The notes under the pieces are model-generated. The model had not been told where the DNA came from. It made no database searches and was given only the letters and a program-made list of their open reading frames with translations. Positions 1 to 39,487 of a stretch of 39,487 bases of DNA are shown piece by piece. The stretch's first letter is position 1, and each line of letters starts with the position of its first letter. The translations under genes and the position numbers were made by a program. The stretch is taken from assembly GCA_017444005.1 (NCBI GenBank), contig JAFSXQ010000262.1:1-39487 (forward strand), written 5' to 3'. The stretch comes from Bacteroidaceae bacterium. Lineage in GTDB: Bacteria; Bacteroidota; Bacteroidia; Bacteroidales; Bacteroidaceae.

Positions 1-126
1 AATTCCAAAGTTCACAAACCGACTCACTCCATCTACGTGGCATACGTCACGACTTTCGGGGTCAGTGAGTCCAAGCACCGCTCACATATCAACGACATCG
101 TTACACTTGACGATTTTTTCCGGTAA
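1..126 (+). CDS. 3' end of an unidentified CDS entering from the left window edge (partial)
   Basis: Frame 1 is open from base 1 to TAA at 124-126 (NSKVHKPTHSIYVAYVTTFGVSESKHRSHINDIVTLDDFFR*). Third-position GC is about 63% by hand count, against about 44% for the other open frame. No family recognised. It is absent from the ORF track because it has no start in the window. Confidence 0.3.
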   Translation, partial: NSKVHKPTHSIYVAYVTTFGVSESKHRSHINDIVTLDDFFR

Positions 127-240
127 TTGTAAGGGGGTGCCAGAAATAGACCAAACATAGCCAACCGTGCCACTATGCCAATAAACGATTAACAGCAAGA
201 CGTTTACGTGTGGCTATGTTTTCCAGAAACCGTGCCGAAA

Positions 241-2364
241 CTATGCCAAAACTGTGTCACCCTTACGGAGACGGAGGTAATAGCCGCGGGCGGTTCGGGT
301 CTTTACCCGCGTCCACTTCAGTTTCTTGAGGGCAAGGCCGAGGTTGGTAAGGTTGGGTACATCCTTGGTTCTCAGATGCTTGCCGAGTTCCTTCTGGATG
401 GCGGTCGCCGTCCAGAAACTGTCTGGACGGCGATGGGCGACAGGTTCGAAGAGTTCCGACAACACGGTTTCCAGTGCCGACTCCTGCTGATAGGGGTTGT
501 TGTGGCGTTGGATTTCGGCCTCGTCGTCGCTCGTGAACCAGTAGATGCAGCCGGGTTCGTGCAACTCGCTGACGGCCTGGGCAAACATCTGGCGATAGGG
601 TATGCGGCCGCTCATGTCCGCCTTTCCCGTGACCTCCACGCAGAGATAGCGGCGCGTGCCGTCGCCGGAGGGCAAGGGCGAACGGTCGTTGGTGGTGGCG
701 ATGAACGAGCAGAGGCGGGGCGTCAGTGTGTACTGCTCGGAGCGCATCTTGCGCGTCTGCACCTCGTTTTCGGTAAGCAAACGCTTGATTTTGGCCTGCT
801 CGCGCGGCGTCTTCGCATCATACTCGTCGATGTTCACCAGCCACATGCGGCCCAACACGCGCTCCACCTGTTCGGCGTTGTCGAGTTTGATGTCCTTCAT
901 GTAGTAGTCGCGCATGGACTCCGGCAGGATGTGATTGCAGAACTGCGTCTTCATGTAGCCCTGTTCGCCGATGAGCAACGGCACCATAGAGTTGCCGTAA
1001 CTGCGGTTGAGGTTCAGTGCCTGTGCCACCATAGCCAGGAACCAGCGGTGGAAGTAGCGGGGCCACAATTCGTAGTCGGTAGGCAGACGGCGGGCGAAGT
1101 CTTCGATATAGTTGTGCTTACGGTCCCAACTGCCGCAGCCGGCGAGGAACTCGTGGATGGGGTTGTATTCCTTGATGTGCGCCGACTCGATGTAGGTGCG
1201 CATGTCGTTCATCCAACTTTCGCCGCCCTCCTTCATCTCTTCCACAACGATGCTCTTCAAGTCGCGTTCCGTCATCGTGCGCCAGGGGTGGAAGTGCATG
1301 TCGTTGGACCGGAACTCCGTAATGCCCTTCACCACGTTGTAGCGCAACTGGTACCGCCGCGACAGAAAGTCCTCGATGCTGCGCATGATGCGCTCCTTCT
1401 CGTTCATCTGCGAGACAGGCCTCCCCTCGTAGGGTTCCTTGTAGGCGTTGCGGAACGTCTTGCGGATGAGGTCCTCGCCCAAGGGCCTGAACCGTCTGTT
1501 CCAGGAGGCGCGCACCGTGCAGCCCTCTTCCGAGAGGCAGGCCCGGCGGCAGTAGTCGGCCAGTTTCTGCAGGCACTCCTCCATGTCGTCGGGACAGTCG
1601 TCGAGGGCCTTCGACAGGCAAACCTGATACTCCATCTGTATGCGTTCGCGCTGTTCGTAGTCGGGGTACCATATCACGGTGCCGTTGTCGTCGGTCCGGG
1701 TGCCTTCGTAGGGCTTCAGCGGATTGGTCCCCTGCCGCACCACGGGCATGGGTAGCGCCTGCGGGTTGTAGTAAAGTCGCGAATCGTAGCCCATCCGGCA
1801 TCCGTCGGTAATGGTCGTCCGGCCCGTCACGACGTCGCACTGCGCCAGTGTAGCATAGAGGCGCGCCGCGTTGTCGTGGGCATCCTGCAGGAAGGCAGCG
1901 TACGCCTGGACGGCATGGTCCTCCGACGCCAGCGGCTTTCCGTCGCCGCCCGCATGGTAGTCGCATCGGACAACCACCTTCAGCGTCACTCCGCTCACAC
2001 CAGCGAAAGCCAGCAGCGTGTAGGGTATCTGCCCCACCCTCTTGCGCATTTCGTCGACCTGCAGCAGACCCTCCGGACAGGGAATGTTGAGCAGCACCAG
2101 GCCGGAGAACGAGATGGGGTTGTCGAAGCCGCCCCTGCCGAAGGTGGCCGAGAAGATGAGATAGGGCAAAAGGTCGATGCTCGGTAGCACATAGCCGGGC
2201 GAGCCTTGATCCATCATCAGCCGCATGCCGAGCGTGTCGGCAGCAATGCGTGCAGCCGTCTCTTTGTTTTTTTCGCTCTGCATCCGCTCGACAACGGCAC
2301 TGAGTTCTGTGGAAACGGGGGTACCGAACTCGCCCGCGTCAGTGGTTACTTTGGTTATTTTCAT
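241..2364 (-). CDS. VirE N-terminal domain + virulence-associated protein E (VapE) family primase-helicase-like protein
   Basis: 707-aa ORF. The C-terminal half has a P-loop NTPase core typical of VapE/VirE proteins: Walker-A-like LIGEQGYMKT, Walker-B MWLVNIDEYD, then SFIATTN. The N-terminal ~250 aa resembles the VirE/BT4734-type N-terminal domain common in Bacteroidales mobile islets. Confidence 0.85.
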   Translation of the reverse strand: MKITKVTTDAGEFGTPVSTELSAVVERMQSEKNKETAARIAADTLGMRLMMDQGSPGYVLPSIDLLPYLIFSATFGRGGFDNPISFSGLVLLNIPCPEGLLQVDEMRKRVGQIPYTLLAFAGVSGVTLKVVVRCDYHAGGDGKPLASEDHAVQAYAAFLQDAHDNAARLYATLAQCDVVTGRTTITDGCRMGYDSRLYYNPQALPMPVVRQGTNPLKPYEGTRTDDNGTVIWYPDYEQRERIQMEYQVCLSKALDDCPDDMEECLQKLADYCRRACLSEEGCTVRASWNRRFRPLGEDLIRKTFRNAYKEPYEGRPVSQMNEKERIMRSIEDFLSRRYQLRYNVVKGITEFRSNDMHFHPWRTMTERDLKSIVVEEMKEGGESWMNDMRTYIESAHIKEYNPIHEFLAGCGSWDRKHNYIEDFARRLPTDYELWPRYFHRWFLAMVAQALNLNRSYGNSMVPLLIGEQGYMKTQFCNHILPESMRDYYMKDIKLDNAEQVERVLGRMWLVNIDEYDAKTPREQAKIKRLLTENEVQTRKMRSEQYTLTPRLCSFIATTNDRSPLPSGDGTRRYLCVEVTGKADMSGRIPYRQMFAQAVSELHEPGCIYWFTSDDEAEIQRHNNPYQQESALETVLSELFEPVAHRRPDSFWTATAIQKELGKHLRTKDVPNLTNLGLALKKLKWTRVKTRTARGYYLRLRKGDTVLA

Positions 2365-2750
2365 GGGGCTTACGTATGATTACGAATGGATTGTCGGGTT
2401 ATAACGGATGAAGGATTGTTATACAAAGGATGAAGGATCGTGAGGAGGGGGGGGGCGAACGACGTATCGCAGAGGGGAGCGCCTCGGTTATCTTCCGTCG
2501 TTTGCGTACGCCCGCACAACCGTTTGCGCCTACGCAAACGACCGTCCGCGTGTGCGCAAAAGCAAGACCGAGAAATCGGCATAGTGGCCTGAAAGGGACA
2601 GTATGTGCATCCGACTTCGCGTTCTGGCATGTGGCAGGATGTGCGGCAGGGTTTCGGCATAGTTTCGGCAGGGTTTTTGACCAATGCAGCCACACCTAAA
2701 GCACTCATTATCTATGGAATGCGACGAACGTGGCACAGGTGGCTATGTTT

Positions 2751-3374
2751 TTATAATTCCGTGTATATATCCTGTTGACCCATACGGGTCTTCAGCAGTT
2801 TGGGATTCTCGCCCCGCGTCCACGCGTTCAGTTGTTTACGGGCTGAATAGCGGGTCAGGTTGGCCTGCTCGGCAAACCGTTTCACCGTGGTGTATCCCTC
2901 CTTCAGGCATTCCTTCAAGGCCCCTTCCAGATAGGCATTGTCCGCCATCAACTGCAGCACGTCGGGGGTGTATTCCTTTCGGAAGCCGTGATGGAGCCAT
3001 TGTCCGATTTCCTTGTTCCACCGTTTGCCGGGTTTGTATTCCACACCGTCGAGTACGACGTCACTGTTCCTCACCTCATCGGGGTTGGTCACCTCCCTTA
3101 TCAGTGCCAGTTTGGGGGCGAACGAGCCAAGTGTCGTCTCCACGCGATACCCCTTTGCCATCAGTTCCGAGGCTGCGCGCATGAAGACCCCGAAGACCAG
3201 GGACAGTTCGCCCGACCTCAGTCCATAGCCGTCCCCGCTGCAGAACTCATCGAGTTGTTTCATGTCCACCTTGAAGCCGCCGGCTGGCCTGACATACACG
3301 ATGTTCCGCCCGTCCCTACCCTTTGCTGGCGTAGGATACACTTCGTAGGGCATTCCGTCTTTCTTCCTTGGCAT
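2751..3374 (-). CDS. HU-like (HU_HIG-type) DNA-binding protein
   Basis: The ORF track extends to 3491, but that extension overlaps the end of the upstream gene. The ATG at 3372-3374 gives MPRKKDGMPYEVYPTPAKGRDGRNIVYVRPAGG..., the usual N-terminus of Bacteroidales histone-like DNA-binding proteins. The following ...GELSLVFGVFMRAASELMAKGYRVETTLGSF matches the HU-fold core pattern. Confidence 0.75.
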   Translation of the reverse strand: MPRKKDGMPYEVYPTPAKGRDGRNIVYVRPAGGFKVDMKQLDEFCSGDGYGLRSGELSLVFGVFMRAASELMAKGYRVETTLGSFAPKLALIREVTNPDEVRNSDVVLDGVEYKPGKRWNKEIGQWLHHGFRKEYTPDVLQLMADNAYLEGALKECLKEGYTTVKRFAEQANLTRYSARKQLNAWTRGENPKLLKTRMGQQDIYTEL

Positions 3375-3474
3375 ACGTCGATTTACTATTATTACGGATT
3401 TCAGCACTTGCCTATATCGCATGGGACATAGACAAACGCCTTTGAATATGAGGGTATGGTGAGCGAAAAGTGCC

Positions 3475-3957
3475 TCACAGCCAGCCGCCACCGGAGTTGC
3501 CGGAGGTGGCTGGCTTCACTACGCCTTCGTTCTTGGCCTTGCGCAGCAGGCGGTCGTACTTCAGGAAGACGTGGGCCGAGCCTTCGTAGCCACCGGTAGA
3601 GGACGTGCGGATGTCGCCCAGCACCTCCAGACCTTCGACGTATTCATCGTAGGTGTCGCGCCCAGGCTCCTCGGTGAAGAACTTCATCAGCCACAGGTGC
3701 TGCTTGGGATCGATGTCCTTCGACACAATGGGTTCGTCGGACAATCCCTCCACACCCTCGTACAGGAGTTTCTGCAAGGGGAGTTTCTTCGCGTTGTCGA
3801 GGACGGCGCGCTCGTTGTGACCATAGCACTGAACCAGCAGGATGGCCGTCTCGCCCGACCGTGCGATAAGTTTGGCCGTGCCACGTACATTTTGGGCGCC
3901 GACCAAGGAGGCCGCACAGAGCAGCACGAGGGAGAGGAGTATGGAACAGGGTCTCAT
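3475..3957 (-). CDS. exported protein of unknown function (last gene of the tubulin-like operon)
   Basis: 160-aa ORF with an N-terminal signal peptide (MRPCSILLSLVLLCAASLVGAQN). It starts 9 bp after the stop of the upstream gene. No domain recognised. Confidence 0.7.
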   Translation of the reverse strand: MRPCSILLSLVLLCAASLVGAQNVRGTAKLIARSGETAILLVQCYGHNERAVLDNAKKLPLQKLLYEGVEGLSDEPIVSKDIDPKQHLWLMKFFTEEPGRDTYDEYVEGLEVLGDIRTSSTGGYEGSAHVFLKYDRLLRKAKNEGVVKPATSGNSGGGWL

Positions 3958-3966
3958 CGCGTATGA

Positions 3967-4776
3967 TTAGTTGTTCCAGAAACGTGTCTGGGCACCATGG
4001 TTAACGACGCGCAGTATCTGTTCGGCGTCCATCGCGGGCTTGATCTTGCGACCGCCGGCCGTGCACTTGCACAGCGTCATGTTGCCGCCCACGAGACGGA
4101 TGACCTTCAGTTCGGTCACCTTGTTCCATACGGGCTCGCCGCCGATGTACATGCGCTGGTAGACATCGAGTTGCTGTCCCTCGGCAATGCCCTGGTCACT
4201 GCCCAGGTTGACGTAGACCTCCGTGGCCACCTCGTTCTTGTCCATTTTGTCGATGGCCTTCACGGTACCGATGGCGGGGAATACGTCGTTGGCAAGGGCG
4301 GTGATGTCCTTGCGTACGTCCTCCATGACCTTCTGCATGGCCTCCTCAGAGTTGCCGGCATGGGCCGTCTTCTGGAACGAGCGGCTATAGGCCACCTCGC
4401 CCGTGCGGGCATTGGTGAGGCGGACGGTGTAGGAGAGCATGGCAGCAACGTTGTTCTCGGTGGCGTATGCGACGTTGTCCAACGTGCCGCTCAGGACGTA
4501 GGCAAAGCCCTTCTGCCCGAGCGTCTTCACGCGTTCGTTGACAGCCTCGGGCAGCGTGCCCAGAGTCTTGGAATCCACCACGGTGACACGGCCCAGCGAG
4601 GTGAGGTAGGAAACAACAGCCGAACGCAGGCGCTCAGCCACAGGGGCATTGTCGGCAACCACGGGAGTCACCTGATCCAGGCATACAGCCATCTTCTCGT
4701 CGGTCTCTGCCATGACTGGTGTGCAGAACAGGCAGAGCAGGGAAAGGAGGGTAAAGAGATTCTTTTTCATCTTCAT
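3967..4776 (-). CDS. exported protein, possibly LpoB/CsgG-like fold plus a C-terminal beta domain
   Basis: 269 aa with a signal peptide (MKMKKNLFTLLSLLCLFCTPVMA). The pattern ...RLRSAVVSYLTSLGRVTVVDSKTL...GFAYVLSGTLDNV...YTVRLTNARTGEVAYSRSF resembles LpoB/CsgG/TolB-N-type periplasmic modules. The fold call is a guess. Confidence 0.7.
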   Translation of the reverse strand: MKMKKNLFTLLSLLCLFCTPVMAETDEKMAVCLDQVTPVVADNAPVAERLRSAVVSYLTSLGRVTVVDSKTLGTLPEAVNERVKTLGQKGFAYVLSGTLDNVAYATENNVAAMLSYTVRLTNARTGEVAYSRSFQKTAHAGNSEEAMQKVMEDVRKDITALANDVFPAIGTVKAIDKMDKNEVATEVYVNLGSDQGIAEGQQLDVYQRMYIGGEPVWNKVTELKVIRLVGGNMTLCKCTAGGRKIKPAMDAEQILRVVNHGAQTRFWNN

Positions 4777-4822
4777 ATTTATTATTTCTTATTTATTATT
4801 TATCATTTCGTGGCCACCCCTT

Positions 4823-6109
4823 TTACAGGTCTTGCGCCAGGCGCAGGCCCACGGTGGGAGCCGTCTCGTCGGGCGACATGTAATGGCGGTGATTGTTGCG
4901 CAGCATCAGTCCGCGGTCCTGGTACGAGCCGCCACGCACGATGCGCACGTAGCCCGTCTCCGGCCCCAAGGGGTTGGCCACGTTATCGGCGGGATAGCGG
5001 TCCAGATAGTCCTGGCACCACTCGGCCACATTGCCGTTCATGTCCTGCAGACCGATGCGCGATGCCTTGCGGCTACCGCAGTCGATGGTCTGGCCCGACA
5101 TGTTGGCCACGTTGTCGGGGCTGGGTTCACCGCTGTAGGTGTCGGAGAGATTGGAGTCGCGGCAGTTGGCGGCAAACTCCCACTCGGCCTCGGTGGGCAG
5201 GCGGAAGCGTGTGTTGCAACGTTCGTTCAGCCGGCGGATGAACTCTTGGCAGTCGTCCCACGAGACGTTCTCCACGGGCAGTGTCGCCCCCTTGTGGATG
5301 GAGGGGTTGCTGCCCATGACGGCCTGCCAGAGGGCCTGCGGCACCTCGGTCTTGCCGATGGCATATCCGCGCAGGGTCACCTGGTGCTGAGGCATGTCCA
5401 GGCTGGCTGTGCTCAGGGCGTTAGGCAGGCGGCGGGCCCCCATCATGAACGAGCCCTGCTCGATGCGCACCATCTCGTAACCGATGCCGTCGAGCGAGAA
5501 ACTGCCCTCGGCCTTCATGTTCACGCGGTAGGTCATGGTCTGCCCCACACGAGCATCGACCTGCGCCGTCTCGTCGTTGTAGCCGCGGGCCTTCAGCGTC
5601 AGGGTATGCTTGCCGTCGGTGGTTTTCACCTTGAATGGTGGCGCGCCCGTTGCCTGCTTGGTGCCGTCGAGGTAAAGGTCGGCCTCCCCGACGTTGGTGT
5701 TCACCACCAGTGTGCCCGTGGGCTCGTTGCCCGTCGCAGGCTTTTGCACGACCAGTTTATAGGTGGTCTTGCTGGCAAGTCCCTGGGGGAACTTATCGCG
5801 GATGTTGAACTTCGGTGGAATGAATCCTTTTGCCTTTATTTCCAACCACTTGGCCTCGTTACACATGTACACCCAATAGTCGCCGTTGTGTTGCTCCACC
5901 TCGCCAACGATGTCGCCCTCGAAGGTAACATCCGGCACCGTTATGCGCACGACGACCAGCGGACAGATTTGTTTGTTGGCATCCTTCCGGGGATGGCTGA
6001 CGGCCAGAATCTCACTGGGGTCGGCATCAAACGACGTGACGACCAGTTGCTGTGCGAAAACCAGCAACGGAGAAAGGAGCAAGAGGAAAGAGAGGAACTG
6101 TCTTCTCAT
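4823..6109 (-). CDS. exported PEGA-domain + formylglycine-generating-enzyme-like (SUMF1/FGE-sulfatase family) protein
   Basis: 428 aa with a signal peptide (MRRQFLSFLLLLSPLLVFAQQ). PEGA-like segment: DLYLDGTKQATGAPPFKVKTTDGKHTLTLKARGYNDE. FGE-family motifs: YAIGKTEVPQALWQAVMG, VENVSWDDCQEFIRRLN, FRLPTEAEWEFAA, NGNVAEWCQD, IVRGGSY. Confidence 0.9.
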   Translation of the reverse strand: MRRQFLSFLLLLSPLLVFAQQLVVTSFDADPSEILAVSHPRKDANKQICPLVVVRITVPDVTFEGDIVGEVEQHNGDYWVYMCNEAKWLEIKAKGFIPPKFNIRDKFPQGLASKTTYKLVVQKPATGNEPTGTLVVNTNVGEADLYLDGTKQATGAPPFKVKTTDGKHTLTLKARGYNDETAQVDARVGQTMTYRVNMKAEGSFSLDGIGYEMVRIEQGSFMMGARRLPNALSTASLDMPQHQVTLRGYAIGKTEVPQALWQAVMGSNPSIHKGATLPVENVSWDDCQEFIRRLNERCNTRFRLPTEAEWEFAANCRDSNLSDTYSGEPSPDNVANMSGQTIDCGSRKASRIGLQDMNGNVAEWCQDYLDRYPADNVANPLGPETGYVRIVRGGSYQDRGLMLRNNHRHYMSPDETAPTVGLRLAQDL

Positions 6110-6124
6110 AATCCCGTTCTCATT

Positions 6125-7102
6125 CTAATTGAAATGGAGATTGTCGATATAGTCGAAACCCTTCTGTACATCGGTGTCCTGCGGCTGCCACGTGCGCACA
6201 AGGATTTGGGGGTGTTCCCGGTCCTTGAAGTCCCACAGCAAGATGACAATGCCCTTGTCCTTATACGTGTTGGTTGCCCACTCCTGGTCGAGGACCACTA
6301 CGTAGAAATTAGGCTTGGCGCCGTGACGCTTGATCTTGTAGCCGTCAAACTCCACGTGCACTTCTCCTGTTTTGGGGTTTGTAAATATCTTACGCAAATT
6401 GGCTAAATATTGAGCCTTAGGTTTGGGATCAAACACGACATCGGTCTGCATTGTTCCTGTCTCGCGCTTCACACGGGTCATCACCTTGCCGGTGACTATC
6501 AAGGCATCGTCGCTGAAGATGTCATCCAACATCTTGATATCTTTCCTTTTATAGGCGTTCTTCAGTTGCGTACAGAAACCGATAATCTCCAAGCGCTCGT
6601 CGGCATCACCAACGTCGAAACCCTCCTTTAGGATGCGCGTGTACTGGTGTTTGTCGATGGAGATGTTGAAGTCGATAATCTTGCCACTCAGGTCGAAGTC
6701 GACTTCCACCTCCTGGTTCACATCGTCGGCATAGGCCTCATCGACGGCCTCCATCTCCACGGGGATGTTGCGCACCTGATACTGATAGACGCGGCCTGCA
6801 CGCTTTAGGGAAAGGCCATGTTCCACGATGTCGTCGTCCAGACAGTGGAAACGGGCGTTTGCCCACAGCGAGGTGAGGCTTTGCGAAGCCATATCGCTGA
6901 TGCCGATACCCGTGAAATTGATGTCTGCTTTCTGGCTCGAGGCCTTGTTGATGGCCGTAAGCAGTCGGGAGAGGTTCGTCTCCATGCGCTGCTTCAGCGT
7001 GGCATTGCGGATGCCATCGGAGATTTCCACATTCACCTGATCTTGTGCGGTTGCGCCCCATGCAAACAGGGCAACCAACAAAGTCAATGCAATCTTTCTC
7101 AT
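6125..7102 (-). CDS. exported protein of unknown function (C-terminal half possibly NTF2-like)
   Basis: 325 aa with a signal peptide (MRKIALTLLVALFAWGATAQDQ). It starts 32 bp after the upstream stop. ERLEIIGFCTQLKNAYKRKDIKMLDDIFSDDALIVTG is reminiscent of SnoaL/NTF2-like domains; this is weak. Confidence 0.7.
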   Translation of the reverse strand: MRKIALTLLVALFAWGATAQDQVNVEISDGIRNATLKQRMETNLSRLLTAINKASSQKADINFTGIGISDMASQSLTSLWANARFHCLDDDIVEHGLSLKRAGRVYQYQVRNIPVEMEAVDEAYADDVNQEVEVDFDLSGKIIDFNISIDKHQYTRILKEGFDVGDADERLEIIGFCTQLKNAYKRKDIKMLDDIFSDDALIVTGKVMTRVKRETGTMQTDVVFDPKPKAQYLANLRKIFTNPKTGEVHVEFDGYKIKRHGAKPNFYVVVLDQEWATNTYKDKGIVILLWDFKDREHPQILVRTWQPQDTDVQKGFDYIDNLHFN

Positions 7103-7134
7103 ATCTTATTCTGTTTTTAGTTTATCCTTACTTA

Positions 7135-7902
7135 TTATTTGGCCAACTGAAACCAGATGGCGGTGTTGGCATCGTAGTTGTCCAACGTGTCGGCGGCCTT
7201 TGTGCGCAAGTTCGTGCGCTCTCCGTCGCCCGGACTGAGCACGGTCCGCAGGTTACCCTGTGCATCGCCGACCAGCAGGTAGCAGGCCGCGGGATTGGTG
7301 CAAGCACTCATGTAGCCCGTACGCTTCACACGATACTCGGCCTTCAGGCGGTTGAGCATGGCCTTGCCCTGTGCCAGGGTTTCGCAGTTCAGCAAGTCCT
7401 GGATGACCTGTTCCTGCCACGAGCCGGCAACCGTCTGAGGCTGGGGCTGTGTACGTGGCTTCGGTTCTGCCAGTACGGTCTTCACTTCAGGTTTCGGTGC
7501 AGGTTTCGGTTCTGCCTTCACCGCCGGCTTAGGTTCGGCTTTGGGTTGGGGAGCAGGCGCCGTTGTCGACAGGACATCCGTCTTCGCAATGTAGACAAAG
7601 ACGCGCGTCTGCTGCCCGCGTGGCATCTGCATCCGTTGCAGTCTGTCGGCATTCTTGGCTATCAGTTCACGCTCCTCGTCCGAGAGTTCGTGCTGCTGTT
7701 GAGCATATTCGCCCATGAAACTTATCAAAAGGTCGCGAGCCATCTCAAAAGCCTTCTCGGCGTCGGCATCGGTGGCCTCGGCATAGATGTAACTTTCGTT
7801 ACGCTTGATGTCGTTGATTTCCTTGCTGGTGTTCTGCGCTACAGCCACCGAACTCATCAAGGCAACAACGACCGACATCATCAGTTTTCTTACGTTCATC
7901 AC
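7135..7902 (-). CDS. exported protein with a central Pro/Lys/Glu/Ala-rich spacer
   Basis: 255 aa with a signal peptide (MMNVRKLMMSVVVALMSSVAVAQN). Its ATG overlaps the upstream stop (ATGA at 7899-7902). Central linker: APAPQPKAEPKPAVKAEPKPAPKPEVKTVLAEPKPRTQPQPQ. Confidence 0.75.
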   Translation of the reverse strand: MMNVRKLMMSVVVALMSSVAVAQNTSKEINDIKRNESYIYAEATDADAEKAFEMARDLLISFMGEYAQQQHELSDEERELIAKNADRLQRMQMPRGQQTRVFVYIAKTDVLSTTAPAPQPKAEPKPAVKAEPKPAPKPEVKTVLAEPKPRTQPQPQTVAGSWQEQVIQDLLNCETLAQGKAMLNRLKAEYRVKRTGYMSACTNPAACYLLVGDAQGNLRTVLSPGDGERTNLRTKAADTLDNYDANTAIWFQLAK

Positions 7903-9023
7903 AATTTTATTTCGTCAAACAAATATTGTACCTTTGAGATTTCCACAAAGGCGTTTAGCCGTGCCTGGACCAATCCTTTGCGCTCCGAGAGTGTGAGCAT
8001 GTCGAAGACGACACGCATCGAATGCAGGTAGCCCATGTCGGGATTCCACATAATCAGTTCACACTTCGCCACGCCATCCGTTTCATCGATGAGTCCGAAA
8101 TAGGGTTTGCAGCCATGATCCAGACAGTAGTTAATCCACTGGTTCAAGCGTACCTGCAAGGTATCGTACTTAAAGCCGTACTTCACCATGCGGATTTCGA
8201 GGTCGTAGTCGTTCTCCACCTGCCCCGTAGTCAGCAGATTGGCAACGCTTTCCTTCATCAGGCGGGTGTTGCAGAGCAGGCGCAGGCTATCCCGTTCGTC
8301 CCGTTCATAGTAACTATCCGAATTTATCTGTGGCAGATAAAATTTCTCGCCAGGCAATATGAAGTAACGCCCCTGCCACGTGGTTTTCAGACGGGCAGAG
8401 TCGGGCACCTCAGCCATGCGTGGTTCGGCACTCCACTGGGCGACTTCGGGCAGAAGCCGCCGTTCCCTCTCTTCCATGTCCGTCCCTGCCAGCAGGTTGT
8501 AGTCGATGGGGAAGTTTATGGCGAAGCGTTCCTCGTCGCCCTTCATCCAGTGCACGGTGTATCGCTTGCCATTCAGGTTCTCGACGGAGACGGCCAGTGT
8601 GGTGTCGGCAGCCACCTGATGCAGGGCGTCCATTTTGCCCCCACGGAAGAAGACGCCATCCTCGTCCAGATGCCGGGCCACACTGCGTTCACGTTGCACG
8701 GGAAGGTCGAGGAACAGCGGATAGCGCTCCACGAAATCAAATGCCGGCGAAGACATTGCCTCGCGCAACTGTTCGGAGAACAACGAATAGCCGATGTGCG
8801 TGACCACGCTGTCGGCCACTACCACAGTGACGGGATGGGCCTTGTACTGCAATAATCCGACATAACGTCCTTCGGGCAGGGTGTCCAATTGTGCCTCGGC
8901 CTGCAGGGCAGTCGCCATACGCTGCAAGAGGTCAGTACGATAGCGGTTTCCCGCCATCGCCTGACCTGTCTGTAGCATCGTGAGCACAAGTGCCCACAGG
9001 ATTATGTGGCGTCGCCCCAGCAT
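7899..9023 (-). CDS. exported protein of unknown function
   Basis: 374 aa with a signal peptide (MLGRRHIILWALVLTMLQTGQAMAG). It starts 9 bp after the stop of the Zn-ribbon gene. No domain recognised. Confidence 0.75.
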   Translation of the reverse strand: MLGRRHIILWALVLTMLQTGQAMAGNRYRTDLLQRMATALQAEAQLDTLPEGRYVGLLQYKAHPVTVVVADSVVTHIGYSLFSEQLREAMSSPAFDFVERYPLFLDLPVQRERSVARHLDEDGVFFRGGKMDALHQVAADTTLAVSVENLNGKRYTVHWMKGDEERFAINFPIDYNLLAGTDMEERERRLLPEVAQWSAEPRMAEVPDSARLKTTWQGRYFILPGEKFYLPQINSDSYYERDERDSLRLLCNTRLMKESVANLLTTGQVENDYDLEIRMVKYGFKYDTLQVRLNQWINYCLDHGCKPYFGLIDETDGVAKCELIMWNPDMGYLHSMRVVFDMLTLSERKGLVQARLNAFVEISKVQYLFDEIKL

Positions 9024-9032
9024 CTCTGTTTA

Positions 9033-9896
9033 TCAAAGACCCGACACGAACTTGCGTGTGCCGTCGGCGAAGCGAATTTCGCCCTGGCGCAACTTGCCGT
9101 TCTCAACCTTGGCATTGGCAATCTTGTCACCGGGATTCACGGTAACAGTCTCACCCGAGGCCTTCTTCAGGTCGATGGTGTAGGTCTTGTTGACGGTGAT
9201 CTCACCACCAATACCGCTCTTGTTACCCGATACGGAACCTTTGTAGGTGCCCCAGCCCAGGTTGATGGTATTACTGCCACCGCCACCTGTAACCTCGGCG
9301 CCGACCCATGCAGCATTGATGGCACTCTCCAATTCATAAATCTTAGCAACATCATCGCTCTCTACGGCCTCGCGCAGCGCTGTGAGCAACGTGTTGATGG
9401 CCTCCTTGGCGTCCTTTTTCAGTTTCTTGTCCTTTTCGGTCAACAGTTTCTCGTTGGCAGCCAGTACCGAGTCGGCACGCTCTTTCACGCGAGCCAGTTC
9501 GGCTGCACGCTCTTCGGCACTGCCCTGCAGAGCCTTCTCGGCAGCCAATCGTTGTGCCTCGGCCTCAGCCATAGCAGCCTCGGCTTCCTGGCGCTGTGTA
9601 TCTGCCTCGGCAGCAGCACGCTCGGCTTCCATCTTCTCCTGCTTTGCCTTCTGGTTCGAATCGTAGATGCTGTAGCCGCCATATCCCAGACCGCCCAGCA
9701 CAACAACTGCAGCAGCAATGATGCCGATGAGTTTGCCGTTAGGTTTGCGGCCACCATCTCCGCCCGTGGGTTTACCCCCAAATGGAATAAGAGGCTTACC
9801 ACAATACTCACACACAAAGTTACTCTTCTCCGCTTCCATTATCTCGTCGCAATGTTCACATTCTTCATTGCGACAAATACCTTTCATTTTTGCCAT
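9033..9896 (-). CDS. Zn-ribbon / single-TM / coiled-coil / MORN-like membrane protein
   Basis: The ORF-track start at 9923 is a TTG; ATG at 9894-9896 gives MAKMKGICRNEECEHCDEIMEAEKSNFVCEYCGKP (CX4CX2C...CX2C zinc ribbon). A TM helix follows (LIGIIAAAVVVLGGLGYGGYSIY), then ~110 aa of Ala/Glu/Lys-rich coiled coil. The C-terminal Gly-rich beta repeats (GWGTYKGSVSGNKSGIGGEITV; ENGKLRQGEIRFADGTRKFV) look MORN-like. Confidence 0.8.
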   Translation of the reverse strand: MAKMKGICRNEECEHCDEIMEAEKSNFVCEYCGKPLIPFGGKPTGGDGGRKPNGKLIGIIAAAVVVLGGLGYGGYSIYDSNQKAKQEKMEAERAAAEADTQRQEAEAAMAEAEAQRLAAEKALQGSAEERAAELARVKERADSVLAANEKLLTEKDKKLKKDAKEAINTLLTALREAVESDDVAKIYELESAINAAWVGAEVTGGGGSNTINLGWGTYKGSVSGNKSGIGGEITVNKTYTIDLKKASGETVTVNPGDKIANAKVENGKLRQGEIRFADGTRKFVSGL

Positions 9897-10097
9897 AATT
9901 TGTTTCCTATTTACTAATATCAATTTATTCGTATCATATCACGACTTTTGAGATGCGAGAGGCGTGGACAACAGAGGGGCCCTACAATTGGGACATACGA
10001 AATCGTCAGGTGATACTTCAACCACGATACAAAACAATTCGCATGAATCATTTATACACTTACCTCTTACCAGTTTTCGCATCATCACACTATTCAA

Positions 10098-13000
10098 TTA
10101 AAGGTCTTTAAGTTCAGCATTTATAATCTCCACTGCTAATGCCTTATACTCGTTATACACAGGGCTAAACTGGTTGCCTTCGCACATGGTAGGCAGTATG
10201 AGTTGGTTGACAACGCCTCCTAACGCCTTGCGCACCTCAGCCTTCTGGTCATTGCTCCGTGCCTGTTTCGTCAGTTCCTTAGCCACCTGTGCCTTCAGTT
10301 GCTGCAGTTTTCTATAGTCTTGCGCCAATGCATTCAGGCAACCTTCAAAGTTCTTACCAATCTTCACCCAACTGTCACCAAACACATCATCGGGGATATT
10401 CATCGCATAGAAGCGTTCACCCGTGGTGGGATCCTGCTGTGGTTGGATTTGATTGAGTGCAAAGGCCAGCATGAGAGGTTTCTTGGCATCAGCAAAGTTC
10501 TCCTTTGAGTCTTTCTCGAACAAAGCGGGCAGAGCCTCCTTGAAACTCTCTGTATGCAACACCATACGGTTCAGATCCTTCTCGGGAGCAGCCAGCAGTT
10601 GGTCGTATTTCTGCTTCAGTGTAGTCAGGTTTGCCAAATAACGAAGAGGGAAACCGGAGTTGGCACACACGATTACAATCTGGTTAGTCTTGTAGTTCTC
10701 CGAGAGGTCTGCATCAGGTGACGGAACAAAGCCAGGTATCGTGTTTTGGAACACCTGGAGAAGACGATTCTTGAACTCAAGTGTAGCACCCTCTGCTCTA
10801 GGCATTGCAACCTGTACCATGCTCTGCATAACAGCAGGTGTGCCAGCAATGACCTTACTGCGTTCCTCTGCATTGAACTGTACATAGGACTGCGCCCATC
10901 CAACAGCCTGTTTGACAAAGGCTTCCATCTTCTCCTCCGTGTTCAGTTCGTTCTTCAATTTATCGAGAATATTCACGCCCACCATCTTCATCATCGGGTC
11001 GTTCTTTGCCGAATCTTCCATTGCCATACGGGCATTCTTGGTACAAACATCGAGTACAATGTCTATAGCCGTCTCGTAATCGGTATTTGCATATAAGTTG
11101 GCAAAGGTTCGTTCTCCTTCTTCTCCCAATCCAGCAATCATGCGAGTACGGATTTCCGCAGCATTGCCACTCTGGTTCTCAAAATTAATAGAGTATTGTT
11201 TGGCTAGTGCATGCACGCGTTCGGGGTCATACTTCTTGACGATGCCATCCTCTTGGGCTTCACTTGTCCGGCACTTGTTTCCTGCCTGTTTCGTAACCTC
11301 TGTAAGAATGTCGTCCATTTCCTTCTTCATCGCCTGTATGCCCTCAATCATACTACCCATTTCTATGATGAGTTCCTGAAGAAGCAAAGTCGCATACTTG
11401 TATGCATCAATGCGTGTGGCTGTGATATAATAGTTACACTTAGCTGTCTTGTACGTATTGAATATCTGTGTCGGCGACACAAAGGGATTCAGATTGGGCC
11501 ACCCAAGTTTTCCCCACTCGCGGTTGGCATCATCGATAGCGACCTGCTGTCCGTCTCTCTCTTCCTCTAACCTAGCAATTTGCTGCTTGAAAGCGGTGAT
11601 GCGATCCTGACAATCCTTGCGCATAAGTTGGGCATACTTTTCAATCTGCAAAATACTCTTGCCCTCCTTGCCTCCTGCTGCCCACTGGTCGAAGAGTATT
11701 TTCTCGATGTGCCTACGCAGATGACGGGCATAGCCCTTGAGTTCTTGTTGTTGTATTTCGTAGAATTTCTTCACACCATGAGCACGGAAACTATTCTCAT
11801 AGTAATCGTCCACTAACTTGGTGAACTCAGCCAGCCACAGTTTCTTCTCATACTGACTCTGCACCAATGCGGCATCCTGTTGTGTTCGAGTTTCCCACGT
11901 GGTGGAGAAGTCCTTCCACTTCTTAGTATTCGCACTGTCGATGATGGGTTTGGCCAAAGTCAAATAAGAATTCGAGAGTTTGTATTGCTCGCGATTCTTC
12001 ACATTCTTTATCTCATCGGCATATCCCGAACCAACTTCCTCGATGGAGCATTCGCCATAGCCTACGCCCTCCTGCCAGAGGTTGTAGGTAAGTTGGCGTG
12101 TGGCCTGTATGGCATAACTATAGGACATGTATTCATCTATCTCCGTTTCGGGGTACTCGATGCGTGTAATACCGAAAGAAAGGAACTTGCGGCTACGATT
12201 GTTCTCCCCATTCAAGTCCTGTTCTGGAGCAGCCCCGTCATTCTCACAGCCCACCAGGCGAGACATCTTACCTGCACTACCATTCATATTGGCTACGACA
12301 ATAGTCTGGAACATAAAGTCTGCCACAGAAGCAGGTAACTGTGTCCCCAAATCCAGAATTTTGCCAGCCTCATTTACATTGCTATAGATATAGGCGGCCT
12401 CGAATGATTCACCTTCCAACAAACGTTTCACCTCCTGCGTATAAACATCTTTTTCTCCTGTGACATCTAAGGGGTGATATTTACCTACGCTTACAGCATT
12501 CAGTTCCTGCAAAGCGGCATATCCGTTGGCCTGATAGAAACCGCTGTCGTGGTCGCTATAGACCATAACGCTCTCGGGAATGTACAGGAAAAGGCGAATT
12601 TTGAAGGCTTTGGTGCCTTCATTATATGGATATTTCTTACGTATTTGGGATAGAACATCTATGATGGAGCCCGAACCCGTACCACCAGCAAGACCTGCAC
12701 AGATATGGAATGTGACATCCTGATCGTTCGAGTCCTGCTGCAAACGAGTCACAGCACTATGGATGACATTGTTCAGATTATCGCGACTAACGGAGTCACC
12801 CAGGTTGTTGGCAACGAGCACACGGCCCAATCTACGACGCTGGCCGCCGATACCAGCCGAAATCAAAGGCCCCATGTGTCGGTCCATCAGTTGCTTGTCA
12901 GTATCGCTGATAAAGGACTGTAAACCAGGATACATACTTAAGTTTTGAAGCACGTTGGAATTAATGCCGTTGATATTCACCTTCTGTGCTTCACCCAGAT

Positions 13001-13193
13001 GGACACTCTTTCCTATCACCTTCCAGCCTGTACGATCGTTCAGATCTGCTGGCGAAGAGTCCACATAAACATAATCCAAGTGAACACCACGACCAGGGTC
13101 GTTGCTGCGAAACTCTTCGTACACTCTTTTACGCAGTTCGCGGAGCACCTTGCCTCCCGTACCGCCTAATCCGATAATCAAATGGTTTGACAT
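10098..13193 (-). CDS. giant tubulin/FtsZ-superfamily GTPase (tubulin-like, Tubulin_2/FtsZl-type) with a ~650-aa C-terminal extension
   Basis: 1031 aa.
- N-terminal G-loop: IIGLGGTGGK (aa 6-15).
- YVDSSPADL, comparable to the FtsZ NTD segment.
- T3-like: SAGIGGQRRRLGR.
- Canonical T4 tubulin signature: CAGLAGGTGSGSIIDV (aa 165-180, nt 12669-12695 for GLAGGTGSG).
- No signal peptide or TM segment.
- The remainder is helical-looking with no domain I recognise. Confidence 0.85.
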   Translation of the reverse strand: MSNHLIIGLGGTGGKVLRELRKRVYEEFRSNDPGRGVHLDYVYVDSSPADLNDRTGWKVIGKSVHLGEAQKVNINGINSNVLQNLSMYPGLQSFISDTDKQLMDRHMGPLISAGIGGQRRRLGRVLVANNLGDSVSRDNLNNVIHSAVTRLQQDSNDQDVTFHICAGLAGGTGSGSIIDVLSQIRKKYPYNEGTKAFKIRLFLYIPESVMVYSDHDSGFYQANGYAALQELNAVSVGKYHPLDVTGEKDVYTQEVKRLLEGESFEAAYIYSNVNEAGKILDLGTQLPASVADFMFQTIVVANMNGSAGKMSRLVGCENDGAAPEQDLNGENNRSRKFLSFGITRIEYPETEIDEYMSYSYAIQATRQLTYNLWQEGVGYGECSIEEVGSGYADEIKNVKNREQYKLSNSYLTLAKPIIDSANTKKWKDFSTTWETRTQQDAALVQSQYEKKLWLAEFTKLVDDYYENSFRAHGVKKFYEIQQQELKGYARHLRRHIEKILFDQWAAGGKEGKSILQIEKYAQLMRKDCQDRITAFKQQIARLEEERDGQQVAIDDANREWGKLGWPNLNPFVSPTQIFNTYKTAKCNYYITATRIDAYKYATLLLQELIIEMGSMIEGIQAMKKEMDDILTEVTKQAGNKCRTSEAQEDGIVKKYDPERVHALAKQYSINFENQSGNAAEIRTRMIAGLGEEGERTFANLYANTDYETAIDIVLDVCTKNARMAMEDSAKNDPMMKMVGVNILDKLKNELNTEEKMEAFVKQAVGWAQSYVQFNAEERSKVIAGTPAVMQSMVQVAMPRAEGATLEFKNRLLQVFQNTIPGFVPSPDADLSENYKTNQIVIVCANSGFPLRYLANLTTLKQKYDQLLAAPEKDLNRMVLHTESFKEALPALFEKDSKENFADAKKPLMLAFALNQIQPQQDPTTGERFYAMNIPDDVFGDSWVKIGKNFEGCLNALAQDYRKLQQLKAQVAKELTKQARSNDQKAEVRKALGGVVNQLILPTMCEGNQFSPVYNEYKALAVEIINAELKDL

Positions 13194-13228
13194 AGTATTT
13201 GTTCGTTTAAGTTTTGTTGATTCACGTT

Positions 13229-13810
13229 TCAGAATACATCTTCAGCCCTTGAGAACGTAGACACACGGCCTGAGGAGTATCCGCCCACGCCTATACCAAA
13301 ATGCTCACAAGTCATGTAGGCCCCTACCCCACCTGCTATCAGGAACAGCAGGGCCCAGAAGATGCGCCAATGGATGAACGAGGCAATGCTGTCTCGCACT
13401 GAGGCGGCTACCATGTGGGGGACCTGCTCCACGGTATGACCGGCCAGGGCAGCACCGTCGATGTAGGAGGCCAGGAAGGGATAGTTACCCGTGAGGGACG
13501 AGACCAGTTCGCTGGCGTCGCTCTGGCTGAGATTGTCCTTCAGTATGCCCGTCTGCGATGACAGCAGACTGGCGGCCTGAGCCTCTACGTCGTTCACCAG
13601 ACTGCGCACGCGCAAGGCACCGCAGAAGAGGGTTGTCTGAATGAAAAGCAGAATGAAAGCCGCGCCAAGGGCCACGTAGCCTACAGGGGCAAGACGGCGG
13701 TCAGGTGAAAGGACACGCACCAAGAGGAAGGCAAGAAGTACCCCCCCCACTGCCATCAGCAAGCCCCAGGCGAGGCTTGAGAAGGAATATGATACCAGTG
13801 TCCACCACAT
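13229..13810 (-). CDS. small polytopic membrane protein (first gene of the tubulin-like operon)
   Basis: 193 aa with at least three hydrophobic helices (LAWGLLMAVGGVLLAFLLV; VGYVALGAAFILLFIQTTLFCGAL; IFWALLFLIAGGVGAYM). Its stop lies 35 bp upstream of the tubulin-like start. No family recognised. Confidence 0.7.
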   Translation of the reverse strand: MWWTLVSYSFSSLAWGLLMAVGGVLLAFLLVRVLSPDRRLAPVGYVALGAAFILLFIQTTLFCGALRVRSLVNDVEAQAASLLSSQTGILKDNLSQSDASELVSSLTGNYPFLASYIDGAALAGHTVEQVPHMVAASVRDSIASFIHWRIFWALLFLIAGGVGAYMTCEHFGIGVGGYSSGRVSTFSRAEDVF

Positions 13811-13850
13811 AACAACTACAAATTTGGCCTTTTACGGCATAGTTTGCCTA

Positions 13851-13858
13851 CAAAGTTA
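13851..13858 (-). promoter_or_regulatory. candidate Bacteroidota -7 promoter box (TAACTTTG) for the tubulin-like operon
   Basis: The minus strand reads TAACTTTG, matching the TAnnTTTG consensus. It lies about 41 nt upstream of the ATG at 13810 and just downstream of the terminator of the preceding operon. Confidence 0.4.
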
Positions 13859-14000
13859 AAAAAGAAAATCATACGATACAACTTTTTGTCGCAGTTTTTG
13901 TCTACATTTGCCTCATTTCGCACAATTTGCAGGGGAAGGGCTTCGCATGAAGGCAAGAGGGGGACTATACATCATTATATTGCGCACGCACGTGCATAGG

Positions 14001-14049
14001 GAAAAAGAGACCCGCAGCCTGAGAGATGGGCTGCGGGTCTCTTTTTTTG
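14001..14049 (-). terminator. rho-independent (bidirectional-looking) terminator after the PUL operon
   Basis: Perfect 14-bp stem AGAGACCCGCAGCC (14006-14019) / GGCTGCGGGTCTCT (14029-14042) with a 9-nt loop. It is flanked by an A-run on the left and a T7 run on the right, and sits 21 nt after the SusD stop at 14070. Confidence 0.75.
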
Positions 14050-14069
14050 TATCCGGGGTGGAGAGGACA

Positions 14070-16325
14070 TCAGTTGGCGGTGGGGCCAATCTTGTCCTTC
14101 CACTGAATGTACCAGTTGTCGCGGTTGAGCAACTTGGCGCCGACGGTGGCATCGCGCTGCGAAATGGGAGTGGCCAGACGAGACGGGTCGTTGTACCACA
14201 GGGCGCGGCGCATGAGGTCGTAGAAGCGGTTGCCCTCGTAGGCGAGTTCCAGAGCCTGCTCGTCGAGGATGAGACGGTCGATGAGGTCCTGCTCGGTGCG
14301 GACGACATTGGGACTGGCGTAGGCAGCACGGTACCAGGTGTCGTAGGCGGCGAGGAAGTCGTCGAGGCGACCGTTGTAGGCATCAAGGTCGGCCAGATAG
14401 ACGGCATCCACGGCATTCCACTGGGCCTGGTAGTTGGGAACGGTCTCGGTGATGTAGACGTTGTAAGCGCCAACGGAGTCCTTCTCGACGTAGTTCTTAT
14501 AGGCACGTTCGAGAGCCGATGCGGTGAGCGTGGGGTTGATGGAGGCATAAACGTCCCTTTCGACCATCTCGTTGGGATACTTGTCCCAGGTGGAGGGCTT
14601 CTTCACCTCGCGCGGTGCACTGGGATAGTCGTAGTCGGTGCGGGCGGGACGAACACCAATGGCCTCTTCCTTGGCAAACGGATAGTCGGTGCTGTCGGGG
14701 GTGGCCAGCGGAGCATAGTTGGCATTCTTGAAAGGCAGGCCCGAACCGCGAGCGTGGATGCCCAGCATGTTGCAGTTGTCGGTGCTGCTGCGCAGACTGG
14801 GTTCACGACCCAGCACGACGCCCGAGGGCGAAAGCGTGACAGAATAACTCTGGGCATAGGGCAGGAAGTCGGTGGTGTTGAAGTCGAAGTACTGGATGAA
14901 GGCCGAGTCCTGAGCCGATGTGTAGTAGGGCTGCACCTCGTTCTCGATGACGGTGTTGGAGAGGCCCATCGTCAGGATCTGACGGGCAAAGCGGGGATAG
15001 CCGGCATAGTTGAGGGCCTCAGCCAGGCGCAGGTAGATCTGAGAAGCACGGTAGATGCCGATGTGCTGGTAGGCGTGCTTGTAGATGGACTGGTAGTCGA
15101 CGTCCTGCGAGTTGAGGTTGAAGGTGCGCTGGTAGTAAGTGTCCTGATAGCGCAGGTCGCCCAGATAGCCGCGGTTGATCTGGTCCTCGGTGAACTTGTC
15201 TGCCGTCACCTTCACGGTGAATCCGAATCCGTCCTGGTCGACGTAGTCCTGGGCCTGGCTCAACTGGAGCAGGAGTTTGCTGGGCTGGATGCTGGCCTCC
15301 TCGTAGTCACCGTCGTCGGTGGAGCGGGTATTGTAGAGCATGCGCAGTTCGTTGTAGTAGCCGTCGGCAGCGGCCGAGTCCATGGGGATGAACGTGATGG
15401 CCGGCTGGCGAGCCGTTCCCCAGTCGTTGCCGAAGCCGTAACTGAGCGAGCCGCTGGGCTGGCGGTAGGTGCCGTTGGTGAGGGTCTGCGTGGACCATTC
15501 CACACGGTCGTAGCCGGTGGTCAGGGGGCGCTTGCCGCTCTGGTCCCAGACGATGTAGTCGTAGTAGGCCTTAGCAGCCTGCTTGGCCAGTTCGGGATCC
15601 TGACGCTTGGCAGCCAGCCACAGATAGAGGTCGCCGGTGACGATCTGCGTGGGGAAGAAGCAGAGTTGCGGGTCGATGTGGGCATCGAAGGTGCCATAGT
15701 CGGGATAGGCCTTGCCGTAATAGGGCTTCAGGTCCTGGATGAAGTAGTCGCAAATCTGGTCGAGGTCGTACAGCGGATACTTGGCATCGGACTGGAGTTT
15801 CGTCACCACGGGCTCCGTGATGAACGGCACACGTCCGTAGAGGAGCACCATCTGCAGATAGGTCCAGGCGCGGATGCTGTGCACCTGTGCAATCTCGGAT
15901 GCGAAGTAGTATATGCCGCGGTTGGTGTTTCCGGCCAGCGAGTCGGCATGGGCCAGGAAGTAGTTGCAGTTGTTGATGACGGCATAGTAGTCGCGCGGCA
16001 CGTTGTAGGCATTGTCGTCGTCGACGGTGAGGTCGGCAATGCTCTTGAGGTCGGTGGTGGCATTGCTGCGAACCTCCACGAGGTCGGCCCGCAGTTCGCC
16101 AAACAGATTGTTGCGCACGGCGATGCTCTGCAGTTTGTTGAGAATGCCCACGACGGACGTCACCGTGTCGGCGGCATTGCCAATCATGTGGTTGTCGGCA
16201 TATATCACGTACTCATTGCCTTTGTCGAGCATGTCCTCGCAGGATGTGACACAGAGGGCTCCGAGAAGACAGAGGGCACAGAGGAGTGCGCTTGTCTTAT
16301 TATACATATACTTGATTGTGTTCAT
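14070..16325 (-). CDS. SusD/RagB-family nutrient-binding outer-membrane lipoprotein (large, 751 aa)
   Basis: Lipoprotein signal ...LGALCVTSCEDML. SusD-like segments include AQVHSIRAWTYLQMVLLYGRVPFI and IYRASQIYLRLAEALN. It lies immediately downstream of a SusC gene. An alternative start at M7 (16307) is possible. Confidence 0.9.
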   Translation of the reverse strand: MNTIKYMYNKTSALLCALCLLGALCVTSCEDMLDKGNEYVIYADNHMIGNAADTVTSVVGILNKLQSIAVRNNLFGELRADLVEVRSNATTDLKSIADLTVDDDNAYNVPRDYYAVINNCNYFLAHADSLAGNTNRGIYYFASEIAQVHSIRAWTYLQMVLLYGRVPFITEPVVTKLQSDAKYPLYDLDQICDYFIQDLKPYYGKAYPDYGTFDAHIDPQLCFFPTQIVTGDLYLWLAAKRQDPELAKQAAKAYYDYIVWDQSGKRPLTTGYDRVEWSTQTLTNGTYRQPSGSLSYGFGNDWGTARQPAITFIPMDSAAADGYYNELRMLYNTRSTDDGDYEEASIQPSKLLLQLSQAQDYVDQDGFGFTVKVTADKFTEDQINRGYLGDLRYQDTYYQRTFNLNSQDVDYQSIYKHAYQHIGIYRASQIYLRLAEALNYAGYPRFARQILTMGLSNTVIENEVQPYYTSAQDSAFIQYFDFNTTDFLPYAQSYSVTLSPSGVVLGREPSLRSSTDNCNMLGIHARGSGLPFKNANYAPLATPDSTDYPFAKEEAIGVRPARTDYDYPSAPREVKKPSTWDKYPNEMVERDVYASINPTLTASALERAYKNYVEKDSVGAYNVYITETVPNYQAQWNAVDAVYLADLDAYNGRLDDFLAAYDTWYRAAYASPNVVRTEQDLIDRLILDEQALELAYEGNRFYDLMRRALWYNDPSRLATPISQRDATVGAKLLNRDNWYIQWKDKIGPTAN

Positions 16326-16374
16326 AATTCCTTGTTCTTTATTATGAATTATGCATTATGAATTATGCATTGAA

Positions 16375-19300
16375 TTACAGGTTAATCTTCACGCCAAGGT
16401 GGAAACTGCGTCCCTGGGACAGGAGACCGCGGTCGATGCCCTGGGACAGCACGCTGTTGGACATGGAGAACTCGGGGTCGGTGCCCAGATACTTGGTGAA
16501 CGTCAGGAGGTTGTTGGCCTGGCCCCAGACGGTGATACCCTGGATGTAGGTGTTGTTGATGGGCAACTTGTAACTGAGGGTCAGCGTCTTCAGGCGCAGG
16601 TACGAGGCATCCTCAATCCAACGGTCGCTGAAGCGGCTGTTGCCCATGGGGTCGGCGTATGTGGCCTTGGGTATATCGGTCACCTGCCCCTCGTGAGTCC
16701 AGCGGTTCAGCATGGCTGTCGACTGGTTCATGAAGCGGCTGCCCGACTCGAGTTGCTGACGCATGTAGTTGTAGACTTCGCCGCCCAGCGAGTAGTTGAA
16801 GTTGACGTCGAGGGTCAGGTGCTTCCAACTGAGCGAGGTGAAGATGTTACCGTAGATGTCGGGCGTGGCATCGCCAATGATGGTGCGGTCGCGCTCATCG
16901 ATGCGGCTGTCGCCATTGAGGTCGAGGAACTTCACGTCGCCGGCGCCGTAGTAGGTCTTGGCACCCGTCTCGTCCTGCACGTACAGGCCCGAGGCCTTGG
17001 CCTCCTCCGATGTGCTGAAGACACCGTCGGTGCGGTAGCCGTAGAACGAGTTCACGCTGCCGCCCACCTGGCTGCGGATGGTGGCCCCCAGGATGTCGGT
17101 ATCGAGGTAGCGCTGGTTGTCGGGCAGCGAGGTCAGTTCGTTCACGTAGTGACCCATGCTGGCTCCGACCGTCCAGTTCCAGTTCTTGCGGGACAGGAGA
17201 TGGGCCGTGGCCGTGACGTCGAAGCCCTGGTTCTTCAGCGAGCCGCCGTTGCTCCAGTTATAGTCGAGACCGCTGACGAAGCCCAGTTCCTGGAAGGTCA
17301 GCAGGTGGTCGGTCCACGAGTGGAAATAGTTGAAGTTGATGCCGAGGCGGTTGTTCAGGCCCTTGAACTCGATGCCGGCATTGAAGCGCTTCGTGGTCTC
17401 CCACTGCAGTTCGGTGTTGCCGATGTTGCGCAGGGTCAGGCCAGCCACCTTGTTCAGGAACATGTTGCTGGTGAAATAGGTGCGCGATGCGTCGTAGACC
17501 ATGTTGTCGTTACCGCTCATGCCGAAGCCGGCTGTCAGTTTCAGGTAGTCGATGCCGGCGACGTCGAAGAACTTCTCGTTCGAAGCCACCCAACCGGCCT
17601 GGATGCTGGGGAATACGCCCCAGACAACGCCGCCGCACTTGAAACCGCCCTTGGCCTCACGGCCGAACTGCGAGTTGGACTCGATGGCCAGGGCACCCTC
17701 CAGATAGTAGCGGTTGGCATAGTTGTACTGTGCCTGGCCGTACCAGGTGATGGTGGCCATGTTCTCGCTGGTACCCGTAGAGGTTTTGTTCGATGTGCTG
17801 CCGATTGAGGGAATCTTGTCGTTACCGCTGTTCTTCTCGTTGTAGCCGTGCTGGGTGTTCAGCGAATAACTTTCGTTGATGTAGCGGAAGCCGCCCTGCA
17901 GGTGGATGTTGTGTCCCTTGTAGGAGTTCGTCCAGTCGAGTTTGGTGTCGCTGTTCACGGTGTTCTGCTTGCCATACTGCGAACCTATCTCGTTCTCCAT
18001 CTCGTTCTGCAACGCTGCCACGTAGTAACTGGGCACACCGTTGATGGGCACGTAGTACTTCTCGTTAGTGTTCAGCGACGTGTAACTGAACATCTCGCTC
18101 AGGTAGAGATGCTTGTTGAACTGGTACTTGGGCGTCACGATGAGGTTGACGTAGGAGTTGTCGAAATAGTTCTTGTTCTCAGCCGTTCCGTAGTGGTTGA
18201 TGGCAACGGGGTTGGCCAGACGGTAGTTGCTGGTACGCATGTTGGAGAGTTCGTCCAGGTAGTCCTCATCGACGATGTCGAGGTGGTTGTTGGTGATGTA
18301 ACCGATGCGGTTCACCCAGTCACCGACGAAGGAGTACGGACTCAGCATGGGACTCTTGGCAGCAGCCAGGAAGTTGGTGCTGGTGATGGACTTCTGGTCG
18401 TAGGTGTCAGGGGCACCCGTATCCATGAGTTTACGGGTCTGGTTGGTGTAGGCAGCGTCGAAACTCATCGACAGGGCCTTCGTAATCTTGATGTCGGTGT
18501 TGAAGCGGATGTTCAGGCGGTTGAAGTTGTTCTCCTTCAGCACGCTGTTGTCGTGGGTGTAGCCCACCGACAGCATGTAGTTGGCAATGTCGCCACCGCC
18601 CTGCACGCTCAGGCCGTAGTTCTGGGTCACGGCCTCGCTGTAGAGGTGGTCGGCCCAGTTGGTATTGTTGTTGTACTTGGGAGCCCAATACTCGTTGTTG
18701 AGGAACTTGAAACTGTTGGCCTGCGTTCCGGTGCTCTGCAGGAGGCCCGAGGCGTAGGTCTTGTACTGGCTGCCGTTCATCACGTCGTACATGCTGGGCA
18801 GCAGTTCCACGCCCACGTTGACCGAGGCCTCGATGCGCGTGGCCTGCGACGTATTGCGCTTCGTCTTGATGAAGATGACGCCGTTGGCACCCTTGGCACC
18901 ATAGAGGGCCGTACCGTTGGACATCACCTCGACGCTCTCCACGTCATTGGCGTTGATGTTGGTGAGCACGTCGTTGAAGTAACCGGTATGAATCATCTGG
19001 CGGCCATACTGCTGGTCGATGATGACACCGTCCAGCACGATGAGGGGCTGCGAGTTGCTCTGCAGCGAGTTCACGCCGCCGATGTTCATGTAGTTGCCCA
19101 CGGCCAGGGCACCGCTGCGTGCCACCGTGTGGACGTTGGCAGCCAGTTGGTTGCCCACCTCCGACGTGATGTTACGGGCAGCGGTGAACTCCGTAGAGCC
19201 CGTCCGCACGTTGTTCAGCACATTGTCGTCGGCGCGATACAGGGGACGGGCAGCGTCGCTCTGCATCACTATCTCGCGCAACTGGCCCGACTTGTTCAGG

Positions 19301-19626
19301 CCCACGCGAACCATATTGTAACCGGGGATGGTGACCGTGACGGCGCTGCTGTAGAGGGGAACCTGCATCTTGAACGTACCGTCCTCCTCGGTCAGGGTCG
19401 AATAGCCTTCGCCGGCAACGGACTGCACCAGCACACCGACCAGCGGTTCGCGGGTAGCCTGGCTGACGACACGTCCCTGTATGGTGCGTGTCGGCTCCTG
19501 CTTCTTCGCCTTGCGAACCTGAACCACAGACGCATTCTCCTGCACGGTTTCCTCTTCCTCCTGAGCGAAGAGGCTCAGGGGCGAAACCATCAAGAGGGAT
19601 AGGAATAGAATATTTATGTTTTTCAT
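16375..19626 (-). CDS. SusC/RagA-family TonB-dependent outer-membrane transporter
   Basis: 1083 aa. Signal peptide, then a carboxypeptidase-regulatory-like domain (IQGRVVSQATREPLVGVLVQSVAGEGYSTLTEEDGTFKMQVP). Plug motifs (VLDGVIID, ALYGAKGANGVIFIKTKR) and a long beta-barrel region follow. No STN domain precedes the CarbopepD-like domain. Confidence 0.95.
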   Translation of the reverse strand: MKNINILFLSLLMVSPLSLFAQEEEETVQENASVVQVRKAKKQEPTRTIQGRVVSQATREPLVGVLVQSVAGEGYSTLTEEDGTFKMQVPLYSSAVTVTIPGYNMVRVGLNKSGQLREIVMQSDAARPLYRADDNVLNNVRTGSTEFTAARNITSEVGNQLAANVHTVARSGALAVGNYMNIGGVNSLQSNSQPLIVLDGVIIDQQYGRQMIHTGYFNDVLTNINANDVESVEVMSNGTALYGAKGANGVIFIKTKRNTSQATRIEASVNVGVELLPSMYDVMNGSQYKTYASGLLQSTGTQANSFKFLNNEYWAPKYNNNTNWADHLYSEAVTQNYGLSVQGGGDIANYMLSVGYTHDNSVLKENNFNRLNIRFNTDIKITKALSMSFDAAYTNQTRKLMDTGAPDTYDQKSITSTNFLAAAKSPMLSPYSFVGDWVNRIGYITNNHLDIVDEDYLDELSNMRTSNYRLANPVAINHYGTAENKNYFDNSYVNLIVTPKYQFNKHLYLSEMFSYTSLNTNEKYYVPINGVPSYYVAALQNEMENEIGSQYGKQNTVNSDTKLDWTNSYKGHNIHLQGGFRYINESYSLNTQHGYNEKNSGNDKIPSIGSTSNKTSTGTSENMATITWYGQAQYNYANRYYLEGALAIESNSQFGREAKGGFKCGGVVWGVFPSIQAGWVASNEKFFDVAGIDYLKLTAGFGMSGNDNMVYDASRTYFTSNMFLNKVAGLTLRNIGNTELQWETTKRFNAGIEFKGLNNRLGINFNYFHSWTDHLLTFQELGFVSGLDYNWSNGGSLKNQGFDVTATAHLLSRKNWNWTVGASMGHYVNELTSLPDNQRYLDTDILGATIRSQVGGSVNSFYGYRTDGVFSTSEEAKASGLYVQDETGAKTYYGAGDVKFLDLNGDSRIDERDRTIIGDATPDIYGNIFTSLSWKHLTLDVNFNYSLGGEVYNYMRQQLESGSRFMNQSTAMLNRWTHEGQVTDIPKATYADPMGNSRFSDRWIEDASYLRLKTLTLSYKLPINNTYIQGITVWGQANNLLTFTKYLGTDPEFSMSNSVLSQGIDRGLLSQGRSFHLGVKINL

Positions 19627-19632
19627 GTCGTA

Positions 19633-21441
19633 TTAATTTTCCTTATTAGCTTCCAGTAATTCATCGTTAAACGCATCCAGGTCGTCGGCAGCAGCCTCGG
19701 CCTCCTCCTTGGTCTCGAAGGGAACCAGGATGAACTCGCACAGGCTGAGCGTACGCGTGTAGATGACGTTGAGTTTCTTTGGGCTGCTGGGGCCCATAGA
19801 CCTTACGATCAATTTCACCACTCCGTCGTCCAGTCCGGCGCTGGAATAGGGGAACTGGACAGCCTTCTGCACCAGCAGGGTGTCGGTGTCGTCCCCAGCA
19901 TTCGTCACGAAACAGGTGGAGTTCTTCGACAGGCTCAGGATTTCGTCCACATTTTCCACGTCGCTCTCGGCGGTGATGGGATGGGGATTGTCCCAGTACT
20001 GCTCCGTGGGGAAGGTGCCGCGGGCATTCTTCTCGCTGTGTCCCACCTGGAACCAGTTGGGCAGATCCTGGCCCATGGTCACGATATAGATGTTGTAATA
20101 GGCACCGGACAGGATGCTGGGCAGGGTGTACGTGATTTTCGACTGATCGCCGGAATTCGTTGCGGCCACCGTGATGTACTCGGTTGTCTTCGTCACCTCC
20201 TGGGTGGAGTCGGCGTAATAGACACTGCGATATCGGGTCCAGCGGTTGACGCTCATCGTCTCCACGTTGGCCGTATTCTTCGGCACCTCATAGTACGTGG
20301 CAAGGGTTGCCAGCAGGTCGGTGCGGCCAAAGAAGGTGGTGTGGGGGTCAATCACGCCCTTGTTGTCGATGTAGACTTCACCGTTCGAGCACGTAACCTT
20401 CTCCAGGCCGTTCAAGATGGTCTCGTAGGGCTTGTAGTAAACGTTCGTGCGCGGGTTGTGGTTCTGACGCTCGAAGTAATGCGTATTCACCAGCGAATCC
20501 TGCGGATTGCGGTTGTACTTGAAGTTGGGGCTCGTGTTGAAGAAGCGTCCACGCAAGATGCTCCAACGGGTGTAGTACTCGGCCAGCGAGTCGGAGTTGG
20601 CCACCGAGGGGTCATAGACATAGTACTGGCGATACTTGTCGTAGAGTTGCCGCCAAACCTCGTCGGTGGGTGCCAACAGGGTGTAGACGCTGTCCTCGCG
20701 CTGGATGTAGCCCAGCGAACTGAGCAGGTCGTTGGTGAGGACGGTCACGGAGTCGAGGTAGACGGACTTACCGTCCTCCACGCCACCGGCCACCGACGAC
20801 TTCTCGTCCAGTTCATACTCGTCGAAGCCCTTTATCATCTGCACGAGGCTGTCCAGGCCTTCGCGCTTCTCGATGTACTCGCGCACATTGGGGAAGAAGG
20901 GCTGGATGCCGTTGGTCTTGTACAGGATGCCGTTGTTGCTGAGGACGGCGTCGTCGAAGGCGTTTCCGTTCAGCGTGCCGGTCTTGTCGCTCGTGCCGAT
21001 CAGGTGCATATACTTCTTGTTCAGCATGGCCACCGTGTCGTCGGTCAGCGAGGAGATGGGGCGGGCATACAGGGCCACATGGTTCTGGTAGAACTGCGTG
21101 ATGGCCTTGTTGTCCTCCTTCTTCAGGCCGGCAGCCTTGTCGGCCTCGTACACGGCAATGATGCTGTCGGCCTGGGCATTGGTCAGGTTACGCGGAGCCC
21201 ACACGGTCAACTGCTGGGCAGCACCGAGTGCATCGGACATGCCGATAGCATTCACCACCCGGTAGAAGTTCGACAGCGAGGCATCGCTCTGGATGTTCTG
21301 GAGCAGCGAGGGCTGGTCAGCCATGCCTCCGTCGGTCACGTCGTAGTGCTCGCTCCACGAGTCGGCGCAGGACGACCAGAACAGCGGAGTCCCGGCCAGC
21401 ACCACGGCTGCTGCTATCTTATATATTCTTTTTGTTTTCAT
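19633..21441 (-). CDS. fasciclin (FAS1) domain-containing surface lipoprotein
   Basis: The likely start is ATG at 21439-21441 (MKTKRIYKIAAAVVLAGTPLFWSSCADS, a lipobox); the ORF-track start at 21486 is an upstream extension. FAS1 H1-like motif: LTVWAPRNL. H2-like motif: LSNNGILYKTNGI. Confidence 0.8.
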   Translation of the reverse strand: MKTKRIYKIAAAVVLAGTPLFWSSCADSWSEHYDVTDGGMADQPSLLQNIQSDASLSNFYRVVNAIGMSDALGAAQQLTVWAPRNLTNAQADSIIAVYEADKAAGLKKEDNKAITQFYQNHVALYARPISSLTDDTVAMLNKKYMHLIGTSDKTGTLNGNAFDDAVLSNNGILYKTNGIQPFFPNVREYIEKREGLDSLVQMIKGFDEYELDEKSSVAGGVEDGKSVYLDSVTVLTNDLLSSLGYIQREDSVYTLLAPTDEVWRQLYDKYRQYYVYDPSVANSDSLAEYYTRWSILRGRFFNTSPNFKYNRNPQDSLVNTHYFERQNHNPRTNVYYKPYETILNGLEKVTCSNGEVYIDNKGVIDPHTTFFGRTDLLATLATYYEVPKNTANVETMSVNRWTRYRSVYYADSTQEVTKTTEYITVAATNSGDQSKITYTLPSILSGAYYNIYIVTMGQDLPNWFQVGHSEKNARGTFPTEQYWDNPHPITAESDVENVDEILSLSKNSTCFVTNAGDDTDTLLVQKAVQFPYSSAGLDDGVVKLIVRSMGPSSPKKLNVIYTRTLSLCEFILVPFETKEEAEAAADDLDAFNDELLEANKEN

Positions 21442-21494
21442 AAACTTTGAATTACGAAATGCGAAATACGGAATTTCAATTTTCAATTTTCAAT

Positions 21495-23633
21495 TTAATA
21501 GTCGTCCTCTGCACGTCCTTCACCCTCGACGCCATACACGCTCTTGGGGACAAGTTCGAGGTAGTCGAGCATAATCAGTGCCGTACCGACGGCCCAGATG
21601 CTCTTGATGCGGATCTTGTGGCGGACATGTTCCTCCAGCGTCTCCGTGGACAGCACATAGCGCACCGTGCGCGGGTTGTCGCTGAATATCTGGGCCACAT
21701 TGCCCAGGGCGTCGCGTCCGTCCTTGTGTCCGGCAGTGGCATTGAACACGCCCTTCGGACCATGATACCAGCCCAGGTTGTGCATGTTCTTCTTGGCAGC
21801 CTCGCGCTCCTCGCTGGTGTAACTGCTTCCGTCCAGGGTGGACAGGGGCACGTAACCCGTGCGCATCTCGAAGTTGGTGTCGCGCTCGTCGAAGGGCACG
21901 CCCTTGGGTTCGCCGTCCAGGTAGAACTGGCAGATACCGCGGGTGGGCATGTCGGCAAAGCCGAGACGAATCTGGTAGGTGCCCGTGGGCACGCTGGGCA
22001 GATAGAACTCTACGTCGTAACTGTTCACGTCGGAGCAGCAGTTGAACTCGTCGCCCTCGTAACTCCAGTATGTGTTGCGCGCACCCTGATAGAGGAAGAA
22101 GCCGTCGGTGTTCACCTTCACGCCATCCAGGTAGCCGTTGGGCAGGATGTAGTTGCGGGCCGGCGATGCGGGGTCCTCACTCGAAGTCGTAGTGTGGGTC
22201 TCGTCGTAGTTGCGCAGGTTGTTGCTCAGCATCTCGGGGAAGCAGTCGATGATGTCGAAACGGATACGTGTGTTGAATATCTCGTTCTTCGTCTCCTCGC
22301 TGTAGTCCACCAGGCCGTCGATGAGGAAGTAGGTACCGTTGCGGGCATTCTGGTCGTAGCCGGATTCGCTGTCGGGACGGTTGACGTGCACGCCCGGCCA
22401 GTGAACGTTCGAGCGGTTGTTGTCGCTACGGTTGAGGTACATCTCGTCCTCCACGCCGCCGTAGACGCGCATCTCGGCAGCCGACTTCATGCGGGTAATC
22501 TTGATGGTGGTCAGCGTGTCCATCGTCGAATACCACTCGACGGGGTTCACGTAGGCCTTCGTGTCGTTGGTCTTGATGCTGCAGAGCGAGGTGTAGTGGT
22601 CGTACGACTGTGCGAACGGCAGGCAGTGGTAACTGATCAGGCGGTGCAGCGGGTTCTGCGGGTCGGTGAAGTCGAGCGTCGCGGAATAGTCGGGGCCGCC
22701 GTAGATGCCCTTGGCATAGTTGTAGAGGCCCTGTACGTCGGTGATGCCGTACTGCGTGGCCAGCACCTCATCGGGGCAGGCAAAGACGGTGAACTTGTAG
22801 TCGCGCGTCTCGGGCACATAGCAGTAGTTCCACTGGGCACCCGAATAGATGCGCTTGCCGTGGTAGGGTTCATACTCCTCCTTGTCGGGGTCCCACGTTT
22901 CGTCCTTGATGTGGTTGGCGATGTACTCGGCCAGGCCGGTCAGGGTGAGGGCCTCGGAGAAGAGTTTCACACGCTCGTCCTGTGCCATCAGGTCGGCCAC
23001 CGTCTTGTTCGACGAGGAGAGCACGGCGTTGATGGTGTGCACGATGCCGTTGTCCACCGAGTCGTTGGCGTGGGTGATGATGCCGGTGCCGCCGATGCGG
23101 TACGATGCGGCCGAGTCCACCCATTCGAGCGACAGGTAGCGTCCGTTCATGTTCACGGGCAGGTCGGCCGACTTGGCCTCACCCAGCAGTTCCGTGAAGT
23201 CGGCCTCGCTGTAGGGGTGTGCCTCGGTGCTGACACCGCTGTTGATGAGGTGTGTGCGGGCAATGGTGTCGCACACGTCCACGGGGATTTCCTCGATGCT
23301 GTTGTAGCCGTTCTCGGCCAGATAGGCATTCACTGCTGCGTTCGTCGGTGCGAAGCAGGTGTACTTGCCGTAGGTGGCCAGCAGGTCCATGATGTTCACG
23401 CCGCGCTGGCTGCCGGCGGCACGGTTGACGATGGCCGTGAACTGGCTGTAGTTGTTGTTATCCTTCAGGTAGTCGCTCATCAACTGCCCGGTGTAGGAGT
23501 AGTAACTGTCGGCCGGGATATCGTCGCTGCAGGCACCGAACGACAAGGCCATCAGACCCGTCATGCCCATGACGAGCCAGGCGTAAATATACTTCGATAC
23601 GTTTTTCATATACTTCATGGTTTTATTCCGCAT
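21495..23633 (-). CDS. fasciclin (FAS1) domain-containing surface lipoprotein
   Basis: Lipobox ...LMALSFGACSDD. Classical FAS1 motifs are present: YTCFAPTNAAVNAYL (H1) and VDNGIVHTINAVL (H2). Alternative starts at 23618 or 23609 would remove the 11-bp overlap with the upstream SusD stop. Confidence 0.85.
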   Translation of the reverse strand: MRNKTMKYMKNVSKYIYAWLVMGMTGLMALSFGACSDDIPADSYYSYTGQLMSDYLKDNNNYSQFTAIVNRAAGSQRGVNIMDLLATYGKYTCFAPTNAAVNAYLAENGYNSIEEIPVDVCDTIARTHLINSGVSTEAHPYSEADFTELLGEAKSADLPVNMNGRYLSLEWVDSAASYRIGGTGIITHANDSVDNGIVHTINAVLSSSNKTVADLMAQDERVKLFSEALTLTGLAEYIANHIKDETWDPDKEEYEPYHGKRIYSGAQWNYCYVPETRDYKFTVFACPDEVLATQYGITDVQGLYNYAKGIYGGPDYSATLDFTDPQNPLHRLISYHCLPFAQSYDHYTSLCSIKTNDTKAYVNPVEWYSTMDTLTTIKITRMKSAAEMRVYGGVEDEMYLNRSDNNRSNVHWPGVHVNRPDSESGYDQNARNGTYFLIDGLVDYSEETKNEIFNTRIRFDIIDCFPEMLSNNLRNYDETHTTTSSEDPASPARNYILPNGYLDGVKVNTDGFFLYQGARNTYWSYEGDEFNCCSDVNSYDVEFYLPSVPTGTYQIRLGFADMPTRGICQFYLDGEPKGVPFDERDTNFEMRTGYVPLSTLDGSSYTSEEREAAKKNMHNLGWYHGPKGVFNATAGHKDGRDALGNVAQIFSDNPRTVRYVLSTETLEEHVRHKIRIKSIWAVGTALIMLDYLELVPKSVYGVEGEGRAEDDY

Positions 23634-25497
23634 CGCTGTTGCTCTCGCTACTGGTGTCGTAGTAGGACTTCTGCTTCAGCAAGGGGTTATTCTTCAGTTC
23701 ATAACGGTTGTAGGGCCAGTACAGGGCCTCGGAGTCAAGGATACGCGCGGCGATTCGCTTCGACGGCACGCTGGACAGGTTGCCCTCGCGACGCACGTAG
23801 CGCAGGATGTCGAACCAGCGCTTGCCCTCGAACATCAGTTCGCGGCGGCGCTCGGCCTTGCACAGGTCGCGCATCAGGCTGCGGGTGTTGTACTTGTTAA
23901 TCTTGAGTTCGTTGGCCGTCACCGTGGAGTTTGTGGTCGTGGTCGGAGCCACGATGCTGCGGCGGTTCACGGCGTAGATGAGACCGAAGGCACGGCTCAG
24001 ATTCTCGTCGTACACCTGATTGCCCTCGTCGTCCTTCACCAGGTTGCCCTCGTCGTCGCGCACCTCATAGTCTTCGTTGGCGGCCAGTTCTATCAGGGCC
24101 TCGGCCTGCATCAGCATGACGTCGGTCAGGCGATAGAAGATCCAGTTGCGGCTGTGGTAGTTGCCCGATACGCTGGAATGGGTCACCGAGAAGCGGATGT
24201 TCGCATTGGTGGTACCCGTCGAGGGCGTAATCGTTGCACCGGAGGCGACGAACTTCGAGACGTCGGCCGAGGAGTAGTCGCCCGGCTTCTCAGGGTTGAA
24301 GTTGGCATAGAAGCGCTCGTCGTAGCCGTGGTCGAAGATGGCGTAGACATTGTTGGGAATGTCGCTGAACAGGGCATCGGCCACGGTCAGGAAGCCGCGC
24401 CCGGCGTTGCCGTCTTTCAAATAGTGGTTGCCATAGAGGGCGCCACAGGCCGAGTTGGAGATGTAGTTGTCGTTGCCGTTCGTGGTGTAGGCCAGTTCGA
24501 AGATGCTCTCGAAACTGTTGCCGTTGCCACCGAAGATGCTGTTGAAGTCGGCACCGTAGTTGTTCGACGACAGGCTGCTGAAGCAGGGTATCAGGGGATA
24601 GCCGTCGCCCGTGTCGTTGGCCCACTTGAAGAGGGAGACGTTGTCGCTCACCGACATCATGGTGCCACCGTCGTACACCGTCACGGAGGTCATGCCCGTG
24701 CGGCCGGCGTAGTTCTCACGGTAGTCCTGCATCTTGGCATCAATGACGCGCTGGGCGTAGTCGACACACTTCTGGTACTGTCCGCTCCACAGGCAGAGGT
24801 CGGCCAGCAGGGCATAGATGGAACTCTGCGTGGCACGGTTGCAGTTGCTGTTGTAGCGCGAGTTGTCGTCCTTCGGATAGGCCTTCAGCGCATTGCCTAC
24901 GACGCTTTCCAGGTCGGCAATCAGGTACTGCACAATCAGGTCGCCGCTGGTGGCCTCGATGGGTTTGGCCTCCTCGTCCACCTGGATGGCGTTGGTGTAG
25001 TAGGGCACGTCCTTGAAGGCACGCACCAGATAGAAGTAGCAGAGGTCGCGCACGAAGGCCATCTCGGCCTGTGTGGCCAGCACGTCGCTGGGGGTGTAGA
25101 CGGGGTCTTTCTCGCTCACCTCGGGGGCGCGCTCGATGACGGTGTTACACTCGTTGATGACGGCATAGAACGACTGCCAGTTCGAGAAGGGGTTGGTGGG
25201 CAGCAGTTGCTCCTGCAGGGTGCGATAGATGTCCTTCTGGTCGCGCTCGCAGTTCAGTCCGTCCAGGATGTTCTCGCTGCGGGCCTCGCCCCACATGATG
25301 CAACGGCGGATGACCTCGTCGGCCTGCAGTTTGGTGTAGACACCTATCACCGTCTGCTCAATGTCGGTCTTCTCGTTCCAGAAATTGTCCTCGGACACGA
25401 AGGTCTTGGGTTCGATTTCCAGGAAATCGCCGCAGGAGGACAGCCCCAGGCAGGCAACACCTGCCAGTAATATGGATTTCAGTTTCAGGTTTTTCAT
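23623..25497 (-). CDS. SusD/RagB-family nutrient-binding outer-membrane lipoprotein
   Basis: 624 aa with lipobox LGLSSCGDFLEIEP (a typical SusD N-terminus). FVRDLCYFYLVRAFKDVPY and MLMQAEALIELA are SusD-like. It lies directly downstream of a SusC gene. Confidence 0.92.
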   Translation of the reverse strand: MKNLKLKSILLAGVACLGLSSCGDFLEIEPKTFVSEDNFWNEKTDIEQTVIGVYTKLQADEVIRRCIMWGEARSENILDGLNCERDQKDIYRTLQEQLLPTNPFSNWQSFYAVINECNTVIERAPEVSEKDPVYTPSDVLATQAEMAFVRDLCYFYLVRAFKDVPYYTNAIQVDEEAKPIEATSGDLIVQYLIADLESVVGNALKAYPKDDNSRYNSNCNRATQSSIYALLADLCLWSGQYQKCVDYAQRVIDAKMQDYRENYAGRTGMTSVTVYDGGTMMSVSDNVSLFKWANDTGDGYPLIPCFSSLSSNNYGADFNSIFGGNGNSFESIFELAYTTNGNDNYISNSACGALYGNHYLKDGNAGRGFLTVADALFSDIPNNVYAIFDHGYDERFYANFNPEKPGDYSSADVSKFVASGATITPSTGTTNANIRFSVTHSSVSGNYHSRNWIFYRLTDVMLMQAEALIELAANEDYEVRDDEGNLVKDDEGNQVYDENLSRAFGLIYAVNRRSIVAPTTTTNSTVTANELKINKYNTRSLMRDLCKAERRRELMFEGKRWFDILRYVRREGNLSSVPSKRIAARILDSEALYWPYNRYELKNNPLLKQKSYYDTSSESNSDAE

Positions 25498-25515
25498 ATC
25501 GTTGTTCTCCTTTCT

Positions 25516-28500
25516 TTAGAACTCGATGTCGAGGTTAAACGTATACGCACGGGCATGACCGGGGGTGTTGGCGTTGTCGGTGGAGACACTCATGCCGCCA
25601 TAACCCACCTCGGGGTCTACGCCGGTGTACTTCGTCAGACAGAAGAGGTTGCGGGCACTGGCCGAGAGTTTCAGGCTGTTGAGGTGCCACTTCTTGATGA
25701 GTTTCGTGTCGAACGAGTAGGTCAACTGCAGATAGTTCAGTCGCAGGAACGAGGCGTCCTCGATGAAGCGGTCGCTCACCAGCGTGTTGTAGTTGGTGGT
25801 TCCGTTCAGGGCGCGGGGGATGTAACTGCCCGTTCCGCCGTCGCCTTCCTTACGCCAACGGTAGTTGACGGCCTCGCTCTGGTTGTTGTTGGAGTTCATC
25901 GACTCCACGTTCAGGCGGGCCAGGTTGAAGACGTCGTAGTCGACACGATAGTTGAACTGGGTGCGCAGGGCCCAGCGGCCGTAGTTCAGCGTGAAGCCGA
26001 AACCGCCGGTCAACTTAGGCAGTGAACTGCCCAGGTACTGGATGTCGCGCTCGTTGATCTGTCCGTCGTGGTTCACATCCTCGTACATGGCGTCGCCACC
26101 GTTGAACTTGTAGGTGTTGGTGGCTGTGGAGGTGACGGCCGTGTTGCAGAAGGCCATCTGCACGGGCTCGCCCTTCTCGTTGAAGACGACCTGTCCGTCC
26201 TCGCTGACAGCGATGGGGAAGGTGATGCCGGCATCGATGAAGCCCTGCAGGGTGGTGATGCCGGGATATTCGCGCTGCAGACGAGCGGGAATCTTGCCAC
26301 GCACGATGTTCTGAGCCGAGGAGAAGTTATACTGGTAGGTACCCAGGCATTTGAAGCCGTAGATGGAGCCGAAGGGGTTGTTCACCTGCACACGCTGCAG
26401 CAGGAAGGCGTTCTCCTGCTTGAACTCGGTGGTGTTGAGGTTCTCCAACGAGATGTCGTCCATCTTGGTGATGGTGTTGTGGTTGTTGGCGAAGTTCACG
26501 TAGAAGTCGAGCGAGAACTTGCCCTTCTTCAGCAGGCGGTTACCGTCGATGTTGAACTCCCAACCCTTGTTCCTCATGTTACCGGTGTTCACAACCGACA
26601 GGGTGCTGTAGCCCGTGCTGTTGGGGATGCCGCCGGCCATCATCATGCCCCGGGTCAGACGCGAGTAGACGTCGAGGCGGAACTTGATGCGGTCGTCGAA
26701 GAAGCCGAGGTTGAAGCCCAGGTTCCACGAGGTCACCTTCTCCGGGCCCATTGCATTCAGTTTCAGTCCGTCGGGGTTCATCGAGGTCTGTCCGATGTAC
26801 GACTTGCCCTGGCTGTACTTGTTCATGTACAAGTAGTCGCTGTTGGGTGGGTTACCCACGCCGCCGTAGCCGGCACTGACGGAGAGCATGCTCATCTTGG
26901 CCTTCTCGCGAGCCCATTCCATGAAGTTTTCGTCGATGACGTTCCAGCGGCCGCCCACCGAGTAACTGGCCAGCCAGCGCTTGCTGGGACCGAAGCGGGT
27001 GGTGCCGTCCATACGGATGGTGCCGTCGAGCGAATACTTGCTCTTGTACGAGTAGTGACCGATGAACATGTAGTTCATGCCGCGCCACTGGCCGTAGCCG
27101 CTGCCCATGCCCGACACCAGACCGCCGGCTGAGGGCGAACTGACGCCTGCAGGCAGGCGGTATGCGTCGGTGCTCTGCGAACTGTTGCTTCCGCTGGTCA
27201 GTTCGAAGTGGGCCATCGTGCGCAGGCTGTGGTCCTTGTTCTGGAAGGTGGGCACGTAGGTCAGGCGGTGACGTGTGGTGAACGACAGGCTCTTGCTGCT
27301 GTACGAGTAGGCTGAGTGCGTGTTCAGGTAGTTCTGCGTGCTCAGTCCCAGTTCGCGCGGATAGTCCTTGTCGTCGTACTGGTTGGAGACGTTGATGTAC
27401 ACCACGCCGTTGTAGGTCAACTGATGGTGGTCGTCGTCCAGTCCGAGCAGTTTGTACTCCAGTTCAATCTTCGGAGCCAGGTTATAGGTGCGCTGGTTGT
27501 ACTTGGCCAGATTGGCGCTTGCCAGCGGGTTGGCCAGTTTGCGCTGGTCGTCCAGTTTCGTGTTGTTGGTGCTGGCGTAGACTTCCTTCTGCAGCATGTA
27601 GTAGTAGTCGTTGCTCCAGACGCCGTTCTCGTATTCGTAGTAGGGCGACAGGTTGGGCATCTTCACCATAGCGATACCCCACAGTCCGTCGTGGTTCATG
27701 TCGCGGTCGGTGTAGGTCAGCGAGAAGTCGCTGTTGATCTTGATGCGGTCGCTGACATAGTAGTCCAGTGCCATACGGGTGGAGAAGCGGTTCATGGCCT
27801 GCTTAATGATGTTGCCCTTCTCGTGGTCGTAGCCGCCGGAGATGCGGAAGGTCGTCTTCTCGTCACCACCGCGCACGCTCAGGGTGTGGCTGTGCAGGAC
27901 ACCGGTCTGGGACACGAGTTTCGTCCAGTCGGTGTTGTTGTCGTACATGTAGGCTTCGGGGAATCCCTCGTAGTCGTAGTTGATTTCGGGGATGTTGGCA
28001 GCGTTGTCGTCCAACTTCGGGTTGAAGTAGGCCTCCTTCAGCATCATGGTGTACTGGTCGCCGTTGAGCAACTTCACAGGGCGGTTCTTGTCGTGGATGG
28101 TCACCTTGCCCGAGTAGGCCACGCGCACGGGGCCGCGGGCACCGCGCTTGGTGGTAATCTCGATGACACCGTTGGCGCCTCGCATACCCCAGATGGCGGT
28201 GGCGGAGGCATCCTTCAGCACCTGGATGCTCTGGATATCGTCGACGTTCACCTTCAGCAGTTCGGCAAACTTTTCATCGGTTGCCGTCTCCACGGAGAAG
28301 TCGCTGAGGTCTACGTCGGAGGCGATGTCGCCGTTGACGACGATCAGGGGTTCGTTGCTCGTCAGCGTACTGACGGAACTGGCACCACGCAGACGCATCT
28401 GCGAACCGGCACCGACGTTACCCGACGAGGCGATGATGTCCAGACCGGCGATGCGGCCCTGCAGGGCTTCGTCGACCGAGGTGATGCCCAGGCCTTCGAA

Positions 28501-28920
28501 TTCCTTGGCATCCAGGCCCTGGGCCGAGTAACTGACCTCGCGCTCGGGAATGGCCATACCGGAGGTCTTGGCCATCTTCTTGCCCACAACTACGGCTTCC
28601 TTCATGACCTTCACATCGGCGCCCATAGTGATTTTGTACACCTGCTTGGTGATGGGCTTGATGGTCTGGGGCTTCATGCCGACGCAGGTGAAGACGAGTT
28701 TGTTCTTCTTCGCATCCTTCAGCGTCATCGTGAAGTTACCGTTTCCGTCCGTAACCGTAGCGCTGACCGTACGGTTCGACGGGTCAATCTCCTTTACCGC
28801 TACGCCGGGCAGTTCGCCGAACTCGTCGCTGACCGTACCACTGACGCGGGTAATCTGTGCACTGACAAGCGAAGATGTCAGACACATTATTATTAATAAG
28901 GTATATTTAAGTGTTTTCAT
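25516..28920 (-). CDS. SusC/RagA-family TonB-dependent outer-membrane transporter
   Basis: 1134 aa. Signal peptide, then a CarbopepD-regulatory-like domain (VSGTVSDEFGELPGVAVKEIDPSNRTVSATVTDGNGNF). Plug motifs: PLIVVNGD and AIWGMRGANGVIEITTKRG. The C-terminus ends in aromatic ...NLDIEF. No STN domain. Confidence 0.95.
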   Translation of the reverse strand: MKTLKYTLLIIMCLTSSLVSAQITRVSGTVSDEFGELPGVAVKEIDPSNRTVSATVTDGNGNFTMTLKDAKKNKLVFTCVGMKPQTIKPITKQVYKITMGADVKVMKEAVVVGKKMAKTSGMAIPEREVSYSAQGLDAKEFEGLGITSVDEALQGRIAGLDIIASSGNVGAGSQMRLRGASSVSTLTSNEPLIVVNGDIASDVDLSDFSVETATDEKFAELLKVNVDDIQSIQVLKDASATAIWGMRGANGVIEITTKRGARGPVRVAYSGKVTIHDKNRPVKLLNGDQYTMMLKEAYFNPKLDDNAANIPEINYDYEGFPEAYMYDNNTDWTKLVSQTGVLHSHTLSVRGGDEKTTFRISGGYDHEKGNIIKQAMNRFSTRMALDYYVSDRIKINSDFSLTYTDRDMNHDGLWGIAMVKMPNLSPYYEYENGVWSNDYYYMLQKEVYASTNNTKLDDQRKLANPLASANLAKYNQRTYNLAPKIELEYKLLGLDDDHHQLTYNGVVYINVSNQYDDKDYPRELGLSTQNYLNTHSAYSYSSKSLSFTTRHRLTYVPTFQNKDHSLRTMAHFELTSGSNSSQSTDAYRLPAGVSSPSAGGLVSGMGSGYGQWRGMNYMFIGHYSYKSKYSLDGTIRMDGTTRFGPSKRWLASYSVGGRWNVIDENFMEWAREKAKMSMLSVSAGYGGVGNPPNSDYLYMNKYSQGKSYIGQTSMNPDGLKLNAMGPEKVTSWNLGFNLGFFDDRIKFRLDVYSRLTRGMMMAGGIPNSTGYSTLSVVNTGNMRNKGWEFNIDGNRLLKKGKFSLDFYVNFANNHNTITKMDDISLENLNTTEFKQENAFLLQRVQVNNPFGSIYGFKCLGTYQYNFSSAQNIVRGKIPARLQREYPGITTLQGFIDAGITFPIAVSEDGQVVFNEKGEPVQMAFCNTAVTSTATNTYKFNGGDAMYEDVNHDGQINERDIQYLGSSLPKLTGGFGFTLNYGRWALRTQFNYRVDYDVFNLARLNVESMNSNNNQSEAVNYRWRKEGDGGTGSYIPRALNGTTNYNTLVSDRFIEDASFLRLNYLQLTYSFDTKLIKKWHLNSLKLSASARNLFCLTKYTGVDPEVGYGGMSVSTDNANTPGHARAYTFNLDIEF

Positions 28921-31799
28921 CTCTTGCGCTTGATTGGGTTAGGAGTTTCGTTGTCCACGGGATACTTGGCCAGGACTGCCTGCACCTTGTCGTACGTCGC
29001 GGGGCTGTAGTAACTGCCGTCGGGATGGTCGGCATCCACACGGAAGGGCTCCAGCGGACGGTCGATCTGATGCAGCACGGCAAACGACGACGAGAAGATT
29101 TGCTTGCTGGCCGTCAGGGTGCGCCCGTCGAAGAAGTACTGACGAGTGAGCACGTTGTAGCACTCGCGGCCGGCATCGTCGGTGACCGAGGTGTTCACGG
29201 TGCGCTGGTTGCCCGAGTTGTCCGTGATGGTGAGGTCGCCACCGCGCTCGTAGTTGACATAGAGTTTCACGAAACGGGTGGTCAGGGTGTCGAGGCAGGC
29301 GCTCTCGAAGACGTCGTTGCTGTGTTCGTCACCGTCCACGTACACCGAGTTGTCCTGGATGTGATAGGTCACGAAGTTGGTGATGACGTCCGACATGGCC
29401 GTGGCCTGGGCCTTCATGAAGTTCAGGTCTTCGGTCAGGCTCAGCGAGTCGGCCTCCGTCGTGGCGGCATCCAGGCGGTCAGAGATCACGCTGATGCAGT
29501 TCTGCACCTGGTCCACATCGTCCCACGTGGGCAGTTTGTGAGCGGCGATGAGGTCGTTCACGCTCTCGTTCGTGGGCACGTAGATGGTATAGTGATAGTT
29601 GTTGAGGTTCTTCAGGCAGTAGTCCATCGTGGCGTGGTTGGTGTAGGCGTCCTTGGCCACGATGCTCTCGGTGCCGGCCAACAGGCGGCCGAACTCGCCG
29701 AACTGGTTCTCGCGCAGGCTGTCGGTCAGGGCTGCGTACGGGCTGACGAAGGTGCTCATCAGGGGTTCCTCGTCGACGATGTAACTGCGTCCGTTACCCT
29801 CGGCGCTCTTGTCGAAGGTCTCGATGACGGGGATGAAGTAGCCGCGCTCGTACTGGAACGAACCGGCAACGCCCGTCAACTGTGTGCCGTTCCACTCGGC
29901 AATGATGGGACCGCCGTTCTTGGCCGAGTAGAAACGCTGGCCGGGGGTGAAGAGCGTGGTGGAGAGCGAACTGTTCATGATGTCCTTGAAGCGGTTGAAG
30001 GCATCGCCCTGCTGGCCGGTGCTGGGGCGCTCCGTAGAGAGGGCACCCACTTCGCCGCGGCCCTTGGCATCCAGTTTGTCCTCGCTCCAGTCGATGCTGT
30101 AGGCCGTGGCCGAGAGCAGATTGTCGACGACACCGAACTTGTACACCACGGAGTTAGACTCGCGGCGGGCGTTCTGGCGCTTGTAACTCACGGGGTCGTA
30201 GTAGATCTGCAGCGCATTGTCGGTGGGGATGATGAAACTGTACTTCGAGCCCATGTTGTTCAGGTAGGCACGGAAACCCTCGGCACCCGTCTGCTTGTTA
30301 TCCCACTCCACGGTGTTGTAGACGATGTGCAGGTCGTCCTCGTCGCGGATGATACAGGGGTAGTAGACGCTGACGTACTCGGGAGCGACGTACACCAGGT
30401 TGGTCTGGTACACGACGCCGTTGCAGGCCCACAGCACGCTGTCGATGTCGGCCTTCGTCACGCCCATCGGTTCGCTGGACGTGTTGTTGATGCTACCGAA
30501 GACGCTGGGGACGGCTGCCTTCAGGCTGGTGAGCATGGTGTTCTCCAGCAGGGGCAGGACGACGGCGTCGGGGGCGTTGTCCCAGGCTGTCTCGCCGGGA
30601 CCGGCCGTGCCGTAGCGCTCCTTCAGGTCGGAGCCGTCGTTGTCCAGGTAGTTCAGCAGGGCCTCATCGGTGGGCACCAGCATGACGGCTGCGTCGCGCT
30701 GGAAGTAACTCTCCGTGGCGTTGGCGCCCTGCAGGAAGTAGTGGTTCCATCCCGGATCGTAGGGCAGCAGGCCGCTGGGGTCCTCGCGTTTGTCGGTCTT
30801 CGAGAAGCCGAAGTTCAGGTGCTTGTTGAAGTAGCGGCGCACGTAGACGCTGTCCTCCAGGTCGCCGCCGTACTGACGGTGATACTCGGTGTTCACCGTG
30901 GGGCTGTAGTGGGGATAGGAGAAGCGGTCGAGCAGGCGCTTGTAGATGCTGAACTGCGGGTTCTGCGCAATCACGTTGGCCATGTTGTCGAGCGGCAGGG
31001 CCACGTCTTCCAGCACGTGTATGTATCCGTTCTGGCACGTGATGTCCTGCAGGATTTCGCTGTCGGTGTTCTCCAGGATGACCTTGCCGTTGACGAAGGC
31101 GCCGACGTTCGACTTGATGTCACCGTTGGTCAGGAACTCCACGTCGTCGCTCGTGATGTTGTTGTTCTGCATGAAACGGGGCATGAAGTGTATCATCGAG
31201 GCCACCGAACTGTCCTGCACCATGTAGATGCCCTCCTTGCCGCGCACACCGGCCCAGTAGTCGATCTGCTCGCCGTTGCTGTTCTTGCGGGCGGGGTTCA
31301 CTACGGGGAAGTCCGAACTGGGCACGTAGGGCACCGAGTCCATGAGGTTGGTTGCCGTGGAGCGGCGCATGCAGGCACCCTCCAGCGGGGTGTCGCCGGG
31401 GATGTTGCTGAGCAGTTCCACCAGATAGGCACTGTTCACCATGTTCGACTTGAAGATGAGTTTCCGCTGTGCCGGGCTCATGTCCTCCAGCCGACGCACG
31501 CCCCACGGATTGTTCTGGTAGAAGCGTTGCCAGGCCGCATCGTCGGCCACGAACAGCGTCTTCGAACCCGTCCTCCTCAGCATGGATGCGTAGTCCTCGT
31601 CCTGAGCATTGATCAGTTTCAATGTCTCCGTGAAATTACCGCGCGATTCCAGTTCCTCATAGATGCTTTCGCCCAGCCACGAGGGCTGGCCGGTGAGCAG
31701 TTCGTCGCTACACGACGTGGCCACACCACCCAATAGGAAAGCAGCACAAGCAGGAACCACCGCGAGGGTAATTTTTCGCTTAAGCATACTGTTTTTCAT
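28917..31799 (-). CDS. large fasciclin (FAS1) domain-containing surface lipoprotein (first gene of the PUL-like operon)
   Basis: 960 aa with lipobox LLGGVATSCSDE. FAS1-like motifs: KTLFVADDAAWQRF and CQNGYIHVLEDVALP. Its stop overlaps the SusC start (ATGA at 28917-28920). Confidence 0.8.
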   Translation of the reverse strand: MKNSMLKRKITLAVVPACAAFLLGGVATSCSDELLTGQPSWLGESIYEELESRGNFTETLKLINAQDEDYASMLRRTGSKTLFVADDAAWQRFYQNNPWGVRRLEDMSPAQRKLIFKSNMVNSAYLVELLSNIPGDTPLEGACMRRSTATNLMDSVPYVPSSDFPVVNPARKNSNGEQIDYWAGVRGKEGIYMVQDSSVASMIHFMPRFMQNNNITSDDVEFLTNGDIKSNVGAFVNGKVILENTDSEILQDITCQNGYIHVLEDVALPLDNMANVIAQNPQFSIYKRLLDRFSYPHYSPTVNTEYHRQYGGDLEDSVYVRRYFNKHLNFGFSKTDKREDPSGLLPYDPGWNHYFLQGANATESYFQRDAAVMLVPTDEALLNYLDNDGSDLKERYGTAGPGETAWDNAPDAVVLPLLENTMLTSLKAAVPSVFGSINNTSSEPMGVTKADIDSVLWACNGVVYQTNLVYVAPEYVSVYYPCIIRDEDDLHIVYNTVEWDNKQTGAEGFRAYLNNMGSKYSFIIPTDNALQIYYDPVSYKRQNARRESNSVVYKFGVVDNLLSATAYSIDWSEDKLDAKGRGEVGALSTERPSTGQQGDAFNRFKDIMNSSLSTTLFTPGQRFYSAKNGGPIIAEWNGTQLTGVAGSFQYERGYFIPVIETFDKSAEGNGRSYIVDEEPLMSTFVSPYAALTDSLRENQFGEFGRLLAGTESIVAKDAYTNHATMDYCLKNLNNYHYTIYVPTNESVNDLIAAHKLPTWDDVDQVQNCISVISDRLDAATTEADSLSLTEDLNFMKAQATAMSDVITNFVTYHIQDNSVYVDGDEHSNDVFESACLDTLTTRFVKLYVNYERGGDLTITDNSGNQRTVNTSVTDDAGRECYNVLTRQYFFDGRTLTASKQIFSSSFAVLHQIDRPLEPFRVDADHPDGSYYSPATYDKVQAVLAKYPVDNETPNPIKRKR

Positions 31800-31867
31800 T
31801 TGGTTATTTTAGTTAGTTATTATGTTGTTTTCACGCCTTTCGGGGCATTTTTGCCCCTAAAATCTTC

Positions 31868-31875
31868 CAAATTTA
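31868..31875 (-). promoter_or_regulatory. candidate -7 promoter box (TAAATTTG) for the PUL-like operon
   Basis: The minus strand reads TAAATTTG (TAnnTTTG consensus). It lies about 69 nt upstream of the ATG at 31799, in an AT-rich stretch. Confidence 0.35.
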
Positions 31876-32127
31876 GCGTTTTTTTACGAACCAGCCAAAT
31901 TATTGTTAATTATTTTTAATTATCGTGTGAAAAAGGGATGAATCAAGGCCCCCCACGACGTCGTCATGCAGCCAGACGGCACGAAGCCGCCAGCCCGGCC
32001 GCAGCAACGAGGAAATATCCTTACAACCAACCGCCCCACCCTGTCTCTTTCAAGCCCAAGAACCGCTGGTATTTGCCGCCGAGTCGCCACCATCCTTATT
32101 ATCAACACATTACAAACCTCGCAACTA

Positions 32128-32232
32128 ACATTACTAATCTTTTGCCAATAAGATTACTAATCTTTCACCGATAAGATTACTAATCTTCCGGCCATAAGAT
32201 TACTAATCTTCCGCCCGCAAGATTAGTAACGG
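32128..32232. repeat. array of 4-5 copies of the 13-bp palindrome AGATTAcTAATCT at a strict 23-bp period
   Basis: ATAAGATTACTAATCTT occurs identically at 32148-32164, 32171-32187 and 32194-32210. A degenerate copy (ACATTACTAATCTT) lies 23 bp to the left. Another (CAAGATTAGTAAC) lies 23 bp to the right. The core AGATTA-N-TAATCT is a perfect inverted repeat. Confidence 0.9.
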
Positions 32233-32235
32233 CAC

Positions 32236-32268
32236 AAAAAAAGCCTCCCGAACCGGCGTTCGGAAGGC
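32236..32268 (-). terminator. rho-independent terminator of panB
   Basis: On the minus strand: GCCTTCCGAAC-GCCG-GTTCGGGAGGC (11-bp stem with one G-U pair) followed by TTTTTTT. It begins 20 nt after the panB stop. Confidence 0.8.
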
Positions 32269-32287
32269 TGCATTTTTCTTTACATAT

Positions 32288-33106
32288 TCAATACTGTTCC
32301 TGTTCGTTCGGAAAGTCGCCCGATTTCACATCCGTCACGTACTGCCCGATGGCGTCGGTCATCACGGAGTGCAGGTCGGCATAGCAGCGCAGGAACTTCG
32401 GCGAGAAACCGTTGTTCATGCCCAGCATGTCGTGCAGCACCAGCACCTGTCCGTCGGCCTGTCCGCCACCGATACCGATGATGGGCACCTCCACCTCGCG
32501 GCACACCCGCTGGGTCAGCGCTGCCGGAATCTTCTCCAGCACGATGGCGAAACAGCCGGCCTCGGCCAGCAGATGGGCGTCGCGCACCAGTTTCTCGGCC
32601 TCAGCCTCTTCCTTGGCACGCACGGCGTAGGTGCCGAACTTGTTGATGCTCTGCGGCGTCAGCCCCAGGTGTCCGCACACGGGAATGCCGGCGGCCAGTA
32701 TCGTCTTCACCGTATCGATGATTTCCTCGCCGCCCTCCAGTTTCAGGGCATCGCAGTGGGCCTCCTTCATGATGCGGATGGCGTTGGTGATGCCCTCCGA
32801 GGCATTCACCTGGTACGACCCGAACGGCATGTCGCACACCACCAGGGCGCGCTGCACGCCACGCACCACACTCTTGGCGTGGTAAATCATCTGGTCCACG
32901 GTGATGGGCAGCGTCGTCACGTTGCCCGCCATCACGTTCGAGGCCGAGTCGCCCACCAGTATCACGTCCACCCCTGCCCCATCCACAATGCGGGCCATCG
33001 TGTAGTCGTAAGCCGTCAGCATGGCTATCTTCTTGCCCTGCTGCTTCATTTCCATCAGTCGGTGCGTGGTCACCTTCCGCGTGTCTTCTACTAAGTATCC
33101 TGCCAT
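32288..33106 (-). CDS. panB: 3-methyl-2-oxobutanoate hydroxymethyltransferase (ketopantoate hydroxymethyltransferase)
   Basis: 272 aa, collinear with the PanB family. Matching segments: [86 protein letters not shown]. Confidence 0.95.
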
Positions 33107-33139
33107 ATCTTTTTTCTGACTAATTTACAAATTCGGCTG

Positions 33140-33147
33140 CAAAGTTA
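33140..33147 (-). promoter_or_regulatory. candidate -7 promoter box (TAACTTTG) for panB
   Basis: The minus strand reads TAACTTTG, 34 nt upstream of the panB ATG at 33106. Confidence 0.4.
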
Positions 33148-33352
33148 CGCATTATATTTGACATACGGAAACTTATCGGCGGAAATCGGCATGCTGCCCC
33201 ATCCTCCGGCCCTACCAAAGGGAGATAGCGGACAGAAAGCAGGACACAATCATCGTAATGTCGCTGTCCGACTTTGCCGTGCGCTCCAGTCCACCCTCCA
33301 CGAACGGCTCTGGGTTCTCCCTGTACTGCTCTTGGAACATTGGGTGAAATAA

Positions 33353-33426
33353 CAAGTTCTTCTGCTCTTTTCCTGCCGTTTTCTCTCAAAAGCGGTTAAA
33401 TTTTTATCTCTTTCCGAAGATTCTTT
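33353..33426 (+). repeat. copy 1 of a ~74-bp direct repeat (upstream module of the DUF3800 gene)
   Basis: CAAGTTCTTCTGCTCTTTTCCTGCCGTTTTCTCTCAAAAGCGGTTAAATTTTTATCTCTTTCCGAAGATTCTTT aligns without gaps to 34369-34442 at about 89% identity by hand. A TAnnTTTG box (TACTTTTG, 33460-33467) follows 34 bp later. Confidence 0.85.
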
Positions 33427-33484
33427 GTGATTCGTTAATGCAATCTGCTAAGAATTGTGTACTTTTGCAACTCAATATCACAGA

Positions 33485-34255
33485 ATGGTAATGGACGCTG
33501 AAATGACAAATTGTTATCATTTGTACATAGACGAGTGCGGAGATCAAAATTTGGAAACGTTCAGTCCTACGTTTCCCATCTTCACACTTTGCGGCATCCT
33601 CGTGCGAGATGACAAAGTTTCACTATTGGAAGAACAGGTGCGAACGTTGAAGCAAGAGTTCTGGGGCGACCGTCAAATCATTCTTCACTCACGCGACATC
33701 CGCAAGTGTCAGAACGGCTTTGAAATACTGTTCGACCTCGATGTGAAGCGCCGTTTCTATGAGGCTGTCAACCGCCTGCTCGGTCAGAAAGACGTTTATG
33801 TCATCGTTTGTTGTTCTATTCTGAAAGAACCCTATATCCGGCAGTTCGGCAAGTTGAACGATGTCTATGGTCAGTCACTCTCGTTTGTACTGGAACGTGC
33901 CATTTTCTGTGTCGACAACCAATGCCAGGACGAAAGCGGAAGAATTTCTGCCATTGTAGAACGCAGAGGCAAACGCGAAGACAGAAACCTTAAAAACTAC
34001 TACGGACAACTAATAGAGAAAGGCACCTACTGGGTAACAGCAGAACGCATGAAGAACCGCATGACATGCCTTGACTTCAAATGGAAAAACGAAGACATTG
34101 CAGGCCTGCAGGTTGCGGACCTGATAGCCTATCCGCTGACTCGCCATGTATTGAATCCGCAGAGTGTTAACCTGGCCTATGACGTTCTGGAACCCAATAT
34201 TTTCATGGAGAATGGCAAGTTGATGGGACTCAAGGTCTATCCTCACCAGCCATAA
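33485..34255 (+). CDS. DUF3800 domain-containing protein
   Basis: ...CYHLYIDECGD near the N-terminus is the hallmark DUF3800 motif (hhhDExG), and the conserved LQVADLIAYP lies near the C-terminus. The ORF-track start (TTG at 33455) overlaps the -7 box, so ATG at 33485 (or 33503) is more plausible. Confidence 0.8.
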   Translation: MVMDAEMTNCYHLYIDECGDQNLETFSPTFPIFTLCGILVRDDKVSLLEEQVRTLKQEFWGDRQIILHSRDIRKCQNGFEILFDLDVKRRFYEAVNRLLGQKDVYVIVCCSILKEPYIRQFGKLNDVYGQSLSFVLERAIFCVDNQCQDESGRISAIVERRGKREDRNLKNYYGQLIEKGTYWVTAERMKNRMTCLDFKWKNEDIAGLQVADLIAYPLTRHVLNPQSVNLAYDVLEPNIFMENGKLMGLKVYPHQP

Positions 34256-34368
34256 AAAAGAGTCGCCACGAACCTGGCAACTCTTCCGATCGGGGACACC
34301 CCAATCCCGTAAATGAACTTGCGTCCATTGTTCTAGGTGCAAAGATAGGAATTATTTCTGAATCAACC

Positions 34369-34442
34369 AAGTTTTTCTGCTCTTTTCCTGCCATTTCCTC
34401 TCAAATACGGTTAAATCATTATCTCTTTTCGAAGATTATTAG
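34369..34442 (+). repeat. copy 2 of the ~74-bp direct repeat (upstream module of the DUF1016 remnant)
   Basis: See copy 1. It is followed 32 bp later by TATATTTG (34474-34481), a TAnnTTTG box at the same spacing as in copy 1. Confidence 0.85.
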
Positions 34443-34566
34443 GAAAGGATAGTCGCTTCTGTTGATTTTTATGTATATTTGCGACAAAATAATCGAATTC
34501 GTATGTCGAACAATTCCCGCTGGCGCGCCAACAAGGTGACCACAACCTGAGTATTTAATGTAACGC

Positions 34567-35152
34567 ATGATAAAACTTATGGAAGAACAAAATACCAGCA
34601 AAGTGTTAACACAAGAACTGCAAAGTGCAGTTAAGACCATCAAGGCTGCCATCTTGCAAAGTCAGGCTCGTGCCGCACAGATAATCAATGGCGAGCAACT
34701 GTCGCTCTACTATGGCATCGGTCGCTATATCTCGGATCATTCGCGGGAAGGCTATTGGGGCACGGGCGCCATTGCCAGAATCAGCAAACAACTGAAATCC
34801 GAACTGCCAGGTTTGAAAGGCTTTTCGGAGGAAAATATCAAGTTGATGCGCCGTTTCTATGAGACTTGGAAAGATATTGAAGCAAAATCGGTAGTCGGAA
34901 CTACCGAAATGGCCAAAACCGCAGTTCCTCAGATTGTTACAAATTCGGTAGACGCGTCTACCGAATTGCAAATACGCGATGTAGATCCTGATTCTGTGTG
35001 TCAGTTGCAGTTGACCAGTGATGACCGTTTCCCTATCACAGCCTTTCTAAACATATCATTCTCGCATCACATGGCCATATGTTGACGATGTCCTCCAAGA
35101 CTACCTGTTGCCGCCAGAGGAAGAAATGAAACGACTGATGCCGGAAGAATAA
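34567..35152 (+). pseudogene. DUF1016 / YhcG-family (PDDEXK nuclease) gene remnant with the nuclease core deleted
   Basis: The first 172 aa match the DUF1016 N-terminal domain (QLSLYYGIGRYI, YWGTGAIARISKQLKSELPGLKGFSEENIKLMRRFYETW, ISFSHHMAI). The frame then stops at 35083-35085. A +1-frame tail (35081-35152, VDDVLQDYLLPPEEEMKRLMPEE*) looks like the family's extreme C-terminus. The ~200 aa of PD-(D/E)XK core normally found between them are absent. Confidence 0.6.
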
Positions 35153-35432
35153 TCGAAGAAATAACTCGGACTGGAAGCAGACAACCGTCTGAAACGCGCT
35201 TTGTCGGTTTGCCAGAACATAGAAAAGCACATTCGATACAAGTACCCTAATTAATGGGGGCTGCAGTCCAACTCCGCCGCATGGGTTATCACATGGAAAA
35301 AATGAACTGATATGGGAACATACAGCAATAGTGGGAATCACAGGGACAAGAACTTTGAGGAACTGGCTGAACGCTAGGTGCTATTGCTGAAACTGGTGGC
35401 TATAAAGGAAATTGCCTATGGTCGCTTTGCTC

Positions 35433-36194
35433 TCACTGCTCCATCCACTCAAAATGCTGATAGTCCTTGCGCGATGTCCAGTCGCCGCCCCATCGGAAGC
35501 CGGCTTGGGTGAAGAGGCGATAGCAAAGGTCCCGGTGGTCAATTTTGTAGGGGAAGTTCCATGTGCGGTCGCAATACTTGGCGGCGGTGACGGGTTGGAC
35601 AAAGCGGGTGCCGTCGGGGCGGACCTTGCAGTAGGGGTTGTAGAGCGTGTTGATGTCGACGGCCAGGCCGCGAGCATGCTTCGACAGGCGGGTGCTGCCG
35701 GCCACCGGGCGATAGCAGAAGCACGACGAGTTGTTGTCGCGCATCTGGGTCTCGTCGTTGGCGTCATAGACGTCGGGCAGGAGCATGCGCTGGATGGGGT
35801 ACTTGGCATCGTAGAGTTGGCGCAGAATCCGGACCAGGCGGTCGGCAATCCGTTTGTTGCATACCATCTCGCCGATGTGTATCCGGTTGTCGTAGTCCCA
35901 GTGCAAGGCACGGATGTGGCGCAGGTCGCCGCGCCCGATGTAGGGGTTCTCCCTGTAGGTCTTACCTTGCATCCGTGCCCAGACGCCGTCGGGGACGGGC
36001 TCGGCGGCGAAGCACTTGTCCAGTCCGCCAAAGGCATCGACGGCCTCCTGACTGACCGTCTGTCCGGCCTGCCAGTTGACGAGTGCCGATATGTCGGTCT
36101 GCAGGGCTTCCTCATTCGCAGGACAGAACGGCCGTACCGCTACGCCGTAAAGCGATAGGATGACGGCAAGCATCCACTTCAGTTTCTTCTTCAT
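35433..36194 (-). CDS. M15-family zinc metallopeptidase (VanY / D-Ala-D-Ala carboxypeptidase-like), exported
   Basis: 253 aa with a signal peptide (MKKKLKWMLAVILSLYGVAV). Metal-binding motifs: SKHARGLAVDIN (SxHxxGxAxD) and a C-terminal DYQHFEW. Confidence 0.85.
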   Translation of the reverse strand: MKKKLKWMLAVILSLYGVAVRPFCPANEEALQTDISALVNWQAGQTVSQEAVDAFGGLDKCFAAEPVPDGVWARMQGKTYRENPYIGRGDLRHIRALHWDYDNRIHIGEMVCNKRIADRLVRILRQLYDAKYPIQRMLLPDVYDANDETQMRDNNSSCFCYRPVAGSTRLSKHARGLAVDINTLYNPYCKVRPDGTRFVQPVTAAKYCDRTWNFPYKIDHRDLCYRLFTQAGFRWGGDWTSRKDYQHFEWMEQ

Positions 36195-36206
36195 ACTGCT
36201 GATAGT

Positions 36207-36779
36207 TCACGAACAGATACTGTAGACATAGCGGTCGGCGGGCCCAGTCACGGTGACGAGCCCTGAAGAACGACCGTCGAGAACGTGCTTCATGTCGGTG
36301 GAAATACCGTTTCCGGAGCATTTCACCACGGCCTCCTTCTGCGTCCAGAGGCGGATGAACTCCAGTTCGGGACGGGGGGCGCGGAGGATGATGCGGCGCT
36401 CCTCGTCGTTCATCGTGTAGGCAACGAGCGACTCCTTGACCGCACGGAGGCACTCGATGTCCACGCCCACCGGGCGGTCGCTGAGCACGCAGATGGCGGC
36501 CTCGCGGCAGTGGCTCAGGCTGAAGTGGATGTCGGGATGGTCCAGCAGGAAGGGTTTGCCGTGTTCGCCGTACCCAAACACGGGCGGCTCGCTGATGCCA
36601 TATTCGTCGCGAAGGCCCTTACACAGAAGAAGATAGGCACAGGCACACAACTTCCGCCCCAGTTCGCGGCGGAACTTGAGTGTCTGAGCCCGGCGCTGCT
36701 CGGAGAGCAACGGCAGGGAAGCGGCGAGATTGAACCCGGCTATGTCATCGTCCAGATATACCACAGAACCACGTTTCAT
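36207..36779 (-). CDS. Sfp-type 4'-phosphopantetheinyl transferase
   Basis: Motifs: GEHGKPFL, HFSLSHCREA, VGVDIE, WTQKEAVVKCSG. The ORF-track start at 36803 lies on a TACTTTTG -7-like box (36793-36800), so ATG at 36779 (MKRGSVVYL) is preferred. Confidence 0.85.
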   Translation of the reverse strand: MKRGSVVYLDDDIAGFNLAASLPLLSEQRRAQTLKFRRELGRKLCACAYLLLCKGLRDEYGISEPPVFGYGEHGKPFLLDHPDIHFSLSHCREAAICVLSDRPVGVDIECLRAVKESLVAYTMNDEERRIILRAPRPELEFIRLWTQKEAVVKCSGNGISTDMKHVLDGRSSGLVTVTGPADRYVYSICS

Positions 36780-36873
36780 GCGTTTCACGCCACAAAAGTA
36801 CAAAAAAAAGTTCGCACCGCAAAGGGACGGAAAAAAATCTGTTGCCGAGGGAGCCGTATGTGAAATAAAAATT

Positions 36874-36881
36874 GTAAATTT
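36874..36881 (+). promoter_or_regulatory. candidate -7 promoter box (TAAATTTG) for the helicase gene
   Basis: TAAATTTG lies on the plus strand, with 23 nt separating it from the ATG at 36905. Confidence 0.35.
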
Positions 36882-36904
36882 GCCGTTGAAACATGCATTT
36901 GCAG

Positions 36905-39487
36905 ATGAAGTCGCGATTCCTATTGTTCAAGGCATCGGCGGGGTCGGGCAAGACGTACAACCTGGCCCTGCAGTACATCGCTGCCCTGCTGGCGGGGGGC
37001 GAGGGCGAATTCCGCCACACGCTGGCCGTGACCTTCACCAACAAGGCGACGTCGGAGATGAAGGAAAGAATCCTGAACTTCCTGCACGACTTCTGGAAAG
37101 GGACGGGCAACCCGAAGGACTTCGAAAACCTGAAGCGGCTGCTCGACAAAGACTACCGCCTCAACGCCCCCGACGAGGAACTGCGCGAGCGGTGCCACCG
37201 TGCCCTGCGGGCCATCCTGCACGACTACAGCCGCTTCAGCGTATCGACCATCGATGCCTTCTTCCAGACCGTGCTGCGCAACATGGCCCACGAACTGGGA
37301 CTGAACGCCCGGCTGCAGGTGGACCTGGACGACAAGGACATCATCGAACGGGCGGTAGACGAACTGATTGAGCGGAACACCGTGCACGACTACCTGACGC
37401 AGTACATCGAGCAACAACTGGCCGAAGGCCGCCCCTGGGACGTCAGGAGAGAACTGAAGCAGATGGCGCGCCTGCTCTTCCAGGAAGCCTTCCTGAAGCG
37501 CACGCTGGACGAGCGCAACCGCCCCTTCGACCAGAAGAGCATCGCCGACTTCCGTCGGGTACTGGAGAGCGAGAAGCGAAGCCTCACGGAGCCCGTGAAG
37601 ACCCTGGCCGGGGAATGGGAAGCCACAATGCAACGCACGGGCATGGACTACGAGACGCTGTGCAACTACGCCGCCCACGTGCGCCGGTACGTCGAAGGCA
37701 TGAAGGCGGGACTGCTGGAGACGAACTTCAACTCGTACCTGGCAGCGATGGCCGGCGACCCGGAGAAACTGCTGAAGAGTGCCCTGCGCCGCGATGCCTC
37801 GTTGCGCCCCGTGGCCGAAACGCTGTCCGGCATGCTGGCCCGTCTGAACGAAGCACAGCAAAGGGCCCTGCGCAGCGTCACAAGCATCGACCTGGCCCTG
37901 GCCAACCTCACCCCGATGGGCCTGCTGGGAGCCATCGACGCAGAGGTGAGCCGTCTGTCGAACGAGCGCAACCGCTTCATGCTGGCCCGAACCCCCATCA
38001 TGCTGAAGCGCATGATTGGCGACGACGACACGCCGTTCATCTTCGAACGCATCGGCACGCGCTACCACAACATCATGATCGACGAGTTCCAGGACACCAG
38101 CCAACTGCAGTGGGAGAACTTCCGCACGCTACTGCTAGACAACCTGGCCACGGGCGGACTGAGCATGGTGGTGGGCGACATCAAGCAGAGCATCTACCGC
38201 TGGCGCAACGGCGACTGGCACATCCTGCACCAACTGGAACAGCAGGGCTATCGCGGCACGCCCTTGCAGAAGAAGGAACTGCGAAAGAACTTCCGCAGCC
38301 TGGGGAAAATTGTTACATTCAACAACCGCCTCTTCCCCCTTGCGGCCACCGAACTGGACCGACTGGGCAAAGGAGCCGACGCACGCCTCAGCGACCTGTA
38401 CGCCGACGTACAACAGGACGTGGTGCGGCCCGAAGAACAGGGTTTCGTGCGCATCCGGCTCTGCCACACCACCGACCGCGAGGTGATGGCCGAGTGGGAG
38501 GAAACAATGCTGGCCGACCTGTGCCGGCAAGTGGCCGACCTGCACCAGCGAGGCATCCCCTACAGCGAAATGACCATACTGGTGCGCAAGAACCGCTACA
38601 TCGAGCCCACCATCGCCTACTTTGCCCAGCACATGCCCGAGGTGCAACTGGTCTCGAACGAGGCCTTCCTGCTGGGGGCGTCGGTGGCCGTCGGGATGCT
38701 GATGTGCGCCCTGCAGATGGTGGACGACGTGGAGCGCGACCCCGTGGCCGTGCGCTACCTGATGAAGCATTACGTGCGCGAGGTGCTCCACCGGGGCGAT
38801 GCCGCCGAGAACGACTACATGCTGACCAACCCCGACGAGGTACTGCCCGAGGCCTTCATCCGGCACCTCGACGAACTGCGCCGCCTGCCGCTCTACGAAC
38901 TGTGCGAGACGCTCTACCGCCTGCTGCGCCTGCAGGAAATCGACCGCCAGGAGGCCTACCTGTTCGCCTTCTTCGACGAACTCTCCGCCTATCTGCACGA
39001 CAACCCCTCGGACATCCCCACCTTCGTCCAGTACTGGACTGACACCATGCAACGCAAGGCCATACCCGGCGGCGATGCCGAGGGGATACGCATCTACTCG
39101 ATACACAAGTCGAAGGGCCTGGCCTTCCACACCGTGCTGATGCCCTACGCCGAGTGGGACATCGAGAAAGACCGCAACGACGCGCTCTACTGGTGCAGTC
39201 CGCAAGAGGAGCCGCTCAACACGATGGGGTCGTTACCTATTAAATATACTACGCGTGTGCGCGAGAGTGCCTTTGCCGACAACTACCTGACGGAACATGC
39301 CGACCGGCGGGCCGATGAACTGAATGGCCTGTACGTGGCCTTCACGCGTGCCAAGGCCAACCTCTACGTCTGGGGACTGAGCCACGAGGAACTGCAGCCC
39401 GACAACTATAACATCACCATTGCCGACCTCATGCACCGCTGCCTGCCCAGCGTCGAGGGCATCGCCAGCCAGACCGACGACGACGCG
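36905..39487 (+). CDS. UvrD/Rep-superfamily helicase, AddA/RecB-like (partial; continues beyond the right window edge)
   Basis: Not in the ORF track because it has no stop in the window. Frame 2 from ATG 36905 reads MKSRFLLFKASAGSGKTYNLALQYIAALL...LAVTFTNKATSEMKERI (motifs I/Ia). In the same frame, YHNIMIDEFQDTSQLQW (motif II) lies at about 38060-38110 and IYSIHKSKGLAFHTVLMP (motif VI region) at about 39092-39145. The reading frame is in phase at the last base. Confidence 0.9.
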   Translation, partial: MKSRFLLFKASAGSGKTYNLALQYIAALLAGGEGEFRHTLAVTFTNKATSEMKERILNFLHDFWKGTGNPKDFENLKRLLDKDYRLNAPDEELRERCHRALRAILHDYSRFSVSTIDAFFQTVLRNMAHELGLNARLQVDLDDKDIIERAVDELIERNTVHDYLTQYIEQQLAEGRPWDVRRELKQMARLLFQEAFLKRTLDERNRPFDQKSIADFRRVLESEKRSLTEPVKTLAGEWEATMQRTGMDYETLCNYAAHVRRYVEGMKAGLLETNFNSYLAAMAGDPEKLLKSALRRDASLRPVAETLSGMLARLNEAQQRALRSVTSIDLALANLTPMGLLGAIDAEVSRLSNERNRFMLARTPIMLKRMIGDDDTPFIFERIGTRYHNIMIDEFQDTSQLQWENFRTLLLDNLATGGLSMVVGDIKQSIYRWRNGDWHILHQLEQQGYRGTPLQKKELRKNFRSLGKIVTFNNRLFPLAATELDRLGKGADARLSDLYADVQQDVVRPEEQGFVRIRLCHTTDREVMAEWEETMLADLCRQVADLHQRGIPYSEMTILVRKNRYIEPTIAYFAQHMPEVQLVSNEAFLLGASVAVGMLMCALQMVDDVERDPVAVRYLMKHYVREVLHRGDAAENDYMLTNPDEVLPEAFIRHLDELRRLPLYELCETLYRLLRLQEIDRQEAYLFAFFDELSAYLHDNPSDIPTFVQYWTDTMQRKAIPGGDAEGIRIYSIHKSKGLAFHTVLMPYAEWDIEKDRNDALYWCSPQEEPLNTMGSLPIKYTTRVRESAFADNYLTEHADRRADELNGLYVAFTRAKANLYVWGLSHEELQPDNYNITIADLMHRCLPSVEGIASQTDDDA

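Follow-up and report, generated by a model that had tools for sequence, protein, structure and literature searches.

The window analyzed here is a stretch of 39,487 nucleotides (contig JAFSXQ010000262.1 of assembly GCA_017444005.1, Bacteroidaceae bacterium), in which nine open reading frames (ORFs) follow one another on the minus strand. Gene 1 (13229-13810) encodes a predicted inner-membrane protein of 193 aa with three transmembrane (TM) segments (ORF and hydropathy), gene 2 (10098-13193) a 1031-aa cytoplasmic GTPase assigned to FtsZl1/Tubulin_2 by Pfam and AF2/Foldseek, and gene 3 (9033-9896) a putative bitopic adaptor of 287 aa, aligned as Zn ribbon, TM segment, stalk and MORN-like end. 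Genes 4-9 encode predicted exported proteins with N-terminal signal-like hydrophobic segments: gene 4 (7899-9023; 374 aa, alpha+beta multi-domain in its AF2 model), gene 5 (7135-7902; 255 aa, with a Pro/Lys/Ala-rich, TonB-like linker), gene 6 (6125-7102; 325 aa, C-terminal NTF2-like domain by family-level Pfam searches), gene 7 (4823-6109; 428 aa, PEGA and FGE-sulfatase fold by Pfam), gene 8 (3967-4776; 269 aa) and gene 9 (3475-3957; 160 aa). By hydropathy, TM-like segments were seen three times in gene 1 and once in gene 3. All coordinates and spacers of the nine ORFs (35, 201, 9, -4, 32, 15, 46 and 9 bp, genes 1-9 in order) agreed with a preliminary description of this DNA; what that description listed as a 201-bp spacer holds a tenth gene on the same strand, gene 2b (9939-10085), a predicted 48-aa ORF recognized by a Zn-ribbon HMM and consisting of a Zn ribbon only. 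Gene 5 may start at GTG 7902 or ATG 7899, the latter giving a 1-nt overlap with gene 4 instead of 4.

A candidate Bacteroidota -7-type promoter box, TAACTTTG (13851-13858, minus strand), is located 41 nt upstream of the gene 1 ATG and is a plausible promoter element of that gene, judged from its sequence and position. The motif TAnnTTTG is only weakly enriched in the window (17 matches, 9.9 expected; 17 reached in 4 of 100 shuffles), and the box, described earlier as single, is accompanied by two more minus-strand matches, both intragenic (9815 and 11180). The 5' boundary of the cassette is marked by the terminator hairpin of the upstream SusC/SusD/fasciclin operon (14001-14049, minus strand), present as previously described, with an A-run, a 12-bp GC-rich stem, a 9-nt loop and a T-run, 21 nt past the stop of the SusD-like gene. 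The hairpin scan does not list it because the 9-nt loop is over the limit of the scan. A sub-threshold Rfam match to Thr_leader lies at the same place. Just downstream of the cassette, the window contains VirE-like and HU-HIG genes.

Regarding gene 2, PF13809 (Tubulin_2) covers residues 5-364 (E=2.2e-50; 172 bits, cut-off 27), which bears out the earlier assignment to the divergent Tubulin_2/FtsZl-1 type and not to dcw-type FtsZ. The motif GGTGG was found at 10-14 and the tubulin signature GGTGSG, as reported before, at 170-175. Invariant across homologs of 24-72% identity are G10, G11, G13, G14, G167, G170-G173, G175 and E317; the glycines correspond to T1 and T4, and E317 to the loop after the core helix. 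The tubulin-like region of the protein (approximately 1-370) is followed by a helical region, which includes a long hairpin of helices (514-641), and, C-terminally, by an alpha/beta domain (approximately 790-946) in which FPLR and LHTE motifs are conserved. The best Foldseek matches of the AF2 model (pLDDT 75) were gamma-, alpha- and beta-tubulin, OdinTubulin and TubZ (probability 1.0, approximately 375-400 columns; target-normalized TM-score 0.33-0.39), so that a tubulin fold of the N-terminal part, postulated earlier, was recovered in the model; this tubulin-like model looks moderate in quality, and the activation domain past the putative T7 loop appears reduced. Membership in Tubulin_2/FtsZl1, with intact GTP-binding motifs and a tubulin-like modeled N-terminal domain, is thereby supported. 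Makarova and Koonin (PMC2875224) found T6-H7 of FtsZl1 not alignable and considered filament formation possibly absent. Among PDB sequences and in the searchable literature, no experimental study and no solved structure of an FtsZl1 protein was found. The C-terminal helical part gave weak Foldseek matches to ClyA-type pore-forming toxins (probability 0.3-0.9). Hydropathy revealed no hydrophobic or amphipathic membrane-binding segment in gene 2, and the Trp-rich tip of the hairpin is conserved only in the alignment of close (Prevotella-type) homologs, not family-wide.

The gene 3 product comprises a Cys4 Zn ribbon (C8, C13, C29, C32), a TM segment (56-76), a coiled-coil stalk and a C-terminal MORN-like domain of approximately 85 aa; the predicted topology places the Zn ribbon in the cytoplasm and the stalk in the periplasm. 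In the orthologue alignment the four cysteines are invariant and the C-terminal YxGxxxxGxxxGxG repeats conserved; in the orthologue from B. finegoldii, Big_2 and, faintly, MORN were matched. MORN repeats in eukaryotes are associated with membranes or lipids. In nearly all loci whose DNA continues past the GTPase gene, a Zn-ribbon and TM module is encoded immediately next; these include distant loci devoid of genes 1 and 4-6, in which the periplasmic part is PBP plus OmpA or TPR, and a Paraburkholderia replicon. The predicted product of gene 2b is soluble and paralogous to the N-terminus of gene 3 (Zn-ribbon HMM E=1.3e-9), and a comparable 45-aa ORF occupies this position in locus L047. The predicted TM segments of gene 1 lie at approximately 13-31, 46-66 and 146-168, with a loop of approximately 75 aa; the gene immediately precedes that for the GTPase in 62 of 94 loci, shows a dN/dS of 0.06-0.19 and yielded no match in Pfam, NCBIfam or PADLOC.

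Among the predicted exported proteins, gene 4 was modeled by AF2 (pLDDT 90.7, pTM 0.85), and Foldseek against PDB gave nothing at E<=1e-3 and no whole-chain match; BFVD (structure), Pfam and PDB sequences yielded no match either. Its best partial matches were NTF2-like domains (90-130 columns, E=0.03-0.1), a weak indication from the model that it may contain at least one NTF2-like module. Lipids or other hydrophobic molecules are frequent ligands of the NTF2 fold. Gene 5 is divided into an N-terminal domain, a linker (approximately 115-160) and a C-terminal domain; its family and domain matches were limited to low-complexity TonB and PARP, and profiles of the N-terminal domain showed weak similarity to gene 9 (hhalign 93%, 64 columns) and the t250 tail protein (83%). 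Gene 6, the best conserved of the exported partners, has 15 invariant columns and an N-terminal domain without a family; of 30 orthologues, 23 matched DUF4440, 15 Cds6_C NTF2-like and 9 SnoaL_3. The number of loci with genes 4, 5 and 6 was 54, 54 and 51, respectively. Gene 7 matched PEGA (E=4e-8) and FGE-sulfatase (E=1e-35) in Pfam, and scored 69.6 bits with the GldK/PorK model (cut-off 350). The FGE catalytic Cys pair is absent, with no Cys after RGGSY, and the fold is C-type-lectin-like; no diversity-generating retroelement repeats were found near the gene. Proteins of the PEGA/FGE type occur in 22 loci as 1-4 tandem copies. Relatives of genes 8 and 9 were found in four loci only (L004, L006, L021 and L027), and gene 8 had no significant Pfam family match. 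The statement that only the PEGA and FGE protein has a recognizable domain holds for single-sequence Pfam searches, but not at family or structure level (genes 6, 4 and 3). No activity could be identified in the periplasmic proteins. The exported proteins displayed no convincing lipobox, terminal aromatic beta-signal or T9SS C-terminal domain; the sequence evidence for the cassette extends to the periplasm only, with no identifiable outer-membrane component, and the trans-envelope set reaching the outer membrane proposed earlier was not recovered.

Genes 1-2-3-4-5-6 were colinear in 14 of 14 genome loci with enough DNA, and the same order occurs in approximately 50 loci overall, at GTPase identities down to 30%. 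The expected linkage of the GTPase with the membrane protein, the Zn-ribbon/TM/MORN protein and three exported proteins was thus seen in approximately 50 independent loci, and since these have different flanks, a chance neighborhood is excluded. Downstream, either PEGA/FGE-type genes (22 loci; the full gene 7-9 set in 5) or a t530+t250 pair (30 loci) are found. The conserved unit is therefore genes 1-6, followed by a variable tail of either of two kinds, of which genes 7-9 represent one; this narrows the nine-gene operon of the preliminary description. Named sources of cassette loci are Prevotella, Palleniella and Bacteroides finegoldii; GTPase homologs were also found in Dysgonomonas and Tannerella, and a gene 4 homolog in a Marinilabiliaceae MAG. 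In B. finegoldii the orthologous cassette lies between ksgA/mgtE and rsfS/ftsH, that is, among housekeeping genes, so a link to mobile remnants is not a general feature of the family. Flanks differ even among fairly close relatives; 136 flank proteins carried 173 Pfam families, none recurring more than 4 times, and revealed no recurrent defense neighborhood. No relatives of the cassette were detected in 2.9 million viral contigs or 50,697 phage records, and the plasmid collection gave a single match, a 1.09-Mb replicon.

The dN/dS of cassette genes in close pairs was 0.02-0.27; this purifying selection indicates real genes and not chance ORFs. Gene 2 is the most constrained (dN/dS 0.02-0.05; median identity 72%, versus 28-42% for its partners, which evolve 3-8 times faster), and constraint of this strength is typical of filament-forming proteins. 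The identity of the gene 3 Zn ribbon followed that of gene 2 (r=0.73) and not that of genes 4-6 (r=0.00-0.11), whereas the MORN end followed genes 4-6 (r=0.76-0.78) and not gene 2 (r=0.01). Genes 4-6 were correlated with one another (rho 0.61-0.78), and gene 1, though adjacent, only weakly with gene 2 (rho 0.25). The cassette thus comprises two co-varying modules with the junction inside gene 3; with regard to the earlier suggestion of coupling through two inner-membrane proteins, the evidence points to gene 3, which tracks both modules, rather than to gene 1. Exchange of modules is exemplified by L031 and L032, whose gene 6 is 90% and gene 2 only 52% identical. That the Zn ribbon co-varies with gene 2 might stem from joint transfer of neighboring DNA instead of protein contact. 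The GTPase/Zn-ribbon segment is compositionally foreign in the window (GC3 0.4-0.55, host approximately 0.83); the low-GC3 tract begins at the 3' end of gene 1 and continues into gene 3 as far as its Zn-ribbon/TM part, and gene 2b has the lowest value in the locus (0.41). The accessory status suggested earlier is consistent with this composition and the mosaic history, but its tie to a mobile remnant does not extend to the family.

We tentatively interpret the locus as a membrane-tethered scaffold or switch of the tubulin family coupled to a periplasmic protein set, i.e. a device spanning two compartments that are linked by a single bitopic protein, with a probability of roughly 45%. The cytoplasmic gene 2 product would bind GTP and probably self-assemble at the inner face of the membrane, where the Cys4 Zn ribbon of gene 3 would dock it; the free 48-aa Zn-ribbon paralogue and the 3-TM gene 1 protein are possible modulators. 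Gene 3 would cross the membrane once and, through a stalk of variable length, present a MORN-like domain that may hold or position the products of genes 4, 5 and 6 (NTF2-like and linker proteins) as an assembly in the periplasm. The variable tail, here PEGA plus FGE-fold, gene 8 and gene 9, would supply non-enzymatic binding proteins decorating this assembly. The assembly state of gene 2 would thereby be coupled to the organization of a periplasmic or cell-wall-proximal complex, much as cytoplasmic filaments are coupled to periplasmic machinery in MreB-RodZ and FtsZ-ZipA/FtsN; we infer the direction of information flow and the output, which would be a process of the envelope distinct from division.

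A biological-conflict (immune-like) system with a tubulin-containing, GTPase-centric theme would likewise show partners that evolve fast, tails that vary, swapped modules and a foreign composition; this is the main rival, which we consider unlikely though deserving of weight. The exported NTF2-like, PEGA, FGE/C-lectin and MORN proteins would then detect, on the periplasmic side, an invader or damage to the envelope; gene 3 would pass the signal across the membrane, and assembly of the GTPase would act as a threshold switch or effector (e.g., growth block or membrane perturbation). A related theme is found in the tubulin-linked systems of Kaur, Burroughs, Iyer and Aravind 2020 (PMC7159879): their GTPase components have TM helices and, at the N-terminus, Zn ribbons, the domains outside the membrane are of the PEGA, beta-sandwich or NTF2 type, and a constant core is combined with highly variable components. 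The 3-8-fold faster partners, the tandem PEGA/FGE paralogues, the exchange of modules among lineages, the VirE/HU-HIG genes adjoining the foreign GTPase segment, the changing flanks and the weak ClyA-type matches all point the same way. Against this, no recognizable effector (nuclease, peptidase, TIR domain, pore-former), no DO-GTPase, vWA or FNIII component and no real PADLOC match was found; all partners have a gene-wide dN/dS far under 1, gene 7 has no retroelement repeats nearby, the flanks show no consistent defense-island context, and the six-gene order persists to 30% GTPase identity, with the B. finegoldii copy among housekeeping genes. In line with the earlier account, no characterized system in PADLOC, NCBIfam, PDB sequences or the searchable literature matches the cluster.

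Less probable still is a membrane-remodeling, lipid-handling or vesicle-biogenesis machine, in which the GTPase and hairpin would deform the inner membrane like dynamin-like proteins and the periplasmic proteins with NTF2-like modules would transport hydrophobic cargo in the manner of MlaC, itself an NTF2-like shuttle for lipids. The build of gene 2, in which a long helical hairpin and a helical bundle come after the GTPase part, NTF2-like modules in two exported partners and the MORN repeats of gene 3 agree with it, as does the same general prediction for FtsZl1, made from other neighborhoods (PMC2875224); but gene 2 has no membrane-binding segment, the Trp-rich tip is confined to close homologs, the NTF2-like assignment of gene 4 is weak, and the cassette contains no transporter, lipid enzyme or outer-membrane component. 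TubZ among the structural matches and the VirE-like and HU-HIG genes downstream would suit TubZ-/PhuZ-like segregation or positioning of the DNA of a mobile element; this is very improbable, given conserved partners that are membrane and exported proteins, no TubR-like DNA-binding adaptor or centromere-like iterons beside the genes, and the near absence of relatives from viral, phage and plasmid collections. Equally improbable are mere neighbors without a shared function, in view of the order conserved amid different flanks. For a family that is so far known from computational work only, the proposed tubulin-family scaffold or switch belongs to a cassette that is conserved in gut Bacteroidia and widespread.

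Judged from its sequence, the 1031-aa product of gene 2, the second of nine minus-strand ORFs running from 13229-13810 (gene 1) down to 3475-3957 (gene 9), is a member of FtsZl1, the group defined by Makarova and Koonin in 2010 (Biol Direct 5:33; PMC2875224) and covered in Pfam by Tubulin_2 (PF13809). Residues 5-364 matched profile positions 1-354 (of 356) of PF13809 with 172.4 bits (E=2.2e-50; cut-off 27 bits), and the tubulin signature claimed for this protein in the preliminary description, GGTGSG, was found at 170-175, within the loop T4 (AGLAGGTGSG, 166-175); GGTGG is present at 10-14, within the loop T1 (GLGGTGG, 8-14). The glycines of T1 and T4, Q118, R120, N223, E317 and R851 are among the residues invariant in 42 full-length relatives of 24-72% identity. 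An AlphaFold2 model built from 34 orthologues (mean pLDDT 75, moderate) places E317 in a loop past a putative core helix; conservation and model together make it a candidate T7-type catalytic residue. The best Foldseek matches of the model in the PDB were gamma-, alpha- and beta-tubulin, OdinTubulin and TubZ, all with a probability of 1.0 and alignments of 373-404 columns (E=8e-4 to 6e-2); the target-normalised TM-scores were just 0.33-0.39. Since tubulins and TubZ are the top matches at this probability, the N-terminus is predicted, from a model of moderate quality, to adopt the tubulin/FtsZ fold proposed for it. Past residue ~400 the modelled chain is helical, with helices at 429-767 (including a hairpin, 514-561/574-641), followed by an alpha/beta domain (~790-946) and terminal helices. 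Foldseek matches of the C-terminal half to the Rad50 coiled coil and ClyA-type toxins were weak and non-specific, and the C-terminal domain had no match in PDB sequences or Pfam. A search of PDB sequences with gene 2 gave nothing significant and found no solved structure for the family. Division FtsZ is ~350-450 aa long, has an FtsZ_C domain and is encoded in the dcw cluster with ftsA/ftsQ. Gene 2 was ruled out as division FtsZ by its 1031 aa, its score against PF00091 (21 bits, below the 33-bit cut-off), the lack of a Pfam match to FtsZ_C and the lack of dcw neighbours.

Regarding distribution, 1734 database proteins were related to gene 2 at E<=1e-5; with clustering at 50%, 1153 representative clusters were obtained (324 at E<=1e-30). 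The best 120 of the 1734 were all ~1030 aa in length and 58-80% identical, and full-length relatives (~1000-1060 aa) reached down to 27% identity. Named sources were Prevotella, Palleniella, Bacteroides finegoldii, Dysgonomonas, Tannerella and Dysgonomonadaceae; a gene 4 homologue was found in a Marinilabiliaceae MAG. Linkage was assessed in 14 genome loci, 79 metagenome loci and the B. finegoldii locus (numbered with the prefix L below) using iterated profiles, one per partner. The order 1-2-3-4-5-6 was colinear in all loci with enough DNA, down to ~30% GTPase identity (L075, L086, L057, L078/79, L056, L064, L055, L050 and L040-44). Because genes 1-6 are colinear and genes 7-9 variable, conserved linkage holds for six genes and not for nine, the last three lying in a tail of which two alternative forms exist. 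The earlier interpretation of a GTPase coupled to a partner set is thus kept in part: the core comprises six genes instead of nine, and of the two inner-membrane proteins proposed as couplers one, the product of gene 3, is a clear candidate. The flanks vary among loci, with 136 flank proteins matching 173 Pfam families and a maximum recurrence of 4; the cassette of B. finegoldii has ksgA, mgtE and DUF349 as neighbours at one end and rsfS, ftsH and cdsA at the opposite end.

The N-terminus of gene 3 is a Cys4 Zn ribbon with invariant C8, C13, C29 and C32 in the alignment, followed by one TM helix, and the protein ends in two MORN-like repeats that span its last ~85 residues. Linking the TM helix to the C-terminal domain is a stalk that is variable across Bacteroidia, being made of Pro/Ala-rich linkers, a coiled coil (in the window) or one to two Big_2 domains. 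In nearly all loci that extend past the GTPase gene, a Zn-ribbon plus TM gene comes immediately 3' of it, L084 being the one clear exception, and the Zn-ribbon/TM module is also kept in ~20 distant loci without genes 1 and 4-6. The periplasmic part of the distant adaptors consists of a solute-binding-protein fold and an OmpA peptidoglycan-binding domain in L068, L071, L087 and L089, and of TPR in L076. The sole match in the plasmid collection, a 1.09-Mb Paraburkholderia replicon (GTPase 26.5% identity), has an adjoining Zn-ribbon/TM gene whose C-terminal part is TPR-like by eye. With few exceptions, the Zn-ribbon/TM adaptor is thus the constant partner of the GTPase wherever downstream DNA is available.

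The coordinates and spacings previously listed for the nine minus-strand ORFs were exact, but the 201-bp 'spacer' between genes 2 and 3 contains a minus-strand ORF of 48 aa (9939-10085), which starts 12 nt past the gene 2 stop, encodes a Cys-rich Zn ribbon alone and matches the profile of the gene 3 N-terminus (E=1.3e-9); a 45-aa counterpart is found at the equivalent position in L047. A structured RNA in this gap was rejected, as the folding z-score was -0.5, no Rfam match was obtained and the small ORF is located there. Genes 2 and 3 are also widely spaced in L005, L007, L010 and L045 (gap of ~317 nt); in L005 this gap contains an 86-aa ORF with no match to the Zn-ribbon profile.

The membrane and signal layout was as described before, with three TM-like segments in gene 1, one in gene 3 and signal-like N-termini in genes 4-9. 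Profiles of genes 4, 5 and 6 gave nothing significant against PDB sequences. The model of gene 4 is confident (pLDDT 90.7, pTM 0.85); Foldseek gave no match over the whole chain in PDB or BFVD, and at best partial ones to NTF2-like domains (E=0.03-0.1), and a Pfam scan of the gene 4 orthologues gave no match. In gene 5 an N-terminal and a C-terminal domain are joined by a TonB-like Pro-rich linker; the N-terminal one resembles, at the profile level, the N-domains of gene 9 and of the ~250-aa tail protein described below. The C-terminus of gene 6 is NTF2-like (DUF4440 in 23 and Cds6_C in 15 of 30 orthologues). Pfam recognised no enzyme signature and no T9SS C-terminal domain in the exported proteins, and neither a lipoprotein Cys (genes 4-7) nor a terminal beta-signal was seen in the sequences, so that the outer-membrane part of the protein set predicted earlier is unsupported; the evidence for the exported set extends to the periplasm, not to the outer membrane.

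Gene 7 combines, as had been noted, PEGA with an FGE-sulfatase fold (Pfam). The catalytic Cys pair of FGE sits after the RGGS motif; a catalytic FGE was ruled out for gene 7, whose sequence reads RGGSYQDRGLMLRNNHRHY, with no Cys. A non-catalytic FGE-sulfatase (C-type-lectin-like) fold is also found in GldK/PorK and GldJ, lipoproteins of T9SS and gliding, where it is structural in the Bacteroidota envelope, and the best NCBIfam match of gene 7 was GldK (TIGR03525, E=3e-19, 69.6 bits vs a 350-bit cut-off). An assignment as T9SS PorK/GldK was ruled out by the score below cut-off, the lack of a lipobox Cys and the lack of PorL/PorM/PorN neighbours; gene 7 differs from GldK/PorK also in its added PEGA domain and as a member of the variable tail, absent from most loci. 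A DGR near this FGE-fold gene was rejected, since no repeat of at least 30 nt in the 39.5-kb window involves it. Among 20 window proteins (ORFs up to ~34.3 kb) none had a Pfam match to RT, and a search of the loci with an RT motif expression gave one match alone, in an unrelated distant locus.

Regarding the tails, a pair of proteins of ~530 aa and ~250 aa occurs in 30 loci, including Bacteroides, and PEGA/FGE-type proteins in one to four tandem copies in 22 loci. Relatives of genes 8 and 9 are confined to L004, L006, L021 and L027. Cassette members show lineage-specific duplications and fusions. Two copies of gene 6 are present in L037 and L046, three to four PEGA/FGE paralogues in L017, L018 and L032, and enlarged or extra gene 1-like proteins (366-441 aa) in L021, L026, L078 and L079. 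In L001, which has the closest GTPase relative of the window, the cassette ends in the 530+250 tail, and next to it come genes for a trypsin-like peptidase and an Mrp/ParA-type P-loop ATPase (11479-13665).

Gene 2 evolves slowly compared with its fast-evolving partners. In the window and the genome loci, the median pairwise identity was 72% for gene 2 vs 28-42% for the partners. In close pairs dN/dS was 0.02-0.05 vs 0.08-0.27, and in some of them dS of gene 2 was 2-4 times below that of genes 1, 4 and 6. Partner identity was almost independent of GTPase identity. When gene 3 was split into its Zn-ribbon and MORN ends, the Zn ribbon showed a correlation with gene 2 (r=0.73, rho=0.69) but none with genes 4-6 (r=0.00-0.11). 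For the MORN end it was the reverse, with a correlation to genes 4-6 (r=0.76-0.78) and none to gene 2 (r=0.01). Genes 4-6 correlated among themselves (rho=0.61-0.78), and gene 1 only weakly with the adjacent gene 2 (rho=0.25). Between L031 and the L012 group (L012/L014/L017/L018/L032), gene 6 is 86-90% and gene 4 61-74% identical, gene 2 only 52%; between L019 and L057 the values are 75% for gene 6 and 33% for gene 2. For gene 2 of the window the nearest locus is L001 (80%), and for its genes 4-6 it is L021 (46, 40 and 54%), a locus that shares the gene 7-8-9 tail. As near-identical periplasmic modules are found with very different GTPases, these cross-clade matches indicate an exchange of modules between lineages. 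Faster evolution of the partners together with saturation is insufficient as the cause of the flat identity curves because of the cross-clade matches and the domain-specific correlations.

Base composition in the window follows the same division. In host genes (PUL, panB, VirE-like) GC3 is 0.81-0.86, in genes 7-9 0.79-0.82 and in genes 4-6 ~0.70; it drops to 0.49-0.58 in gene 2 and further to 0.41 (small ORF) and 0.38 (Zn-ribbon codons), and rises again along gene 3, up to 0.72. The tract at 9660-13330, which extends from the 3' end of gene 1 into the Zn-ribbon/TM part of gene 3, is compositionally foreign (GC3 0.38-0.58 vs 0.69-0.82 in genes 4-9), as if the GTPase/Zn-ribbon module alone had recently been replaced. 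Taken together, the correlations, the cross-clade matches, GC3 and dS say that gene 2 plus the Zn ribbon and the MORN end plus genes 4-6 are separate co-inherited units which recombine at the gene 3 stalk, and that the window carries a recently imported GTPase/Zn-ribbon unit. Part of the co-variation pattern could come from co-transfer of adjacent DNA; gene 1, equally adjacent, tracks gene 2 weakly, which argues that adjacency is not the whole explanation.

Upstream of gene 1, the box TAACTTTG at 13851-13858 and the hairpin at 14001-14049 reported before are both present. The promoter-box motif is barely enriched (17 occurrences vs 9.9 expected in the window), with two further minus-strand copies inside genes, and no intrinsic-terminator-like site stands out within the cluster. 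An Rfam Thr_leader match at 14001-14109 was below threshold (32 vs 55 bits) and corresponds to the terminator hairpin. The cassette is flanked downstream by an HU-HIG gene and a VirE/VapE-like gene and upstream by a SusC/SusD/fasciclin PUL. The HU-HIG ORF (2751-3491) overlaps gene 9 only with a GTG start at 3491; its likely start is ATG 3374 (MPRKKDGMPYEVY...), 100 nt past gene 9. This ORF was rejected as a tenth operon member on account of the 100-nt gap and because no HU-HIG gene follows the cassette in L004, the one further locus covered for its downstream ORFs; it is probably a separate unit. The VirE/VapE-like gene (241-2364) encodes a BT4734-like N-domain and VapE, and a 50-nt inverted repeat, 80% complementary, lies around it (203-252 and 2651-2700). 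In the large PUL-like block (14070-31799, minus strand), three large fasciclin-domain proteins (617, 712 and 960 aa) are interspersed with two SusC/SusD pairs; multi-fasciclin proteins are an uncommon PUL accessory. Five tandem 23-nt units (32103-32240, consensus about TAAGATTACTAATCTTNCNCCNA) with internal inverted symmetry resemble an array of protein-binding sites; on one side of them is the start of the upstream fasciclin-domain gene (ORF 28917-31799), on the other the 3' end of panB. A 73-nt direct repeat (33353-33425 and 34368-34440, 88% identical) lies around a low-GC segment (GC 0.45-0.46) with a DUF3800 gene (33455-34255) inside; this segment looks like a small inserted or duplicated element.

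Among computationally known systems, the FtsZl1 family is matched by gene 2 in its GTPase domain with GGTGSG, coiled-coil middle, helical C-terminus and length (~1000 aa); the family is likewise encoded with membrane-associated proteins and coexists with division FtsZ instead of replacing it. The neighbourhoods described in 2010 comprise vWA proteins, Ser/Thr kinases, a diverged P-loop GTPase, OmpA-like proteins and the families B1-B9 (PMC2875224), whereas none of these is present in the window. Pfam gave no match to vWA, Pkinase or P-loop GTPase domains in ten proteins scanned, a pattern search found neither a MIDAS motif nor, in any partner protein, Walker A, and two Walker A pattern matches inside gene 2 are without P-loop family support. 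An OmpA-type protein, absent from the window, occurs in L068, L071, L087 and L089 fused to the Zn-ribbon/TM adaptor. 'Bacteroides capillosus' is now placed outside Bacteroidota. It was also among the FtsZl1 examples of 2010, the only true Bacteroides one being a 913-aa protein of B. caccae flanked by a 535-aa protein and a Cys protease (PMC2875224), a neighbourhood that differs from the window cassette. A constant Zn-ribbon/TM partner, a six-gene Bacteroidia cassette or a two-module structure was not found in the 2010 description (PMC2875224); Tubulin_2 proteins appear in a 2023 review of the superfamily just as a divergent outgroup (PMC9871819), and no link of tubulin-like proteins to Bacteroides function was found in the searchable literature, where PF13809 turned up in just two papers. 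The cassette is filed as a new version of the FtsZl1 membrane-associated systems.

The most likely reading, with a probability of roughly 0.45, is a membrane-tethered tubulin-family scaffold or switch coupled to a periplasmic assembly. The Zn ribbon of gene 3 would dock the GTPase at the membrane, and the docked GTPase would be coupled to the periplasmic proteins by a design like that of MreB-RodZ. The likeness to MreB-RodZ and FtsZ-ZipA/FtsN is one of design only: in these, a conserved NTPase polymer in the cytoplasm is attached to a bitopic protein through the latter's small cytoplasmic domain, and the fast-evolving periplasmic part of this protein touches envelope machinery. Gene 3 has no sequence or fold kinship to RodZ, ZipA or FtsN, the cassette is without a peptidoglycan synthase or hydrolase, and the polymer of gene 2 is putative. 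A role in lipids or vesicles is unlikely. A membrane-remodelling role has been predicted for FtsZl1, from the vWA, kinase, GTPase and OmpA neighbourhoods that the window lacks (PMC2875224). A partition system or a chance neighbourhood is highly improbable. TubZ/TubR/tubC and phage PhuZ are also divergent tubulin-superfamily GTPases outside division, with structural matches by Foldseek; however, TubZ and PhuZ are ~400-480 aa long, plasmid- or phage-borne and accompanied by a DNA-binding adaptor, whereas gene 2 is 1031 aa long, chromosomal, linked in colinear order to membrane and exported partners and absent from the phage and viral collections searched. TubZRC-type partition was rejected, as Pfam found no DNA-binding domain in genes 1-9, no iterons are nearby and no phage or viral match was obtained. 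Searches of 2.9 million viral contigs and 50,697 phage records gave no relatives, and phage or plasmid carriage was rejected on these nil results and the single 1.09-Mb replicon.

The main rival, an immune-like conflict system with periplasmic sensors, is considered doubtful. Kaur, Burroughs, Iyer and Aravind (2020, eLife 9:e52696; PMC7159879) reinterpreted tubulin-containing neighbourhoods as DO-GTPase/GAP1 conflict systems, in which the GTPases carry Zn ribbons and TM helices with PEGA/NTF2/beta-sandwich ectodomains, and reported them in Firmicutes, Actinobacteria, Planctomycetes, Verrucomicrobia and Chloroflexi, not Bacteroidia. The GAP1-N2 DO-GTPase systems resemble the cassette in a tubulin with a coiled-coil/helical tail, in Zn-ribbon/TM components and in a constant core with variable parts, and their theme is present in the Zn ribbon and TM of gene 3, Big_2 in its orthologues, PEGA in gene 7 and the NTF2-like genes 4 and 6. 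However, the defining TRAFAC-clade DO-GTPase, vWA and FNIII are without a counterpart in the cassette (Pfam and motif search), and the Zn ribbon sits here on a protein without an NTPase domain, whereas in those systems it sits on GTPases. For GAP1 (GAP1-N2, -M and -C domains) the comparison was with the published description, and none of the cassette proteins resembled it in size or in its cytoplasmic three-domain architecture. The overlap in Zn-ribbon/TM and PEGA/NTF2 parts is a shared theme, with membership not established. PADLOC and NCBIfam scans of all ten proteins returned just coiled-coil or low-complexity noise. Defence-type matches among the flank proteins were sporadic only, and a defence island as general context was rejected because the flanks have no recurrent family. 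A more elaborate proposal for gut Bacteroidia, judged unlikely, is a hitherto unrecognised tubulin-based transmembrane signalling or immune device with a swappable periplasmic sensor, a universal Zn-ribbon plug and a GTPase assembly, in which the signal may run in either direction and the plug would be reused across phyla. Its sensor module would consist of the MORN end of gene 3, genes 4-6 and the variable lectin-like proteins; an envelope insult or invader would be detected there, triggering assembly of the highly conserved FtsZl1 GTPase in the cytoplasm, and in other phyla the Zn-ribbon/FtsZl1 plug would be combined with OmpA or TPR ectodomains.

Within the tubulin/FtsZ superfamily, FtsZl1 is the branch that has diverged most, and we know of no tested function or solved structure for it fifteen years past its computational description. 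The group is now given a concrete anatomy, with a constant Zn-ribbon/TM adaptor, a six-gene core and a cytoplasmic/periplasmic split within one protein. Bacteroides and Prevotella-group bacteria make up the named sources, some of them from mouse gut (Palleniella) and sheep colon, and some Bacteroides species are genetically tractable. If the GTPase polymerises, the cassette would represent a new wiring of a tubulin-family cytoskeletal element to the cell envelope; if it is a conflict system, a tubulin-family protein with periplasmic sensors would enter bacterial immunity. Either outcome would bear on the role of FtsZl1 proteins.

Follow-up and report, generated by a model that had tools for sequence, protein, structure and literature searches.

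The 1031-aa protein described here clearly belongs to the FtsZ-like 1 (FtsZl1) branch of the tubulin/FtsZ superfamily, and its gene lies in a tightly packed cassette of six genes coding for a membrane protein, FtsZl1, a Zn-ribbon–TM protein and three secreted proteins (Table 1). The window, the whole stretch of DNA that was analysed, comprises 39,487 nucleotides from a Bacteroidaceae bacterium (JAFSXQ010000262.1). On balance we favour the reading that FtsZl1, built of tubulin-like fold, stalk and C-terminal domain, forms a membrane-tethered, GTP-dependent assembly linked to periplasmic proteins, i.e. a trans-envelope scaffold. The family was introduced in 2010 with the prototype Huta_2051 (1051 aa), and its published layout consists of an FtsZ-like N-domain with T1-T4 inserts, a coiled coil and a C-terminal domain (Makarova and Koonin 2010; PMC2875224). 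The architecture is hence not a new one. No experiment on any FtsZl1 protein was found in the searchable literature.

Table 1 Features of the FtsZl1 locus; positions are counted from the first nucleotide of the window
Feature	Position	Strand	Basis or remark
Secreted PEGA + FGE-sulfatase-domain protein (428 aa), variable distal locus member	4823..6109	-	PF03781, PF08308
Secreted protein (325 aa), weak NTF2-like (DUF4440/Cds6_C) domain	6125..7102	-	ortholog matches
Secreted protein (255 aa), Pro/Lys-rich linker, no known domain	7135..7902	-	4-nt overlap with upstream gene
Secreted protein (374 aa), conserved DF-x-ERY motif, no known domain	7899..9023	-	signal-like N-terminus
Zn-ribbon (C8, C13, C29, C32)–Gly-rich linker–TM–charged linker–MORN-like periplasmic domain protein	9033..9896	-	287 aa from ATG 9896
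Small ORF (52 aa), standalone Zn-ribbon module without TM, specific to this window	9939..10097	-	BLASTP + hhalign
FtsZl1 (Tubulin_2 family) gene, cytoplasmic product	10098..13193	-	1031 aa, ATG start
C-terminal helical + alpha/beta region (aa 641-1031), no known relative	10101..11273	-	modelled alone
Helical middle region (aa 381-640), long helical hairpin 514-561 / 574-640	11274..12053	-	AlphaFold secondary structure
N-terminal tubulin/FtsZ-fold GTPase domain (aa 5-364), family-specific inserts	12102..13181	-	PF13809 + Foldseek
Predicted core helix (H7 position, aa 285-305) + loop (aa 306-330)	12204..12341	-	candidate T7 equivalent
T6-like NVNE (aa 272-275), directly after predicted strand S6	12369..12380	-	assigned by topology only
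S4 strand + T4 signature, CAGLAGGTGSGSIIDV (aa 165-180)	12654..12701	-	position confirmed
T3-like loop + helix start, SAGIGGQRRRLGR (aa 112-124)	12822..12860	-	position confirmed
T1 loop, IIGLGGTGGK (aa 6-15)	13149..13178	-	position confirmed
Membrane protein of 193 aa with 3 hydrophobic segments, opening the cassette upstream of FtsZl1	13229..13810	-	hydropathy

Family membership, well past any chance resemblance, was established with PF13809 (Tubulin_2), which matched aa 5-364 with 172.4 bits and an E value of 2.2e-50 (profile positions 1-354 of 356; gathering cut-off 27 bits) and was also matched by all 42 diverse relatives searched. More than 1700 homologs were retrieved, among them the 100% identical cluster P0001; they formed 1153 clusters at 50% identity, most of them around 1000 aa long and aligning from residue 1 to ~1020 down to 27% identity. 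The full-length AlphaFold model reached a pLDDT of 86.8. Foldseek searches of the PDB with this model returned tubulin, CetZ, OdinTubulin, BtubA and gamma-tubulin with probability 1.0 and E values of ~3e-6 to 7e-5, in alignments of ~370 columns with target-normalised TM scores of just 0.37-0.48; the best 50 of the 249 matches at E <= 0.001 were all members of the tubulin superfamily. Profile comparison by hhalign aligned the protein with beta-tubulin around T4 (E 6.6e-5). Against nine real FtsZ sequences the hhalign probability was 21%, with T1 alone confidently aligned.

Nucleotide-binding loops T1 and T4 are conserved, and T3 and T6 loops are probably present. The three motifs quoted in an earlier note on this DNA were found at the residues it had given, in an open reading frame of the length it had given. 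Its description of a complete set of GTP-binding motifs was borne out by Pfam and Foldseek for T1 and T4, but for aa 112-124 the T3 label, read from sequence, is plausible rather than secure. Conservation was assessed in 121 diverse relatives with a median identity of 29%: residues G8 and G10-G14 of T1, which include the GLGGTGG at 8-14, and Q118, R120, R121, G123 and R124 of the T3-like motif were conserved in at least 90%. A profile alignment placed the T3-like motif on the FtsZ T3 loop (GAGANPEVGR) with low confidence, whereas the beta-tubulin alignment placed it elsewhere in an alternative register; the model has pLDDT values below 50 at 112-117, followed by a helix at 120-132. At 169-175, AGGTGSG matches the T4 pattern [SAG]GGTG[SAT]G and was aligned to the GGGTGSG of beta-tubulin, and G167-G175 and D179 are conserved family-wide. 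The T6-like residues N272, V273, N274 and E275, preceded by a modelled strand at 266-270, are invariant within the close clade, with N274 conserved in at least 90% family-wide.

The canonical T7 motif NxDxx(D/E) is absent from the FtsZl1 sequence, no reliable sequence alignment to FtsZ T7 was obtained since hhalign aligned nothing beyond ~H5, and neither the query nor the 42 relatives gave a Pfam match to FtsZ_C or Tubulin_C. What the AlphaFold model has beyond the putative H7 amounts to no more than a reduced beta-alpha-beta-beta unit (strands at 331-333 and 337-346, a helix at 349-369, strands at 372-374 and 378-380). In the loop following the predicted helix 285-305, E317 and E324 are conserved in at least 90% of the 121 relatives, and according to the model this loop is a candidate for the T7 equivalent. 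Because a canonical T7 and activation domain are undetectable and only the reduced unit is predicted, head-to-tail polymerisation with GTPase activation stays putative.

With 1031 aa against the 383 aa of E. coli FtsZ, the protein is indeed more than twice the size of FtsZ, TubZ or BtubA/B, and the ~650 further residues carry no recognisable domain, as had been noted: Pfam and NCBIfam were silent on the tail of the query and Pfam on the tails of the 42 diverse relatives, and the full-length model shows mainly helices between 429 and 766 and alpha/beta structure thereafter. The idea that this tail is an extension added onto a tubulin, and the architecture novel, was not upheld, as FtsZl1 had been published and its tail is conserved end to end. 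The tail could be aligned over its whole length in relatives down to 25-27% identity, and relatives of ~1000-1060 aa aligned from end to end; judged from these alignments it is an integral, fixed part of the family. The middle region, with long helices at 429-640, modelled mostly with pLDDT >90 and without a Pfam match, is conserved throughout and would correspond to the 'coiled coil' of the published description. When aa 641-1031 were modelled alone (pLDDT 74.8, pTM 0.39), Foldseek found nothing in the PDB at E <= 1e-3 (best 0.3); conserved positions in this region include R682, F697, P798, R851, Y863, E882 and P889. No 19-residue window of the protein exceeded a Kyte-Doolittle mean of 1.2, and it is therefore expected to have neither TM segment nor signal peptide, in agreement with the earlier note. 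The cassette partners do have either a TM segment or an N-terminus resembling a signal peptide, assigned by simple hydropathy or by eye.

Typical of this FtsZl1 subfamily, whose named members are all Bacteroidales (Prevotella, Palleniella, Bacteroidaceae), is a cassette of six genes in which vWA and GTPase partners are missing. Gene order was kept in 14 genome loci and, among metagenome loci whose FtsZl1 is at least 35% identical, in nearly every one; the operon in the window has intergenic gaps of 35, 0, 42, 9, -4, 32 and 15 nt. Orthologs of the upstream membrane protein, separated from FtsZl1 by 35 nt, occurred in 12 of the 14 genome loci, the contigs of the other two being cut inside FtsZl1 and thus devoid of upstream DNA, and in 36 of 40 metagenome loci at or above the same identity. 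The 374-aa secreted protein, without Pfam or PDB matches, had orthologs of 23-35% identity in all 14 genome loci and was detected by HMM in 36 of 38 metagenome loci at this cut-off; likewise, the 255-aa protein was present in 33 of 35 loci and the 325-aa protein in 31 of 32, with a weak DUF4440 match in eight of nine orthologs of the latter. The distal part of the locus is variable. The 428-aa protein encoded there matched PF03781 (E 1.4e-35) and PF08308 (E 3.7e-8), and its gene has a host-like GC3 of 0.82, unlike the cassette core; other loci contain similar PEGA/FGE, PEGA/TPR, Sel1 or Gly-zipper proteins, and the distal partners bear domains of cell-wall or surface type (PEGA, Sel1, OmpA, Gly-zipper). 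Further neighbours of the FtsZl1 gene in the window are SusC/SusD genes.

The most constant partner is the Zn-ribbon–TM adaptor. In ~62 of the 63 loci compared, with FtsZl1 identities of 26-80%, the gene right after FtsZl1 encodes it (59 by automated criteria plus three variants by eye), also in the case of a Paraburkholderia homolog with 26% identity. Ortholog alignment fixed its start and its four cysteines, which are invariant in 47 homologs, and hydropathy placed the TM segment at aa ~56-74 counted from ATG 9896 (65-83 in the TTG-started ORF). The C-terminal domains vary among the 47 homologs (MORN 14, Big_2 10, OmpA 4, PBP 3, TPR 3, FGE-sulfatase 1), and OmpA was seen only as the periplasmic part of such adaptors. 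The 52-aa ORF of the window (GC3 0.42) is related to this protein (BLASTP E 6e-7; hhalign against the family, probability 97%, E 5e-11) and is absent from relatives at 80% identity, in which the adaptor gene starts ~25-50 nt past FtsZl1. Judged only by gene adjacency, the Zn-ribbon membrane protein probably ties FtsZl1 to the cell envelope; the earlier proposal that the tail or the protein docks neighbouring Zn-ribbon or membrane proteins receives indirect support from the same pairing.

In the scaffold reading, FtsZl1 would bind GTP and self-associate, either in head-to-tail fashion, T7 being replaced by the loop with the conserved E317/E324, or via the coiled-coil stalk. The cytoplasmic Zn-ribbon of the single-pass adaptor would recruit it to the inner membrane, and the interchangeable periplasmic domain of the adaptor (MORN here; Big_2, OmpA, TPR or PBP elsewhere) would link the assembly to the periplasm, cell wall or outer membrane, a linkage in which the fast-evolving secreted partners may share. 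Such a GTP-dependent scaffold across the envelope would resemble ZipA-tethered FtsZ but serve envelope remodelling or envelope-triggered signalling rather than division.

The cassette could alternatively be a system of biological conflict (anti-phage or anti-competitor) or of envelope-damage sensing of the type described by Kaur, Burroughs, Iyer and Aravind (2020), in which periplasmic sensors detect an invader or damage and the NTP-dependent assembly of FtsZl1 sets the threshold at which an effector or dormancy is triggered. This tentative reading, which we regard as possible but doubtful, addresses the biological role and is compatible with a membrane-tethered assembly. Tubulins with coiled-coil or alpha-helical proteins are components of the GAP1-N2 'conflict systems' of Firmicutes and Actinobacteria, and the domains seen among the partners here, PEGA, Sel1, OmpA, FGE-sulfatase ('FGS'), NTF2 and TPR, all figure in the same paper (PMC7159879). 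Across the 14 genome loci FtsZl1 is 66-80% identical and its partners 21-43% (Zn-ribbon module aside), and the partners therefore evolve fast; periplasmic and surface proteins, however, often do so for non-defence reasons. Peptidases or nucleases lie near some homologs (caspase and DUF4384 in Paraburkholderia; a cysteine protease in B. caccae; trypsin and Endonuclease_NS at other loci), but the conserved six-gene core itself has no obvious toxic effector, PADLOC models matched no cassette protein meaningfully, and Pfam found no vWA, GTPase, MoxR or kinase domain in the cassette of the window or in 90 neighbouring proteins of related loci. The atypical GC3 of the cassette (0.42-0.70 vs 0.80-0.86) and a VapE-like mobile-element gene nearby are in line with this reading, yet the family was represented on phages by one weak match (22% identity, E 6e-4) and in the plasmid collection by one match.

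A non-polymerising FtsZl1, i.e. a GTP-regulated switch or dimerising mechanochemical protein akin to dynamin or GBP, whose helical stalk does the work and whose tubulin-like domain binds and slowly hydrolyses GTP, appears unlikely. The failure to detect a canonical T7 and activation domain suits it, as do the reduced unit modelled after the putative H7 and the large helical stalk or hairpin behind the GTPase, a feature of large membrane-remodelling GTPases. Every characterised protein of the tubulin/FtsZ superfamily nevertheless forms filaments (published authors' response), and E317/E324 are as strongly conserved as the GTP-binding loops, which would be difficult to account for if they had no part in catalysis or at an interface. 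That FtsZl1 is an ordinary cytoskeletal relative of tubulin, be it a second division FtsZ or the TubZ/PhuZ-type DNA-segregation motor of a mobile element, is very improbable: such a role would fit the tubulin fold, the atypical composition and the VapE-like mobile-element gene 2.5 kb past the last cassette gene (that of the 428-aa protein), but there is neither an FtsZ_C domain nor a dcw-cluster context nor a TubR-like or centromere partner, the conserved partners are all membrane or secreted proteins, the tblastn matches were limited to the weak phage hit and one plasmid/chromid hit, and the phage tubulin/PhuZ matches of a viral structure library were confined to the N-domain. It is hardly conceivable that the motifs look tubulin-like by chance in a member of some different P-loop or Rossmann-type NTPase family. 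PF00091 (Tubulin/FtsZ) scored 21 bits on the query, under the Pfam threshold of 33, and PDB sequence searches gave no significant match; against this, 33 of the 42 relatives touched PF00091, and the PF13809, Foldseek and beta-tubulin T4 matches all point to the tubulin superfamily. By Pfam and the best-ranked Foldseek matches the protein is not a member of such a family, and the earlier assignment to a tubulin/FtsZ-superfamily GTPase stands.

Compared with the family of 2010, the scaffold candidate described here has Pfam family, length class and three-part layout in common, its T6-H7-T7 and activation domain are equally not alignable by sequence, and its operon partners are likewise membrane or secreted proteins. 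In the operons published as typical of FtsZl1, vWA proteins occur together with a diverged GTPase, Ser/Thr kinases and OmpA-like proteins, a context that is not strictly defining; the cassette of this subfamily lacks the first three and instead has a fixed set made up of the membrane protein, the adaptor and the three secreted proteins. For the C-terminal region the model predicts a partly alpha/beta structure, whereas it was described as 'mostly alpha-helical' in 2010. Among the Bacteroidetes-labelled entries of that year that were retrieved, B. caccae (913 aa, different neighbours) was the sole true member of the phylum; the 'B. capillosus' of the supplements is now classed as a Firmicute.

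As in the query, the tubulin domain of the GAP1-N2 systems continues into a coiled-coil or alpha-helical domain on its C-terminal side, and their partners repeatedly have Zn-ribbons, TM segments or extracytoplasmic domains of the PEGA, NTF2 or FGS type; a membrane-proximal role was proposed for them (Kaur et al. 2020, eLife; PMC7159879). They are defined by DO-GTPases with N-terminal Zn-ribbons, GAP1, FNIII repeats and usually vWA (PMC7159879). Pfam detected no GTPase, FNIII or vWA in the cassette and neighbour census and PADLOC no system, GAP1 being without a model in the libraries used, and the Zn-ribbon of the query locus resides on the TM adaptor, not on a GTPase.

For the N-terminal ~370 residues Foldseek ranked CetZ, the eukaryotic and Odinarchaeal tubulins and BtubA highest, and the AGGTGSG of T4 fits the tubulin-type pattern with a T4-H4 region resembling beta-tubulin; identity to these proteins is only 12-14%, and the query differs by large inserts, a second domain that is reduced in the model and the lack of a Tubulin_C match. 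TubZ and PhuZ are likewise divergent bacterial tubulin-fold GTPases, but they have ~300-450 aa, a C-terminal tail for filament contacts and plasmid or phage DNA-binding adaptors, whereas the query is chromosomal and paired with envelope proteins. Like FtsZ with its tethers ZipA and FtsA, FtsZl1 is a cytoplasmic tubulin-fold GTPase with T1 and T4 and without a membrane anchor of its own, and its gene lies beside that of a single-pass membrane protein with a cytoplasmic module to which it would bind. In contrast to FtsZ it has 650 extra residues and lacks the FtsZ_C domain, the C-terminal tail peptide and the dcw/ftsA context, and unlike the FtsZ tethers its putative adaptor joins a Zn-ribbon to a periplasmic domain that would bind a ligand or the wall.

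The tubulin-like protein of the window matched the Pfam family PF13809 ('Tubulin like', Tubulin_2) over residues 5-364 (E 2.2e-50, 172 bits, cut-off 27), and the classical Tubulin/FtsZ GTPase model PF00091 gave a weak match of 21 bits, under the threshold. PF13809 is equated with the 'FtsZ-like' group of Makarova and Koonin 2010 (PMC9871819), and the protein is a member of this FtsZl1 ('FtsZ-like 1') family with a tubulin fold. Its motifs IIGLGGTGGK (residues 6-15), SAGIGGQRRRLGR (112-124) and CAGLAGGTGSGSIIDV (165-180) lie where the earlier note had placed them, and AGGTGSG at 169-175 matches the tubulin-type T4 signature. The absence of a transmembrane (TM) segment or signal peptide was borne out as well, because the top 19-residue window reached a Kyte-Doolittle mean of just 1.2. 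The architecture proposed in that note is real and its tubulin-like reading correct, but it is not new: each element has been published (PMC2875224), and the protein therefore belongs to a known, uncharacterised family. In the 2010 study, T6-H7 and the C-terminal FtsZ/tubulin domain were not identifiable by sequence in FtsZl1, and filament formation by these proteins was left as a question (PMC2875224). The literature searched since 2010 contained no biochemical, structural or genetic study of FtsZl1 or Tubulin_2 proteins. NCBIfam contained no model for FtsZl1 and returned low-complexity matches only for its partners. The identity of the protein is unchanged by this window; what is new here is confined to the subfamily context and to two leads, a Zn-ribbon adaptor and residues E317/E324.

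An AlphaFold2 model of the full-length protein, built from a 66-sequence alignment, reached a mean pLDDT of 86.8 and a pTM of 0.69. Foldseek searches of the PDB with this model gave 249 matches at E <= 0.001, the best 50 of which all belong to the tubulin superfamily (alpha, beta and gamma tubulin, CetZ1/2, OdinTubulin and BtubA; probability 1.0, target-normalised TM 0.37-0.48, identity 12-14%), with about 360-380 aligned columns in the sensible alignments. Phage tubulin, PhuZ and FtsZ were matched in a viral structure library, confined to the N-domain. Placement in another P-loop or Rossmann family, which the earlier note had set against its tubulin-like assignment, is excluded by these matches. 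In PDB sequence searches, neither the protein nor a 66-sequence profile matched anything beyond non-significant beta-tubulin T4 regions, so that sequence alone reveals no relative of solved structure. Within the tubulin/FtsZ superfamily, FtsZl1 ranks among the branches that have diverged furthest.

Features of the FtsZl1 protein (aa; AlphaFold2 model) and genes of the cassette (nt of the window; signal-like N-termini called by eye)
Feature	Position	Strand	Remarks
S1	aa 3-9
T1	aa 8-15
H1	aa 10-28
S2	aa 37-45
Disordered insert	aa 48-69
S3	aa 70-73
Helical insert	after S3		~38 aa
Flexible loop, 'T3' motif	aa 112-117		pLDDT < 50
Two helices	aa 120-132, 140-155
S4	aa 160-167
T4	aa 168-175
H4	aa 171-187
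S5	aa 199-204
Helix	aa 219-235
S6	aa 266-270		then T6-like NVNE, 272-275
21-residue helix, H7 position	aa 285-305
Loop after putative H7	aa 306-330
Small unit	aa 331-380		strands 331-333, 337-346; helix 349-369; strands 372-374, 378-380
Helices	aa 429-506
Long helical hairpin	aa 514-561 / 574-640
Helical region	aa 657-766
Alpha/beta region	aa 790-1027
Upstream membrane protein	13229-13810	(-)	193 aa, three hydrophobic segments
FtsZl1	10098-13193	(-)	second in cassette; 3096 nt, ATG start, 1031 aa
52-aa Zn-ribbon ORF	9939-10097	(-)	abuts FtsZl1 stop codon
Zn-ribbon–TM protein (adaptor)	9033-9896	(-)	start corrected by alignment
Three proteins, signal-like N-termini		(-)	374, 255, 325 aa
PEGA + FGE-sulfatase protein	4823-6109	(-)	last in order

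A 102-sequence profile of the FtsZl1 N-domain was compared with nine genuine FtsZ sequences by hhalign; the E. coli FtsZ sequence of this set matched database records at 100%. The global mode produced a junk alignment, and in local mode T1-S2 alone was aligned confidently (E 1e-3, probability 21%). Under relaxed settings the T3-like motif fell on the FtsZ GAGANPEVGR loop and T4 on GGGTGTG, both with low posterior. Confidence was zero past about H5, with H7 and T7 not located, an outcome that matches the 2010 result (PMC2875224). Against human beta-tubulin (sequence verified against the PDB) the T4 region alone was aligned (E 6.6e-5). Since the register of the 'T3' motif differs between the beta-tubulin and FtsZ alignments, the assignment of SAGIGGQRRRLGR to the T3 loop is plausible, though unproven.

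The nucleotide-binding loops are conserved. Across 121 full-length relatives, which share 25-72% identity with the query (median 29%), conservation reaches at least 90% at 70 positions, including G8 and G10-G14 of T1, G167-G175 of T4, D179, Q118, R120, R121, G123 and R124, as well as P206, the Y220-A233 helix and N274. The same level is reached by E317 and E324 in the loop directly after the putative H7. An NxDxx(D/E) motif is absent from FtsZl1. In the model, the invariant acidic loop sits at the topological position of T7 and represents a candidate T7 equivalent, with E317 and E324 as candidate catalytic residues to probe; the second domain looks reduced, not absent.

The earlier note had described the approximately 650 residues after the tubulin-like domain as an extension with no recognisable domain. 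The latter held, as neither the query nor 42 diverse relatives showed a Pfam match in this tail. Residues 641-1031 modelled alone were of lower confidence than in the full-length context (pLDDT 74.8, pTM 0.39), suggesting that this region packs against the remainder of the protein. With this isolated model, of moderate quality such that a fold match may have been missed, Foldseek found no PDB structure at E <= 1e-3 (best E 0.3). The term extension is less apt. A word-indexed search retrieved more than 1700 homologues, of which the best 120 (58-100% identity, 1027-1045 aa) are unnamed or 'hypothetical protein', Prevotella being the sole genus in their names. When 1.84 billion cluster representatives were searched exhaustively with HMMER, 1153 clusters matched at E <= 1e-3, 324 of them at E <= 1e-30; among the matches listed, most are 990-1090 aa long and align in a single stretch from query residue 1-3 to about 900-1030, down to 27% identity. 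The tail is thus an integral, conserved part of the family, of no known fold.

The strongest functional lead is the Zn-ribbon–TM adaptor, which hardly ever occurs apart from FtsZl1. A metagenome scan yielded 79 FtsZl1 loci (29-80% identity), 63 with sufficient downstream DNA for judging adaptor presence; ORFs and TM segments of related loci were called heuristically. A same-strand ORF with C-x(1-8)-C...C-x2-C followed by a hydrophobic segment was present in 59 of the 63, the motif beginning a median of 50 nt past the end of the FtsZl1 match. Three of the remaining four carried, by eye, a variant Cys/His-rich N-terminus and a TM segment. The sole informative locus without even a variant ORF (L064, 7187-8600; FtsZl1 50% identity) has unrelated-looking downstream sequence and may have been rearranged or be in decay. 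The partnership of FtsZl1 with a Zn-ribbon–TM protein is near-universal and extends to Paraburkholderia sp. PREW-6R (NZ_CP155075.1, nearly unannotated; locus L024, 5770-13501). There, a 1005-aa homologue (26.5% identity over 94% of its length) is followed by a Zn-ribbon–TM–TPR gene and preceded by Gly-zipper, caspase (Peptidase_C14) and DUF4384 genes; the partner set differs from that of the window, the adaptor principle is shared.

Across 47 aligned adaptors, invariance was limited to the four cysteines and a single leucine. Beyond the TM segment these proteins carry MORN (14), Big_2 (10), OmpA (4), PBP-like (3), TPR (3) or FGE-sulfatase (1) domains, and the window adaptor appears MORN-like by eye, with no Pfam match of its own. 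As judged from sequence, the conserved Zn-ribbon is predicted to be cytoplasmic, with a single TM helix connecting it to periplasmic binding domains that are interchangeable. The 52-aa ORF is a TM-less paralog of the adaptor Zn-ribbon (hhalign probability 97%, E 5e-11). It is missing in the closest, 80%-identical relatives and has a very low GC3 of 0.42. It may be what remains of a duplication, or else a soluble protein that regulates the docking site or competes for it.

The cassette is conserved and tightly packed on the minus strand, with gaps of 35, 0, 42, 9, -4, 32 and 15 nt. Its neighbour set and order are identical in 14 species-representative genomes of Prevotella, Palleniella intestinalis, Palleniella muris or Bacteroidaceae with 66-80% identical FtsZl1, the neighbours themselves being merely 21-43% identical, the Zn-ribbon module excepted. 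HMMs built from the window proteins and their orthologs detected the 374-aa protein in 36 of 38, the 255-aa protein in 33 of 35, the 325-aa protein in 31 of 32 and the upstream membrane protein in 36 of 40 loci with at least 35% FtsZl1 identity; at 25-34% identity, the window partners were present in about one third of loci only. The 325-aa family is weakly NTF2-like, the 374-aa and 255-aa proteins have no Pfam or PDB relatives, and PDB profile searches with the three secreted partners returned nothing. A Pfam census of 90 further neighbours gave mostly no match; it included Sel1, PEGA, CarboxypepD_reg and Gly-zipper (4 each), NTF2-like (3), FGE-sulfatase (2) and one each of OmpA, DUF4384 and Endonuclease_NS, with no vWA or GTPase domain.

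GC3 values of the cassette core (0.42-0.70; FtsZl1 0.53, Zn-ribbon–TM 0.60, secreted proteins about 0.70, upstream membrane protein 0.68) contrast with 0.80-0.86 in flanking genes, the PEGA/FGE-sulfatase gene being host-like (0.82). This contrast suggests that the core was horizontally acquired or is mosaic, with FtsZl1 least ameliorated. A phage or plasmid origin of FtsZl1 was rejected. Between the cassette and a SusC/SusD block lie a strong hairpin terminator (~13990-14040), which belongs to the upstream SusD gene, and a 259-nt spacer (13811-14069). The scan for sigma-70 promoters and terminators was not above shuffled expectation and is ill-suited to Bacteroidetes. The spacer contains TAACTTTG about 40-50 nt ahead of the first cassette ATG, which we take to resemble the Bacteroidetes -7 promoter motif TAnnTTTG.

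Directly upstream, 14070-31799 (-) encodes a SusC/SusD-like pair, a second TonB-dependent receptor and two fasciclin-domain proteins, a polysaccharide-utilisation-like arrangement. A low-GC island at 33000-35100 (0.45-0.46 vs about 0.58) carries a DUF3800 gene (33455-34255, +) and, at 34567-35085 (+), a short, truncated-looking ORF with DUF1016_N alone; the island may be what is left of a mobile or defence element. A few genes past the cassette, the 707-aa product of 241-2364 (-) combines BT4734-like N-terminal, VapE-like and DUF5906 domains, and its gene is of a primase/helicase type that integrated mobile elements typically carry; the related locus L012 has a weak relative upstream, on the opposite strand.

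The near-universal Zn-ribbon–TM partner is an obvious candidate for a membrane tether. FtsZl1 would self-assemble in a GTP-dependent manner through a non-canonical T7-like loop or its stalk, the adaptor would tether it to the inner membrane, and assembly would be coupled to periplasmic or cell-wall-binding modules. If so, FtsZl1 would provide a second, independent case of a tubulin-fold polymer with a single-pass adaptor dedicated to anchoring it, in this case wired to the periplasm. A bolder proposal, to which we give rather low odds, is that the cassette forms a previously undescribed trans-envelope machine, in which a GTPase polymerising on the Zn-ribbon adaptor is coupled to periplasmic sensing or surface remodelling. 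Polymerisation would proceed via the putative, non-canonical catalytic loop (E317/E324) and a coiled-coil stalk, and optional PEGA, FGE-sulfatase, Sel1 or OmpA proteins would join the six genes for the membrane protein, FtsZl1, the adaptor and the three fast-evolving secreted proteins. The subfamily would have started, across phyla, from a two-component core made up of FtsZl1 and the Zn-ribbon–TM protein. In gut Bacteroidales, the output could for instance be vesiculation or a defence of the envelope against phages.

As to the role, envelope or membrane remodelling, proposed by Makarova and Koonin (PMC2875224), is one option. The fast evolution of the partners and the kinds of domain they carry favour the other option, a conflict or sensing system as understood by Kaur et al., as do the atypical composition of the cassette and the peptidases or nucleases that occasionally lie nearby. 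The absence of the components that define the Kaur et al. systems, and of any PADLOC match, speaks against placing the cassette among them. PADLOC has no model for FtsZl1, and its only matches were spurious coiled-coil ones on the adaptor linker.

The window adds a compact cassette of six genes, present in Prevotella and Palleniella, that is without the supposedly typical vWA and GTPase genes. Cultured species are among its carriers, with isolates of Palleniella intestinalis or P. muris as examples. Two earlier FtsZl1 entries bear a Bacteroidetes label, B. caccae and 'B. capillosus', of which we take B. caccae to be the true member. Both stem from the retrieved part of the 2010 supplements, where the B. 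caccae protein has 913 aa and neighbours unlike those of the window (PMC2875224). The FtsZl1 operons published in 2010 typically comprise vWA, GTPase, OmpA and kinases (PMC2875224), whereas the neighbours of the window subfamily are without vWA and GTPase. The cassette is likewise unlike the GAP1-N2 'conflict systems' with tubulin that are reported from Firmicutes and Actinobacteria (Kaur et al.).
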